DNA from: an uncultured delta proteobacterium
GTDB taxonomy: Bacteria > Desulfobacterota > Syntrophia > Syntrophales > Smithellaceae
NCBI GenBank assembly: GCA_963762595.1
Contig: CAVXLI010000025.1
Location: forward strand, 90,366-154,365
DNA length: 64,000 bases
Direction of reading: 5' to 3'
Made by a program: the position numbers and the translations under genes. Within the stretch, counting starts at the first letter, position 1. Each line of letters opens with the position of its first letter. The notes under the pieces are model-generated. The model had not been told where the DNA came from. It ran no database searches and was given only the letters and a program-made list of their open reading frames with translations. Shown here in pieces: positions 1-64,000 of the stretch.

Positions 1-1
1 C

Positions 2-917
2 CATACCAACTGGGATTTGGAAACCGGCGCGTATGAATCGCCGCTGGGCAACATGATTGCCGATTCCATTCGCTGGTATGTAAACAAAATTGATTCGGCA
101 AGGCCATGTTGACGTTGCCGTGGAATCCAACGGAGTTATCCGCGATAATTTGCTTGCGGGCAAGACCGGCAGGATAACGGTCGGCGATTTATTCCGCACT
201 ATACCGCTGGGTATCGGTATGGATAAAGATTCCACTATGGGCTATCCGCTGATTAGTTTTTACCTCTACGGATATGAAATCAAAAGGGCTCTGGAAATTT
301 TAACCAGCGTTTACCCGAGCAAGGGATACGATTATTTTCTGCAAATATCCGGTCTGCGCTTTACTTACAATCCGCACCGCGTAATTTTTGACAGGGTGAC
401 GGATATCGAAATGGGCGGCGAGGAAGAAGGATATAAAAAGCTTGACTACAGTCAAGCCAATCACCGGCTTTACCGGGTGGCGGCCAATATTTACAACGCC
501 ACCTTTTTAAAAGTAATCGGGAATTATACTTATCATTTCCTCGATATCGTTCCAAAAGATAAAAAAGGAAGACCCGTAAAAAATCTGTCGGACGTGAGGG
601 TGGACGCGGATAAATCCAGACGCGGCATACAGGAGCTAAAAGAATGGCAGGGCGTGATCGAATATGTCCGGTCGTTCCCGGACGCAAACGGCGACGGTAT
701 TCCCGATTTACCGGAAAAATACAAAACCAAACTTGGACGTATTGTAAGCGAACCCAGCTGGCATCCGGGTACTCTCATCGCGGGCGCAACTTTGCCCACG
801 ATTTTAGCGCTCTTGATTATCGGGCTGTTATTTTTGGCTATAATTTATTTTACCGTCAGAATTATTAACAAGAGAAGAGCAAAAAATAAACATAACAGCT
901 GGAAAATTAAATATTGA
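2..917 (+). CDS. 5'-nucleotidase (UshA-type) C-terminal domain protein, 5'-truncated by the window edge, with a C-terminal membrane anchor; frame switch near 90-110
   Basis: The frame-2 peptide HTNWDLETGAYESPLGNMIADSIRWYVNKIDS continues in frame 3 as ORF 90-917 (VDVAVESNGVIRDNL..GRITVGDLFRTIPLG), which is typical of the 5'-nucleotidase C-terminal domain. It ends in a hydrophobic helix followed by NKRRAKNK. Confidence 0.6.
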
Positions 918-935
918 CAACGTGGTTGATTTATT

Positions 936-1091
936 CTAGCAATTAATCAGACTCAAATATTACAAATGTAGTGCAGTAATATTTGCTAGTCGAATTAATG
1001 AAACTCGCTGAAAACAAACAGAGTAAAGTTTGAAGCGTTAGTTGAATTAATCCCGATAGCGAAGCGTATCGGGATATGGCAATTAGATAAT
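936..1091. repeat. Mosaic hairpin-module repeat cluster (locus R1): three to four units of about 50 bp, each a linker plus a hairpin
   Basis: The sequence reads ctagcaattaat + CAAATATTAC..GTAATATTTG hairpin, then ctagtcgaattaat + cgctgaaaac..gtttgaagcg hairpin, then ttagttgaattaat + ATCCCGATAgcgaagcgTATCGGGAT hairpin. The same modules recur at 19293, 21840, 24104, 44583, 44992, 46426 and 50291. Confidence 0.85.
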
Positions 1092-1138
1092 TTCAAAGAG
1101 TCGTTTGTTTGATATCCTGGAGTGTTAGAAATATTTTC

Positions 1139-1172
1139 AAGGCCGTGGATAAGAAACCATGGCCTTTTTATT
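1139..1172 (+). terminator. Rho-independent terminator downstream of the 5'-nucleotidase gene
   Basis: AAGGCCGTGG-ataagaaa-CCATGGCCTT forms a 10-bp stem with one G-T pair, followed by TTTTTATT. Confidence 0.7.
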
Positions 1173-1258
1173 CGGGTGCGGACGGGGGAGTTATTTAGTT
1201 TATAGAGCGACGGCAAGTTTTCCGACTTCAGCCTTTAGCCTAATTAGAGGATTCATTC

Positions 1259-1821
1259 ATGAACAAAGAGTATATTGAAATCCGCTGGCATGGACGGGGC
1301 GGTCAGGGCGCAATAACGGCGGCAAAGATTGTTGCCGGAGCCGCCTTCGTCTCCGGTTATCCGGGAGTTGTCATGGCTCCAACCTTTGGCACGGAACGCA
1401 GGGGCGCACCGGTCATGACATCCCTGAAGATATCCAGGAGAAAAAATATATGATTTATCACCCATCGAAACACCGGACATCATTGTCGTCCTTGACCACC
1501 TGCTGCTTGCCGAGGCGGATGTAACACAGCGGCCTCAAACCCGGCGGGATCATCGTTTTGAACACACCAAAGGCTTTTGAATCCTACAACTTTAAAGATT
1601 ACAGGCTGGCAACCGCAGACATTACGGCCATATCTGTTGAGGCAGGTCTTCCTCACGGCATGGTAAATACAGGGATCATCGGATCGCTGGAAAAAGCCAC
1701 AAACCTCCTGGGAATGGATATCCTGATAAAAGGCATTGAAGAGGAATTCAGCACAAGAAAGCCCGAAAAGAACTCATTGGCGGCAAAGATTGCCTTTGAA
1801 AGAACTGTGACGGGAGGTTGA
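1259..1821 (+). CDS. porG: 2-oxoacid (pyruvate-type):ferredoxin oxidoreductase gamma subunit, disrupted as assembled (at least two frame switches)
   Basis: ORFs 1259-1453 ([29 protein letters not shown]) and 1558-1821 are bridged in a third frame by [20 protein letters not shown]. The gene order is gamma-delta-alpha-beta. The substrate (pyruvate or another 2-oxoacid) cannot be fixed from sequence. Confidence 0.7.
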
Positions 1822-2138
1822 AAATGGGCACCAGAAATTACAGAAGAAAAACTTCTCACAGCGAACACGGGCCGGGTGACGGCGGAAGGACCGGTTCATG
1901 GAGGGTGGAAAGGCCGGTTTTGGATCAAAGCCTCTGCATCCCCTGCAAAAGGAATAAAGAAGCCTGCTTCATCTGCTGGCTGTTCTGTCCGGATATTGTC
2001 ATTTCCAGAACGATACCGCCTAAGATCGATCTGGAATACTGCAAGGGGTGCGGCATCTGCGCTGAAGAATGCCCGACCAAGGCCATAACCATGGTGGACG
2101 AGGCGCAATTTTCAGAAGAAGACAAGGACAAGGAGTAG
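1818..2138 (+). CDS. porD: 2-oxoacid:ferredoxin oxidoreductase delta subunit (2x[4Fe-4S] ferredoxin-like)
   Basis: It carries TGSWRVERPVLD, CxxCxxxCxxCP-type motifs and CKGCGICAEECP. It overlaps the porG stop by 4 nt. The ATG at 1824 is an alternative start. Confidence 0.75.
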   Translation: MKMGTRNYRRKTSHSEHGPGDGGRTGSWRVERPVLDQSLCIPCKRNKEACFICWLFCPDIVISRTIPPKIDLEYCKGCGICAEECPTKAITMVDEAQFSEEDKDKE

Positions 2139-2143
2139 ACGCC

Positions 2144-3348
2144 ATGCATATTATAGAAAACGGAAACGTTGCAGCAGCTCTGGGCGTCAAGCTTTGCCGT
2201 GCCAATGTCATAGCAGCCTATCCCATCACACCGCAGACCCCTCTTACAGAAAAACTTTCCGAGTATGTTGAAGCAGGTGAAATGAAGGCCGAGTACATCC
2301 ATGTCGAGAGCGAACATTCCGCCCTTGCCGTATGCATTGCTGCATCATCGGCCGGCGCCAGGTCTTTTACCGCAACAAGCGCCAACGGGCTTCTTTACAT
2401 GCATGAACAGGTCCAGTGGGCAGCAGGTGCCAGGCTTCCCATTGTTATGTGTGTTGTCAACCGGGCGGTCGGCGCCCCATGGAATGTCTGGAATGACCAG
2501 CAGGACTCGATTTCACAGCGCGATACCGGCTGGATACAGATGTATTGCTGCTGACCACCAGCAGATAATTGATTCGGTCATCAAAGCATACTGGCTGGCG
2601 GAGAAGGTGAGCATTCCGATTATGGTCTGCTATGACGGGTATATCCTTTCTCACACGTACATGCCGTTTGATGTGCCCGAGCAGGAAAAGGTCGATGCGT
2701 TTCTGCCGCCATTTCAGGCCGGACTATGCACTTAACCCTGAGGAACCCGCCAATCTCAATACCGTGACCTTACCTGACGTACGTATGGATGTCAGAGGTG
2801 AGCTTGCCCACGGATATATGGAGATTCAGATATCTGCTTCAGGAAGAAATGCGGACAACGCTTACAGTCGCAGCTGAAGCGGAAAAAAGGTTTGCCGATA
2901 TATTTGGCCGGGGCGGCGATCCGTATATAGAGCCTTATCTTTGCGATGATGCGGAATATGTTGCCGTAGGCTTGGGATCACTGACCTACCAGCTGCGGGT
3001 TTCCGTTGATAGCCTTGAGAAAAGAGGGCATCAAGGTGGGCGTCATGGGCGTTCGCTTTTACAGGCCTTTCCCGGACGAGGCGATGGCCAATGCACTGAA
3101 AGGGAAAAAAGGCGTTATCGTCTTTGAAAAGGCATTGAGCTACGGTTATGAAGGTGCGCTGGTATCGGATTTAAAGTCCGCACTTTATGAACATCTTGCC
3201 GGTACAGGCGCCTTGCCGGTGGTCCAGAATTTTATTGCGGGAATCGGCGGCCGCGACATCCGGACAGATGATTTGACACAAACCCTCCGGGCGGCGACAA
3301 AAAGCAGGGTTTCGAAAGAGCCCGTATGGATAGGGCTTAAAACTATAG
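2144..3348 (+). CDS. porA: 2-oxoacid:ferredoxin oxidoreductase alpha subunit, disrupted as assembled (at least four frame switches)
   Basis: The fragments 2144-2554, 2301-2735, 2632-2877, 2789-3127 and 3006-... tile a PorA-like sequence (AAYPITPQT, ESEHSA). Removing one A from the AAAA run at 3339-3342 gives ..VWIGLKL-TAG at 3346-3348, just upstream of the porB RBS. Confidence 0.7.
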
Positions 3349-3357
3349 GAGAAGCAC

Positions 3358-4260
3358 ATGCAGGCCAAGACAACAATTTTAAGCTTACCGACAGAGGAAT
3401 TTGTCCATCCGGGAACAAGGGCGTGCACCGGCTGCGGCCTGGCCATCGCCTACAGGGTGGGTCTCAAGGCCCTGGGGAAAGACACCATCCTTGTTGTGCC
3501 GCCCAGCTGTCTTACCGTATTGCAGGGGCTTTTTCCGATTGCCTCGACCAAACTTCCCTGCCTGAATGTGACGTTTGCATCAACAGCAGCCGCAGCCACC
3601 GGAATTCTGGCAACCCTGAAGACACAGGGAAAGGATAATATCAAAGTGGCCGCATGGGCAGGCGACGGCGGGACAAGCGACATCGGCTTGCAGGCTTTAT
3701 CGGGCGCCGCAGAACGCGGCGATAACTTCATCTACCTCTGCTACGACAACGAAGGGTACATGAACACCGGTGTTCAGCGCTCGGGCACTACCCCTATCGG
3801 CGCTATGACCGCAAACACGCCGTTCAAGGGAAAGCTGCAGCAAAAAAAGGATGTGCCGGCAATCATGGCGGCGCATAACTTAAGCTATGTTGCCGCCTGT
3901 TCCGCTGCCTACCCGCTGGACCTTTTTGACAAGATCAGAAAGTGCATGGATATGCCGGGCACCAAGTACTTCCATATCCATATTCCCTGCCCGCCGGGCT
4001 GGGGATATGACCCGCGATACGGGATAAAGATCGGCAGGCTTGCCGTGGAAACCGGATATTATGACCTCTACGAAATAGTTAACGGTGAGTTCAAACTGAC
4101 TGCAGCATCCGAAAAGCTTGTGGAAAAACGCAAGCTGATACCGGTCCGTGAATACTTCCGCTCGCAGTCACGGTTCAAGATTCTTACCGATGCGCAGATC
4201 GCAGATATCCAGAATCAGATAGATGCGAAGTGGGCAGGTTATTATAAAAAAGACGAGTGA
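3358..4260 (+). CDS. porB: 2-oxoacid:ferredoxin oxidoreductase beta subunit (TPP-binding)
   Basis: This is an intact 300-aa ORF with GTRACTGCG, a GDGGTSDIG TPP motif and the RBS ggagaag. Confidence 0.85.
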   Translation: MQAKTTILSLPTEEFVHPGTRACTGCGLAIAYRVGLKALGKDTILVVPPSCLTVLQGLFPIASTKLPCLNVTFASTAAAATGILATLKTQGKDNIKVAAWAGDGGTSDIGLQALSGAAERGDNFIYLCYDNEGYMNTGVQRSGTTPIGAMTANTPFKGKLQQKKDVPAIMAAHNLSYVAACSAAYPLDLFDKIRKCMDMPGTKYFHIHIPCPPGWGYDPRYGIKIGRLAVETGYYDLYEIVNGEFKLTAASEKLVEKRKLIPVREYFRSQSRFKILTDAQIADIQNQIDAKWAGYYKKDE

Positions 4261-4345
4261 TACCATTCCGCTTTCTTTGGCTAACTTTGTTGGCAGCGTC
4301 GACGGCTTCCTCAGCGTATTAGTAATACGCCTGCGTCGCTTCTCA
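4261..4345. repeat. Second repeat family, copy 1 (core GGCTAACTTTGTTGG..AATACGCCT)
   Basis: It shares about 55-60 bp at roughly 75-80% identity (by eye) with 60955-61020. The flank taccattccgctttc is the inverse of cgaaagcgaaatggta at 61043-61058. Confidence 0.6.
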
Positions 4346-4365
4346 TCACGTCATTGCGACGTGCA

Positions 4366-5349
4366 TCAGCATCCAAGTGCTGTTTTCAGGGTATCCATAT
4401 TCAGGTTGCCGCCGGACATGATCATAACCACTTTCTTGCCGGAAAGTCGGTCTTTTATTTTGTAAGCGGCCATCAAAGAAACGGCGCCTGCGCCCTCGGC
4501 CAGATTATGTGTGATTGTCAGCGCCATTCTAATCCCTTCCAGTATCTCGTCTTCGGTCAAGAGCACTACATCATTGATGGTGTCCTTGAGAATGACATAC
4601 GGCAGATGGAATACGCTTCTCGCGGCAAGGCCGTCGGCAACCGTATGGGCATCATCGAGAATTACAATTTCTCCCTTTTTCCAGGAATTATAGAAAGAGG
4701 GGGCATTCTGAGCCTCTACGCCAATTATCTCGATTGCGGGCTTTAATGCACGCATGGTTTTTACAAGCGACGCGCAGCCGGCACCGCCGCCGATAGGACA
4801 AATGATTGTATCTACTTCCGGCAGGTCCTCAAATATCTCCAGTCCCATGGTGGCAAGGCCGTTCAGGATTTCCGGTTCGTTGCCCTGCTGGACATAGTAA
4901 TAACCGGCACTGTCCACAAGTTCTTCGCAGTAGGATTGTGCGTCATAGAAGTCTTCTCCGTGGACAATAAGTTCCGCGCCGTAGCTTTCTATTGTCCTGT
5001 TGATTTCAGGATTGTTGTTTTCCGGCACGACAACCGTGCAGGGCACATGGAACCATTGTCCCGCCCAGGCCATAGCCAGGCCGTGGTTGCCTCTGGTCGC
5101 AACGAGGATACCGGCTTCCAGCTCTTCCCTGGACATGTGATGAAAGAAATTAAGCGCTCCTCTTATCTTGAATGATCCGGTCGGATTGTGGTTTTCATGC
5201 TTGATGAACGCCTGACAGCCGATTAGCCTGGAAAGTTCTGAATAGCATATCAGGTTTGTTCTGTTCAGGTACCTGTAAATAACTGATCTCGCCATGAAAG
5301 CCTTTGTCAGGTTGACCTGCTCGCTTGCCGCCTCGTATTTTTTCAGCAT
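4366..5349 (-). CDS. PLP-dependent threonine/serine dehydratase (threonine ammonia-lyase family, no regulatory domain)
   Basis: This is an intact 327-aa ORF with the SFKIRGA PLP-lysine motif and a GGGAG loop. Confidence 0.8.
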   Translation of the reverse strand: MLKKYEAASEQVNLTKAFMARSVIYRYLNRTNLICYSELSRLIGCQAFIKHENHNPTGSFKIRGALNFFHHMSREELEAGILVATRGNHGLAMAWAGQWFHVPCTVVVPENNNPEINRTIESYGAELIVHGEDFYDAQSYCEELVDSAGYYYVQQGNEPEILNGLATMGLEIFEDLPEVDTIICPIGGGAGCASLVKTMRALKPAIEIIGVEAQNAPSFYNSWKKGEIVILDDAHTVADGLAARSVFHLPYVILKDTINDVVLLTEDEILEGIRMALTITHNLAEGAGAVSLMAAYKIKDRLSGKKVVMIMSGGNLNMDTLKTALGC

Positions 5350-5390
5350 AAAAATCCTCCTTGATAATTAGAGCCTTTAGCCTTCAGTCT

Positions 5391-6739
5391 TTAGTCTATA
5401 TATCTTATAATCATTTCGGCATATCTGGCAGCCGCGCCCATATTGGCGGCCACAACAGCTTTGCCTCTGGCGCCTCGCTTTTCCAGTTCTTCGGGATGTT
5501 CCAGCACGTGCAGAATGTTTTGAAGCAATTCCTCCGCACTTCGTATTGTTACGCCGCAACCCGCTTCTTCCAGCAGGGCTTTTTCTTCGCTGAAATCGTC
5601 CATCGAAGGGCCGTAAAAAATTACTTTTCCCCAGGCGGCAGCCTCTAAAATATTTTGGCCTCCTTTGGCAACAAGGCTTCCGCCGCAATAAACAATAGTT
5701 GCCAGGGAATAAATCTTGAAAAGCTCGCCGATAACATCAACAACAATAATAGTTTCACTCTTGCGTATTTTGTCCGTTATTCATGTCGGTAAGCGTAATG
5801 ACGTTCGGAAACCCGGATTTCTGCAGAAGTTCCAGAATAGCGCAGGTTCTTTCAATATGCCGCGGAACGATAATTAGTTTAAATTCGGGATAGCGATTTA
5901 AAAGCTTCTTATAAACATCAATGATAATTTCTTCTTCGCCCGGATGGGTAGCTGCCCGCGACAAAAAATCTTTCATTCTCCCGCACATTAAATCGGCGGG
6001 CAATTTCTTTCTGCAGGGCGGGTGAGGCCATGGCTGCCAACGCATCATACTTGGCGTTTCCCATTACTTGAATCTTATCTTCAGGCCATGCCGATATTTG
6101 TAAAACGCGCCGCGTCAATCTCGGTAATCATACCGGCGACGGATAAATCATTAAGAATTTTTTTCCAAAAAAAACTGGTCAGGCGATATTTACCGTAAGA
6201 GCGCAAAGAAATCCGTCCATTAACCATCAAGGTCTTTATCCTTTTTGCTTTACAGGCTTTTAGAAAATTAGGCCAGAGTTCCGTTTCCACCATAACAAAA
6301 ATATTAGGATTGACCATGTTTTATGACTTTTGCGCACAATCTGCGGAATATCCAGAGGAAAATAAATGAATGCGGCAGCGCCCTGGATAAGACGGCGCGC
6401 CATTTCCTGACCGGTTTCCGTAGAAGTGGAAAAAATAATTTCTACATCCGGCCTTTTCATTTTTAAAGAAGCGACAATCGGCGCGGCGGCGGTTACTTCG
6501 CCGACTGAAACCGCATGTATCCATACACGCGGCCCGTCTTTCAAATTGGCCAGTATTGTTGCCTGCCTTCCGCCCAGTTTCGGGATTAAACTTTTGCGAT
6601 ATTTACCGGTAAAAATTATTTTCAGTAAATAATAGGGTAAAACAATTATGGCGGCAACCATCAATACGGCATTATATACGATGTACATACTTACATCTTT
6701 AGATTTTTCCGCATTTGTGTCAAGCTTTTCCTTATGCAT
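5391..6739 (-). CDS. waaA: 3-deoxy-D-manno-octulosonic acid (Kdo) transferase, disrupted as assembled (at least four frame switches)
   Basis: The fragments 6260-6739 (WIHAVSVGEV), 6081-6317 (ETELWPN), 5918-6118, 5755-6048 (IIVPRHIER) and 5391-5603 tile KdtA/WaaA. The true start may be the Met at about 6688. Confidence 0.75.
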
Positions 6740-6794
6740 AGGAGTGTAGGTTAAAGACTGTCAGGCTAATACCCCTTCTTCAGCCTTCTTTAGA

Positions 6795-6821
6795 TTGACA
6801 GAGAAGAAACTTTGGTATAAT
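6795..6821 (+). promoter_or_regulatory. Sigma70-like promoter candidate for rpe
   Basis: TTGACA (6795-6800) is separated by 15 bp from TGgTATAAT, an extended -10 with TATAAT at 6816-6821. It lies 30 nt upstream of the ATG, and the RBS is aaggag. The spacer is shorter than canonical. Confidence 0.45.
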
Positions 6822-6851
6822 TGAACAAATGCATAAAGGAGAAAAAATTCG

Positions 6852-7508
6852 ATGGTACTGATTGCCCCTTCAATTCTATCCGCAGACGGCGGAAGACTGA
6901 GCGAGGAAATTGCCGCCGTGGAAAAAGCCGGCGCCGATTGGATTCATGTTGACGTGATGGATGGGCACTTTGTTCCCAATATCACCATGGGTCCGGGGAT
7001 AATATCGGCCCTGAGAAAAACAACAAAACTACCTTTTGATGTGCACCTGATGATTGAAAATCCTGAAAACTATATTGAATCTTTTGCGAAAGCGGGCGCC
7101 GATATTATTACTATTCACGTTGAAGCCGTCGATAATCTTCTCCGGATGATTGACCTGATAAAAAATTGCGGCAAAAAAGCCGGAGTATCGCTGAATCCGG
7201 ATACACCGCTGAAGCGTATCGAAAATATTGTTTCTGAGATTGAGCTTTTGCTGGTTATGGCTGTTAATCCGGGTTTCGGCGGACAGAAGTTTATGGAAAA
7301 TACTTTGCCTAAAATTACTAAGGCCTGCCAGATGTTGAAAGGCCTGCCCAATAAACCTTTACTGGAAGTTGACGGAGGAGTTAATTTACAAAACATTAAA
7401 AGCATTGTTGAGGCGGGCGCGCAGGTGATAGTCGCCGGCGCCTCTATCTTTGGCAGTGGTGATTATTATAAAACAATTGCCGCTTTGAAAGCTGTCGCCA
7501 ATGATTAG
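6852..7508 (+). CDS. rpe: Ribulose-phosphate 3-epimerase
   Basis: This is an intact 218-aa ORF with PSILSAD, HVDVMDGHFVPN and VNPGFGGQ. Confidence 0.9.
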   Translation: MVLIAPSILSADGGRLSEEIAAVEKAGADWIHVDVMDGHFVPNITMGPGIISALRKTTKLPFDVHLMIENPENYIESFAKAGADIITIHVEAVDNLLRMIDLIKNCGKKAGVSLNPDTPLKRIENIVSEIELLLVMAVNPGFGGQKFMENTLPKITKACQMLKGLPNKPLLEVDGGVNLQNIKSIVEAGAQVIVAGASIFGSGDYYKTIAALKAVAND

Positions 7509-7812
7509 TTATCTCTTTTGCTTTTAAGCAAACTCTAACACCAGCAGTAGTGCAATAAAGGCATTTTCTATTCTATTTCCGATAAAACATCGGAAAGGCA
7601 GAAAAAATATTTGCAACGCAAAACGGTAAACTTGTCCAGCTTTGTATGTAAATTATATCATCCAATAAGCATGCCCTGGATAGGATTTTCCATTATGGGA
7701 ATCAGTTGTTGCGTTAATTCTAGGGGTGATTTAATTATTATGAGTGTCTGATACTAAATCTTAGAAATATTTTTTTATAATCTTCCACAATAGATGTTTT
7801 TTTTTGATATTA

Positions 7813-8577
7813 TTATATTTTGAGCCCTGTTATCCACAAAGACCCACTCCAGGATCGAATTAAAGGCATTCGTTCAGCAATAAATTGCACCCCCTTAGCG
7901 AAGGGTATTAAACTTTGTGGTACTGATGGATGCAAAAAATCACGGTATTTAAGTAAAAGAACTTTAAAGCCGGCCTCCTGGAATAATGAAACTAGTTCCT
8001 TAGGCTTAAATGCCATTTCTGTTGGGCTTACCCCTAATCTTTTTCTTTTTTCCATATCATCGGTGAAAAGCACATATTTATTAATTGGATTCAACAAATT
8101 CGGTTCTGAAAAGGCAAAGCAAGCTCCGTGTTTGAGTTTTTTTCTTAGCTCAAATAGAGCCAGGGGGAGATTCAGATGATGCAAAACAGAGATGCCGCAC
8201 AAAACATCATAATAGTTATCAGGTAATTCTTTAGGTTTCTCCAAATCTGCCTGAATGAAATTAACTTGCGAAGGGCATTTGCTCTTTGCCACTTCAAGCA
8301 ATTCTGCAGAAATATCGACTGCCGTAATGTTTGCACCCGTTTTTGCAAAATGGCGTGTAAAAATTCCAGTGCCGCATCCACACTCCAGAACATTTAAGCC
8401 GGAGCGAAGATTACAATTTTTAATAAACCACTGGATACGAGCCTTTACGCGCTCACGGCCGGCCGGCGAATTCCATCCCCAGACATCTTCTGCCCCTGCT
8501 TTAATTAATTCTTTTGCATGGTTTTTTTCCAGATTTGAATTTCCACCACGGTGCATTATTTTTCCCCTTTTAGTCAA
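7813..8577 (-). CDS. Class I SAM-dependent methyltransferase
   Basis: It has VLECGCGTGIFT (motif I) and is an intact 254-aa ORF. Confidence 0.75.
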   Translation of the reverse strand: MTKRGKIMHRGGNSNLEKNHAKELIKAGAEDVWGWNSPAGRERVKARIQWFIKNCNLRSGLNVLECGCGTGIFTRHFAKTGANITAVDISAELLEVAKSKCPSQVNFIQADLEKPKELPDNYYDVLCGISVLHHLNLPLALFELRKKLKHGACFAFSEPNLLNPINKYVLFTDDMEKRKRLGVSPTEMAFKPKELVSLFQEAGFKVLLLKYRDFLHPSVPQSLIPFAKGVQFIAERMPLIRSWSGSLWITGLKI

Positions 8578-9340
8578 TCTTTTCTAATACGATTTTTGAA
8601 AACATAGCACAATGATCCATCCAGCGCGCAAGCAAGCTCTCCAGGAAACGCCAAATTCTGAAAGTCCATCCTGGTTGTAAGCTGATTAGCGATACACCGC
8701 CTGATAAGAGATATAGTAAAGGCATCATTGGTTCAATGCTGCGGATATGCAATTGGGGGAATTCGCTTTCGAATTGTTTTCTGTCGCGGTGAAACACAAT
8801 CCAGGGCAAGGCTCCATTGGCTCCGGAGAGTGGGCCTTCACTTTCAAACTCCCACTGCTGCGCATCCGGTTGAAATGGTTCATGATGAAATTTGGAATAG
8901 ACAAAGTCTGACCATGATGTCACCCAAGGCTCCACCATAACTACGACACCTCCGGGACAAAGACAGCGTGCTGCTTCGGCCAGAAATAGTCGGGGTTTTG
9001 GCAAATGATGAAACACGTCTGTCATTACAATTGCTTTGATTGATCCATCCGCAAATGGTAAAAAGCCGGCATCAAGTACACAATCGATATCGTACAGATA
9101 AAAATATTCCGATGTAATAACCCCAGGTAAAAAATTTTTTAAAAACCCTGCCCCTGATCCTATCTCCACAACGGTACCGTTTCCTTCAGATATGGAATTG
9201 ATCAAAGACTTATACCACTCGTCATAGACGCGGTGAAGAAAGTTTTTCTCCTGAATGATCCGCCGTCTTAGGTGTGTAGTTTCGGGATTATCAAGGTTAA
9301 AGCCTTTCATTAGAGGGTGGGTAAGCCATGCCTTCATCAT
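8570..9340 (-). CDS. Class I SAM-dependent methyltransferase
   Basis: It has VVEIGSGAGFL (motif I) and is an intact 256-aa ORF. It overlaps the downstream methyltransferase by 8 nt. Confidence 0.75.
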   Translation of the reverse strand: MMKAWLTHPLMKGFNLDNPETTHLRRRIIQEKNFLHRVYDEWYKSLINSISEGNGTVVEIGSGAGFLKNFLPGVITSEYFYLYDIDCVLDAGFLPFADGSIKAIVMTDVFHHLPKPRLFLAEAARCLCPGGVVVMVEPWVTSWSDFVYSKFHHEPFQPDAQQWEFESEGPLSGANGALPWIVFHRDRKQFESEFPQLHIRSIEPMMPLLYLLSGGVSLISLQPGWTFRIWRFLESLLARWMDHCAMFSKIVLEKID

Positions 9341-9348
9341 AATACCCC

Positions 9349-9904
9349 TTACACAAATTTGATTCTTAATGCTGCAAAGCAGACCGTTCGAAGAAGAAGC
9401 CAGCCATGTTTCCTTCGGCTGATATTGGCCGTTCCATGGGTACGCTCCCGATAGCGGATGGGAACTTCAACAATTTTCAAATTCAATTTGACGGCGCTAA
9501 ATAAAAGATCAAAATCACCAAAAGGATCGAAATCACCGAAGTATGAACGATTTGCCGCAATTCTTTCATAGTCTGCCTTCCAGAGAACCTTTGTCCCGCA
9601 TAAGGTGTCTTTGATCGGCCGTCCCAATAACCAGGAAAAAGCTAAGAGGATATCACCGCTCGCATGTTTGAAACCTAAACAGATAGCGTCACCTTTACCT
9701 TTATCTTCTTGGCGCAAAAGCTGAGATGGCCGGTGAGGATTAGCATTAATGGCTGTTTCGATTGTTGCATACGTATTGTCTGTCGAATGGCCTTCCACAA
9801 ATATTAACTCCGTGCCGCCTCCCATTTCGGGTACAGAGGCGAATATCTTCGCAATATTCCCGGCTTCATTTCGAGCGGGAATGATAACCGAAACTATGAA
9901 ACAT
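9349..9904 (-). CDS. Family-2 glycosyltransferase, abnormally short; frame switch at the N-terminus and probable internal in-frame deletion
   Basis: VSVIIPARNEAGNI.. and ELIFVEGHSTDNT..GKGDA..GDILL run directly into AFSWLLGRPIKDTLCGTK. No DXD segment follows GDIL. The ATG at 9904 is out of frame by one base. Confidence 0.6.
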
Positions 9905-9973
9905 CCCGTTATTGCTTTTTATCTCTAACCGCGTATTTTAGGTGAAGTTATTTGTGTTAAAAGCCCCTTGTGA

Positions 9974-11784
9974 TTAATGTCTTCGCTTCTGTTCGATTTC
10001 CATAGTAAGCCGTAATGCCCGGCGAGCTTCCTCGTAATTGGGATTAAGATAAATTGCCTGGCGAAAATATTCGATAGCTTCATTTAATTTACCGGTATTG
10101 GCGAGAGCTATTCCCAAACTTAAATAGATTCCAGGATCGTCGGGATCTATTCGCAATGCCTGCCGGAAATGATATAAAGCCTCATTGTGCTTAAGCTGTT
10201 TTCCTAAAATTACACCTAAATTAATGTGCGCACTAGAATTATCCGAATTGGTGCGCAGAGCCTCACGGTAATGTGCAATCGCTTCTTCTAACTTCCCCTG
10301 CTTCTCAAAGGCAAGGGCTAAATTATAGTGAGCGTCGCTATAATCGGGAATAATCTTAATTGCAGCAATATAGTGGACAATAGCTTCGTCAATTCTTCCT
10401 TCATCGGCTAAAGCTACACCAAAGCTTGCGTGCGCCAGAAAATTATTATTTGTTACCTTTAAAGCATGATTAAATAGTTCGATACTGTTTTTCCAATAAC
10501 CGCACTGCTGCCAGGTTAAAAATGTTAAAGCGGCAAGAATAACCGTTCCAGGAATTATAATTATTTTACGCATTTTTTCCCTGGGCAATAAATAAACGAT
10601 ACCCCAGACCAGCATGATGGCGATACCGATGGAAGGCAGGTAAGTATAGCGGTCAGCCATGGCCTGCGAACCTGCCTGTAACAATCCAATTACGGGAAAC
10701 AAAGTAACCAAATACCAAAGCCAGCCTATAAAAAAGAAAGGAGCTTTCTTTATGCTGTAAATAGCAGCGATGCTGATCCCCAATAATAACAAAGAAGCGC
10801 CCAAGACTTGCCATAACGGCAATGAAAATTCATAAGGGTAAATTACCGCCAGATTAAACGGCCAGAAAGTTTTACCAAGATAAGAAATATAAGATACAAT
10901 GGCATTTATTATTCGATTAGAAAACGAAACTTGTTGTAGGGAAGCTATCCCGCCAGCGGTTTGTTGCTGCCAAATAAGCGCAATACTCAAAATCATTGCT
11001 AAAAAAAAGAACGGTACTTTCTCCCACAACAGATTACCGATTAATTGATGGCCGCTTCTGATAGGTTTGACTGTCTTTTTCTCCATCAAAGATTCGGCTT
11101 TGCGCTGTTTACTTTTTTTCTTACCAGCTCTTTTATTAGCTAATGCTGGAACATTCACTGGAGTTGAAGCTTTCTGCCATCTCTCTAACGGCCAGTAATC
11201 AAGCAAAAGCATAATAAAAGGCAGGGTAACCAGCATGGGCTTGGCCATCAAGCTCAAAGCAAACAATATTAAGCAAAGAAAATACTGAGAGACCTTTGAA
11301 CTCTTCGACATAATAGGCATATGCATAAAGACTCGCCATCCCGAAAAACACGCTCAAAACATCTTTGCGCTCTGATGCCCAGGCCACCGATTCCACCCGC
11401 AGGGGATGCAGGGCGAAAAGTGCGGCAACGAAAGCACTAGGCCAGAGTGCGCCGGTAGTTTTACTTAAAAAAAGAAAAAGGAGTATAGCGCTGCCAATAT
11501 GCCATAATAAACTTACCAGATGATGACCGGAAGCATTTGCTCCGAATAAGCTCCAATCCAGCATATGCGAAAGCCAGGTAAGGGGATGCCAATAGCTAAA
11601 GTATGTAGTGGTAAATGCCCATTGAATACTTTTTGCGTTAATGCCTTCTTTAATGTGATTATTTTCAGTAATGTATTTATTGTCGTCATAAATTAATAAA
11701 ATCATTGCCTATAATCCGGCCGAAAGCGATGAGGGAAAAAACAATTAATAATATGACAATTAAATATTTATATTTTTTATTCAT
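9974..11784 (-). CDS. TMTC/PMT-like GT-C membrane glycosyltransferase with C-terminal TPR repeats, paralogue A; disrupted as assembled (at least two frame switches)
   Basis: The N-terminus reads MNKKYKYL..GNDFIN-YDDNKYITENNHI..WHPLTWLSHMLD..GHHL. It has multiple TM segments and then TPRs (AHYNLALAFEKQGKLEEAIAHY). It is paralogous to the next two genes. Confidence 0.7.
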
Positions 11785-11823
11785 CAGTTGAGCCATCCGT
11801 TAAAAAATAAAATTCATTGATAT

Positions 11824-13943
11824 TTATCTCTTCTTTTCTTTTTCCAGGGATAAGGCCAGTTTCAAAGCCCGGCGGGCTTCTTCGTAATTGGGATTAAGAT
11901 AAATTGCCTGACGAAAATGTTCAATAGCTTCATTTAAATCGCCTTTATTGCCCAGAGCTACGCCTAAATTGAAATGGACACCGGGGTTTTGGGGTTCAAG
12001 CAGCAAAGCTCTGCGGTAATAGAGGATTGCCTCGTCATGTTTCTGCTGCCTTTCTAAATTAACGCCAAGATTATTAAGAGACGCGAAAGAAGAAGGCTTA
12101 ATTCGTACAGCTTCGCGGAAATGCTCAATGGCCTGGTCAATCTTGCCCTGTTTCACAAAGACATCGGCTAAATTATAATGGGCGTTGTCATGGTCACGAT
12201 TAATCTTGACTGCTTCCAGGTAATGGCTTATGGCCTGGTCGATTTGCCCCTGCTTTAAAAGCAAATTGGCTAAATTATAATGGGCATCAGCGTAATCAGG
12301 ATTGATTTTAATTGCCTCAAGATAATGGACAATGGCTTCTTCGTTTTTCCCTTGGGCAGCCAGAGCAATACCCAGATTGGAATGGGCTGCATCTTGATCG
12401 GGATTAATCTTGATTGCAGTCAAATAATGGGCGATGGCTTCCTCCGTTTTTCCCTTCGGCGGCCAGAGCAACTCCCAGATTGCAGTGGGCACTATCATGA
12501 TAGGGATTAATCGCAATTGCTTGACTGAAATGAACAATTGCCTCCCCGGTCTTCCCTTGTTTGATAAGAGCATTGGCTAAATTATAATGAGCCAGGTCGT
12601 TATTCTTAGTTATCTGCAAGGCGTGGTTATAGAGGGAGATGCTGCTTTTCCAGTAGCCGCACTGTTGCCAGGTCAAAAATGTCAAAACGGAAAGAACAAT
12701 AACTGCAGCAGGAATTAAAATTATTTTACGCAGTTTTTCCTGGGGCAATAAATAAACAATACCCCAGATGAGCATAATGCCGATGCCGATGGAAGGCAGA
12801 TAAGTATAGCGGTCGGCCATGGCTTGCTTGCCGACCTGCACCAAACCGATTACGGGAATAAGAGTTCCCAAGTACCAAAACCAGCCCACGAACAAAAAAG
12901 GTAATTTTTTAACCGTATAAATAACAGTAATAGTAATTGCGATCAAGATTAAGAGTGCGCCTGCGATAGGCAACTGCAAAAAGGGATCTTCATAGGGGTA
13001 AAACATGGCCAGATCAACCGGCCAAAAAATCTTCCCTAAATAAGAAACATAAGAGATGATAGCGTTGACGACACGTGCAGGAAAGGACAGCTGTTCCATG
13101 GAAGCAATTGCGCCACCTTTGTTTTGAGCCCAGATAGTCACAATGCTCGAAACGATTGTTAAAAAAATAAAAGGCGCCTTTTCCCATAAAAGAGAACGGA
13201 TTATTGAAGAGCGGCTCGCCGGCGGCGTGGATATCTTTTTCTCTTTAGTGGAATCGGCTTTACGCTGTTTAGGTTTCTTCTTTTCTGATCTTTCACTAGT
13301 CAGCTGCCGGTACGTTGGGGAGAGCGAGAGCCTTCTGCCATCTTCCCAGCGGCCAGTAATCAAGTAAAAGCATAATAAAAGGCAGGGTAACCAGCATGGG
13401 TTTGGCCATTAGTCCCAGAGCAAATAATGTTAAACAAAGAAAATATCTGGCAAGTTTTTGCTCTGCAACGTAGAGGGCATAGACGTAGAGAGTCGCCATA
13501 CCGAAAAACATGCTCAAAACATCTTTGCGTTCGGCCGCCCAGGCAACCGATTCCACCCGCAGGGGATGCAGGGCGAAAAGAGCGGCGACAAAAGCCGAAG
13601 GCCAGAGGGACTTTGTCGTTTTTTCTAAAAAGAAGAATAAAAAGAGGACACTGCCGATATGCAACAGTAAATTAATAAGATGATGACCGGAAGCGTTTGC
13701 TCCGAATAAGCTCCAGTCCAGAGCATGAGAAAGTAGCGTCAGCGGATGCCAGTTACTGGAGACAACAGCGCTAAATGCCCATTTGATCGTTTCCGGATTA
13801 AGGCCTGTTTGAATATGATTGTTTTCAGTGATATAAACGTTATCGTCGAAATTAATAAAATCATTGCCCATAATACGGCCAAAGGCAATAAAAGAAGCAA
13901 GAATTAAAAAAACTGTAATTATATATATGTATTTTTTATTCAT
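11824..13943 (-). CDS. TMTC/PMT-like GT-C membrane glycosyltransferase with C-terminal TPR repeats, paralogue B; disrupted as assembled (two frame switches)
   Basis: ORFs 13296-13943, 12404-13363 and 11824-12573 tile one protein of about 700 aa. It has the NFDDNVYITENNHIQ motif and the longest TPR array of the three. Confidence 0.7.
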
Positions 13944-14056
13944 CTATATTAAACATTCACATAAAAAATAATAAAAAAGAATTCACTAGTGTATTTATAA
14001 AAAAATTGTAAGTCAACTTCAAAACATGCCGCTATTAAAGAAATTGGTGATGGCAA

Positions 14057-15882
14057 TTAACGACTTTGTCGCTGTTGTATTTCCAATGCCCGTCGCAGTG
14101 CCAGCCGGGCATGGTTCATAATTGGGATCCAGATAAATTGCCGTACGGAAAGATTCAATGGCTTCTTTCAATTCGCCTTTTCTGCCCAGCGCTATTCCTA
14201 AATTAAAATGAACACCCGGATTGTTAGGATCAACCTGCAGTGCCTGCCGGTAATGATAAATAGCCTCGTCATGCTTGAGCTGCGCTTCGAGATAAACCCC
14301 TATATTATTATGAGCCTTGGAATAATAAGGGTTGATGCGCAGTGCTTCCCGATAATGCGCAATCGCTTCTTCATCCGCTCCCTGCTTCTTTAAGGCGTTG
14401 GCGAAATTATAATGAGTTGTGTCGTCATTGGGCTTTACCTGTAAAGCTAAGCGATAATGAGAAACGGCTTCATCAATTTTTCCTTCGGCAGCCAGGGCAA
14501 TGCCCAGATTGGTATGCGCCAGATAATTATTTTTGGTTACCTCCAGAGCATGGTTAAAAAGGGAGATGCTGTTTTTCCAGTAGCCGCATTGCTGCCAGGT
14601 CAAAAATGTCAAAACGGAAAGAACAATAACTGCAGCAGGAATTAAAATTATTTTACGCAGTTTTTCCTTGGGCAATAAATAAACAATACCCCAGGCCAGC
14701 ATAATGGCGATGCCGATGGAAGGCAGATAAGTATAGCGGTCGGCCATGGCCTGCCTGCCGACCTGCACCAAACCGATTACGGGAATAAGAGTTCCCAAAT
14801 ACCAAAACCAGCCGACAAAAAGAAAAGGAGCTTTCTTGATGAAGTAAATAACAGCAGCGCTGATTCCCAGTAAAAGTAATATGGCACTCAAAAACCTGCC
14901 ACATTGGAAATGAATATTCATAAGGATAAAATACCGCCAGATCAACCGGCCAGAAAATTTTACCATAGATAGGAAACATAAGAAATAGATCGCGTTTAAA
15001 ACACGTTCAAAAAAAGGCAATTTATCCAGAGAAGCAATCGCGCCGCCCTTGTTTTGCGCCCAGATAGTCACAATAGCTCGAAACGATTGTTAAAAAAATA
15101 AAAGGAATCTTTTCCCATAAAAGAGAACTGATTAATTGAAGGCGGCTTTTGACAGGCGTGGATATCTTCTTTTCTCCAGTGAGCATCGGCTTTACTCTTT
15201 TTACTTTTCTTCTTTTGCTGATCTTGGCAATAACAGCTGTCGTATCGCTTGGCGGAGATTGAGAGCCTTTTGCCATCTTCCCAGCGGCCAGTAATCAAGT
15301 AAAAGCATGACAAAAGGCAGGGTAACCAGCATGGGTTTGGACATCAGGCTCAAAGCAAATAATGATTAAACAAAGAAAATATTTGGAAAGTTTTATGCTC
15401 TTCAACATAAAAGGCATAGGCGTAAAGAGTGGCCATACCGAAAAACATGCTTAAAACATCTTTGCGTTCCGCCGCCCAGGCAACGGATTCCACCCGCAGG
15501 GGATGCAGGGCGAAAAGAGCCGCGACAAAAGCCGAAGGCCAGAGAGCTTTTGTTGTTTTGTTTAAAAAGAAAAACAAAAAGAGAACAGCGCCGATATGCA
15601 GAAGCAGGCTGACTAAGATGATGACCGGAAGCGTTTGCTCCGAATAAGCTCCAGTCCAGAGCATGAGAAAGCCAAGTCAGCGGATGCCAGTTACTGGAGA
15701 CAACAGCGCTAAATGCCCATTTGATACGTTTCGGTATTAATGCCGGATTTAATATGATTATTTTCAGTGATATAAACATTATCATCAAAATTAATAAAAT
15801 CATTGCCCAAAATACGGCCAAAAGCAATGAAAGAAGCAACGATTAAAAAAATGATAATTAGATATTTATATTTTTTATTCAT
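14057..15882 (-). CDS. TMTC/PMT-like GT-C membrane glycosyltransferase with C-terminal TPR repeats, paralogue C; heavily disrupted as assembled (at least five frame switches)
   Basis: Six overlapping ORF fragments span 14019-15839. The reconstructed C-terminus ..NYE-HARLALRRALEIQQRQSR stops at 14057. The segment 14540-14790 is nearly identical to 12590-12870. Confidence 0.6.
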
Positions 15883-15913
15883 GAGCGGGAAATAGGGGAG
15901 AATGTTATTAAGT

Positions 15914-16629
15914 TTATTTTAGCCAGGCGAAACGGCAAGCTGTTTTCAAACAGCCCAAACCGTATTTTACACTGCGGGTAAAATTAATGGAAGATGCTTC
16001 CGCAAAATAACTTGTCGGACAGCTCACTTCGGCCACGGTATAGCCAAACCAGATAATTTGAGCAAGCATTTGATTGTCAAAAACAAAATCATCGGAATTA
16101 TTTTGCAGCGGCAGTTTCAGTAAAAGCTCGCGGGAAAAGGCGCGGTATCCGGTATGATATTCGGAGAGTTTCGCTCCGATTAAAATATTTTCCGCTAAGA
16201 GTCAAAAAACGGTTGGCAATATATTTCCAGAACGGCATGCCGCCTTTCAGGGCATAGCCGCCCAGGATGCGGGAACCAAGCACGCAATGATAAAGACCGC
16301 TTGCGATTAATGAGGCCATCGCCGGAATCAGCTTCGGCGTGTATTGATAATCGGGATGCACCATAATTACAATATCCGCGCCTTCTTCCAGCGCCAGCCG
16401 GTAACAGGTTTTCTGGTTGCCGCCATAGCCGCAGATTTTTTTCATGCACAAAAAGTTTTGTCTGGGGAAGTCCTGCCGCGATTTTCGCGGTATTGTCGGA
16501 ACTGGCATCATCGACAAAAACAACCAAATCCACAATGCCCTGAGCCATAACCTCTTCGTATGTTTTGAGGAGGGTTTTTTCGGCGTTATAAGCCGGCATG
16601 ACGACGACTACTTTTTTATTCTGAAACAT
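15914..16629 (-). CDS. Family-2 glycosyltransferase (polyprenol-phosphate sugar synthase/Dpm1-like), disrupted as assembled (two frame switches)
   Basis: The sequence reads [28 protein letters not shown], then [20 protein letters not shown], then [25 protein letters not shown], ending ..RFAWLK-TAA at 15914. Confidence 0.65.
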
Positions 16630-16649
16630 ATTTATTCTAAATCCGCTTG

Positions 16650-17687
16650 TTAAGAAAAATGAGTATTAAGTTTTTGCTGCTGTAATTTCGCTTCCGCAAC
16701 AATTCTTTCCATAAGTTCGGCCACCGTCGGTTCATCGTGAATCAGACCGGTAACCTGTCCCACGGGAAGCACGCCCTTTTTCGTATCGCCGTCTTCCGTG
16801 GCGAGCTTTATCGCGTTAAAGCCGTTAGCCATAAAAGCCAGTTGCCGGGCATTTTTCCAGCCGGAAAGTAACACTCCCAGAAACAACTTGCTAAAGGGCA
16901 AACCCAATTGCTTGGCAATCTCCTGCGCATTAAAAAAAGCCGCCGGTAAATTCAGGCCTCGCTTAATGGCTTTTTTAGCGGCATGTGTTTCCAGGACGCG
17001 GCATAAAATTCCGTCAAAACGATCGGAAAAAAGCGTATCGTTGACGTCTTTTTCGATGGATAAATTTTTATAAATTTCATGCAGAGGACTTTCCTTGGTC
17101 GTCATAAAACGAGTGCCCATGGCAATGCCTTCCGCGCCCAGAGCCAGCGCCGCCGCCAATCCCCGCCCATCGGCAAAACCGCCGGCGGCAATAACGGGAA
17201 TATTAATGGTATCAACCAGAGAAGGAATAAGAACAAGAGATGTTACATGTTCGCCGTGCGCCGCAGCTTCGTGACCTGTCGCAATAACGCCATCAGCGCC
17301 ATAATCCTGCGCGCGTTTGGCGTGGCGCGCGTTGACAACTGTGGCAATAACTTTTCCGCCGTAGGTATGCGCTTCTTTTACAATCCAGTCGCCTTTGCCC
17401 AGCGAAAAATTAATGACCGGCACCTTTTCTTCCAATAAAACTTTGGCGTTTTCACTTGCGCCCGGGAAAAGAAGTGTGGCATTGGCTCCAAAAGGCTTAT
17501 CGGTGAGGGAGCGGATTTCTTTTATGGCCTCGCGTGTCTGTTCGGCATTGAACGGACCTGTGGCTAAAATGCCCAAACCGCCGGCGTTGGAAACAGCCGC
17601 AACCATTTTCGGAACGCTGATCCAGCTCATGCCGGATAAAATAATGGGATACTTAATGCCGAAAAGTTCTGTAATCTGGGTTTTCAT
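16650..17687 (-). CDS. Nitronate monooxygenase family FMN oxidoreductase (FabK-like enoyl-ACP reductase II candidate)
   Basis: This is an intact 345-aa ORF with YPIILSGMSW, GGLGILA and IAAGGFADGRG. Confidence 0.75.
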   Translation of the reverse strand: MKTQITELFGIKYPIILSGMSWISVPKMVAAVSNAGGLGILATGPFNAEQTREAIKEIRSLTDKPFGANATLLFPGASENAKVLLEEKVPVINFSLGKGDWIVKEAHTYGGKVIATVVNARHAKRAQDYGADGVIATGHEAAAHGEHVTSLVLIPSLVDTINIPVIAAGGFADGRGLAAALALGAEGIAMGTRFMTTKESPLHEIYKNLSIEKDVNDTLFSDRFDGILCRVLETHAAKKAIKRGLNLPAAFFNAQEIAKQLGLPFSKLFLGVLLSGWKNARQLAFMANGFNAIKLATEDGDTKKGVLPVGQVTGLIHDEPTVAELMERIVAEAKLQQQKLNTHFS

Positions 17688-17754
17688 AAATAAAATTTCT
17701 CCTTAATAAAATTAATTTGTCAGCATGAATTATGAGCAGTAAATTCCACAATCC

Positions 17755-18627
17755 TTACTTTTTGCTGTAGTCGTAAACGCCCCGGCCTGTTTTGCGCCCG
17801 AAATTGCCGGCGCGGACAAGTTTTCTTAAACATGAGCGCGGGACGATATTTGTCGCCCAGCTCTCTGTGTAAATCTTCCATGATATGCAGCAGAGTATCA
17901 AGACCGACCAGATCAGCCAGCGCCAAAGGCCCGATCGGATGATTGCAGCCCAGCATCATGCCTTTATCGATATCTTCCGCGTGAAGCCAGGCCTTCATCC
18001 AGAGCAAAGAAAGCTTCGTTGAGCATCGTGCAGAGGATGTCGATTGACAACAAATGCCGGGGCTTCTTTTACAATGATCACTTCTTTGCCGATTTTCTTG
18101 CCCCAGGCTTTGGCAATTTCGAGTGTTTCATCGGAAGTCTGATGGCCGCGGATTATTTCCAGAAGTCGCATAACCGGAACCGGATTGAAGAAATGCGTGC
18201 CGATGAAGCGATCCGGCCTTTTGGTTACGGAAGCCATCTCGGTAATGCTCAGGCCCGAAGTGTTTGTAAAAAACAGACAATGTTTCGGCACAATTTCTTC
18301 GAGTTCGGTATAAACCTTTTTCTTCACATCCATTACTTCGATAACGACTTCGACCACCACATCCGCCCCCGTTGCCGCCTCTTTCAAATCCAGAGTGGGT
18401 TTGATACGGCCGAGAATCGAATCCATTTGTTCTTTTGTTATTTTGCCTTTTTCCGCATCGCGGTTGAGATTCTTTCTGATTGTGTTCATTCCGCCGTCAA
18501 TAAATCTCTGCTCAATGTCCCGCATGGTCACTTCATAACCCGCCTGAGCGCAAATCTGCGCAATGCCATTGCCCATTAAACCGGCACCCAACACGCAAAC
18601 TTTTTTGATTTCCACGTCATCCTCCAT
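17755..18627 (-). CDS. 3-hydroxyacyl/3-hydroxybutyryl-CoA dehydrogenase, disrupted as assembled (two frame switches)
   Basis: It has VLGAGLMGNGIAQ (Rossmann fold) and NRHPL.. The C-terminal piece ..GDKYRPA.. is followed by the reconstructed end KLVRAGNFGRKTGRGVYDYSKK-TAA at 17755. Confidence 0.75.
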
Positions 18628-18773
18628 AATAAATATTTGTATTTATTGTATAAAATAATTAATTCGGTTATTTGTTCTTGTGGAAACGTAGCAGACAAAA
18701 CGCGCCAAAGTCAAGAAAAAACCAAGAATATAATTTTATTGAAGAGCTTCGGCATATGTGCCAATATTAGTTC

Positions 18774-19292
18774 ATGCATATTTTGGTCGATGGTTATAAT
18801 TTGATCCGGCAATCCGATCTTTTGCGACGTTATGAGCGGCACAGCCTGGAGGCGGGACGTTTGGCTTTAATGTCGAAGCTTAGCGATTATAAAAGAAAAA
18901 AGGGACATAGAATTACGGTAGTTTTTGATGGCTGGAAAAGTGGCTCGGAGTATGAAGAGCGTGACCGGCAGGGAAACATTGATATTATTTACTCACGCCA
19001 TGGAGAAAAAGCCGATGATGTCATAAAAAGAATTACGGCTCAAACGGCCGAAGAAACAATAGTCGTTTCTTCCGATCGGGAGATTGCTTCATATATAACG
19101 CGGCAGGGGAAAACCGCTCTATCTTCTCCAGAGTTTGAAACAATTATGAATAGAGCTATCTCTCCGTCATTGAGCAGAATATATGAGTCGGAAAGTGAAG
19201 AAGGTAATGTTCACAGACGCAAAAAGAAGGGTCCGGCAAGAAGACTGCCGCGAACCAAAAGGCATGCACAAAAAAAAATCAGGAAACTTTAA
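18774..19292 (+). CDS. NYN-domain (YacP/Rae1-like) putative RNase
   Basis: It reads MHILVDGYNLIR..ITVVFDG..VVSSDREI and has a basic C-terminal tail. Confidence 0.65.
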   Translation: MHILVDGYNLIRQSDLLRRYERHSLEAGRLALMSKLSDYKRKKGHRITVVFDGWKSGSEYEERDRQGNIDIIYSRHGEKADDVIKRITAQTAEETIVVSSDREIASYITRQGKTALSSPEFETIMNRAISPSLSRIYESESEEGNVHRRKKKGPARRLPRTKRHAQKKIRKL

Positions 19293-19482
19293 TCAATGAC
19301 ACTCGTTGAAAACAAACGAAGTGAAGTTTGAAGCGCAAGTGGAATTAATGAAACTCAGATATTGCAAGTGCAGTGCAGTAATATCTGTTAGTTGAATTAA
19401 TCCCACCGAAGGCGGGGTTGATCCCGTAAGCGAAGCTTATCGGGATTGATTGCTTAAGCGAAGCGATGCGGGATAATTCGAG
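19293..19482. repeat. Mosaic hairpin-module repeat cluster (locus R2) filling the convergent gap between the NYN gene and holA
   Basis: There are six modules joined by caagtggaattaat, ttagttgaattaat, ttgat and attgat linkers. The last module is inverted, so GAATTAATCCC (19394) and GGGATAATTC (19470) form outer inverted repeats. Confidence 0.85.
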
Positions 19483-20845
19483 TCAGCTACCCTCTTTGGC
19501 ACACGCTTTAATCAAAAAATTCTCCAGTAAAAATTGCGGCTCAGCGGCCGAAGATTTAAAGGCGCGGTCAATCTCCAAGAGTGTATCGAGAAAATTGACC
19601 AGGCTGGGATAAGAAAAATTTCCGCAGTTCCTGCAGGCATTATAAATAACAAACGGATGCTGGCTAAAAAGGAGGCCATCAAACTTGGGTATAGATTGGG
19701 CTATTTCATTTAGCTTCGGATAGACATTTTTCTGGAACCAGCCATATTCCACATTTTTTTTAAATGCAGGCATTTTTCCCGCATCCACTAAAATTCTGGC
19801 CTGCAACAAAAATCTAATTTCTTTTACAAGCATAGTCAGAATCATCAAATGATGTAAGCCCTGATCCAATAGAGCTTTTAGAGCGTTTAGTGCTGCCAGC
19901 TGATTCTTTTCGCTAAAAGCGGCCGTTAAAGCAAAGATAGAATCTTCCTTTGTCCGTCCGACAACTTCTTCTACATCATTTTCCTCGATCAGGGGACTCT
20001 CACCGACAAAAAAGACGAGCTTTTCCAATTCCGTCATAGAACGCCTTAATTCCCACCCCGTCTTTTTGCCTAAGGCAATCCATGCTGCCGGTGTCAGTTT
20101 CTTTCCGCAACTTTCCAGTAATTTTTGTGCTTCCTTTGTTAAATTTTCCTTCTGCACGGCTTCCGAGCGAGCTTTACCGAAGTATAGTACTTCGCCTATA
20201 TCGGAGATGATTTTAAAAATCTTTTTCCTTTTATCAATTGCGCCTGCCGTAAGAATTAAGCAATTTCCTGGGGCAAAACCTTTTTGCAAAATTTCTCCTA
20301 ATTTCTCCGTATTATCACTGCCGGATTCACCGCTCAATACCAGGCCGGATGAAAGAGCTAAAACACGGGGCAGCCATTTTTCGCGATCTTCTCCCGCATC
20401 GCCCTCCACAATCCTGTGCCACTCTTCGTCGGTAATCTTCTTCCATCCGGCGTCTTGTAAATCTTCCAAAGAAAAGCCTGCCAGCTTTAAAAAAGTTAGA
20501 AAAGATTTTGCCGCTTTCGCCGGATTTTCATCAATGTTGATGCGTATTTTTTGAATTAGATCAGCTAAATTTTCGCGGGATTGAAAAATAGTGGTATTTT
20601 TCACTACGACCACTTTCCTGCTTGCCCAAAAGGGAAGGCGTTAAAAGGTAGTTAAGCAGACTGTCCATATCGGTATTTTCGCCTTCCAGATAAAAAAGAC
20701 CGAAATCCCGGTCAGCCGCAGGTAAAATTATATCCAAAATTTTATCGAGGGTTTCGCTGATTTGATATTCCTCTTCTCCATAAAGAAGATAACAAGGCGC
20801 AACAACACCTTTTTTCAAATCAGCTAAGATTTTTTCCATGGCCAT
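19483..20845 (-). CDS. holA: DNA polymerase III delta subunit, disrupted as assembled (one frame switch near 20560-20615)
   Basis: ORF 20561-20845 (YLLYGEEEY) plus ORF 19483-20613 make up the delta-subunit N- and C-terminal domains. Confidence 0.75.
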
Positions 20846-20863
20846 AAAGGACTAAATCGGGGA

Positions 20864-21518
20864 TCAAACTATAATATATTTCTTAATGAGCTTGACAACT
20901 TCTTCAGGTTCGTCAATTACTTGAATCAATTCGAGGTCGGCAGGAAGAATTTTACCTTCCTCAAGCATACTTTTTTTCAACCAATCCAACAGGCCCTGCC
21001 AATATTCGCTGCCCATTAAAATCAAGGGAAAGCTTTTGATTCTTTTTGTCTGAATTAAAGTCAGCGCTTCAAAAAACTCATCCATGGTGCCAAAACCGCC
21101 CGGCATGATCACATACGCGACAGCATATTTGACAAACATCACTTTGCGGATAAAAAAATACTTGTAGTCAATATGAATATTGGCATAGGGATTCGGCTTT
21201 TGTTCGAACGGCAGACGAATATTCATGCCTACTGATTTTCCGCCGGCTTCAGCTGGCGCCTTTATTTGCCGCTTCCATAATGCCGGGGCCGCCGCCGGTA
21301 ATTACACTAAAACCATTTTGAGCTAAAAGCCGGGCCAGAATTTCAGTTTTTTTATAGTAAGCGTCATCAGGCTTGACTCTGGCCGAACCGAAAATAGTGA
21401 CGGCATTATGCACTTTGGAAAGAGTTTCAATGGCATCAACAAATTCCGCCATGATGCGAAACATCCGCCATGATTCTTCAATGGATAGTGAATCAATTAC
21501 ATATTGTTTTTCATCCAT
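20864..21518 (-). CDS. LOG-family (TIGR00730) nucleotide phosphoribohydrolase, disrupted as assembled (one frame switch)
   Basis: The motifs are ITGGGPGIMEAANKGA and PGGFGTMDEFFE. Confidence 0.75.
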
Positions 21519-21585
21519 ATGACAATATTATCTCCCTAACTGCAATATATCGAAAATTAAACTTGCAATAGGAACTGTTCCAGTT

Positions 21586-21778
21586 CTAATTACTGCGGCG
21601 TCTTTGAACCTTGGCCAGTCGGCGGCGCGCTTCAATTGTTTTTCTCTTTTTCTTGACGGAAGGCTTTTCATAAGCACGGCGGACTTTCAATTCCTTGAAT
21701 AAGCCGCTTTTCGACAAGTTTGTTTTTCAATATTTTTAAAGCTTTTTCCACGTCATTGTCAATTACCTTTACTTCCAA
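21586..21778 (-). CDS. rpsU: 30S ribosomal protein S21, disrupted as assembled (one frame switch at the T4/A4 run 21708-21711)
   Basis: A TTG start follows the RBS ggagga. The sequence reads EVKVIDNDVEKALKILKNKLVEK, then in the next frame SGLFKELKVRRAYEKPSVKKKRKTIEARRRLAKVQRRRSN. Confidence 0.8.
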
Positions 21779-21839
21779 GTTAATTCCTCCTTATCTTAAT
21801 TGTTTATTTTTTGTTTTCGGAAATCATGGATATTATATA

Positions 21840-22070
21840 CCCGCTTATGCGGGATGAATTCAGCTAACAAATATTACTGCATTGCGTTTGTAATATTTGA
21901 GTTTCATTCATTCGACCAGCAAGTTTCAGCGGTGACGTGACCTTTAGGTTGTGCGCTATATTTCTGAAACTTGGGTCTCATTGCAATTTACCAATTCCGG
22001 CCTGTGACCTCTTGTGACCTTCAGGTTATTAGGTTATACGCTCCGCTTTCGGAATTGGAGTTTCACTAAT
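21840..22070. repeat. Mosaic hairpin-module repeat cluster (locus R4) between hisC and rpsU
   Basis: In minus-strand reading the modules are: a CCAATTCCG..CGGAATTGG hairpin with a 51-nt loop; a CAAGTTTCAG..CTGAAACTTG hairpin containing AACCTAAAGGTCAC; the CAAATATTAC..GTAATATTTG hairpin; the linker ttagctgaattcat; and CCCGCataaGCGGG. Confidence 0.85.
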
Positions 22071-22096
22071 AAAAAAAGGGCAGTACGGCAAAGCCC
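22071..22096 (-). terminator. Weak Rho-independent terminator candidate downstream of hisC
   Basis: On the minus strand, GGGCtttgccgtactGCCC is followed by TTTTTTT. The stem is only 4 bp, so support is weak. Confidence 0.35.
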
Positions 22097-22146
22097 AATA
22101 ATTATCGTGCCGTAAACTACCCTCACAATTTTCAATTAATTTTAAA

Positions 22147-23220
22147 TCACGCTCCTAACTCAGAAATAGCGCTTTTTAAAGACTTTAAAAAAGCCTCGTT
22201 TTCTTTAGGGTTTCCTACTGTAACCCTCATGCAGTTTGGCGTCAGCTGTTGTATTTATATTTTTAATGATAATACCGTCTGCCGCAAGTTTATTATATAT
22301 GCGATCTGAGTCAAAAGCGCAACTAAAAAAAATAAAATTCGCCAGACGAAGGATAAGGCTTAATCCCGGCAACTTCTTTCAAGCCGGAATAAAGCTCTTC
22401 ACGGCTTTTGACTATTTGCAGAACTTGCCGGGAGAATTCATCCTGATTGTCCAGAAAAAAATTAGCCGCTATTTGCTGACAAACAATTAACGTTATATGG
22501 CAATCTAACTTTATCCAATTGAGCGATAATATCTCTATTGCCGATTAAGAAACCAAGGCGCATCGAGGCCAATCCCAATTTGGACAGCGTATTCAAAAAA
22601 ACCAAATTATCGTATTTTTTAAGCAAAGGCAGCAAAGTTCGACCGGAAAAATCGGCATAAGCTTCATCAATGACGACAACTCCTGGAGTTTTCTTAATGA
22701 TGGTCTCTATTTTATCCCGGTTAAAAAGATTACCGGTGGGACTGTTGGGATAACTTAAAAAAATCAAAGAAGGAAAAGTTGATTTAATTTTACTCAGCAT
22801 TGCATCAATATCCAGATCAAATTTCTTATCCAGAGGAACTTCCAACACTTTATTGCCGGTATTGACCGCAATTATCTTGTACATGACAAAAGTAGGAACG
22901 GGAACAAGTACGCCATTTACTTTGCCTTTGAGCGTCATACAAAGCATTTGAATCAGTTCGTCTGATCCGTTGCCCAGCATAATCATATCCTTGTTTACGC
23001 CGTAATACTGGGCAAATCTTTCACGCAATTTAGGCGCTCCGGCTTCAGGATAGCGATTTAAATCAACTTTACCCATTTCTTCCAGGAGTCTTTTCTTTAA
23101 AGGTTCCTGGATAGCTGAAAGGATTCTCGTTGGCGTCCATTTTTATTTCGCCTGTTTGCTCCGGCGCTATATAGCCGCTTTGCTCAAAAATTTCTTTGCT
23201 TACAAATCTCGAAAAATCAT
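22147..23220 (-). CDS. hisC: Histidinol-phosphate aminotransferase, disrupted as assembled (at least three frame switches)
   Basis: The sequence reads IKMDANENPF, then ..LLEEMGKVDLNRYPEAGAPKL.. (ORF 22462-23076, with the YPNSPTGN motif). The reconstructed C-terminus is LRVTVGNPKENEAFLKSLKSAISELGA. The start ATG at 23220 becomes in frame if the T5 run is T6. Confidence 0.75.
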
Positions 23221-23238
23221 GGCGATAAACAACCTGTC

Positions 23239-24057
23239 TTATATGTTATTTTTTCCGTTCATATTCCAGTTCACATCATTATATTTTTTTATCAATTCAT
23301 TTTTCAGTTTTTCTTCCGCTGATGTTGCGGTATCTTCCGCCAATTCTATACCCAGTTCATCGGTAAAGCCTTTTTTCAATTGTAAACAAAATTCGTGAAT
23401 ATCAACCGGCGAAATAAGTTCTTCATTGATTGCAGTCACTGCTTTTCTTAGTTTCTCTAATTGCTCCCAGGTACGTGCAGGCAGCAATAAAGAGGCTGTT
23501 TTTTCCGGATCAAAAGCCAAAAGCAATGAACCATGCTGTAAAAATCCACCTCTTTTCCTCACTTGAGCGCTGCCGCAAATCTTACGTCCTCCCAACCAAA
23601 AGTTCGTTTTTTGAAGGAACAGAAAAGCAGCAGGATTTAAATTCTTCTCCTGCCCCGGCACGGCCGCCTTCAGCCAAATCCGCCTTTATTCCCAAATAAG
23701 ACAGGCCTCGAGCAATGCATTGACTGATTACCTTATATGTTCCGGCAATATCAGCGAGGAAATATTTTTTCCTGATCTCCGGCTACGACACAATAAGTAA
23801 TTTCATTAAAGTGGAAAACGGCTTTGCCGCCCGTTATCCTTCTGACAACATCAACTCCGGCCTTGCTGACATTTTTCGATATTAACTTCTCTTCTTACAT
23901 CCTGAAAATAACCGATGGAAACTGCCGCCGGATGAGATCTGTAAAATCTAATCGTAGGAGGTTTTTTATTTTTTATGGTTTCATGAAAAATGGCCTCATC
24001 TATGGCCATGTTTTCAAAAATATTGTGAATTTGAAAATTCAACAATCTCCATACCAT
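23239..24057 (-). CDS. Lipoate-protein ligase / octanoyltransferase family (BPL_LplA_LipB domain), disrupted as assembled (several frame switches)
   Basis: The N-terminus (NMAIDEAIF..PTIRFY) is in ORF 23851-24057. The C-terminus (KICGSAQVRKRGGFLQHGSLLL) is in ORF 23239-23661. Confidence 0.65.
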
Positions 24058-24103
24058 AAAATGAACTTTCTTGCTGCAAGCAGTAGGGGTACCTGACCCA
24101 AAA

Positions 24104-24257
24104 TATCCCGAAGCGCTTCGCTTAGGGGATCAATTCCGCTAACACTTCAAACTTCACTTCGTTCGTTTTCAGCGAGCGTCTATCCCCGTGCGCTTCGCTT
24201 AGGGGATCAATTCCGCTAACACTTCAAACTTCACTTCGTTCGTTTTCAGCGAGCGTC
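24104..24257. repeat. Tandem direct repeat, 2 x 77 bp, of a two-module unit of the mosaic family (locus R3)
   Basis: Positions 24104-24180 and 24181-24257 differ at 3 positions, all in the ATCCC(C)..GGGGAT stem-loop. The reverse complement reads ctcgctgaaaac..gtttgaagtg + ttagcggaattgat + cccctaagcgaagcgcacgggg. Confidence 0.9.
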
Positions 24258-24662
24258 ATTGATTAATCGCTCTCTCTTCTTGCGTTATAAAATCATGATA
24301 AGCAGCAGCAACAAGAAGGTCTTCCAGTTGTTCCAGGTCGTCCATTTCAATGACAACCAGCCATCCCGTATCATGAGGATCACTGTTTATTATGCCTGAT
24401 ATCTTCATTAATATCTTCATTAATATTTACAACAGTGCCGCTAACGGGAGAAATTAAATCCACCACCGTCTTTAGTAGATTCGATGGAACCAAATGTTTC
24501 GTCACGCTCCACATAAGTATCAATTTCAGTAAATTCAACTGATAAAATTTCCCCCAGACTTTCCTGAGCGTAATCAGTAATCCCTATCGTGGCCATATTC
24601 CCGTCAACCCGCACCCATATATGCTCGCGACTATATAGTATATCTTCCGGAAAAACTTTCAT
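24256..24662 (-). CDS. gcvH: Glycine cleavage system H protein, disrupted as assembled (two frame switches); contains a 12-bp tandem duplication
   Basis: The sequence reads HIWVRVDGNMATIGITDYAQ..SIESTK, then VVDLISPVSGTVVNINEDINEDI, then GIINSDPHDTGWLVVIE. The stop TGA is at 24256-24258. Confidence 0.75.
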
Positions 24663-24681
24663 GACAGCATAACCTCTGCAT

Positions 24682-25768
24682 TTATTCTATAATGATAAGT
24701 TCTTTATCCATTTTTGTAAGTTTTTCGCAACTATTTTCTTTCACTAGAACAGTATCCTCAATTCTGATGCCCCAAAGCCCGGGAAAATATAGTCCAGGCT
24801 CAACTGTAACCACCATTTTCGCCTTTAAAATATCCTTGGAATTTGATGCAAGACGCGGTGCTTCATGAACTTCCAGACCGACGCCGTGTCCTGTTCCATG
24901 AGAAAAATACCGGCTATATTTTTCTCCGAAAGCGCTGCGCGCACAATTATCAATATCAGCGGCGGAAATATTCGCTTTGATGATGGCGATGGCTCGATCA
25001 TGAGCATTCTTGACTGATTGATAAGCATTCTTTTGCTTCATCTGTCAATTCCCCAAAAGCAATAGTACAGGTTTCGTCAGAACAATATCCTTTGTACTTT
25101 ACGCCAAAATCAATGACAATAAAATCTCCCTTTTTAATTTTTCTATTAGTCGGCCGGGCATGCGGAAGAGCAGAGTTTGCTCCCGCAGCTACAATCGTTT
25201 CAAAAGCAAGTTGATCGGCGCCTGATTTTCGCGCATTAAATTCCAGTTGCAGAGCTAAATCTTTTTCTGTACAGCCGGGCTTTATTTGAGCGATAAGGGA
25301 AAGAATAGCAGATGAAGAAATTTCCGCGGCTTTTTTCATTAGCGCTATTTCCGTTTCATCTTTGCGCGCTCTGATTAATCTCAGTTCGTCAGCTAAAGGC
25401 ACAAACACCTCGTTGTGCAGGCATTTGGTTAACTTGTTATACATTTCAACAGTTATAAAGTCCGCCTCGAAGCCGATATTTTTTAAGTTGTAATCTTTTA
25501 TTGCTTGAGTAATTCCTTCAATTTTATCCTTATATTCGATTATTTGGATATCAGTCACTTCCAAGGCGGCTTGAGCGGTATAGCGACCGTCAACAAGTAA
25601 GATTGTCGTGCCGGAGTTAATTAAAAGAACGCCATCACTGCCGGTAAATCCCGAAAAAAAACGGATATTACTCATGTTTAAAAAAATTATACTGTCGACT
25701 TTATAATCGGGAAACTTATGGCGAATGAGGGAAATCCTGGCCGGGGGAATTTTATTTTTCTGCTGCAT
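24682..25768 (-). CDS. M24-family Xaa-Pro aminopeptidase, disrupted as assembled (one frame switch near 25000-25040)
   Basis: ORF 24998-25768 holds the creatinase-like N-domain and DFGVKYKGYCSD. ORF 24682-25041 holds HGTGHGVGLEVHE and IRIEDTV. Confidence 0.75.
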
Positions 25769-26444
25769 TTTTCTTTAACTTGGTGATGTTTTCCAGCCAG
25801 CAGGACAGCGTTTTAGCTAAATTTTCGAGTTGAACAATATCCCCGTTTACCGAAGATTTTAAAGCTATCGCAGTTGTTACCGTATCCAGCTTTGCTTTGG
25901 CTAGAACATTTTCCGGTTCCTTTTCCAGTATTTTTTCGAGAACTTCCGCGGCCATTTTAAAGTGACCCTGCTTGATATAGAGGTCCGCTAAAGTAACTGT
26001 GTAGAATTCCGGCTTGGGGGTATTCTCGTTATCTGTCGAGTCAATTTCCGTAATAAGGGGTTCTTCTTGCTCGAGAAGGGATATTTTTCGAACTACTTCT
26101 TTTGCCTTATCGGAAGTTGGGTTCAAGGAAATGTACTTCTGATAACAAATAACCGCGTCTCTATAAAAACCTTTTTCCCCGTAGATATCACCCATCCGGA
26201 CATAAATTAGAGATAAACCGGAAATAATGTCCTCTACTTCCTGCAAAATATTCCTGGCTTCATCAACTCTTCCCATGCCGATGAAAACATTGCCGGCGAT
26301 AACACGGGCATCAACGTCTAAAGGAACGCGCTTCAGCCGCTCTTCGGCAAGAAGAAGAGCTTCGGGCAATTTGTTCTGTTGCAGAAGAATTTCTGCTTCG
26401 CCAAGAAAATTTACGCGATCTTTTTCAGAATCATTATTTTCCAT
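25752..26444 (-). CDS. TPR-repeat protein
   Basis: This is an intact 230-aa ORF with recognisable TPR helices. It overlaps the downstream peptidase start. Confidence 0.6.
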   Translation of the reverse strand: MENNDSEKDRVNFLGEAEILLQQNKLPEALLLAEERLKRVPLDVDARVIAGNVFIGMGRVDEARNILQEVEDIISGLSLIYVRMGDIYGEKGFYRDAVICYQKYISLNPTSDKAKEVVRKISLLEQEEPLITEIDSTDNENTPKPEFYTVTLADLYIKQGHFKMAAEVLEKILEKEPENVLAKAKLDTVTTAIALKSSVNGDIVQLENLAKTLSCWLENITKLKKNAAEK

Positions 26445-26551
26445 ATTTATGAGCTAAATAATTAAATATAAAAGGGTTAATTATTTGGTACGTAGCATAT
26501 ACGGCTAGCGCGTGTCAAGGTTGTAAAGAAATTAAAGTGTATTCTGCCGGA

Positions 26552-27325
26552 TTATTTCAGGGACTGTAAATAAGTCTTAGCTTTCTTCCCGAAAGCAGAT
26601 TGTGGAGATAATTTAACGACGGCCTGAAATGATTTTTTTGCGTTTGCTTTGTCTTGAATTTTCAGGTAACACTCGCCCAGCAAAAATTGCGCATCATAAA
26701 GATTGGGATTTAATTCAATTGATTTTTTGAAATGTTGTATCGCATCGGGAATATTGGACTGATCAAAATAAACAAGAGCGATATTTTTTTCGATTTGCGG
26801 CCGTAACATGGTCATGGGTTCTTTTTGAAGAGCTTGACGATAACTAGCCATTGCCTTGGAATAGTCTTTCTTTGAATAATAAGCCCATCCCGCGTTATAC
26901 AGCGGCACTGCCGGGGTGTCATAAAGTTGATTGGCAAGAGCTTTATTGAATTCCTCGATTGCTTTGTCCCAAAGCCCTTCGTCGGAATAAAGCGTACCCA
27001 GGTAATTATGCGCTTCCGAATAGTCATCCTTTAGAGAAATTGCCTTTTGAAATTCTTCTTTGGCTTTTTCTTTCATATCCTTCATATGATAACACATGCC
27101 CATGTAATAATGAACTAGGTGATCACTGGAATTGTATTTTTCCGCCTCCAGCAATTCCTTCAAGGCGTTATTATATTGTTTGAGATCGATAAGGGAAATT
27201 CCTTTGTTGAGAAATAGCTCCGACTGTTCTTTATCCCAGGCAGTCGTGCAAGCCCCAATCAGTAATAATATGCATAAAAAAACAATCAAATTTATTCTGT
27301 TTATATAAGACATCATCAATGCCAC
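26552..27325 (-). CDS. TPR lipoprotein, PilW/PilF-type type IV pilus biogenesis factor candidate
   Basis: It has the signal peptide and lipobox LLIGAC and about 6 TPRs. It lies immediately downstream of pilQ. Confidence 0.6.
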   Translation of the reverse strand: MALMMSYINRINLIVFLCILLLIGACTTAWDKEQSELFLNKGISLIDLKQYNNALKELLEAEKYNSSDHLVHYYMGMCYHMKDMKEKAKEEFQKAISLKDDYSEAHNYLGTLYSDEGLWDKAIEEFNKALANQLYDTPAVPLYNAGWAYYSKKDYSKAMASYRQALQKEPMTMLRPQIEKNIALVYFDQSNIPDAIQHFKKSIELNPNLYDAQFLLGECYLKIQDKANAKKSFQAVVKLSPQSAFGKKAKTYLQSLK

Positions 27326-27412
27326 CCATACAAGAATTATGCTTTAAACAAACATTAAATATGCAAGAAATTCAAAACCTATCACTAAATACTTTATAAA
27401 CAGCAAAGGACC

Positions 27413-29239
27413 TTAATTGACGACTTTTTCGGCACTCTCGGCAAATCCATCACCTTTTAATATTTTCGGAGTGATGAAAACTAAAAGTTGCTTTTTGTTC
27501 CTAGTTATTTTTTCGTTTTTAAACAACCACCCCAATACAGGAATTTTGTAAAACCAGGGGACACCGGTGGTAGATCTTTCATCTTGCTCCCTGGAAACCC
27601 CGCCAATTACTACCGTATCGCCGTCTTGAATGACAACGTTTGATTCCACTTCATTTTTATGTATGGGAGGATTTCCAAAAAGTTTTTCGGCCAGTGCATA
27701 ATCAGCCACTTGATTGCCGGCCTTTATAACCATTGATATCTTTCCTTCTTCCGTTATTTTCGGCCTAACTTCCAGCTTTAATACGGCTTCTTTAAAAGTA
27801 ACAGTTGTGGTGATGCCTTGCGTTGTCACAGTTTGAGTTATGTAGGGGATTTCATCGCCCTGCAAGATTGTGGCTTTTACATCGTCCATAGTCACCACTT
27901 TGGGAGCAGAAAGAACCTTTCCTGTCGTGGTAGATTCCATAGCAGCAAGCTGGGCTTCGAGAAAAGCCGATCCCGCGCCAAATACCATACCGAAAGTCGG
28001 AGATGCCAGCACCGCCGGCATATTGATCGCGGCCATATAAAAAGGGGTTAAAAGACTAGATCCATCAAGTTGAGGGGGATATGCACCTTCCCTGGTCCTT
28101 GTAAATAGTGGATTAGGGGATAAAGAACCAGTGCCGCCCATAATTCTCGAACCATAAGAACCAATTGATTGGTTGCCGCCAAATCCCCAGGTAATACCGA
28201 GATTTCTGACAAAATCCTCACTTGCTTCGACAATTTTTGCTTCAATTAGTATTTGTCGTAATTTCCCCTTTTCCGCCAAAATCTTCAGCTCTCTCGCTCT
28301 ACGTTCTTCTTCGGCTAAACGCTGATCTTTTTCCGCGTCTTTTTTATCTCTTTCATCTTTTTTCTTTCTTTCCAGAGTCATTACACTGATAACATCTCCC
28401 ATTTGTTTTTTGGTTAAACCATGGATGTCTAATATGGCGTCGAGGGCTTGTTCCCACGGTACATTTTTCATAGTTAAAGTTACATTACCTTTCACATCAT
28501 CGCCCGAAACAATGCTTATATTACCGGCTTCCGCCATAAGTCGTAAGACACTTTGTATGGTTGCATCTTGGAAATCAATAGATATTATCCGATCTGTATA
28601 TCTTTTAATAATTTCTTTTTTAACCGGTTTTGCTTTGATTGCTTCACCTTCCGCGGTATCATCGCTACTTTTTGCCGTTTCCGCGGTAACTTTTGCGAGC
28701 ACTTTTTTCTTTGCTGTTACTTCCGGAATCTTATCCTTGACAATAGGAGAAACAGGAGGTTTCTTTTCGACTAAAGAGGAGATATTAAAATCTATCAATA
28801 TATTTTGCCCTTCTTGCTTTATCGCGTAAGGGACAATTTCTTTAATGTCAATAGTTAAGTAAATCCATTGTTTGCCTTCTGCCAATTGTTGCGACGGAGT
28901 TACGCGTAAAATATTATTTAACTCTCCCTCTCCTAACTGACGCTGCAGATTTTCAGGGGCAGATGTATTTTCCAGCTTGACCAGTAAACTTCCATTTGTT
29001 TGCCCTTCTACCTTAATGACCGGTTGATGTGACACGATAAGACTAATTCTTTCTTTGCCCGGCAGTTTTTCAAATGAAACGTTTTCTAAATAACTTATTT
29101 TAGGGGCTGGAGCCTCTATTTTTTTATCTGCCGACTTGCCTTGATCGGCTTCTTCGGCAACAGAGGAAATAACAGCCATGTATGCTGAAATTCCCAAAAT
29201 AATAAATATGGAAATTATTTTTAATAAATATTTTTTCAT
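27413..29239 (-). CDS. pilQ: Type IV pilus secretin PilQ (AMIN domain plus secretin domain)
   Basis: This is an intact 608-aa ORF whose C-terminus reads VPWFYKIPVLGWLFK..LLVFITPKIL. It is the last gene of pilMNOPQ. Confidence 0.85.
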   Translation of the reverse strand: MKKYLLKIISIFIILGISAYMAVISSVAEEADQGKSADKKIEAPAPKISYLENVSFEKLPGKERISLIVSHQPVIKVEGQTNGSLLVKLENTSAPENLQRQLGEGELNNILRVTPSQQLAEGKQWIYLTIDIKEIVPYAIKQEGQNILIDFNISSLVEKKPPVSPIVKDKIPEVTAKKKVLAKVTAETAKSSDDTAEGEAIKAKPVKKEIIKRYTDRIISIDFQDATIQSVLRLMAEAGNISIVSGDDVKGNVTLTMKNVPWEQALDAILDIHGLTKKQMGDVISVMTLERKKKDERDKKDAEKDQRLAEEERRARELKILAEKGKLRQILIEAKIVEASEDFVRNLGITWGFGGNQSIGSYGSRIMGGTGSLSPNPLFTRTREGAYPPQLDGSSLLTPFYMAAINMPAVLASPTFGMVFGAGSAFLEAQLAAMESTTTGKVLSAPKVVTMDDVKATILQGDEIPYITQTVTTQGITTTVTFKEAVLKLEVRPKITEEGKISMVIKAGNQVADYALAEKLFGNPPIHKNEVESNVVIQDGDTVVIGGVSREQDERSTTGVPWFYKIPVLGWLFKNEKITRNKKQLLVFITPKILKGDGFAESAEKVVN

Positions 29240-29254
29240 GGTCTTTACCTCATT

Positions 29255-29774
29255 TTAATTTTTGCGAAGTTTTAAAATAATTCTTTTTGCCTTTTTTGAT
29301 TCATTTTCTTCCACGATGACGCGATCAGCCATAATTTCGATTACTTTGCCGTTATGTAAACCAATATGCGTTCCGGTGAATAATGGATAGAACTTTTTTG
29401 CCGTATCTTCAACAATAGCTACGCGGCGCATGTTGATCGCCGGCAATTCCCACTACTCTGAATTTTTCGGTTGCCAATCTCTGCAGGGGGAAAATAGAAG
29501 ACAAATCCTTTTTTTCCTCCTTTTTTTTCGTGGCGACTTCTATCTCAACAAAAGGCCGGAAGGGATCTGAATTTATGGAAGGTTTATAGCTATAAGTATT
29601 TTCCTGTGTTTGCGCAGCCGGAGCAGACTGTTGCGGTTGAGGTTGGGTTGCGACAGGTGCTGCAGCTGTGGGAGGAGTCGCATTTAAAATATTTTTCTCT
29701 TCAGCAGCAAAAACATAAGCGGCAACAATAAAAATACTGATAACAATGTTGGAAATTATGAGCCTTTTTTTCAT
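29255..29774 (-). CDS. pilP: Type IV pilus assembly protein PilP, disrupted as assembled (one frame switch near 29410-29446)
   Basis: It has a signal peptide, a Pro/Gln-rich linker, DPFRPF, and a C-terminal beta domain in ORF 29255-29446. Confidence 0.7.
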
Positions 29775-30511
29775 TTTCTTTTTTCGCCAATTTTCTCTTT
29801 TTTATCGACAAACATGTACGTTTTGATCGTACAGGATGCTGTGATAACATATCCCCGTCCTTTTACATCCTTTCTATCGCCCATGGTAATGTCAGAAATG
29901 TTGATAATGCGCGGTAATTTGGCTACTTTTTCAAAAAAGTAAACAATATTCTGAAAAGTACCCATTACCGACACCCCCACAGGTATTTCTTCGTAAAAAG
30001 GTTCAGGTTCTGGTGCGGGAGCTTTCTTGCCGTCTGCAGGTTTGGTGGTGCCAGCCGCCGGTTTCTTTTCAACTTGCTTTTGATCGGAAAGCTTAAATAA
30101 TGACGCAGCCTTTGGATCTTCGGAGGGTGTTTTATCAAACGGTTTCGGTACAGCAGCTTTCGGTTCAAATAATAAAAACTCAATTCCTGCATCTTTACCT
30201 GACAGTGCAACAGAATGAAAAAGGCCGGGGATTTCCCGCTGGTCGGGAAGTTTTTGTAAAGCAACCTTATAATCTTCTTTTAATGCTGCAACATCAGCCA
30301 TGTACTTATTAAGCTGTAAAGCAATTTTCTCTTTTTCTTTAATTTGCACTTGCATTTCTTCTAATTTCTTATCGAGGGTAACTTTCTTTGACAGTGCGTC
30401 ACTAAAAAAAAGAAAGTAGTATAAATAACCAATAATAAAAAAAATCAAAATTATGGCCAATGCCTTAGCCTGAGGAGACATTTTTTTTATGTCATTCAAT
30501 GTAATGGCCAT
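29771..30511 (-). CDS. pilO: Type IV pilus assembly protein PilO
   Basis: This is an intact 246-aa ORF with an N-terminal TM segment and a coiled coil, in the expected position in the pilMNOPQ order. Confidence 0.75.
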   Translation of the reverse strand: MAITLNDIKKMSPQAKALAIILIFFIIGYLYYFLFFSDALSKKVTLDKKLEEMQVQIKEKEKIALQLNKYMADVAALKEDYKVALQKLPDQREIPGLFHSVALSGKDAGIEFLLFEPKAAVPKPFDKTPSEDPKAASLFKLSDQKQVEKKPAAGTTKPADGKKAPAPEPEPFYEEIPVGVSVMGTFQNIVYFFEKVAKLPRIINISDITMGDRKDVKGRGYVITASCTIKTYMFVDKKEKIGEKRK

Positions 30512-30514
30512 ATG

Positions 30515-31063
30515 TTAGAATCCTTTTTTCATGACACATGAAAAATTAAAATGTTGGAGGGTAATGCCGGAAATCTCTGTCTTTTTTGAAGATATCAAAT
30601 CTACCGATTTTATCGGATCAAATTTTTCAATAGTTTTCATAAAATCGGCTACGGCTATATTGTCCCTTCCGTTTCCTTCAATTGTTAGATTGCTGCCTTT
30701 TTGGGTTAATTTGATCAGCCAAATATTTTTTAATGGAACCAGCGCAGCCAGGTCATCCAGGGTCTTTACCGGAGCTAAACGGTTTTCCTCTAATGTTTTA
30801 ATTACACTTAGTTTCTGTTCCAACTCCCTTTTATCGTTTTTGAATCTTTCTAGGTCGCCTATTTTTTTATTTAAATCGACAAGAGTGTTTTTCGAGTCTT
30901 TTTCCTGGGCCTCCAAGTTGCTTATTAAAGAGTTCATCCAAAGTTGCAGCCAAACAAGACAAAGAATAAAGAAAACAAATGAACCTATAATAATGGATAC
31001 TTGCCGTGAGAGATTTTCTTTCTTTTCCTTTTCGTGGTAAGGTAAAAGGTTAATTTTAATCAT
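30515..31063 (-). CDS. pilN: Type IV pilus assembly protein PilN
   Basis: The N-terminus is MIKINLLPY, followed by a TM segment. The ORF is an intact 182 aa. Confidence 0.8.
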   Translation of the reverse strand: MIKINLLPYHEKEKKENLSRQVSIIIGSFVFFILCLVWLQLWMNSLISNLEAQEKDSKNTLVDLNKKIGDLERFKNDKRELEQKLSVIKTLEENRLAPVKTLDDLAALVPLKNIWLIKLTQKGSNLTIEGNGRDNIAVADFMKTIEKFDPIKSVDLISSKKTEISGITLQHFNFSCVMKKGF

Positions 31064-32139
31064 TTGTCGCCTATTGTCCTTAGACCCAATCCTACAGCAA
31101 CTGCAGCAATTGGTTTAATGTTTTCTAATGTTTTGGAATCAATATTCCTTTTGTTATGGCCAATTTTTAAAAAAGGATTGATCAATTCCGTGTCGACATT
31201 CAACTTTTGCGATAAATTTGCCGCCAATCCGAGAATTCTGGCCGATCCGCCGGAAAGAAAGACACGCTTAATGTATTCGCCGCCAAAAGTCGAACGGAAG
31301 TAATCAATAGATCTTTCAATTTCGGAACAAATAGGTTCGGCAAAATCCAGGATGCTGTTTCTCAAGTCCAAAATCTCCTGTTCATTGCCGGGAAGGCCTT
31401 CGACCTTTATTTTTTCCGCTTCCTCAAAAGTTACGCCGTATTTTTCTTGCAAACCTTCAGTGATGGAGTTACCGCCCAGAGTGAAATCTCTTGTGAAAAT
31501 CGACATGCCGCCTTTGATAACATTAATATTGGTAAGACTTGCGCCGATGCGAACAATAACAACAATTTCATTATCTTCGAATTCATAGTTGGCCTCATAC
31601 ATAGTTTCCAAAGCAAAAGAATCCACATCCATGATCACTACGTTGAGACCAGCAGCCGTAACTGCGTTCAGATAATTGTTAACCATATCTTTTTTGGCAG
31701 CCACAATAATAACGTCCATTTGATTGGGATTGTATTCATTATCACCCAAAATCTGGAAATCGTAATTAACTTCGTCCATATTATCAAAGGGCAAGTATTT
31801 GCCTGCTTCGTCACGAATTAAATCACGTAATTCTGCTTCATCCATTTGGGCAAATGTTACCTTTTTCACGATAACGGAATTTCCGGAAAGAGAAGTGACT
31901 ATACCTTTGCCTCTGCAGCCTGAATTCCAAAAGAGTTCCTTGATTTTCAAGGACAGCGCCCTGGAATCGCTTAAGACACCTTCAATGATTATCCCTTTAG
32001 GCAAAGGAAGCTGCATGAAGCGATTAAGAATGTAACCATTGGCCGTGCTGAGGACTTCGGCCAATTTTAAAGAACTTGAACCGATGTCCAGACCGACAAG
32101 TTTCTTAGATCTCGAAAAAATTCCTTTTGGTTCTAACAT
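31060..32139 (-). CDS. pilM: Type IV pilus assembly ATPase-like protein PilM
   Basis: This is an intact 359-aa ORF with an actin-like fold (VGLDIGSSSLK, LSGGSA). It overlaps pilN by 4 nt. Confidence 0.85.
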   Translation of the reverse strand: MLEPKGIFSRSKKLVGLDIGSSSLKLAEVLSTANGYILNRFMQLPLPKGIIIEGVLSDSRALSLKIKELFWNSGCRGKGIVTSLSGNSVIVKKVTFAQMDEAELRDLIRDEAGKYLPFDNMDEVNYDFQILGDNEYNPNQMDVIIVAAKKDMVNNYLNAVTAAGLNVVIMDVDSFALETMYEANYEFEDNEIVVIVRIGASLTNINVIKGGMSIFTRDFTLGGNSITEGLQEKYGVTFEEAEKIKVEGLPGNEQEILDLRNSILDFAEPICSEIERSIDYFRSTFGGEYIKRVFLSGGSARILGLAANLSQKLNVDTELINPFLKIGHNKRNIDSKTLENIKPIAAVAVGLGLRTIGDK

Positions 32140-32169
32140 TGAAAAGCCACCACATTGTTTTTAACTAAA

Positions 32170-32457
32170 TTATTTTACCAACCGATAGACAATGTCTCCT
32201 TCTTTAACCATACCCAATTCGTTGCGAGCCAATGCTTCAATATAGGTCAAGTTGTTGCGCAATAAAAGTATTTTCCTTTTTAAGTCGTTGTTTTCTGTTG
32301 TTATTTCATTGCTTTGCGACTTTAACTGAGCCAACCGCTTGCTCACTAAATAATTATCAACAAGCCCTCTATTGCCGAACGTTATCAAAAGAGCCATTAG
32401 CAGCAAAAAGACAACCAGATACCTGCCTATCTTCATTTGGAAATACTCCTCCCGCAT
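32170..32457 (-). CDS. Septum formation initiator (FtsB/DivIC family)
   Basis: This 95-aa ORF has one TM segment, a coiled coil and the family-typical ending ..ARNELGMVKEGDIVYR. Confidence 0.7.
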   Translation of the reverse strand: MREEYFQMKIGRYLVVFLLLMALLITFGNRGLVDNYLVSKRLAQLKSQSNEITTENNDLKRKILLLRNNLTYIEALARNELGMVKEGDIVYRLVK

Positions 32458-32497
32458 TCAAAACGGCAGAAATTAATCCTATGTATCCATTGTCTTT

Positions 32498-32695
32498 TCA
32501 AGGAAACACTTCTTCGTAAGGTTTCTGCAGCGCCTTGGCTACTTTCAATTCCGAATTCTTCCTTGTTGACAATCCTTTTTCCATTTTGGCAATTGTCTGG
32601 GGGGCCAATTCGGCCTTCCTTGCCAATTCAGCTATGCTTAACGGAATTGTCTCTCGAAATTTTTTTACTCTATTTTTCTTAATATTATCTATCAT
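32498..32695 (-). CDS. Small XRE-family helix-turn-helix transcriptional regulator
   Basis: This 65-aa ORF carries the HTH LSIAELARKAELAPQTIAKMEKG. Confidence 0.7.
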   Translation of the reverse strand: MIDNIKKNRVKKFRETIPLSIAELARKAELAPQTIAKMEKGLSTRKNSELKVAKALQKPYEEVFP

Positions 32696-32767
32696 AGATT
32701 AAAGCGTCACCTCATTATGATTGCTAAAAAACACTAACTTTAAAGAAAAGTCAAGCAAAACATTTAA

Positions 32768-32809
32768 TATTGATTAAAATTAATTAATATTAATTAATTT
32801 TAATCAATA
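32768..32809. promoter_or_regulatory. Perfect 42-bp palindrome (operator or structural element candidate) upstream of the XRE gene
   Basis: I checked TATTGATTAAAATTAATTAAT|ATTAATTAATTTTAATCAATA base by base: 21/21 complementary pairs, with a single G:C pair per arm. Confidence 0.6.
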
Positions 32810-32934
32810 AAACAAATAATTCTCAATAATTAGTATTTCTTCCGAGTATTATTTACTTCAAGGAACCAAAGAAAGTGCAATTAAGCGTAATGCTGGAATT
32901 TTTATGAGTTAAACAAAGTAAAAACCTGGACAAA

Positions 32935-34111
32935 TTAAATTTTTACAGAAGGTAAAATTTGTTGGGGTTCACCCAATATAAATTTGCCGCTTTCGATCCA
33001 TTCCTTTAATATATTGGCAATTTGCACTGCTTTGTAATAACTGGATAAAGGTGCAGTAATAATTTTTTTATCGTCGATGACTATGGTTCCACTGCGCAAA
33101 TCTTTGTAACTGACTTCCGCTAAAGGTTTGGCCACACCTTTAGGGTAATCCATGCTGTAATCATAAACTTGGGTATAAATGTCTTCATCTTTGACTGCTG
33201 TAAAGCGAGCCATTTCTTCATCCAAAATAGGTATAGGAATCCCTATCCCTACGAACAAGGAAACTCCATAACCTAAAATACTGGCTCCGGCCAGCCATTC
33301 CGGAATCATTTCTTTTAGATTGCCCACAACGGCAATTGTACCGGCTCCCTGTTTAGGAACACCATTTGCTGTCCGGGGCACATTGGGATTATGCTGGGTG
33401 CCGGGCCAGGCGACAAATCCCTGTGCTCCGCCTAAGAAATATCCGTGTACCGACACCGATTGTCCGGTAATAAGGATCATTAAATAAAGGACTCAATTGT
33501 CCGGATGTCGCATAAGCGGCATTGGCCATTCGCGGACGAAGCATGCCCATGTATGTATAAATTGTTGTGTCGGATAAATTAACGGCGCAATTGTAATTTT
33601 GATAAGCATTGCGCGGATTAAACAAAATTGCATCCTGTAAATCATTTATCGTGATGTTTCTTTCGTATTTCCTTGCGGGATAACAATCAGTTCCATAACC
33701 TTCGGCGCGCAGTTTAACAACATTTCCGGCGACGAAATCTTCAATTACATGACCGCCGCCGTAATTAAATTCACCGGGATAAACGCTGTTGAGCGGATCC
33801 CCTTCCACAACTTCGGTTGCACCGATGTAACAATCCACGGCGGCAATCCCGCCATAGGCGGGTACATCGTTTAACCAAACCTTGGATGCTCGAATACGAG
33901 GAGAAGTATGACCGAAATTAAGAAAAGCTCCCGAAGAACACATCGGACTGAAAGTTCCGGTAGTAACAACATCAATTTTACGGGCGGCTTCAACTTCGCC
34001 GTGTCTTTCCACAATATCAATCATTTCTTCTGCTGTTACGACGACAGCACGCCCATCTTTGATTTTTTCGTTAATTTCCTGAAATGTTTTTTTGACTTTG
34101 AATTTTTTCAT
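32935..34111 (-). CDS. COG1900/DUF39 homocysteine biosynthesis protein, disrupted as assembled (one frame switch near 33390-33480)
   Basis: ORF 33389-34111 (VVTTGTFSPMCSSGAFLNFGH) and ORF 32935-33480 tile the family. Confidence 0.65.
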
Positions 34112-34212
34112 GCTCGGATTTTTTTTATCCCGGATATATTTACATCATTTTCTTATCATTATTTAAAGCCAATTGCAAAATCAAAGGCAGTTTTATACGG
34201 ATAAGCTTAATT

Positions 34213-34656
34213 TCAGGTATGGCCAAATCCGCCGCTTCCTCTGGACGTATCGGTCAGTTCGGCGGTTTCGACCCAATCTAAACGGCAAATTTTCTGTATG
34301 ATCATTTGCGCTAAGCGCATACCTCTTTTAACGACAAAAGGCTCTTCTCCATGATTGATGACAATCAAGGCAATTTCTCCTCGATAATCAGCATCAATTG
34401 TGCCCGGTGAATTGAGCAATGTTATTCCCTGATTTATGGCCAGTCCGCTACGCGGTCTTATTTGCGCTTCATAACCTTCGGGCAAGGCTATCTCAATGCC
34501 CGTAGGTATTTTTTTCCGCTGACCGGGCAGAATAATCTCTTCTTCAGTTACAGCCGCAAATATATCCATTCCGGCAGCCTGGTTAGTCATGTATCGAGGC
34601 AAAGGAATATCGTCATTACCGTCAGTTTTTTGTATACATACCTCAATTTTTTCCAT
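34213..34656 (-). CDS. dut: dUTP diphosphatase
   Basis: This is an intact 147-aa ORF with [21 protein letters not shown] and GGFGHT. Confidence 0.9.
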
Positions 34657-34735
34657 TATGTTTCCAATTGAAAATATTTATCAGCTCACTTGAAAATAAA
34701 GTTAGCAGCATACAGATATTTGTTTTTACGATAAG

Positions 34736-34782
34736 AGCCGTTTTGTAACCATTTAGCTATGATTACAAAACGGCTATTTTTT
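34736..34782. terminator. Strong hairpin in the pnp-dut spacer; the T-tract is on the + strand only
   Basis: AGCCGTTTTGTAA-14 nt-TTACAAAACGGCT forms a 13-bp perfect stem, followed by ATTTTTT on the + strand. Both flanking genes are on the minus strand. Confidence 0.45.
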
Positions 34783-34810
34783 GGAAGGTTGCGGTGGATC
34801 TTGATTCGAC

Positions 34811-36931
34811 TTATTTTACTTCTGCCCCCAGTGCATCTTTACGGCTAAGTCGTATCTTGCCCTGTTTGTCTATTTCCAGAACTTTCACCATTACTTCATC
34901 GCCTTCTTTCAAAACGTCGGTAACTTTATTTATTCTTTCCTTGGCGATTTGCGATATATGCAGCAGGCCTTCAGTTCCCGGTAAAATTTCGACAAAGGCT
35001 CCAAAATCAACTATTTTCTTTACTGTGCCGTTATAAATTTTTCCGACTTCAGCTTCCTCGGTTAGCCATTTGACCATGGCCACAGCACGGGCTGCCGCTT
35101 CGGCATCGCTGGACGCAATTGTTACCGTGCCGTCATCTTCAACGTCAATGGTAACTCCGGTTTCACTTATAATCTGCCGGATATTCTTGCCGCCTGACCC
35201 AATAACCGTGCGTACCTGATCTTCCTTGACTTTGACGGTCGTAATACGCGGCGCATAAATAGAAATATCCGAACGCGGCGCGGCAATCGTCTCACGTAAT
35301 TTATTGATTATAAAGATTCTTCCTTCCTTTGCCTGCTCCAGAGCTGCTCGCAAAATATCTTCGGTCAGGCCGTCAATTTTAATATCCATTTGCATGGCTG
35401 TCACACCTTTTTCGGTTCCGCAGACTTTAAAATCCATATCTCCGGCATGGTCCTCGTCACCCAGAATATCCGATAAAACAACAACTTTGTCTCCCTCTTT
35501 CAAAAGGCCCATGGCAATGCCGGCGACAATGTTTTTTACCGGTACACCCGCATCCATTAAGGAGAGAATGCCTCCGCAAACTGTTGCCATCGAAGATGAA
35601 CCGTTGGAAGAAAGAATCTCGGAAACTATTCTGATGGTGTAGGGGAATTCTTCCGGCGAGGGTAAAACAGGCACCAGTGATTTTCGCGCTAACGCTCCGT
35701 GGCCAATTTCTCTTCTGCCGGGGCTGCGCAGGGGCTTGGCTTCGCCGACACAATAGGGCGGGAAATTATAATGAAGCATAAAGGATCTCAGCTCTTCGCC
35801 GCTTATATAATCCATGCGCTGTTCGTCGGAAGATGTTCCCAAAGTAAGGGCTACCAACGCTTGCGTCTCGCCGCGGTTGAATAATGCCGAGCCGTGGGCG
35901 CGGGGTAGTACCCCGACTTCAGCACTAATCGGACGAATGTCAGTAGAAGACCTGCCGTCAATTCTTTTTTTCTCTTTTATTATCATTTCGCGCAGTATAC
36001 GCCGCTCTAATTCTTCAATAATGCCATCTACTTTAGCGCACAAAACGTCATCATCGCCGCCGATGTTTTTCCTTGCCCGTTCTCTTACTTCGTCCAGTTT
36101 GCCGTAACGCTCCAGTTTCCGGGGCATATTGTAGGCTTCCTTGAGGCCTTCCATGGCCTCGGCGCTTACGCTGGAGATTAGTTTTTCATCGGACTTCACC
36201 GCTTCGAGATGCCTTTTTTCTTTGCCGACTGCGTGGCGCATTTTATCCTGCAGATCGATTGCCGGACGAATTGCTTCCAAACCGAATTTTATGGCATCAA
36301 TTATTACGTTTTCTTCAATCTCTTTGGCATCACCCTCCATCATGACCAGTTCAACATCATAAGGCATGCCCGATTTACCTGGTGTCACTTTTCTACCTAC
36401 CAGAAAAATATTCAATTCACTTTCCTGCATTTTTTCCGTTGAAGCATTGCAGGTAAACTCTCCGTTTATTCTTCCCACACGCACACCGGCTATCGGTCCT
36501 TTAAAAGGTATATTTGATATTTCCAAAGCGGCCGAAGCCCCGATCATGGCTGTAACATCAGAGTCGTTTTCTTTATCCACGGAAAGAACAGTCGCTACTA
36601 ATTGCGTTTCAAAAAAATATCCCTTGGGAAATAAAGGACGAATTGATCTGTCAATTACGCGGGATGTTAAAATTTCTTTTTCATTGGGACGTCCCTCTCT
36701 TTTAAAGAACCCCCCCGGAATTTTTCCGGCGGCAAAAGTCATTTCCTGATAGTCCACAGTCAAGGGCAGAAAATCGACTCCCTCCCTTGCTCCCTTTAAA
36801 GAAACTGCCGTTACCAAAACAACTGTGTCGCCGTAATAAGCCAATATTGAGCCATCAGCCTGACCGGCAACGTAATTAGTTTTCAGAGAAACATTACGAC
36901 CGGCAAAATCAGCACTAAATATATTACTCAT
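34811..36931 (-). CDS. pnp: Polyribonucleotide nucleotidyltransferase (PNPase)
   Basis: This is an intact 706-aa ORF with two RNase PH domains, a KH domain and an S1 domain (GTVKKIVDFGAFVEILPG). Confidence 0.95.
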   Translation of the reverse strand: MSNIFSADFAGRNVSLKTNYVAGQADGSILAYYGDTVVLVTAVSLKGAREGVDFLPLTVDYQEMTFAAGKIPGGFFKREGRPNEKEILTSRVIDRSIRPLFPKGYFFETQLVATVLSVDKENDSDVTAMIGASAALEISNIPFKGPIAGVRVGRINGEFTCNASTEKMQESELNIFLVGRKVTPGKSGMPYDVELVMMEGDAKEIEENVIIDAIKFGLEAIRPAIDLQDKMRHAVGKEKRHLEAVKSDEKLISSVSAEAMEGLKEAYNMPRKLERYGKLDEVRERARKNIGGDDDVLCAKVDGIIEELERRILREMIIKEKKRIDGRSSTDIRPISAEVGVLPRAHGSALFNRGETQALVALTLGTSSDEQRMDYISGEELRSFMLHYNFPPYCVGEAKPLRSPGRREIGHGALARKSLVPVLPSPEEFPYTIRIVSEILSSNGSSSMATVCGGILSLMDAGVPVKNIVAGIAMGLLKEGDKVVVLSDILGDEDHAGDMDFKVCGTEKGVTAMQMDIKIDGLTEDILRAALEQAKEGRIFIINKLRETIAAPRSDISIYAPRITTVKVKEDQVRTVIGSGGKNIRQIISETGVTIDVEDDGTVTIASSDAEAAARAVAMVKWLTEEAEVGKIYNGTVKKIVDFGAFVEILPGTEGLLHISQIAKERINKVTDVLKEGDEVMVKVLEIDKQGKIRLSRKDALGAEVK

Positions 36932-37063
36932 TCATTTTTCCTCCAACTTATTCCAAAAAAACCTAAACCAGGAAGCTCAAGAACGATAGCAATAACCGAT
37001 TCACGCTTACTCACTAATTCACACGGGAAATCGGACAAGCTGTTATCTTTCGCCCTCGCGCTT

Positions 37064-37330
37064 TTATTTCCTGAGTCCCAGCCGTTTAACTATATTTCTG
37101 TATCGCTCGACGTCATTATCTTTAATGTAATTGAGAAGCCTTCTTCTTTGACCGACTAATTTCAATAGGCCGCGGCGCGAATGATGATCTTTTTTGTGCG
37201 CTTTAAAGTGTTCCGTCAGATATTCTATTCTGGCGCTTAAAAGTGCAATCTGGACTTCGGGAGAGCCCGTATCCTTTTCATGAAGCCGATAATCTGCAAT
37301 TAATGTTTTCCTCTTTTCCAAAGTTAACAC
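37064..37330 (-). CDS. rpsO: 30S ribosomal protein S15
   Basis: This 88-aa ORF has a GTG start, [13 protein letters not shown] and [11 protein letters not shown]. Confidence 0.9.
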
Positions 37331-37380
37331 GCTTTTTTCCTCCCTAAATAATTAATTCCCTTTTTATCTTAAATTTATTT

Positions 37381-38322
37381 TTAATTGCTAATATTGTTAA
37401 ATACTCGGACAATCCTTGCTGCCTGGCACTTTCCATCAAATTCAGAAAACTTATTTACCGGTATTATCATTTCCGCCAATGCCACAAGATTCCCGCTATA
37501 GCTGATGAACTTTAGCATATCTCCAGCTTCAAGAAAAGGGAGAACATGAGCGTTCATCATTTCCACAGAAGGTTGAAATCCGTCGCGCAGCTTGTTGGCA
37601 AAATCTTCTGCCACTTCAATTGCGGCAAGCAAAGGCAACGATTTTGTCATGGGCAGCATTTTTTCCACCAGTTCGATTTTTTTCTCTGCGTAGCCATAAT
37701 TATTCAGTGACACGGCCATATCTTCGGAAAAAAATCCACTGCGCAATCGGCGAAGGCCGATTAAGCAAGCGCCGCAACCGAGCAGTTCTCCAACATCGGA
37801 ACACAGTTGCCGTATATATGTTCCTTTAGAACAAGCAATCATAAAAGTCACGCGGGGGAATGAAATCTTCTGTATCGCAATATTGGAAATTTCCACCTCC
37901 CGCGCCGCCGTTTTCAGGAACACGCCCTTTCGTGCGTATTTGTATAAAGGCTTTCCGCCATATTTGACTGCCGAAAAGGCAGGAGGTACTTGGCTGATTT
38001 TTCCCACCATTTTAGCGAGTGCCGCCTTTATTTCTTCGTCGCTGACTACTTTGTCTGATTTGGCGATAATTTTACCTTCCGTATCCAATGTATCCGTTTT
38101 AACGCCCAGCAACATTGTCGCTGCGTATTCTTTGCTTTCGCCGGATAAAAATTGTGCCAGTTTTGTCGCCTCATTCAGGCAGACCGGAAGCACTCCGGTA
38201 GCCATCGGATCAAGTGTTCCGGTATGACCGGCTTTTTTCGCGCCTAATATTTTTTTTACTTCACTCACTATGTCATGTGAAGTTTTTCCGGCCGGTTTAT
38301 CAATAATAACTATACCATTCAT
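37381..38322 (-). CDS. truB: tRNA pseudouridine(55) synthase
   Basis: This is an intact 313-aa ORF with GHTGTLDPMATGVLPV. Confidence 0.9.
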   Translation of the reverse strand: MNGIVIIDKPAGKTSHDIVSEVKKILGAKKAGHTGTLDPMATGVLPVCLNEATKLAQFLSGESKEYAATMLLGVKTDTLDTEGKIIAKSDKVVSDEEIKAALAKMVGKISQVPPAFSAVKYGGKPLYKYARKGVFLKTAAREVEISNIAIQKISFPRVTFMIACSKGTYIRQLCSDVGELLGCGACLIGLRRLRSGFFSEDMAVSLNNYGYAEKKIELVEKMLPMTKSLPLLAAIEVAEDFANKLRDGFQPSVEMMNAHVLPFLEAGDMLKFISYSGNLVALAEMIIPVNKFSEFDGKCQAARIVRVFNNISN

Positions 38323-38328
38323 AAAGCA

Positions 38329-39278
38329 CTATATTTCTTTAATTGCCTGGAAAATCTGGAGCTTAATTGTGTCAATATTTCCCTTAATCCTGCAGGCTGC
38401 CGCATTAATATGGCCGCCGCCGCCAAACTTTTTTGCTATTTTTTCCACATTCACACCGCCTTTAGAACGTAAACTTAGTTTGAAATAGTCGTCTGCCAGC
38501 TGAGTGTAAAGAATCGATATGGAGATTTCTTTAACTGTGCGGGGTATATCGACAAATCCCTCAGTATGTTCCAAAGAAGCGCCCGTATTCCTTAGCGCGT
38601 TTTGTGTAACCACCAATGAGCCTACTTTATTTTTCAAATCCAGAGATAATGTTTCCAGTACTTTGGCCAGCAATTTTAGCTTTGCCGGTGAATCGCTTTC
38701 GTAAATATTTTCCGAAATCCACTGCGGATCAGCGCCGCTTTCCACTAAATTGCCCGCTACCCAAAGAGTTTCCTTGTGCGTAGTGGAGTAACGGAAACCT
38801 CCGGTATCTGTTAGTATTGCCGCGTACAAATTAGTGCAAATATCTCTAGTCATATTGCAGCGCATTTGCTTGATCAAACGGAAAAGCAATTCTCCTGTTG
38901 AACTTGCTTGAGCATCCAATATTCTTAACGGAGAAAAAACTCCGTTGGAAACATGGTGATCAATGTTAATTATTTTATTTATCTTCGCGATTTCATCCGC
39001 TTTATCTCCCACTCGTTCTAACTCACTGCAATCAAGAACGAAAACGGCGTCATATTGTTTAACATCGCCCAGATGGTGAACTATTTTCTGCGCCGCCGGC
39101 AAAAAACAATAGTTCTTGGCGTATCATCCTGATTATAAACAACTGCTTTTTTTCCCAAATCACTTAGCGTAAGAAAAAGCGCCAGTTCCGAACCTAAAGC
39201 GTCTCCATCCAGTCTAACGTGGGATGTAATTAAAAAGCTCTGTCCTTCATTTATAGCCTCGATAATTTTGTCAATCAT
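38329..39278 (-). CDS. DHH/DHHA1 phosphoesterase (NrnA-like oligoribonuclease/pAp phosphatase), disrupted as assembled (one frame switch near 39085)
   Basis: It has HVRLDGDALGS, a DHH motif (IDHHVSN) and GGGHINAA. The start ATG at 39278 overlaps the rbfA stop (ATGA). Confidence 0.7.
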
Positions 39279-39632
39279 TTTTTCCTTCCTGTTGCGCGAT
39301 ATCGGCCAATATTTTATCAATACGGTTGCCGTAACCAAAAGATTGATCATGAACAAAAGTAATTTCCGGCACAAAACGCAATTTCAATCTTTTGCCTAAT
39401 TCCCGTCGCACAAAACCGGTCGCCCTGAGTTAAACCGGTTCTGATTTCGGAAGAGCATTCATCTTTGCCCATTTCGACAAAATAAATCTTGGCATTACGC
39501 AAATCATCGCTTACTTTCACGGAGGTGATGGTTAATCGCCTGTACTCGCGGATCTTTCACTTCCTTGAAAATAATTTCGGACATTTCCGCCATGATTAAT
39601 TCGGCTACTCTGTCCGCTCTTTTAAAGTTCAT
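39275..39632 (-). CDS. rbfA: Ribosome-binding factor A, disrupted as assembled (about two frame switches)
   Basis: The sequence reads MNFKRADRVAELIMAEMSEIIFKEVKDPRV, then ITSVKVSDDLRNAKIYF, then ..LKLRFVPEITFVHD in shifted frames. Confidence 0.75.
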
Positions 39633-39960
39633 CGTACTTTCCTTTTTCCCAGTCGGCGACTTCCAGAAAACTGGAAACAACCATAATTTCTATTTTGCTG
39701 TTTAATATTTCGGCTGCGCGCAGATTATCGACAAATCTGAGCAGATGATCAACTTTTCCATTGATATAGCGTGAATCATTGCCAACAACGGCAAATCCAA
39801 TTTCGGCAAATTTATAGTTATCCAGATTACCTATTTCCGCGATGGATACATTAAACTCATTTTGAGTTCGCTTTAAAATTTTGTTCAAAACGCTTCTCTT
39901 TTCTTTCAAAGAACCGCTTTCCGGAATTCGTAAATTTATGATTCCGTAGCCAATAACCAT
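39622..39960 (-). CDS. DUF503 family protein
   Basis: This is an intact 112-aa ORF in the conserved position between infB and rbfA. It reads LRIPESGSLKEKRSV. Confidence 0.7.
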   Translation of the reverse strand: MVIGYGIINLRIPESGSLKEKRSVLNKILKRTQNEFNVSIAEIGNLDNYKFAEIGFAVVGNDSRYINGKVDHLLRFVDNLRAAEILNSKIEIMVVSSFLEVADWEKGKYDEL

Positions 39961-40004
39961 AAAACTTTTCCGTGACCATTCAGTTTAAAAAGAAATCTCC
40001 ATTG

Positions 40005-42598
40005 TTAGAGTTTCCTTTCCAACTGTTCATTTATATAAGATTCAATTACATCACCCACATGAATATCGTTAAATCCGTCAATGCTGATGCCGCATTCAAA
40101 ACCCGCAAGCACTTCTCTGGCATCGTCTTTAAAGCGCTTCAAGGATAAGGATTTTCCCGTCGAAAACCACTACACTGTCGCGGACAAGTTTCAGATTGGC
40201 ATTGCGCATTATTTTCCCGTCGGTCACATAGCATCCGGCAATAGTGCCGATTTTAGGCACTTTGAAAAGTTCGCGCACTTCTGCCCGTCCCTGAACGACT
40301 TCTTTGTATTCCGGCTCCAGGAGCCCTTCCATGGCTGCCCGCACATCGGCAATAACATTGTAAATAATATCATAAAGCTTGATTTCCACGCCTTCCTGTT
40401 GGGCAATTTCAACCACCCGCGCATCAGGTCGGACATTAAATCCGATAATAATAGCATTGGAAGCGGAAGCAAGCATAACATCCGTTTCGCTGATGGCGCC
40501 GGTGGAACTATGAATAATTTTGAGTTTTATATCATCAGTCGAAAGTTTATTCAAAGCGTCGGAAATCGCTTCAATCGATCCCCGCACGTCGGCTTTGATA
40601 ATGACATTGAAGTCTTTTACACCTTCTTTTATTTTTTGATAAAGCTGTTCTAATGTAATTTTGGAAGAAGCGGAAAGCTCTTTTTCTCTTGTTTTTCTTA
40701 TCCAATATTCGGCAATGCCGCGCGCTTTCTTTTCATCTTCGACACAGAAAAATTCTGCTCCGATTTGCGGAACACTGGAAAAACCGATAACTTCCACCGG
40801 CATGGACGGACCGGCTTCCTTGATGCGTCTTCCCTGATCATTAATCATTGCCCGCACGCGGCCAGATTCGGTCTTGGAAACAAAGGAATCTCCTTCTTTC
40901 AGAGTGCCTTCCTGAATTAAAACCGTTGCTACAGGACCGCGACCGCGATCCAATTTAGCCTCGATAATAATGCCGCGGGCAGGACGATCGGGATCGGCTT
41001 TTAACTCCATAACATCGGCCTGCAGTAAAATCATTTCCAGCAATTCTTCAATCTCCTTTTTCTTTTTGGCGGAAACTTCGCAAAAAATGGTTTCGCCGCC
41101 CCATTGTTCGGATAAAAGACCGTGTTCGGTAAGAGACTGTTTAATTTTTTCGGGATCAGCGCCGGGCTTATCAATTTTATTGATAGCCACGATAATAGGC
41201 ACTCCGGCAACTTTGGAGTGATTAATGGCTTCGATGGTTTGTCCCATTACGCCATCGTCGGCGGCGACAACCAAAACAACTATATCGGTTACCTGCGCTC
41301 CGCGCGCCCGCATCGCCGTAAACGCTTCGTGTCCGGGAGTATCCAGAAAAACTATATCGCGTCCATTGATGTGGACATGATAAGCGCCGATGGCCTGTGT
41401 AATTCCACCGGCTTCTCCGTCAATAACATTGGACTGTCTTATGACGTCTAAAAGAGAGGTTTTACCATGATCGACATGCCCCATGATAGTAACAACAGGC
41501 GCCCGCGGTTTGAGATTTTCCGGAGATGCAGCAGTTTTTAAAATGGATTCGTCAAATTCCAGTTCCGCTTTTTCCACCTGGAAACTGAATTCATTGGCCA
41601 CAATGGTGGCAATATCATAATCTATGGATTGATTAATGGTGGCCATAACACCCATGGACATTAATTTGTTGATTACTTCGCTTGCCTTAACGCCCATTCT
41701 TTTGGCTAGATCGCCGACTGAGATTGTTTCTCCAATCTTGATGCGCCTTTTAATTGCCTTGGGAACGGTAATTTCTGTTTTCTTCATTTTGACGGGAGCG
41801 ACTTTTTTCTCATCCCGCCATTTGGTAAAAATTACTTCCCTTTCTTCATCCTGTTTTCTTAACTTCTTTTCTATTTTTTTCTCTAAAACTTTGCGGCGCG
41901 GTACTTCTTTTTCCTCTTCAATAAATACTTCTACCGGCCCCTTGCCTTTTTTCTTTGGTTTTTCAAATTCCTTCTTGATTTGGTTTTTCGGGTGGAGGAA
42001 TAATTATTTTTTCGCCGGGCTTTTAGCGGCGCTTTCGGCGGAATTCCTTTTCTTGTTTCCGGCTGCGATGATTTTGTGTTTAGAAATGATCGCTGGTTTT
42101 TTGTATTTCTCAACTCTCCGATTGTTTCCACGGCCGGCTTGCCCTTTATTGTCGGCGCTATCCACATCTGCTTCGCTTTTCGGTATTTTTTTCCTGGTCT
42201 CGACAAAAGCTGTCGGAGCTCCAGGAACCGGAGGTTTAGTTACCTCTTCCTTTTTATCTTTGTCGGCTTTTTCTGACGGCTGTGATTAAAGCTTCGTCTT
42301 CCGGCTTTTCTGCTAACTCTGCTTCCGGATGATCTTCTTCTTCTAACGCAGGCGGCATCTTCTCGGGAGTGCGAACAGTACGACGCCGAATTACCGTGGA
42401 TTTTATTCTTTCCTCTACAATTTCGCGAGATTCACTGGCCAGCAATACATCTTTTATTTTTTCCACTTCATCATCTTCCAAAGAACTGGAATGGGACTTG
42501 ACTGTAATGCCGATTTTTTCCAAATGAGCGATTAGTTCTTTATTTTCCAGATCCAGTTCCTTGGCCAATTCATGAACTCGCTTTTTCGGCATGCGCAA
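40005..42598 (-). CDS. infB: Translation initiation factor IF-2, disrupted as assembled (at least four frame switches)
   Basis: The N-terminus is ORF 42254-42598. The G-domain and C-terminal domains are ORF 40129-41787 ([24 protein letters not shown]). The last 41 aa ([16 protein letters not shown]) are in another frame and end at TAA 40005-40007. Confidence 0.9.
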
Positions 42599-42630
42599 AA
42601 CTCCCTAAATTAAATTTCTTAGTTCTGAAA

Positions 42631-43897
42631 TTATGAATCTTTTTTATTGCTCAGAGCTTCTTCGTCTAAAATTTTACCGGCTGTTTCAATCCATTGCAGG
42701 GCTGTTTTTTCACCTACGCCGGGAATCGAAGATAATAATTCGGGCTCAGCCGCCGCAACCATGGCAATGCTCTTAATGCCTTTGCTAAAGAGTTTTTCCG
42801 CCATAGCCGGACCTACTCCGGTAAGTTTTGTCAAATCCGTTTGTCCTTCCTCTTCTTTTTCCGCGGCCATTGTTTCGCTTTTCACATCAATTTTCCATCC
42901 GGTCAGCTTAACCGCCAGCCGGACATTCTGCCCGTTTTTACCGATGGCCAGAGAAAGCTGATCATCGGGAACAATTACCGTCATCGTCCGGTTTTCATCA
43001 TCAACAAATACCCGGTTGACCTTGGCCGGAGATAGGGCGCTGCTTACATATTTGGCCGCATCATCGGTGTAAGGAATAATATCGATTTTCTCACCGCGCA
43101 ATTCCTGCACCACGCTTTGCACCCGCGAACCTCTCATGCCCACGCAGGCGCCCACCGGATCAATATCCTTATCCTTGGCGCTGACGGCAATTTTTCCTCG
43201 TTTTGCCCGGCTCGCGGGCCACGCTGACAATATCAATAAGCCCTTCGGAAATTTCCGGAACTTCCACTTCAAAAAGCGCTTTCAAAAATGACGGATGAGT
43301 GCGGGACAGAATTATTTGCGATCCTTTGGTATTCTTTTTTACATCAACAATATAAGAACGGATTCTTTCGCCGCGTTTATAGGTTTCGCGATGAATTTGT
43401 TCCGCCGGAGGCACAACGCCTTCCGCGCGTCCCAGATTGACAATAATGCTGCCGCCTTCAAATCTCTGGACAAATCCGTTGACCAATTCGCCTTTTCGGT
43501 CTTTGTATTCTTCATAAATATTATCGCGTTCCGCGTCTTTGACTCGTTGAATAATTATTTGCTTGGCCATTTGCACGGCAATTCGGCCAAAGGAACTTGT
43601 TTCGATTTTCATTCCTAAACTATCGCCGGGTTCGGCGCCTTCATCAAGAGTTTTTCTCGCTTCTTCTTTGGAGATTTGCGTTTCCGGATCAAGCACCTTA
43701 TCCACAACGGTTTTGAATTGAAAAACTTCAATTTCTCCGGTCTCATCGTTGTAATGGGCTTCGATATCCACGTTTTGTCCTAATTTTTTACGCGCAGCAG
43801 TAAGCATTGCCGCTTCCAGGGCTTCGGTAATAATTTCTTTATCTATACCTCTGTCCTTACCCATCTGCTCGATCAGACGTTTAAGTTCTGGCAACAT
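42631..43897 (-). CDS. nusA: Transcription termination/antitermination factor NusA, disrupted as assembled (one frame switch at the T4 run 43201-43204)
   Basis: Dropping one base of the run joins ..VSVAREPGK to [27 protein letters not shown]. The S1 and KH domains are present. Confidence 0.9.
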
Positions 43898-43973
43898 TTA
43901 CAAATTCCTCCCTTTTCTTCGCTGAGATATCGTAGAAATTTCAGCCTGCCGGCATTAATTCCTGCTTTAATTC

Positions 43974-44448
43974 TTAATTCTTGTCATCGGCAAGATTGGC
44001 TTTGACAATCTCTTCTTGCGGAATCCGATAAGTTTTTCCGGAAACTTCCATCAAAACCATTTTTCGGCCTTCCTCTTCGATGTAATCCACAAGAATGCCG
44101 TGAAAATTTTTCATGCCTTCAATTTTTACTCCTGTTTTTATATTTACTCTGGAGTTTCTTATATTTTACAAAATCCTCATCGCGCGATATCGGCCGGTCA
44201 AAACCGGGAGAAGAAACTTCCAGCGTGTAAGCGCCTTTAATCAAATCATTGATATCAAAGATATCGCCCAACTGATTGCTTACGCCAGTACAATCATCAA
44301 GCGTTATCCCGTTTTCCTTATCCAGATAAAGCCGGATAATCCAGCGCGTATGCATTTTGATGCATTCAACATGGATTAACTCCATTCCTTCAGAGGCGAC
44401 AACCGGCTCGGCCAATTGCCTGATTTTTTCTTTTACATCAAAATCCAT
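43974..44448 (-). CDS. rimP: Ribosome maturation factor RimP, disrupted as assembled (one frame switch near 44150)
   Basis: ORF 44119-44448 (YTLEVSSPGFDRP) plus the shifted C-terminus VNIKTGVKIEGMKNFHGILVDY.. end at TAA 43974-43976. Confidence 0.8.
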
Positions 44449-44457
44449 AATGGCTCA

Positions 44458-44486
44458 GAAAATAAAAAAGTGGGCAAGTGCCCACT
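44458..44486 (-). terminator. Rho-independent terminator between the tRNA/repeat block and rimP
   Basis: On the minus strand, AGTGGGC-actt-GCCCACT forms a 7-bp stem followed by TTTTTTATTTT. Confidence 0.65.
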
Positions 44487-44582
44487 CATCAATACACAAT
44501 AATCGATGGCTTAATAAATCAGGTAGCACAGTATAGCAGGCAATGCAAGAATTATTTCTGCGGTCTGAAAGCTGCTAAGTAG

Positions 44583-44862
44583 TTAATCACGGGTATAAAT
44601 TCCAAAGCACGCTTTGGAATTTATACCCTCCGCTGTGCGGGATAATTCGACTAACGAATTTCAGCGGCAGTGATCTTTAGATTAGTGCTCCGCTTTCAAA
44701 GCTGTGTCATTATCGCTTACGCGGGATAATTCGACTAACCAATTTCAGTACACTGCGTTTATATTATTATGGAGTCATTAATCCCGATTCGCTGCGCTCA
44801 CGGGATAATTCGCTCATCAAACTTTAGTGCGCTCCGCTTCTAAAGTTTGTGGCTCATTAAAA
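44583..44862. repeat. Mosaic hairpin-module repeat cluster (locus R5) immediately 3' of tRNA-Gly
   Basis: In minus-strand reading there are about 7 modules separated by cgaattat, attaat and ttagtcgaattat (twice). They include a perfect 18-bp-arm hairpin at 44591-44628 and a CAAACTTTAG..CTAAAGTTTG hairpin. Confidence 0.85.
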
Positions 44863-44937
44863 TGGAGCGGGCGATGGGGCTCGAACCCACGACGTCCAGC
44901 TTGGGAAGCTGACATTCTACCACTGAATTACGCCCGC
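44863..44937 (-). tRNA. tRNA-Gly (anticodon CCC), CCA encoded
   Basis: I folded the cloverleaf by hand. The acceptor stem is GCGGGCG/CGCCCGC, the D arm is ATTC-AGTGGTA-GAAT, the anticodon arm is TCAGC-TTCCCAA-GCTGG, and the T arm is GTGGG-TTCGAGC-CCCAT. The discriminator is T, followed by CCA. Confidence 0.9.
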
Positions 44938-44991
44938 TCGAGAACTGAGAATCTTATTCAACAGTAATTATTTGTCAAGGTGTTTTAATAA

Positions 44992-45090
44992 GACTCAAGT
45001 TTGAGGAACGTAGTGAATAACCTAAAGGTCACATGCTGCTGAAACTTGTAAGTCGAATTATCCCGATAGCGTAGTGTGTCGGGATTGATG
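44992..45090. repeat. Mosaic hairpin-module repeat cluster (locus R6) upstream of tRNA-Gly
   Basis: A CAAGTTT..AAACTTG hairpin with AACCTAAAGGTCAC in its loop is followed by the linker taagtcgaattat and CCCGAtagcgtagtgtgTCGGG. Confidence 0.8.
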
Positions 45091-45279
45091 GACTACTAAG
45101 GTTATTTTGATTTGTATTCCTTTGTAATCATGCATTTATTTCCTTTTGGAAAAAAATAACATGTGTTATGATAATATTCAAAATACGCGTGACCCTTAGG
45201 TTATCGGAAAAAACAAAGTTCGTATATTAATTGTTATGTGTATATATATATCAACAACACTAAAAAAGGAGGATAAAAC

Positions 45280-45693
45280 ATGTCTAAAGAACTCAAGGTT
45301 AGATGGGGTTGGCTCAAGGGAATGTATATTTATACCATTCTTGGCGCGGGTGGATTCGGGTTGGGAATAATTGTCATGCCTGATGTTATGCGATCAATGT
45401 ACGGCTGGCCAAGTCAAGATCCTATTGTTTTAGGTATTGTTGGTAGCGTCTACCTTTCATTCGGGCTTTTGTCCATCTTGGGTCTTCGGTCTCCTCTGAA
45501 ATTTGTCCCAATTTTATTGCTTCAGTTGAGCTACAAGGTTGTCTGGTTCATTGGCGTGCTTCTGCCTATTCTATTTGCTGGTAAGTTTCAGAATTATGCT
45601 CTGCTCTATGTTTTAATTTTCGTCACCTATATCATCGGAGACCTAATCGCGATACCTTTTTCATATGTTTTCGCCAAACAGTCAGATCGGTAG
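45280..45693 (+). CDS. Small integral membrane protein of unknown function (cassette 1)
   Basis: This is an intact 137-aa ORF with the strong RBS aaggagg and about four hydrophobic helices. I recognise no family. Confidence 0.6.
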   Translation: MSKELKVRWGWLKGMYIYTILGAGGFGLGIIVMPDVMRSMYGWPSQDPIVLGIVGSVYLSFGLLSILGLRSPLKFVPILLLQLSYKVVWFIGVLLPILFAGKFQNYALLYVLIFVTYIIGDLIAIPFSYVFAKQSDR

Positions 45694-45733
45694 AGCAAAT
45701 CATTACGGGAGAAGGCTATCAAACAAAAAGGCC

Positions 45734-45790
45734 ACATAACCAGCAGATGCAGCCGCCCGCTTACAGCGGCGGTTGATCCAGTCGTTAGCT
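45734..45790 (+). other. attC-like recombination site 1 (57 nt)
   Basis: The site reads ACATAAC-cagca-GAT-[g]CAGCCGCC[c]GCT-tac-AGCGGCGGTTG-ATC-cagtc-GTTAGCT. There are 14 pairs, and both unpaired extra bases are on the 5' arm. Confidence 0.55.
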
Positions 45791-45862
45791 ATTAAAAAAG
45801 AAAATGGTTGCCGTTATAACGTTTTAGTGCTATAGTTACATAACAACAAAGGAGGTGATATT

Positions 45863-46097
45863 ATGGGAACAGCGGCAATGCGTGCCACTGTATATTTGGA
45901 CCCGGAATTACACAAAGCACTTACGATTAAAAGCAGTTGAAACCTCACAGTCCTTATCGAAGCTTGTGAATGATGCCATCAAGGAAGCCCTCGCGGAAGA
46001 TGCTGAAGATATTGCAGCCTTTGAGGAAAGAGCCAAAGAGCCGTTAATCAGCTATGACGCGATGATCAAGAGGCTGAAAAAAGATGGCCGAATATAA
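45863..46097 (+). CDS. RHH (RelB/ParD-like) antitoxin, disrupted as assembled (one frame switch at the A4 run 45929-45932)
   Basis: MGTAAMRATVYLDPELHKALTIK joins AVETSQSLSKLVNDAIKEAL.. if the A4 run is read as A3. It overlaps the toxin start by 14 nt. Confidence 0.7.
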
Positions 46098-46341
46098 AAT
46101 CTATTTTAAAGAATCTGTTGAAAAGGATTTCCGTACAATACCAAAGAAAGATCTACAGAAGATCATCCTTCGCATTGAGGCGCTCGCAAGAGACCCGAGG
46201 CCACCGGGCCACGAAAAACTTACAGGACAAGAGAGATATCGTGTCCGTCAAGGTCATTACAGGATAATCTATTCTATTCAGGATAAAGAACTTACAATTT
46301 GGGTAGTAAAGATAGGACATCGAAAAGATATTTACCGATGA
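46084..46341 (+). CDS. RelE/ParE-family toxin
   Basis: This is an intact 85-aa ORF reading ..RIEALARDPRPPGHEKLTG..YRVRQGHYRIIYSIQD..LTIWVVKIGHRKDIY. Confidence 0.8.
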   Translation: MAEYKIYFKESVEKDFRTIPKKDLQKIILRIEALARDPRPPGHEKLTGQERYRVRQGHYRIIYSIQDKELTIWVVKIGHRKDIYR

Positions 46342-46396
46342 AGCGAACAAGTCAATATAGCCGATTGCTATGTTCCGGCTGATTTTTGCGTTAGGC
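46342..46396 (+). other. attC-like recombination site 2 (55 nt), starting directly after the relE stop codon
   Basis: The site reads AGCGAAC-aagtc-AAT-[a]T-AGCCG-attgctatgttc-CGGCT-G-ATT-tttgc-GTTAGGC. The extra base is on the 5' arm. Confidence 0.55.
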
Positions 46397-46425
46397 TTTT
46401 TATTTTACAGACCAATTTTATTGTT

Positions 46426-46503
46426 GAAACTCCAATTCCGAAAGTGAAGCGTATCGGAATTGGTAAGTTGAACAATCCCGCAGCTTGCTGCGGAATGAGT
46501 TTC
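46426..46503. repeat. Mosaic hairpin-module repeat cluster (locus R7)
   Basis: The sequence reads GAAACTC + CCAATTCCGAaagtgaagcgtaTCGGAATTGG + taagttgaacaat + CCGCAGCttGCTGCGG + aatGAGTTTC, so the termini are inverted. Confidence 0.8.
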
Positions 46504-46509
46504 CAAAGC

Positions 46510-46866
46510 TTACTTTAGGGGTTCATACCCGTGATTTACGATTAGCCCTTTTTCCTGCAATATTTTTATAACGGTATCTGAATTTTCCACGGTAAACCCA
46601 ATACGCCACCATTTATAACGGATGAAAGCGAAAAATATCTTGTCCCGTTTGTATCTCTGAAAATCCTTGGGAAACCAGGTTTTGAAATCTCCGGTGCCGT
46701 GGAAGCGGAATTTTCCATTCCAAAGGGAAGATTTCTTAACGACGATTTTTTCAATTTCGGAGAATAACACCATCCTGTCGCGTTCAAAAAAACCGTAACG
46801 CTTGAAAAGAATGCTTTTATTCGTAATCGCAACCAAAGAATCAGAATAAATAACATCTTTAGCCAT
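46510..46866 (-). CDS. Hypothetical protein (118 aa), translationally coupled to hisD
   Basis: This is an intact ORF whose start overlaps the hisD stop by 8 nt. I recognise no motif with confidence. Confidence 0.5.
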   Translation of the reverse strand: MAKDVIYSDSLVAITNKSILFKRYGFFERDRMVLFSEIEKIVVKKSSLWNGKFRFHGTGDFKTWFPKDFQRYKRDKIFFAFIRYKWWRIGFTVENSDTVIKILQEKGLIVNHGYEPLK

Positions 46867-48172
46867 CTTTGCTTCCTTTTTTGATATTATTATTTCTCAC
46901 GATTACCGAACTGGCATGAGCATCGAGCCCTTCCATTTGGGCAAAGCGAGCCGTTTGCTTGCCGAGTTTTTCCAGAGCTTTCCGCGAAAAGGAAAGAACG
47001 TTCATCCGTTTATAGAAGTCATAAACGCCCAGCGGAGATGAAAAACGCGCCGTTCCTCCCGTAGGCAAAATGTGGTTTACGCCAGCAAGGTAATCGCCCA
47101 GTGCCTCCGGTGTAAATGACCCCAGGAAAACAGAGCCCGCGTTGCAAATTTGTTTTAAAATTTTTTCCGGATTCTCCACCATCAATTCCAGATGTTCCGG
47201 TGCGAAAAGATTTACCATCTCCACCGCTTCCTTTATATTTTTGGTGATGATAATCGCGCCATATTTTGTAAGTGAGCTTTCTATTATTTCCTTCCTCGAC
47301 AGTGATTTTAATTGATTATCAATTTCCTGTGATACTTCGCGGGCGAAATTTTCAGAAGGTGTCAAAAGAACAGCCGCAGCCATTTCATCGTGTTCGGCTT
47401 GCGCCAGCATATCCGCTGCCGCAAAAGAAGCTTTTGCCGTTTTATCGGTAACAATTATTATTTCGCTGGGGCCGGCAATCATGTCAATATCCACCTGGCC
47501 AAAAACCAGTTTCTTTGCTGCCGCGACGTATACGTTTCCCGGCCCGACAATTTTATCGACCTGGGGAATCGTTTTTGTGCCGTAAGCGAGCGCCGCTATA
47601 GCCTGTGCTCCGCCAATTTTGAATATGCGCTGGACGCCGCTTATTTCGGCTGCCGCGGCGGTTAGTGGATCCAATTTGCCGCCCTTGACGGGACTGACCA
47701 AAATAATTTCTTCCACTCCGGCCAGGCGTGCCGGAATAGCCGCCATGAGTAATGTTGATGGATAAAAAGCCTTGCCTCCGGGGGCGTAAATCCCTACGCG
47801 ACGCAAAGGTAGAATTCTCTGTCCTAATTCGATGCCTTTTTCGTCTTTAACGGACCAATTCTGCACGATTTGGTGGCGATGATATTTTTCGATACGTCCG
47901 GCAGCCAATTTGATAATTTTCCAATCTTCCGGCTTTACCTGTGTCAGCGCTTCTTTTCTTTGAGCAGGTGTCACTTCTACTGTTTTCTCATTTAATTCAT
48001 GGCGGTCAAATTTCGCTGTATAATGAAATAGAGCCTCATCTCCTTTGGCAGCAACATTGCTCACTATTTCCGCTACAGTTGATAAAAGTTCGGGGGTGAA
48101 AGCGCTGCCCCTTTGGCGCAATTTACGGAAAAATTCGACAAAATCAACAGCATCGGTTTTGATTATTTTCAT
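46859..48172 (-). CDS. hisD: Histidinol dehydrogenase
   Basis: This is an intact 437-aa ORF with IYAPGGKAFYPS, GPGNVYV, AGPSE and AQAEHD. Confidence 0.9.
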   Translation of the reverse strand: MKIIKTDAVDFVEFFRKLRQRGSAFTPELLSTVAEIVSNVAAKGDEALFHYTAKFDRHELNEKTVEVTPAQRKEALTQVKPEDWKIIKLAAGRIEKYHRHQIVQNWSVKDEKGIELGQRILPLRRVGIYAPGGKAFYPSTLLMAAIPARLAGVEEIILVSPVKGGKLDPLTAAAAEISGVQRIFKIGGAQAIAALAYGTKTIPQVDKIVGPGNVYVAAAKKLVFGQVDIDMIAGPSEIIIVTDKTAKASFAAADMLAQAEHDEMAAAVLLTPSENFAREVSQEIDNQLKSLSRKEIIESSLTKYGAIIITKNIKEAVEMVNLFAPEHLELMVENPEKILKQICNAGSVFLGSFTPEALGDYLAGVNHILPTGGTARFSSPLGVYDFYKRMNVLSFSRKALEKLGKQTARFAQMEGLDAHASSVIVRNNNIKKGSKDG

Positions 48173-48173
48173 T

Positions 48174-49424
48174 TTATTGTGCCATCCTTTTTATATTCGC
48201 ACCCAATGCGGAAAACTTTTTCTCTATTTCCTGATAACCGCGGTCAATATGATACACGCGGGAAATTTCCGTCGTGCCTTGCGCAGCAAGTGCCGCCAGA
48301 ATCAGAGAAGCAGAAGCGCGCAAATCCGTTGCCATCGTTTGTGCTCCGCGTAAAGCAGGCACTCCCCGGACAATCGCGCTACCGCCCTGAATAACGATAT
48401 CGGCCCCCATCCGCGTGAGTTCGCTTACATGCATGAAACGGTTTTCAAAAACAGTTTCGGAAATAACACTCAAACCGCTGCTTATGGACATATAAGCCAT
48501 CATCTGCGCCTGCAGGTCAGTGGGAAATCCCGGATGAGGGAGTGTTTTCACATCGATGCTGTTGATTTTTTTCCCCGCAGATACTTTCAGGCCGTTTTCT
48601 ATAGGAGAAATCTTCATGCCCGTGTCCCGCAGTTTGTTGATTAATGCTTCCATGTGGTGGGGATTGCAGCCGATTATGTTTAATTCGCCGCGCGTCATGC
48701 CGGCGGCAATCATAAAAGTTCCCGCCTCAATCCGGTCGGGAATTATTGTGGCTTCCGTAGGTTTCAGCGAGCTGACACCTTCAATCGTTATTACATCCGT
48801 TCCCGCTCCGCTGATTTTTGCTCCCATGCCCTTTAAAACATCCGCTAAGTTGACAATTTCCGGCTCACAGGCGGCATTGTTCAGGGAAGTAGTGCCTTCA
48901 GCCAAAGTTGCCGCCATCATTATATTTTCGGTGCCGGTTACCGTGGGTATGTCAAAATATATATCCGCGCCTTTCAGTTTTTTGGCTTTGGCTTCGATGT
49001 AGCCGTCATTCAATTCGACATGTGCTCCCAGTTCCTGCAAAGCTTTAATATGAAGATTTACAGGCCGGGCGCCGATGGCGCAGCCCCCGGGAAGAGAAAC
49101 GCGCGCGACACCCAGGCGGGCGACCAGCGGCCCCAAAACTAAAACGGAAGCCCGCATCGTCTTGACTAAATCATAAGAAGCCATATGGCCGATTATTTTA
49201 TCGACATTAATCTGGACAGTTTCATTACCTTCGATTTGAGCGCCGAGGCTCTTCAAAAGTTTTTTAATTGTTTTGATATCCATGAGATCCGGGATATTAT
49301 GAAACGTATTGGTTCCGCAGGTCAAGAGCGCCGAAGTCAAAACCGGCAGTGCGGCATTCTTTGCTCCGCTGATATGAACATCACCATGCAGAGGTTTACC
49401 TCCTTGAATAACTATTTTATCCAC
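48174..49424 (-). CDS. murA: UDP-N-acetylglucosamine 1-carboxyvinyltransferase
   Basis: This is an intact 416-aa ORF with [10 protein letters not shown] and [12 protein letters not shown]. Confidence 0.95.
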
Positions 49425-50277
49425 TAATTTTTCTCCTTGCTCGAATTACGCGCGGCAAGCCGGCATAATCTCTTTTCATGACTATATTGTCGTAAATTCC
49501 GGAATCTTCCATAATCTTGCGTACACTTTTTTCCTGAGTAGCTCCAATCTCCAATAAAAGCCAACCATTTTTTTTAAAGTTGTTGCCCGCTTGATAAACC
49601 AATTTTTCGTAGAATTCTGTTCCACTTTCACCGGCCAAAAGTGCTTCTCGCGGTTCAAAGGTTTTCACTCCCGCAGGCAGTTTTTTATATTCTTCTGCTG
49701 AAATGTAGGGAGGATTGCAAACGATTATATCAAAAAAATCGTCAACTGAGTCAAATAAATCACTTCGGCGGAAATCAATTTTATTTTCCAGTCCCAGAGT
49801 GAGAGCATTTTTCCGGGCCACTCTGAGAGCAGCGGTGGAGATGTCGGTGGCCACTACTTGAGCTTGCGGCATTTCTTTGACCAAAGCAATGGCTATCGCG
49901 CCGCTGCCCGTGCCAATATCTATAATCTTCATTTCGGGATAAGCAAATTTGCGGCCAACGCCGAGAGCTTCTTCAACAAGAATTTCAGTATCCGGCCGGG
50001 GAATCAGAACATCTTTGTTTACTTCCAGTGCAAATGTCCAAAATTCCTTGCGACCGGTGATGTAGGCCACCGGTTCCCATTGCAATCTTCGGGCAATGAT
50101 TTTTTTGAATGATACCATTTGAAGTTCGGTAATGGACATTTCCGGATTTTTTAGAAATTCGAGCCGGGTGCGCTTTAGGCAAAAAGAAAGCAATACCTCG
50201 GCATCCAATCTCGCCGAAGGGATTCCTTCACATTCAAAATTGCGGGTTGCCTCACTTAGAACTTCCCGAACAGTCAT
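49417..50277 (-). CDS. prmC: Release factor glutamine N5-methyltransferase (PrmC/HemK)
   Basis: It has [11 protein letters not shown] and NPPY. I place the start at MTVREVL (50277). The 27 codons upstream in ORF 49417-50358 read through a repeat element. Confidence 0.8.
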
Positions 50278-50290
50278 ATCTTCAATCCGG

Positions 50291-50420
50291 TTAATGAAAC
50301 TCGCTGAAAACGAGCGCAGCGAAGTTTGAAGCGTTAGCTGAATTAATCCCATAGCCAAGGCTATCGGGATATGGTTAATATCTCATATAGTGCAGCGATT
50401 CTTATTTTGAGTTCAGGTCT
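50291..50420. repeat. Mosaic hairpin-module repeat cluster (locus R8) in the prfA-prmC intercistronic gap
   Basis: The sequence reads gaaactcgctgaaaac..gtttgaagcg + ttagctgaattaat + CCCATAGCCaaGGCTATCGGG + atatgg, colinear with 1000-1080, followed by a degenerate third module. Confidence 0.85.
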
Positions 50421-50437
50421 TGCCTTGAGGTCTGTTA

Positions 50438-51508
50438 TCATTTATTTAAAGCTTCCGCCTGATAATGAGTCGCCAGTGCGTCAATCACGGCGCCGATGTT
50501 GCCGTTTAAGAAATTGTCGAGATCGTAGCGGGTCAGATTGATACGATGATCCGTGATGCGGCTCTGCGGGAAGTTGTAAGTACGAATGCGTTCGGAACGA
50601 TCGCCGCTGCCCACCTGGCTTTTACGCGTCTGCGCCTGTTCGGCGTTTTGCTTTTGCACCATGGAGTCGAGTAGACGTGCGCGCAGGACTTTCATCGCCT
50701 TGTTTTTATTTTTAAGCTGGGATTTTTCATCCTGGCAGGTGACAACAAGTCCTGTCGGCAAATGGGTGATGCGTACGGCCGAATCCGTCGTATTGACGCT
50801 TTGACCGCCATGTCCTGTAGAGCGGTAAACGTCAATGCGCAATTCATTGGGGTCAATTTTGATTTCCACTTCTTCCGCTTCCGGCATGATCGCCACAGTG
50901 ACGGCTGAGGTGTGGATACGTCCCTGCGCTTCGGTAACCGGAACGCGCTGGACGCGATGGACGCCGCTCTCGTACTTTAGACGGCTGTAAGCGCCCTTAC
51001 CTTCAATCTGCGCGATAATTTCTTTAAAGCCGCCCACACCGCCCGCGGGAGAACTGCTGACCACTTCCACCCGCCAGCCTTGAGATTCCGCGAAACGCGC
51101 ATACATTCTAAACAAATCACCGACAAAAAGGCCGGCTTCATCGCCTCCGGTACCGGCCCTGATTTCCAAAAAGACGTTTTTATTGTCGTTCGGATCTTTG
51201 GGCAGAAGCAAAACCTTTAACTTTTCTTCCAATTCAATTTGCTCTTGCTGCAGCTGCGGCAGTTCTTCTTTGACAATCGTTTTTAATTCCTCGTCATTTT
51301 CTGCCAAAAATCCCTGATATTCTGCTATTCGGCTTTTGATTTTTTCATATTGACGGATAGTTTCCACTAATTCGGTCAAATCAGCATGCTCTTTGGCGTA
51401 TTTTTGATAAAGACCCTGCTTGGAAACAACTTGAGGGTCGCTCAGTTGCCCCTCCAGTTCTCTGTAACGTATTTCAATTTCGCGAAGTTTATCGAGTAAA
51501 ATATTCAT
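50438..51508 (-). CDS. prfA: Peptide chain release factor 1
   Basis: This is an intact 356-aa ORF with the PAT/PxT region, GGQSVN (GGQ motif) and RIRTYNFPQ. Confidence 0.95.
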
Positions 51509-51626
51509 ATTATATTTTTTAAATGGGTCTTTGAGTATTTAGGGCTAATAGATAATGCTTGATTGTATACTCCTTCCTGTTGGAAAGAGCACCTATAAAT
51601 GGTAAGAAGGAGAAGTTATAATTGTC

Positions 51627-51659
51627 ATAAAAATAGAAGATGATGAAATATCATCGTTC
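51627..51659 (-). terminator. Rho-independent terminator candidate downstream of rpmE
   Basis: On the minus strand, GAACGATGAT-atttc-ATCATCTTC is followed by TATTTTTAT. Confidence 0.5.
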
Positions 51660-51677
51660 TTAATTGCAAAAAATTAT

Positions 51678-51923
51678 TTAGTTACTTTTTTTCGTCGGTT
51701 TCTTTCCGGTTTGCGGCTGTCCCTCTTTGGCTTCGTACTTCTTCTTGAATCTTTCCACGCGGCCTGCCGTATCTACTATCTTTTGTTTACCTGTTATAAA
51801 GGGATGGCAATTGGAACAAATTTCTATCTTAATATCTTTTTTAGTCGATCTTGTTTCAATGACATTACCGCAAACACAAGTGATGGTTGTTTTTTTATAT
51901 TCCGGATGAATGCCTTCTTTCAT
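51678..51923 (-). CDS. rpmE: 50S ribosomal protein L31 (Zn-ribbon type)
   Basis: It reads MKEGIHPEY with CxC..CxxCHPF, plus a short Lys-rich C-terminal extension. Confidence 0.9.
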
Positions 51924-52067
51924 GTCTTCTTGTTTTCCTCCTTAGCCTTTATCTGCGACTGATAAAATTCCAGTATAGTTTCATAGTAATATGCGTGCTT
52001 ATAATATATGCCGTAAAAATTCAAGAAAATTAATAATACCGTAAACTCAAAGTGGGTTTAAGCACGT

Positions 52068-53315
52068 TTATGAATTCATCGAATCCAAAAATTCTTGATT
52101 AGTTTCCGTTTTCTTGATTTTGCCGATAATGAATTCCATGGCGTCGACAGGATTCATTTCTTGCAGCAGTCTGCGTAAAATCCAGATACGATTGAGATTA
52201 TTTTTGGGGATCAACAATTCTTCTTTCCTGGTTCCTGAACGAATCAAGTCAAAGGCAGGGAAGATTCTGCGGTCGGAAATGCGGCGGTCTAAATGCAATT
52301 CCATATTGCCCGTTCCCTTAAATTCCTCAAAAATTACTTCATCCATACGGCTTCCCGTATCAATCAGCGCCGTGGAAATTATCGTTAAGCTCCCGCCATT
52401 TTCGATATTCCTGGCCGCGCCGAAGAAGCGCTTTGGTTTATGCAAAGCGTTGGAATCGACACCACCGGAAAGAACTTTTCCGCTGGGCGGGACAACGGTA
52501 TTATAAGCGCGCGCCAGACGAGTGATGCTGTCCAGCAAAATGACCACGTCTTTTTTATGTTCAACAAGGCGTTTGGCCTTTTCAATGACCATTTCTGCTA
52601 CTTGCACATGGCGGGAAGCCGGTTCGTCAAATGTGGAAGAAATTACTTCCCCGGCGACACTGCGCTGCATGTCGGTTACTTCTTCCGGCCGCTCGTCAAT
52701 TAAAAGCACCATCAAAACTACTTCTTTATGATTTGCCGTGATGCTATGGGCAATATCCTGCAAAAGTACTGTTTTACCGGCACGCGGCGGTGAAACAATC
52801 AAAGCGCGTTGTCCCTTGCCGATCGGTGCAAACAAATCCAATGTTCTGGTGGAAAAATTTTCGGGATCAAATTCCAGATTCAATTTTTCCAGAGGATAAA
52901 GAGGAGTCAGGTTGTCAAAAAGGATTTTGTCGCGGGCTTGTTCGGGGCTTTCGAAATTTACGGTATCAACTTTCAGCAGGGCGAAATATTTTTCTCCTTC
53001 TTTGGGGGGACGGACTTCGCCGGAAATGGTGTCGCCGGTCTTTAAATTAAACCTTCTGATTTGCGAAGGGGAAATGTAAATATCATCGGGACTGGGCAGG
53101 TAGTTGTAATCCACAGCGCGTAAAAAGCCAAATCCGTCCGGCAGAATTTCCAGCACGCCCGAGCCGGAAATCACGCCGTTTTGTTCCGCCTGTGTCTGTA
53201 AAATGGCAAAAATCAAATCCTGACGACGCATGCCGCTGGCACCGGGAACGTCTAAATCCTTGGCTAAATTGTTGAGTTCGCTGATGGGTAATCGTTTGAT
53301 ATCTTCAATGTTCAT
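52068..53315 (-). CDS. rho: Transcription termination factor Rho
   Basis: This is an intact 415-aa ORF with GFGFLR, PPRAGKT and [10 protein letters not shown]. Confidence 0.95.
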
Positions 53316-53687
53316 AAATACTTCCTTACTTTAAATTCTAATTAAGCAATGTTATTCCGATACGATATATTCATTTTTACTGCGTTATTTTTCAAGAAAT
53401 ACACAAGGATAATCACGAATTTTTTAAAATTTACGGATTAAATATCGGCTTGTTTATTTGAATACTTGAAACTCTCCAAAGGGCAGGGCTTATAAAAGCC
53501 TCTAACGAATTGTATGAAATATTATATTAATATTGATGGACTGTCAAGATATTTTCTTGTATTAACGCATTTCTTTTGAGATATAATGTTTTTGAGCGGG
53601 CTACCGATTTTTTTCTTGATTCCTGAGCGGCACTAAACTAAATAATTTTATATAATTATTTTGTCCGGTGGAAAGGTTTTGGTTTTT

Positions 53688-55150
53688 ATGGAAGAAATAA
53701 AAAATAATGAAAAGAAGGCTATTGAACCGATCGATACTCCTTCTGAAATTTCTATGGAAGAGCTAATGCCGGAATTGCGCGCCGCTTGTGAGCGTGCTGG
53801 CTGGAAAATTCTCACACCGGTGCAGGCCAAAGCTATTCCCTATCTTTTGGCCGGCCGCGATATGATGGTTCAATCGCGAACCGGCAGCGGTAAAACCGGC
53901 GCCTACCTTTTGCCGATAATGCAAAAAATTGATTTACAACAAAATGTCGCCCAGGCTTTGGTGCTCGTTCCCACCCGCGAGCTTGCCTTGCAAGTATCCA
54001 AGGAAGCCCAAATGCTGTTCGGAAAATACAGGTATGAAAACAGCTGTTGTTTATGGCGGAGTGGGCTACAATGCGCAACTGGAAGCTTTTCGCAACGGTG
54101 CTCAGCTTGTTGTCGGCACGCCGGGAAGAATCTTGGACCATCTGCTGAAAAACACTCTTTCTCTTGATCATCTTAAAGGTATTGATTTTCGACGAGGCTG
54201 ACCGAATGTTATCCATGGGATTTTATCCCGATATGGTAAAAATTCGTAAATATATACCTACGCATGAAATAGCCAGCAGTATGTTTTCCGCGACTTTTCC
54301 GCCGCAGGTGATTCGTTTAGCCGATCAATTTCTGCGACAGCCTCAATTATTGAGCTTAAGCGGCAATCAGGTGCATATTGCCGAAATAGAACATGTTTAT
54401 TATGTTGTGCCGGGTATGCGCAAAGAAAGATCGCTGGTGCGCATAATTGAAATAGAAAATCCCGCCTCGGCCATTATCTTTTGCAATACAAAAGACACAG
54501 TGCATTATCTTTCCGTTGTGTTGAAACGTTTTGGCTATGATGCCGATGAACTGAGTTCCGATCTGGCTCAAAGCATGCGGGAGAAGGTTATGGCTCGGGT
54601 GCGGCGCGGCGCCCTGCGCTTTTTAGTAGCAACGGACGTGGCGGCTCGGGGCATTGATATTCCCGATCTTTCTCATGTAATTCAATACGAGCCGCCGGAA
54701 GACCCGGAAGCTTACATCCACCGTGCCGGACGCACGGGTCGCATGGGATCAAGCGGTGTCGCTATTTCGCTGGTTGCGGAAATGGAAAAATTCAAACTGC
54801 AAAGCATTGCCCGTTATTACAATATTAACATGGAAGAACGCCCGCTTCCCGGCGATGAAGAGCTGGAAAGGATTGTTGCCGAACGGATAACGGCGCTTTT
54901 GGAGGCGCGTCTCCGTGCCCGCGATAATCTTCAAATTGAGAGAATGCAGCGATTCGCGCCTTTGGCGCGAACTTTATCCAGGGCGGAAGACCAGTTGGCA
55001 TTAATTACCATGTTGCTGGATGATTATTATCAGCAATCATTACACGCGCCGCCGGTTCAACCGGCCGCTGGAACCGAGCAAACTTCAAGCTTGCAGCAAA
55101 AATCAAAAAAAAGAAGGCCTCGTTTGGGAAATAAAAGAGAAAAGAAGGGA
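53688..55150 (+). CDS. DEAD-box ATP-dependent RNA helicase, disrupted as assembled (at least two frame switches); 3' end uncertain
   Basis: It has TPVQAKAIP, SRTGSGKT, PTRELA, (F)DEADRML, SAT and HRAGRTGR. As assembled it reads in frame into the next gene through an A8 run at 55105-55112. Confidence 0.8.
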
Positions 55151-55159
55151 ATAAAATTT

Positions 55160-56069
55160 ATGAAATATAAATATTTATATTCAATAAAAAATATTATTAA
55201 TTTAATTTGTTATTGTCTTCTGCTATCTTTACTTGTTTCCTGCGCTTCAACACCGAAAGAAATTTTGACTTCAAAACAGGCTCAAATCGCGGTTGTTTTA
55301 GGTGCCGGTGCGTCTAAGGGTTTTGCTCATATCGGAGTTTTAAAAGTTCTGGATTCACATAAGATTCCTATTCATATGATTGTGGGTACCAGCGTCGGTT
55401 CCTTTGTCGGCAGCCTCTATGCTTACGGCTATAGTCCCTACGAATTGCAGACTATTGCTTTTGCCATTCAAAAAGACGATGTTGCCGATTATATCATGCC
55501 CGATAACGGTTTTATCAAAGGAGAAAAACTAGAAAGCTTTGTCAACAATAAATTGAAATATACACCAATAGATAAATTTAAAATTCCCTTTTATGCCGTA
55601 GCCACAAATATTCAAACCGGCGAAGAGATGATTTTCGGACGCGGAAATGCAGGGAAGGCCGTGCGGGCAAGCTGTTCAATTCCCGGAATTTTCAATCCCG
55701 TGGTAATATAGGTGATAAGTATTATGTGGATGGGGGAGTGGTAAATCCTTTGGCTGCGGATGTAGCCCGCAGGTACGGTGCGGATGTAGTAATTGCAGTG
55801 GATATATCATCGAGTGTTGGGACGTGCCGCACCGAACCGGCACGGTGGAAACGATTATGCAGGCGATTGATATAATGTATAATAAGATAGCGGCCATTCA
55901 ACTTAAAAACGCCGATGTGGTAATTAAACCGAAAGTCGGGCACATTGGTTCCAGCGATTTTTCCAAGAGACATGAAGCCATCATGGAAGGCGAAAAGGCG
56001 GCAGTGGAAGCCATGCCGGCAATTAATCAAATCATTGCCAAACTAAAGCAGGAAGGACGGCTGCCATAA
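55160..56069 (+). CDS. Patatin-like phospholipase (RssA-like) with lipoprotein-type signal peptide, disrupted as assembled (two frame switches)
   Basis: It has the signal MKYKYL..LLVSCAS, GAGASKG, GTSVGS (GxSxG) and DGGV.. (catalytic Asp region). The C-terminus is in ORF 55824-56069. Confidence 0.75.
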
Positions 56070-56159
56070 GAGAGTTGCGGTTACCCGCCAATTTAACCTT
56101 GACAAATAAATGTGTACTATGATTTACGCATGACCCTATTACTTTTAGGGGTTTTACTT

Positions 56160-56297
56160 ATGAAAAAGACTTTGACCAATAAAACAAATACCAAAAGAAA
56201 AAGAACCCACGGTTTTCTTGTCCGAATGGCTTCGAAATCCGGCAGGCAGGTTTTGAGCCGCAGAAGAGCCAAAGGAAGAAAACGTTTAGCCGTATAA
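56160..56297 (+). CDS. rpmH: 50S ribosomal protein L34
   Basis: This 45-aa ORF reads [45 protein letters not shown]. Confidence 0.85.
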
Positions 56298-56339
56298 ATT
56301 CGGGATTTTAGCGCCTCAAGGGATGGTCGGTCGGTATGC

Positions 56340-56688
56340 ATGAAAGAACAATCTTACCGGAAATTGGAAAGGATAACTAATAAAAGCAGGTATAGAACTA
56401 TTTACCAACAGGGGGTTTGGAGAAGTTCTCAACATTTTACAACTGTAACATGCAGTAACGCCCAGGGGATTAAAAGGTTGGGAATTACCGTAACCAAAAA
56501 AGCGGGAAACGCCGTAAGAAGAAACAGAATCAAACGCCTGATTCAGAGAATTTTTTCGCCTCAACAAGGCTTTGTTTCCCGCCGAGCATGACGTTGTCGT
56601 AATGGCTAAAAAAAATATGCCCCCCCTTACTTATCAGGAAGCATGCAGAGAATTGACGGAACTCTTCACGCGGAAAGCCAAAACATAA
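56340..56688 (+). CDS. rnpA: Ribonuclease P protein component, disrupted as assembled (one frame switch near 56580)
   Basis: It has GITVTKKAGNAVRRNRIKRLI, then a shifted C-terminus ..VVVMAKK... The synteny is rpmH-rnpA-yidD-yidC. Confidence 0.75.
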
Positions 56689-56691
56689 TTT

Positions 56692-56919
56692 ATGCTCAGA
56701 AAAATTTTGGTAAAATTTTTTATTTCCATAATTCGTTTATACCAAATTTGCGTGTCACCTTTCTTTTTTGCTCCATGTTGCCGTTTTTATCCCTCATGCT
56801 CCGAGTATGCCATTTCGGCAATTAAATTGCATGGACCGGCAAAAGGTTCATTTACGGGCGTAAAAAGGATTCTGCGTTGCCATCCTCTGCATCCCGGCGG
56901 TTACGATCCAGTCAAGTAA
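56692..56919 (+). CDS. yidD: Membrane protein insertion efficiency factor YidD
   Basis: It has [11 protein letters not shown] and [13 protein letters not shown]. Confidence 0.9.
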
Positions 56920-56941
56920 AAAAATAATAGGGAGGTTTTCA

Positions 56942-58621
56942 ATGGATAAAAGGACAATTCTTGCCGTAGTCCTGTCACTGGCTGTACTTTTAATATATCA
57001 GATGTTTTTCGCCAAACCACCGTGCCGGAGAGGGCGGCTACTCCTGTCAAGGAAACACAGCAGGTTCAAAAAGAAACGATAACAAAGCCTGTTTCCCCTC
57101 AAACAATAACGCCTGCTAAAAAGACCATAGTCAAAAAGGGAATTGCGGCCAAAGATATTAAGGTGGAAACAGCACATTACACGGCGATTTTTTCCACCAA
57201 AGGAGCTGCCTTAAAATCATTTAAGCTCAAAGGATATCAAAAAGAATGTAGTGAATGCGCAGACGATATTTATCCTCTCCTCAAGAATTTTTTTACCGGT
57301 GCCAAAGTAAAACCCCAAGCCAAAAAACAAAGAACTTGTGGAACTTGTCGATGTAAAGGAAGGAATGCCTTATCCACTGGCGGTTACTTTTCCGGAATCA
57401 AGCGCCGATATTGCCGCCGATTCTGTTTTTGGAACCAATACAACCAAACTGGATTTGATCAATACCAAAGAAAAGCAAAGCCTGGTTTTTTCCGGCACTT
57501 ACGACGGAAAAATTAAAGTGGAAAAGATTTTTACTTTTAATCCTGATAATTACTCAATCGCACTGGATGTTAAAGTATATAACCTTACAGATGCACCTCT
57601 GACCCAGATACCGAAGCTCAGCTGGCAACAGTATGTTGATCCCCAACAGGAGGACGACAGCTATGGTCATGAAGGCCCGGTTGTTTCTGTTGCCAAGAGC
57701 ATTGAACGGCAGGAAGTCAAAAAACTGAATAAAGAGAAGATGTTGGGTCCCAATGTATTGTGGGGCGGTTTTGAAAGTAAATATTTTATCGCCTCTTTTA
57801 TCCCGGAAAATCCGTCTTTGACCAGCGTGAGCATGAACCGTGACAGCAACAATATGGTTACCGTGGGCATTAAGGGACAAAAAGAAGTAATTCCCGGCAG
57901 ACAGAGCGGCATTATTAGTTATTCCCTCTATCTTGGTCCCAAGGATTACGGATTACTCAAAGCGCAAAATGTAGGCCTGGAAGATTCCATTGATTTCGGC
58001 AGTTGGTTGAAATGGCTGTCCATGCCGTTCCTTTTAATCCTTAATTTTCTTTACACGTTTGTCCATAACTATGGAATTGCCATTATCATTTTGACCACAT
58101 TGATTAAAATAATCTTCTGGCCGCTGGGTAATATAAGTTACAAATCCATGAAGGAAATGCAAAAAATTCAGCCGAAAATAACTGAGTTAAAAGAAAAATA
58201 CAAAAATGATCAGGCCAAGATCGGCCAGGAAACCATGGCGCTTTACCGCGCTCATAAAGTCAATCCTCTTAGCGGATGCCTGCCGATGTTGATTCAGATT
58301 CCCGTGTTTATCGGCCTTTACAAAACTCTGCTTTACGCCATTGAACTGCGCCATTCACCGTTTTTCTGGTGGATTCAGGATTTATCGGCCAAAGACCCTT
58401 ATTACATTACGCCGATTATCATGGGCGCGACGCAATTTATTCAACAGAAAATGACTCCCACTATGGGCGATCCTATGCAGGCAAAGATTATGTTGTTGAT
58501 GCCTGTAGTTTTCACCTTTTTCTTTTTAAATTTTCCTGCGGGGCTGGTCATTTACTGGTTGTTTAATAATATTTTAAGCATCGGCCAGCAATTTTATATA
58601 AATAAAAAGCTGACTAATTGA
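56942..58621 (+). CDS. yidC: Membrane protein insertase YidC, disrupted as assembled (two frame switches)
   Basis: The start is MDKRTILAVVLSLAVLLIYQMFF. The periplasmic domain fragments and ORF 57338-58621 follow (GIAIIILT..K..P, LPMLIQIPVFIGLY). Confidence 0.85.
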
Positions 58622-58625
58622 GATA

Positions 58626-59426
58626 TTGACAAGAGGTTTCGAGATGAATGCGAAAACAGTGGAAATAGAAGAAAAATCAATTGATGAAGCTATTGAAAAA
58701 GCTTGCCGTGAATTCGGCGTGTCGCGGGAAAAATTAAATATCGAAATTATTTCCGAAGACGCAGGCGGCTTTTTGGGCATACTTTCCAAAAAAGCAAAAA
58801 TCAAAGCTTCTTTGCTTTCTCTGGATATGGATTTCGCTTTAAGCGATAACATCGGGAATAAAAGCGAAACAAGAATTAAAATAGAACCAAAGGCTAAAAG
58901 TGAAAAGCCGGCTGCGCCCGCAGCCGTCCAATCAAATTCTGCTCTGGCGTTTCAGGCCAAGGAGCTATTGGAAGGTATTCTGCAGAGAATGTCTTTGCAA
59001 TGCCGGGTGACCGTCAGGGAAGAAACAGACACAATTGTTCTCAATATTGAGGGCAATGACAGCGGCTTGCTTATCGGCAGACGCGGTCAAAACCTTGATG
59101 CCCTTCAGTATATTTTAAATAAAGCCCTGAATAAATCCGATAATGAACGCAAGATAATAATGGTGGATTCGGAAGAATACCGGAAAAGAAGAGAAGAATC
59201 CCTGCTAAGCTTGGCGGAAAGAATAAGGCAAAAAGTAAAGAAGACTCACAAACCGGTATCGATCAGCCACATGAGCGCGCATGACCGGCGTATTATCCAT
59301 CTGGCCTTGCAGGAGGATGAATCTTTAACAACGAAAAGCCGCGGCGAAGGTGAATACAGAAAAATAGTAATTCTTCCCGCGAGAAGAGGCAATGCCGATC
59401 ATAACGAAGAAAAGGAACAAGGGTAG
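58626..59426 (+). CDS. Jag/KhpB RNA-binding protein (Jag_N, KH, R3H)
   Basis: It has SIDEAIEKACREFGV, LLIGRRGQNLDALQY and the R3H region MSAHDRRIIH. The start may be the Met at 58644. Confidence 0.8.
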   Translation: MTRGFEMNAKTVEIEEKSIDEAIEKACREFGVSREKLNIEIISEDAGGFLGILSKKAKIKASLLSLDMDFALSDNIGNKSETRIKIEPKAKSEKPAAPAAVQSNSALAFQAKELLEGILQRMSLQCRVTVREETDTIVLNIEGNDSGLLIGRRGQNLDALQYILNKALNKSDNERKIIMVDSEEYRKRREESLLSLAERIRQKVKKTHKPVSISHMSAHDRRIIHLALQEDESLTTKSRGEGEYRKIVILPARRGNADHNEEKEQG

Positions 59427-59474
59427 ATTCCCGGTCAATTTGCCGATCATCGTGTAAAGGGGCATTTCTCTACT

Positions 59475-60855
59475 GTGCTTCGCCAAGACACCATAGCAGC
59501 GATAGCCACTCCTTTGGGCACGGCAGGAGTCGGAATAATTAGGGTCAGCGGACCCAAAGCTCATGAAATAGCGCGCCGTATCTTCCAACCCACCGCAAAA
59601 AATTGTCCATGGGAAGAGTCACTTTCTGTATCATGGCGATATTGTTTCAGCCGATGGCAAAACAATCCTCGATGAAGTTTTAATGTCTTACATGCATCAA
59701 CCGCACTCCTTTACAGGAGAAGACGTTATTGAAATCAACTGCCATGGCAGTCCGCTCATCATGCAGACCATTTTGACACAATTGGTGGAATTGGGCTGCC
59801 GTCTGGCGAAGCCCGGCGAATTTTCCGAGCGCGCTTTTCTCAATAACCGCCTCGATTTATCGCAAGCGGAAGCACTTGCTGCTATGATTTCCGCCAAATC
59901 TCCAAAAGCCTACGCCATTGGTCTTGCCCAGTTAAAAGGAGGACTGAGTCTCGAAGTGGAAAACCTGAGAAATCTTTTGATCGATGCGCTGGCCTTACTG
60001 GAAATCGCGATTGATTTTTCCGAGGATGTATCCGTAGGCGAGACTCCAGAATTACCGCCGCAAATAGATTCGGCAGCCGAGCGTGTAAGGTTACTTTTGT
60101 CATCGTATCAAACGGCAAAAATATACACCGAAGGCATCAATGTCGTCATTACGGGCAAACCCAATGTGGGCAAATCCAGCCTACTCAATGCGCTTGCGGG
60201 CAAAAAAAAGGCTATTGTTACCGATATACCCGGTACAACACGTGATTTAATTACGGATACCATCAACATTAGCGGCATTCCTTTAAATCTGGTGGATACT
60301 GCCGGAATTAGAAAACCGCAAAACGCCATCGAAAAAGAAGGAATAGACCTGGTCTGGGAAAATCTGGCCAATGCCGATGTTGTGATTATAATTCTGGACG
60401 TCAGTAAACCCTTAACCAATGAAGACAAAAAAATTATTGCTAAGAATAAAAATAGCAATATTCTTATCGCCATCAATAAAATTGATCTGCCGCCTTCCTG
60501 GGAAATAAAAAAAATCGAGCGTTTAATTCCGCGAGGAAAAAAAATTCTTAAAATATCGGCAAAATTCGGCACGGGATTGGAAGAATTGAAAGATACTATT
60601 ATTGATGCTTCCAGTAACAGTATGGAGAAAAATACCGGTGAAATGATGATTACCAATTTACGCCATAAACTGGCGTTGGGAAATGTCCAAAAAAATATTC
60701 AGGCGGCGAAAAACAGCATTAGCGGAGGCATGTCGCCGGAATTTGCCGTTTTCGAGCTGCGTGAAGCCTTAGATCATCTGGACGAAATCACCGGTAAAAA
60801 AATTAATGACGAAGTACTGGATAAGATATTCTCCAGCTTCTGCATCGGCAAGTAA
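59475..60855 (+). CDS. mnmE: tRNA uridine-5-carboxymethylaminomethyl modification GTPase MnmE, disrupted as assembled (one frame switch at the A6 run 59597-59602)
   Basis: It has [20 protein letters not shown], then [35 protein letters not shown], and the C-terminal FCIGK. Confidence 0.9.
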
Positions 60856-60872
60856 TATCAATTTGCTTGTAA

Positions 60873-60893
60873 GTTACCGCCTTGCAGGCGGTA
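60873..60893 (+). terminator. GC-rich hairpin downstream of mnmE (terminator-like, no clean T-tract)
   Basis: TTACCGCC-ttgca-GGCGGTAA forms an 8-bp stem, followed by the palindrome TTACCGGTAA. Confidence 0.35.
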
Positions 60894-60924
60894 ATTACCG
60901 GTAAGGTAAAAATTATTTATTATG

Positions 60925-61058
60925 CGCTCCCTTATGGAAAGCGCTTCCGGTCATCGGCTAACTTTGTTGGTATCGGCGTCGGCTTCTTCAACGTATGTAC
61001 AATACGCCTCCGGCGCCTCCTCCTTGCCGCCTCGTTATCCTTCGAAAGCGAAATGGTA
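60925..61058. repeat. Second repeat family, copy 2
   Basis: The core GGCTAACTTTGTTGG..GGCTTCTTCAACGTATGTACAATACGCCT matches 4279-4335. It is flanked by GGAAAGCG and CGAAAGCGAAATGGTA. Confidence 0.6.
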
Positions 61059-61158
61059 TAAATTGAATCTCGTATAACTTTATGCTAGCATAACGTAATC
61101 TATCGGCAAGATTTTTTATAGTAAGATTATCAAAAAACAAACAAATTGAGGTAAAATA

Positions 61159-62289
61159 ATGAAAAATAGATTGGTTTTTCTTTGTTTTACGGTTTTATTT
61201 TGCTGGGGATTAACCCCGGCATATAGCCAGGAAAAATGCGTTAATACCGAGGCGGAAGCAGCTATTATTAATAACGATATTCCTTCAGCCAAGCTGGAAG
61301 CCATTGCCCGTGCTAAATGGTCGGCAATCGAACAGGTTGTCGGGACCGAAATCAAAGCGCAAAGTTTTGTGCAAAACTTTACTCTGGTAGAAGATGTTAT
61401 TAAAACAAAAGCGGGCGGTGTAGTTAAAAGTTATAAAATAATAGATCAGAAAAACACCACAGATAATGTCAATGTCAAAATTAACGCTTGCGTGGAGCCG
61501 GCCAGCGCCAAGGAGGCCGTTTCCCAGTTGGGATTAAATAATTCTATTGCTATTTTTATTCCCGCACGAAAGCCTGGCCGAAGCGGCGATGAATTTGAAG
61601 AAACAAATATCCTTTCAGAAACACTTATCAATAAGCTCACTGAACAAAGCTACACAGTTGTCGATGTCGCCCCTACTAACGCCCTCGATGCCAAAGTAAT
61701 CGAAAATGCCGTGCGCAGCGGCAGCACCTTAACTGTACGCAGCATGATGTATAAATTTTTATCCAACTTGATTATTATCGGCAAAGTTGACTATACAATT
61801 TCCACCAAAAAAGGGGAAAACATCGGCTATGGTCTCTCTATGCCCTTTAATAATGTTACTGTTCGTCTGACCTACCGGATCATTGCCAAGAACAATAAGA
61901 CCGGCAATATGGAAATATTAACCGCGGGCACCGAGCAGGCTAAAGGACTGGCGAACAGCATGGAAGACGCGGCCGCTGAAGCGATGAAAGAACTGGCGCA
62001 AAATCTGGCGCCTGTAATTTTAGACAAAGTCGGTCAATACATCAAAAGCAACGCAAAGAAAGTCGCCATTAAGATTAACGGCGTAAGCGATATAGAAATG
62101 GTTATGGAAATTAAAGGGATACTGCAAAGTATTGTCTGGGTTTCGGAAGTAGAAGAAAAGCAAATGGGCGATTTTATCGTCAGCTATCCCGAAAACACGC
62201 TTTACCTAGCCAACAGTATCAAACAAAAAGGAAATTTTAAAGTCGTTAATTTTTCGCCTTATTCTCTTATTTTGGATTACCAAAAATAA
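61159..62289 (+). CDS. Secreted protein of unknown function (signal peptide; possible LPP20/FlgT-like N-terminal domain)
   Basis: This is an intact 376-aa ORF with the signal MKNRLVFLCFTVLFCWGLTPAYS. It is the first gene of a three-gene + strand cluster. The family assignment is tentative. Confidence 0.5.
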   Translation: MKNRLVFLCFTVLFCWGLTPAYSQEKCVNTEAEAAIINNDIPSAKLEAIARAKWSAIEQVVGTEIKAQSFVQNFTLVEDVIKTKAGGVVKSYKIIDQKNTTDNVNVKINACVEPASAKEAVSQLGLNNSIAIFIPARKPGRSGDEFEETNILSETLINKLTEQSYTVVDVAPTNALDAKVIENAVRSGSTLTVRSMMYKFLSNLIIIGKVDYTISTKKGENIGYGLSMPFNNVTVRLTYRIIAKNNKTGNMEILTAGTEQAKGLANSMEDAAAEAMKELAQNLAPVILDKVGQYIKSNAKKVAIKINGVSDIEMVMEIKGILQSIVWVSEVEEKQMGDFIVSYPENTLYLANSIKQKGNFKVVNFSPYSLILDYQK

Positions 62290-62339
62290 GGCGGCCCAGT
62301 TTCTTAATTGATAAAGATATTTCAAGGAGGACATGGATA

Positions 62340-63065
62340 ATGAAAAAAATTATTTTACTTGTTCTGGGGTGTCTTATTTTGGGGAGCTCGGTAATAGCTT
62401 TAGCTGCGGAAAAACCGCGCATCGGTGTTTTGCGTTTCACCAATAATACGCGTGCTTACTGGTGGACTAGTTCCGCCGCTTCCGAGATGCAGGATATGCT
62501 GATTAACGAACTTATGTCCACCAAAGCTTTTCAGGTTTTGGAACGTAAGGAGCTTAGCTCAGTACTGAGCGAACAGCAACTTAGCGAGTCCGGTTTGGTA
62601 GATTCTTCCACGAAAATGAAGCTAGGAAAGATCAAAGGAGCGAAATACTTGGTGGCGGCGACTGTTTCCGCTTTTGAAGAAAGCACCAGCGGTACCGACG
62701 GCGGTATTCAATACAAAGGTTTTTCTTTTGGGGGAGAGCAAAAGAAAGCCTATATTGCCGTTGATCTGAAAGTAATCGATACGGAAACTGGCGAAATTAC
62801 CGATTCCCGCACAATTGAGGCAAATTCTACTTCCGGCGGCATGAGCATCAGCGGCCCCTCCGGAATCGTCCCCGGGCTTTCCGGCAACTTAAGCAAACAG
62901 GAAAAAACTCCCACGGGTAAGGCTATCCGCGGTTGCATTATAGAAATAACCGATTACCTAGAATGTTCACTGGCAATAAAGGATGAAGAATGCCGTCAAA
63001 AATATTCGACAAAAGAAACTAAAAGAAGACAAAGAACCAAATCATCTATTCAACTCGACGAATAA
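62340..63065 (+). CDS. CsgG/HfaB-family (curli-channel-like) protein
   Basis: It has a signal peptide, then KPRIGVLRFTN..MQDMLINELMSTKAFQVLERKELSSVLSEQQLSESG..AKYLVAATVSAFEE..YIAVDLKVIDTETGEI. Confidence 0.7.
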   Translation: MKKIILLVLGCLILGSSVIALAAEKPRIGVLRFTNNTRAYWWTSSAASEMQDMLINELMSTKAFQVLERKELSSVLSEQQLSESGLVDSSTKMKLGKIKGAKYLVAATVSAFEESTSGTDGGIQYKGFSFGGEQKKAYIAVDLKVIDTETGEITDSRTIEANSTSGGMSISGPSGIVPGLSGNLSKQEKTPTGKAIRGCIIEITDYLECSLAIKDEECRQKYSTKETKRRQRTKSSIQLDE

Positions 63066-63080
63066 TAAAGGGAGGGAAAG

Positions 63081-64000
63081 ATGCGTACCGTGCGCGGATT
63101 GGTTGATAGGTTTAAGATTTTTATTGGTTTTTTTATTATTTTATTAATGCTTTCAGGATGTGCGACAAAAATCAAAGTAAATATGCTTCAGCCCGCACAA
63201 TATCACGAGGCGTCGCTGACAAAAATCGTAGCTGTACTGCCTTTCAGCGGCAGGGAAGGCAAAGAATTCACCGCCGAAATTGAAGGAGTTTTAGCGGGTA
63301 TCGGCATTGACGATAAACCCTATTTTACTCTTGTTGACCGTACCTCTCTTGATAAAACCATCAACGAAATGCAGCTTTCTCAAAGCGGCATGGTGGACCA
63401 GAAAACAGCGGTAAAGATCGGTAAACTTGTCGGTGCCCATGGTATTTATACCGGAGTTGTCATCCGAAATAGCTATGATGATAGCCCCTATTATGAAAAT
63501 CGTTCAACTTGTGTGCAGTACGAACAAAAAAGAGATAAAGACGGCAATTTATATCGTGGCACCTGTATTTCGTGGCGACAGTACAACGCTAACTGTGTAA
63601 AAAGAGTCGCTAACTTTGCAGTTTCTCCCAAGTTAGTCGATGTTACTACCGGCCGAATTCTTTATTCCCGTAATCTTTCCGCTTCGACAAATTCTTCCGG
63701 CTGCGATGATACGCGACCGGCACAAAATGGAAGTGAACTTTTAGAAAGAGCCAAGGAATCGGTCAAAAATGATTTCCGGCGCGATATTGCCCCATACTAT
63801 GTCACAAAGGAAATTAGTTTAATGGACTCCACCGATGGCATCGAAGCAAAGGAAGCTAAGGAGAAGCTGAAAAGCGGTTTGGAATACGCGGATAAAGGTA
63901 GAATGGATAAAGCCTGCGAACTATGGGGAGAAGCGCGCAATGTCGCCCCCAATTCTTATGCCTTGCTTTATAACCTGGGCGCCTGTGCCGAAAGCCGGGG
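63081..64000 (+). CDS. Lipoprotein with CsgG/LpoB-like domain and C-terminal TPR, 3'-truncated by the window edge
   Basis: I translated it by hand. It has the RBS agggaggg and the lipobox LSGC. It reads KIVAVLPFSG..LVDRTSLDKTINEMQLSQSGMVDQ..IGKLVGAHGIYTGVV, contains four Cys, and ends ..GRMDKACELWGEARNVAPNSYALLYNLG. Confidence 0.65.
   Translation, partial: MRTVRGLVDRFKIFIGFFIILLMLSGCATKIKVNMLQPAQYHEASLTKIVAVLPFSGREGKEFTAEIEGVLAGIGIDDKPYFTLVDRTSLDKTINEMQLSQSGMVDQKTAVKIGKLVGAHGIYTGVVIRNSYDDSPYYENRSTCVQYEQKRDKDGNLYRGTCISWRQYNANCVKRVANFAVSPKLVDVTTGRILYSRNLSASTNSSGCDDTRPAQNGSELLERAKESVKNDFRRDIAPYYVTKEISLMDSTDGIEAKEAKEKLKSGLEYADKGRMDKACELWGEARNVAPNSYALLYNLGACAESR

Follow-up and report, generated by a model that had tools for sequence, protein, structure and literature searches.

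Head-to-tail hairpin arrays between the genes of Smithellaceae: an apparently undescribed family of probable miniature mobile elements

It is only for very few families that the spread of elements of some tens of nucleotides is understood, partly for REP and its RAYT transposases, recently for NTS and Ssn, and not at all for the small dispersed repeats (SDR) of cyanobacteria. These SDR of Nostoc and other cyanobacteria are said to have been described by Elhai and colleagues in 2008 as very small elements inserted in hairpins and in each other in a nested fashion, and we know of no transposase for them. In Streptococcus pneumoniae, the BOX elements are made of boxA, boxB and boxC modules in the fixed order A-Bn-C. 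The REP/BIME/REPIN elements of Enterobacteria and Pseudomonas are intergenic, present in hundreds of copies, and consist of imperfect palindromes that can fold in ssDNA or RNA and gather in mosaic clusters, with new copies landing into or beside resident ones without target-site duplication (PMC3116915). In Neisseria, the NTS, of the form CGTC-ATTCCCGCG-MAV-GCGGGAAT-CYRG, is an ssDNA hairpin that SsnA targets in a strand-specific manner; motifs related to Ssn are found in four phyla (PMC11893778).

The gap-filling, head-to-tail hairpin arrays described here apparently belong to a family of miniature, mobile hairpin elements that has not been described before, of a general kind known from other bacteria. 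The original prediction had listed mosaic repeats at positions 936-1091 and at seven other loci of the window, i.e., the whole 64-kb stretch of DNA that was analysed, and sequence reading bore out that all of them hold one common family (Table 1), which repeat detection recovered as D9, D13, D16, D17 and I1-I20. The intergenic placement of all copies, in co-directional, convergent and divergent gaps, also held, as did the view of an amplified intergenic mosaic family resembling REP/BIME, and the borders of two loci had to be moved, given that the modules at 50291-50420 are present only as far as 50370 and those at 46426-46503 extend to about 46536 in the form of a terminal module. The covariance model R1 found 13 units in the window (E 1e-16 to 0.02), none of them outside the predicted loci, where R1 also matches, marginally and in part, the A hairpin at 1051-1074 (E 0.89). 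The degenerate linker TTAGYYGAATTAAT has 14 matches at up to 2 mismatches against 4.4 +/- 2.1 in shuffled DNA, with 0 of 100 shuffles reaching 14, and GAATTAAT alone is not enriched in the window (10 matches vs. 8 expected). The 936-1091 gap folds as three hairpins in series (z = -5.7). As for an already annotated element, Rfam at the gathering threshold gave a tRNA as the sole match in the whole window, searches by E-value over 880-1200 and 46400-46560 yielded nothing beyond snoRNA and miRNA matches at chance level, and a literature search found no published description of the family.

The anatomy of the repeat differs from the one first proposed, in which a separate 14-nt linker alternated with independent hairpin modules. 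We reject this linker as a separate part, since it consists of the two halves of a basal stem common to neighbouring long hairpins, and these halves pair across the module with the compensatory changes ATTGT/ACAAT, TCAAT/ATTGA and TAGT/ACTA. Because the linker halves pair with each other in this compensated way, the repeat unit is one long frame hairpin, or F unit, of 48-56 nt with the layout TTAAT-GA-X4-S10-[RA-RY-GNA-RY-GMA]-S10'-NN-X4'-GA-ATTAT, and the ATTAAT of the linker is a palindrome with G.A/A.G mismatches on its flanks. The scaffold is constant, with an AAT/ATT base, two or three tandem sheared G.A pairs, a 2-nt bulge and an RY-GNA-RY mini-hairpin apex; the tandem G.A mismatches are invariant, and the apex is of the GCGNAGC type; with its sheared G.A pair, GCGNAGC is a DNA mini-hairpin of extraordinary stability (PMC13037366). 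The 10-bp stem S10, on the other hand, varies by subfamily in a fully compensated manner, with at least ten stem variants; the B type, for example, reads CGCT-GA-AAAC / GTTT-GA-AGCG. The GTTAG that had been taken as a conserved linker part is variable (alignment column 44, T 65 / C 24; column 45, A 49 / T 39), because it is read only where the 2-nt bulge is TT. About 85% of the F units are followed by a 23-24 nt ATCCC...GNA...GGGAT or A hairpin, (A)TCCC-N15-16-GGGA with a GC-GNA-GC core and GAATTA directly 5' of it, and the two hairpins together form a composite of 77-78 nt, TAATGA...GGGA.

The stem covariation is very strong, with 90.4% paired cells in the F unit alignment against 65% in shuffled alignments and 28-40% with slid partners, and with changes on both sides at 20 of the 21 pairs; RNAalifold independently predicted the identical fold. 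In a scan of the window and 116 related loci for the frame TGA-X4...rc(X4)-GAA, there were 176 matches whose inner part measured exactly 34 nt, and only 1 in shuffled DNA. The mismatches within copies are nearly symmetric (G.T 43 vs. A.C 31), which fits a structure needed in the source copies and decaying after insertion. Some other identities of the unit were tried and discarded. By inspection, UGA...GAA is not a hammerhead, since core residues are missing (UUAAUGA vs. CUGAUGA), nor a K-turn, since no 3-nt bulge adjoins the G.A pairs, and a short ORF running antisense to a composite of B unit, A hairpin and a further hairpin is not conserved in the window copy.

Table 1. Coordinates of the hairpin elements in the window (R1, covariance model; D and I numbers, detected repeats; read, read from the sequence).
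Feature	Position	Strand	Evidence
F unit, CAAATATTAC/GTAATATTTG stem type, 5' frame degenerate	943..998	+	read; R1 at 949-993, 47.7 bits, E 5e-10; folds as hairpin
F unit, B type, ATTAAT basal stem common with preceding unit	995..1050	+	R1 73.2 bits, E 8e-17; read, folded
A hairpin ATCCCGATA-GCGAAGC-G-TATCGGGAT, GCGAAGC mini-hairpin apex	1050..1075	+	read; D13/D16; folded
Two adjacent F units, 52-nt period: B type 19293-19348, CAGATATTGC type 19345-19400	19293..19400	+	R1 72.1 and 45.8 bits
Three A-type hairpins: 19400-19418, 19421-19446, degenerate 19447-19474	19400..19474	+	read; D13/D16
Short A hairpin CCCGC-TTAT-GCGGG	21840..21855	-	read
F unit, CAAATATTAC type	21855..21910	-	R1 60.5 bits
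F unit, CAAGTTTCAG type; tiny nested element AACCTAAAGGTCAC at loop/3'-stem junction	21907..21984	-	R1 25.3 bits; interrupted-frame scan
F unit, CCAATTCCG type; two tiny nested elements in loop	21981..22071	-	read; I13
Tandem duplicate of [B-type F + A] composite, 77-nt period, 96% identical	24105..24262	-	D17; R1 71.7 and 49.7 bits
Parts of the tandem duplicate: F 24207-24262, 24128-24183; A 24182-24207, 24105-24130		-	D17, R1
Terminal (T) module ATCCCGC..GCGG-A-GGGTATAAATT..AATTTATACCC-GTGAT	44585..44643	-	conserved at L087 orthologous locus
Array just downstream of tRNA gene, after TTTT run	44644..44860	-	R1 30.9 and 47.6 bits; read
Parts of this array: interrupted F 44644-44712; truncated A 44711-44727; degenerate F 44726-44781; A 44781-44806; F 44805-44860	44644..44860	-	
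F unit, CAAGTTTGAG type, tiny nested element 45018-45035; A hairpin 45060-45085	44987..45085	+	R1 19.6 bits, E 0.018
F unit, CCAATTCCGA type, ATTGT/ACAAT basal stem	46421..46476	+	R1 64.1 bits
Terminal (T) module, end = GGGGTTCATACCCGTGAT	46475..46536	+	read; end shared with 3' end of many arrays
B-type F unit 50291-50346 and A hairpin 50346-50370, prfA-prmC gap, antisense to operon	50291..50370	+	R1 70 bits

The family is not confined to the window. At least 116 stretches of Smithella, Smithellaceae and Syntrophaceae MAGs carry the B-module pattern exactly, where about 2 would be expected by chance, 113 of those listed coming from Smithella-like MAGs, and the window and related loci, about 1 Mb in total, contain 239 frame units. 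The family is restricted to one lineage. Two of the B-module matches lie on contigs labelled Bacteroidales and Moraniibacteriota. A phage as vector was also considered and dropped, with only one viral contig carrying a B unit. Multi-unit arrays are built head to tail, 47 of the 50 being uniform in orientation, with unit spacings of 52 nt or 71-80 nt, and TTTT lies upstream of array starts in 25 of 119 cases against 9 of 119 for AAAA (background 7%). A replication-strand bias was looked for in the 20-52 kb region of uniform GC skew, where arrays divide 3 vs. 3 by orientation and lend it no support, a single window being too little for such a test. At the 3' side, the T-module end ATACCCGTGAT occurs 31 times in 26 loci. 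The T module at 44585..44643 can be read as an A hairpin interrupted by another hairpin nested in it.

Signs of mobility come from comparing loci. Relative to locus L059, locus L090 has a precise 77-nt insertion, GTCG|TAATGA...TTGGA|AATTAT, without target-site duplication, and L030 and L046 carry different 78-nt composites at the identical loop/stem junction of B' units. Nested insertions occupy the loop/3'-stem junction of resident copies, with a tiny nested element, TAACCTRAAGGTCAC, of 18-21 nt, and copies at separate loci of one MAG are identical over about 77 nt, with the identity stopping at ...GGGA. In addition, orthologous gaps between genes 80-90% identical hold differing arrays, as at 44644..44860, whose internal units are unlike those at the L087 orthologous site. 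The 77-78 nt composite, TAATGA...GGGA, therefore behaves as a mobile unit. Against a mobile reading, only one clean pair of empty and filled sites was recovered; the replacement of modules between conserved flanks could be due to recombination or gene conversion instead of transposition, and replication slippage can be the source of the tandem 77-nt duplicates. Because the window copies are diverged, their best pair sharing 64 of 83 nt, it is possible that the family is not active in this genome.

There is a likeness to REP/BIME, given that the Smithellaceae family is also extragenic, highly repeated, made of imperfect palindromes with a predicted fold in ssDNA or RNA, clustered in mosaic arrays, with new copies placed in or beside resident ones, and free of target-site duplication. 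Unlike REP, with its 20-40 nt and GTAG-type head, the unit here is a single 48-56 nt hairpin without a GTAG head, having TGA...GAA and the GNA apex as its conserved parts; unlike the inverted doublets or alternating orientations of REP/BIME, the arrays run head to tail, and the stem sequence varies freely among subfamilies. With the Neisserial intergenic mosaic elements (NIMEs), made of dRS3/NTS and RS units (PMC11893778), the family shares a short CCC...GGG inverted repeat alternating with different units of about 50-150 nt, an oriented, strand-specific hairpin, and strong amplification within a limited lineage. In contrast to the dRS3/NTS repeat ATTCCC-N8-GGGAAT with its 5' CGTC, the A hairpin is ATCCC-N13-16-GGGAT with a GNA apex and unrelated sequence, and the intervening units are one conserved hairpin family. 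The likeness to IS200/IS605-derived elements (PATE) consists in the lack of terminal inverted repeats and of target duplication, in asymmetric ends each with a hairpin, and in orientation-specific insertion; unlike IS200/IS605, which inserts 3' of a conserved tetra- or pentanucleotide matched by a guide beside the left-end hairpin, the family has no fixed target of 4-5 nt ahead of its insertion points, the 5' flanks being as different as GTCG, CGAAA and T-runs, and the hairpins lie at the very ends rather than subterminally. A classical MITE does not fit either, with ends, TAATGA... and ...GGGA, that are not inverted repeats and the insertion between L090 and L059 lacking a duplication. The family shares with BOX modular intergenic repeats, a variable number of modules and a predicted stable secondary structure, and differs from it by its scaffold with variable compensating stems and by its lineage. 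The nested very small elements recall what is reported for SDR, TAACCTRAAGGTCAC being of SDR size, in another phylum and with unrelated sequences, and with a main element that is a 77-78 nt two-hairpin composite on a conserved scaffold.

Taking all this together, we suggest, with a probability of roughly 0.6, that the family consists of lineage-specific, non-autonomous, structure-defined miniature mobile DNA elements of Smithellaceae, a variant similar to REP/BIME, NIME and SDR. A rather unlikely alternative is that the arrays are not selfish DNA but target or binding sites maintained by the host, whose hairpins, above all ATCCC...GGGAT, are read by a host protein such as an Ssn-type GIY-YIG nuclease, with growth and shuffling mainly by homologous recombination via the shared scaffold, as proposed for NIMEs. 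The CCC/GGG inverted repeat alternating with different 50-nt units is indeed the NIME grammar (PMC11893778), orthologous sites differ by module exchange within conserved flanks, and there are two small GIY-YIG genes, in the Smithellaceae loci L040 and L068. These genes, however, are bordered by other inverted repeats (CCCCGTTAGAGAT..., GTCATTGCGAG...) and not by F/A modules, so we dropped the Ssn/GIY-YIG link, and, unlike for NTS/Ssn, no Ssn-type (cd10448 GIY-YIG) gene flanked by family modules was found in the sampled loci. Homologous recombination, moreover, does not predict a precise insertion without duplication or nested loop insertions, and the near-identical composites at unrelated loci also speak against it.

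It is still less probable that the hairpins act as RNA within transcripts, as 3'-UTR stabilisers against exonucleases or as processing or protein-binding sites, like REP in E. coli mRNAs. The covariation is equally compatible with RNA, the GA strand is the sense strand of the adjacent gene at 7 of the 8 window loci, and the 936-1091 array is bounded by a stop codon and by a hairpin that, with its T-run, resembles a terminator. The unit count, too, favours sense (56 vs. 23 antisense), but per array it is 43 vs. 31 (p = 0.2), without a strong bias, and because the effect is gone in this count we do not take it as a sign that the modules work as RNA. Furthermore, the prfA-prmC copy is antisense, many arrays begin past a terminator T-run, i.e., beyond the transcript end, G.U has no clear excess over A.C (43 vs. 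31), no Rfam family matches, and the apices are GNA triloops as in DNA mini-hairpins rather than tetraloops of the GNRA or UNCG kind. As for the attC-like geometry originally seen in the CGCT..AGCG module, we find it very hard to sustain that the modules are attC-like recombination sites, acted on by the same recombinase as the integron-like cassettes at 45.7-46.4 kb. Two arrays do have as neighbour a ParE toxin cassette with attC-like AAC...GTTAG hairpins on its flanks, and some B units do read ...AAAC-N12-GTTT...GCGTTAG; nevertheless, AAAC/GTTT forms the upper end of the stem and is swapped by subfamily (GAGC/GCTC, AAAT/ATTT), and the GTTAG reading hangs on the variable 2-nt bulge. Integron attC sites, in contrast, have R''(RYYYAAC)/R'(GTTRRRY) at the hairpin base and lie beside cassette ORFs. 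The modules show no association with cassette ORFs and are spread genome-wide through ordinary housekeeping gaps.

For the miniature mobile elements that we favour, the moving enzyme was searched for in the sampled DNA, and no transposase, nuclease or other recombinase partner turned up. Neither tblastn with E. coli RayT nor tblastn with Y1 consensus queries for Y1/IS200/IS608, including a cognate TnpA, gave a match over about 1 Mb, a weak negative because the queries are imperfect and RAYTs are single-copy; nor was a RAYT (Y1, PF01797) gene flanked by repeats, as in REP/RAYT, found there. When the locus ORFs of 120 aa or more were clustered, only orthologous housekeeping genes grouped together, with no multi-copy transposase, and 11 ORFs flanked on both sides by modules all resembled, by eye, ordinary housekeeping or membrane proteins. 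Candidate autonomous elements between a 5' leader (TGAAACTCCAAT) and a 3' T module were also discarded, the long intervals being separate arrays around ordinary genes.

Most likely, copies of the mobile elements would travel as a single folded strand, the “GA strand” with its purine mismatches, probably through a single-stranded DNA intermediate, and would insert in fixed orientation without target duplication. The candidate agent would be a trans-acting structure-specific enzyme, either HUH/Y1-like or another ssDNA nuclease or recombinase. Its preferred sites would be associated with hairpins: directly downstream of the T-run of terminators and, within resident copies, either the base or the loop/3'-stem junction. 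Such a preference would give rise to head-to-tail, nested and mosaic arrays, and the shared scaffold sequences would later allow module swaps by recombination. Tentatively, and with considerable doubt, the F hairpin can be seen as the substrate of a structure-reading, sequence-agnostic ssDNA insertion machinery that hits loop/stem junctions and terminator ends and also moves TAACCTRAAGGTCAC; if true, this would be a second, independent case of the “very small mobile element” phenomenon of cyanobacteria.

With at least ten stem variants, all fully compensated while the scaffold stays invariant, the machinery would read the geometry, the G.A pairs and the GNA apex, and not the stem sequence. In this way the family offers a natural mutagenesis experiment, unusually clean, on the structure by which it is recognised. 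In practical terms, the arrays are probable assembly breakpoints in Smithellaceae MAGs, and they can be used as lineage markers against mis-binned contigs, as in the case of the two carrying Bacteroidales and Moraniibacteriota labels. For the biology of Smithella-like syntrophs, the finding means that their intergenic regions turn over much faster than their genes.

The gap at 936-1091 folds into three hairpins in succession (z = -5.7), and its modules match the description in the original prediction, which had proposed a conserved 14-nt linker alternating with different hairpins here and at seven further loci. Related modules are present in all seven, tied together by repeat detection (D9, D13, D16, D17, I1-I20), and the degenerate linker is enriched in the window (14 matches vs. 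4.4 ± 2.1 in shuffles), with no enrichment of the short word GAATTAAT by itself. The observation therefore stands and its interpretation holds in part; the linker/module grammar does not, given that one half of the linker pairs with the other across the module and the linker is no separate part. What repeats is a long hairpin of 48-56 nt, the frame hairpin or F unit, and a search of the window with its covariance model (R1) returned 13 units, every one inside the predicted loci and none elsewhere, besides one marginal partial match (E 0.89), also inside these loci, across a shorter companion, the A hairpin at 1051-1074.

On the GA strand, which carries the purine G.A mismatches, the F unit reads 5' (T)TAAT-GA-X4-S10-[R A R Y G N A R Y G M A]-S10'-NN-X4'-GA-ATTA(T) 3', where AAT pairs with ATT, X4 pairs with X4', the two opposed GA dinucleotides give tandem G.A/A.G mismatches, and the apex is a GNA triloop on a 2-bp mini-stem. 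Subfamilies differ in the 10-bp stem S10, and the B-type stems (CGCT-GA-AAAC/GTTT-GA-AGCG) carry an additional tandem G.A. A scan of the window and 116 related loci for TGA-X4...rc(X4)-GAA gave 176 matches in which the inner part measured exactly 34 nt, vs. 1 in shuffled DNA. The stems of the original prediction are also borne out by covariation, since pairing in the structure reaches 90.4% across the 92 distinct units of alignment A1, compared with 65% in column shuffles and 28-40% with slid partners, and both partners have changed in 20 of the 21 pairs, four X4 pairs being imposed by detection and the remaining 17 not; RNAalifold independently predicts the same fold. Fully compensated S10 variants include CGCTGAAAAC, CGCTGAGAGC, CGCTGAAAAT, CAAATATTAC, CAGATATTAC, CAAGCTTCAG, CAAATTTCAA, CCAATTCCGA, and CAAACTTTAA, and the basal stem also co-varies (TTAAT/ATTAA, TCAAT/ATTGA, ATTGT/ACAAT, TTAGT/ACTAT, TGAAT/ATTCA). 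Mismatches within copies are close to symmetric (43 G.T vs. 31 A.C), which places the covariation among the source copies of different subfamilies and not in upkeep at each locus.

About 85% of F units are followed by ATCCC..., the start of the A hairpin (23-24 nt, TCCC-...-GC-GNA-GC-...-GGGA), whose outer stem and apex mini-hairpin are conserved around a middle of purine-rich internal loops. Many arrays are closed by a terminal module, T, of the form ATCCCGC-N3-4-GCGG-A-GGGT...(optional CCCCGCAGCTTGCTGCGG...CCAAAGCTTGCTTTGGGG)...TTCATACCC-GTGAT, which reads as an A hairpin divided by one or two nested hairpins. In addition, a tiny element of 18-21 nt, TAACCTRAAGGTCAC(N3-6), lies at the loop/3'-stem junction of many F units of several stem types and also within the loop of an unrelated ~140-nt repeat. 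It is present 40 times across 31 related loci, including four copies in the window, and appears to represent an independent mobile element of very small size. A second repeat family, of ~140 nt (…TTGGCTAACTTTGTTGGCAGCGTCG…AATACGCCTGCGG…, ends TATACCA…TGGTATA), occurs in many Smithellaceae loci and shows a presence/absence difference between loci L015/L089 and L042.

Repeat units and associated features in the window, with the insertion at a related locus
Feature	Position	Strand	Sequence or remark
Unit 1	within 936-1091		...CTAGCAATTAAT-CAGACT-CAAATATTAC-N12-GTAATATTTG-CTAGTCGAATTAAT; read from sequence
Unit 2	within 936-1091		GAAACT-CGCTGAAAAC-N12-GTTTGAAGCG-TTAGTTGAATTAAT; read from sequence
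Unit 3	within 936-1091		CCCGATAGCGAAGCGTATCGGGAT; read from sequence
T module	44585-44643	-	
T module	46475-46536	+	
TAACCTRAAGGTCAC(N3-6) element	21938, 22015, 45019, 45190		45190 copy solitary
~140-nt repeat	~4258-4340		truncated
~140-nt repeat	~60855-61062		
Segment borders	44987-46540	both +	left F+A unit, right F+T unit
Insertion	locus L090		...GCGTTAGTCG / TAATGAGACT-CAAACTTTAA-...-GAATTTTCCAATAGCC-TTT-GGCTATTGGA / AATTATCCC...

A single orientation is kept in 47 of 50 multi-unit arrays, with a start-to-start spacing of 52 nt where frame directly follows frame, or 71-80 nt where an A hairpin is included. Relative to the flanking genes, no significant orientation bias was found per array (43 sense vs. 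31 antisense, p = 0.2), the unit-level count of 56 vs. 23 being inflated because multi-unit arrays are counted unit by unit. T-runs are enriched directly 5' of array starts (TTTT 25/119, AAAA 9/119, background 7%), many of them evident terminators. Tandem sheared G.A pairs in the 5'-Y-GA-R context are a stable DNA motif. At the apices, a C-G or Y-R pair closes a GNA triloop, and the sequence is often exactly GCGNAGC, which folds as DNA into a mini-hairpin of extraordinary stability, contains a sheared G.A pair, and is found at single-strand DNA priming signals (PMC13037366). Four points, namely these apices, the tandem sheared G.A pairs, the lack of a per-array sense bias, and the position of many arrays beyond terminators, favour single-stranded DNA over RNA as the likely form in which the hairpins act. 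The two strands are unequal, since the complement of the purine mismatches would have T.C/C.T mismatches, and this fits a strand-specific process.

Evidence for mobility comes from L090, where, compared with the orthologue L059, a single stretch of 77 nt has been inserted precisely, with unambiguous ends and without target duplication. At two other loci, L030 and L046, two different 78-nt composites of F unit plus A hairpin interrupt a B' unit at one shared loop/3'-stem junction, and their ends, TAATGA...GGGA, are compatible with those of the L090 insertion. Composites are also identical across ~77 nt at different loci within single MAGs, with the identity ending at ...GGGA, and orthologous gaps between 80-90% identical flanking genes, such as NYN-holA and tRNA-rimP, carry different arrays, and units are swapped between conserved flanks in L015 vs. 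L075. We conclude that these scaffolded hairpin repeats form a lineage-wide family and behave as non-autonomous mobile DNA that builds head-to-tail nested arrays.

The attC-like geometry suggested for the modules fell away, because the AAC/GTT of the B unit tops a subfamily-variable stem and GTTAG hinges on a variable bulge. The attC-like hairpins at 45734 and 46342 flank an antitoxin and ParE toxin pair (a ParE-type cassette), the antitoxin ORF being seemingly interrupted by a stop codon. The surrounding 1.55-kb segment, 44987-46540, also holds a 137-aa membrane-protein ORF and is absent from L087 (Smithellaceae SPRUCE 595), the closest relative of the window among the matches listed, with flanks 90% identical; no integrase gene was seen near it.

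Cyanobacterial small dispersed repeats are very small elements that nest, as do those found here. The closest grammar is found in the neisserial intergenic mosaic elements, an alternation of RS units with dRS3/NTS hairpins, which the GIY-YIG nuclease SsnA cuts as single strands (PMC11893778); REP/BIME-REPIN systems are also close (PMC3116915). Defining features of REP/REPIN, NTS, classical MITE, and attC were absent from the family when tested. With the IS200/IS605-derived pattern it shares hairpins at its ends and the lack of inverted repeats and duplication, but the conserved target word is absent. A literature search found no description of Smithella or Syntrophaceae repeats, and Rfam searches brought up no family that matches.

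As for a partner enzyme, tblastn with E. coli RayT and with Y1 consensus sequences gave 0 matches, no recurrent ORF family was found close to arrays, and no module-flanked ORF was nuclease- or recombinase-like when the sequences were read, all in ~1 Mb sampled, a weak negative at that sample size, given that such genes are usually single-copy. The family is almost absent from viral contigs, and long leader-to-T-module intervals were ruled out as autonomous elements. Two small GIY-YIG genes were rejected as partners, being flanked by other inverted repeats and not by F/A/T modules: a single-domain gene at L040 587-900 within the inverted repeat CCCCGTTAGAGAT…ATCTCTAACGGGG, and another in L068 with an NTS-like hairpin, GTCATTGCGAGACGCA…TGCGTCGCGGCAAT, ahead of it. 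These may be Ssn-type gene-repeat pairs of Smithellaceae, unrelated to the frame hairpins.

Elsewhere in the window, 9974-15900 holds three tandem paralogous units of ~2.1 kb encoding TPR-repeat proteins (identity 60-90%, spaced by 2160 and 1930 nt), with a related copy in L072. Genes appear split or frameshifted in 53661-55711, 22462-23076, 24682-25768, and 1259-4260, which may reflect assembly indels or pseudogenes; a DEAD-box helicase is broken at 54164-54167, aminotransferase and M24 peptidase ORFs are partial, and the GC-rich 1.2-4.3 kb has many short overlapping ORFs. The cumulative GC skew has its minimum near 48-52 kb (window ~48-54 kb), and gene orientation flips from mostly minus to plus at ~52-53.6 kb, upstream of rho, which could be replication-related or merely a divergent gene pair.

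The family extends well beyond the eight loci. An exact-match census of CTCGYTGAAAAC-N12-GTTTGAAG (~19.5 specified bases) across species-representative genomes (596 Gb, both strands) found at least 116 stretches, where ~2 were expected by chance, and 113 of 116 among the matches listed come from MAGs named Smithella, Smithellaceae, Syntrophaceae, or Deltaproteobacteria. Several family-bearing loci share synteny and 77-90% nucleotide identity with the window, which places it in a Smithellaceae genome. Array density is ~1 per 9-17 kb, excluding the arrays by which loci were found, and thus extrapolates to a few hundred arrays per genome. A Guopingia match, in a coding region and without the frame, was set aside as chance. 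Two short contigs with complete Smithellaceae-type units, L011 in a Bacteroidales-labelled and L062 in a Moraniibacteriota-labelled MAG, are probably mis-binned, because full units there sit in MAGs of unrelated phyla, and in such cases the repeat could act as a lineage marker.
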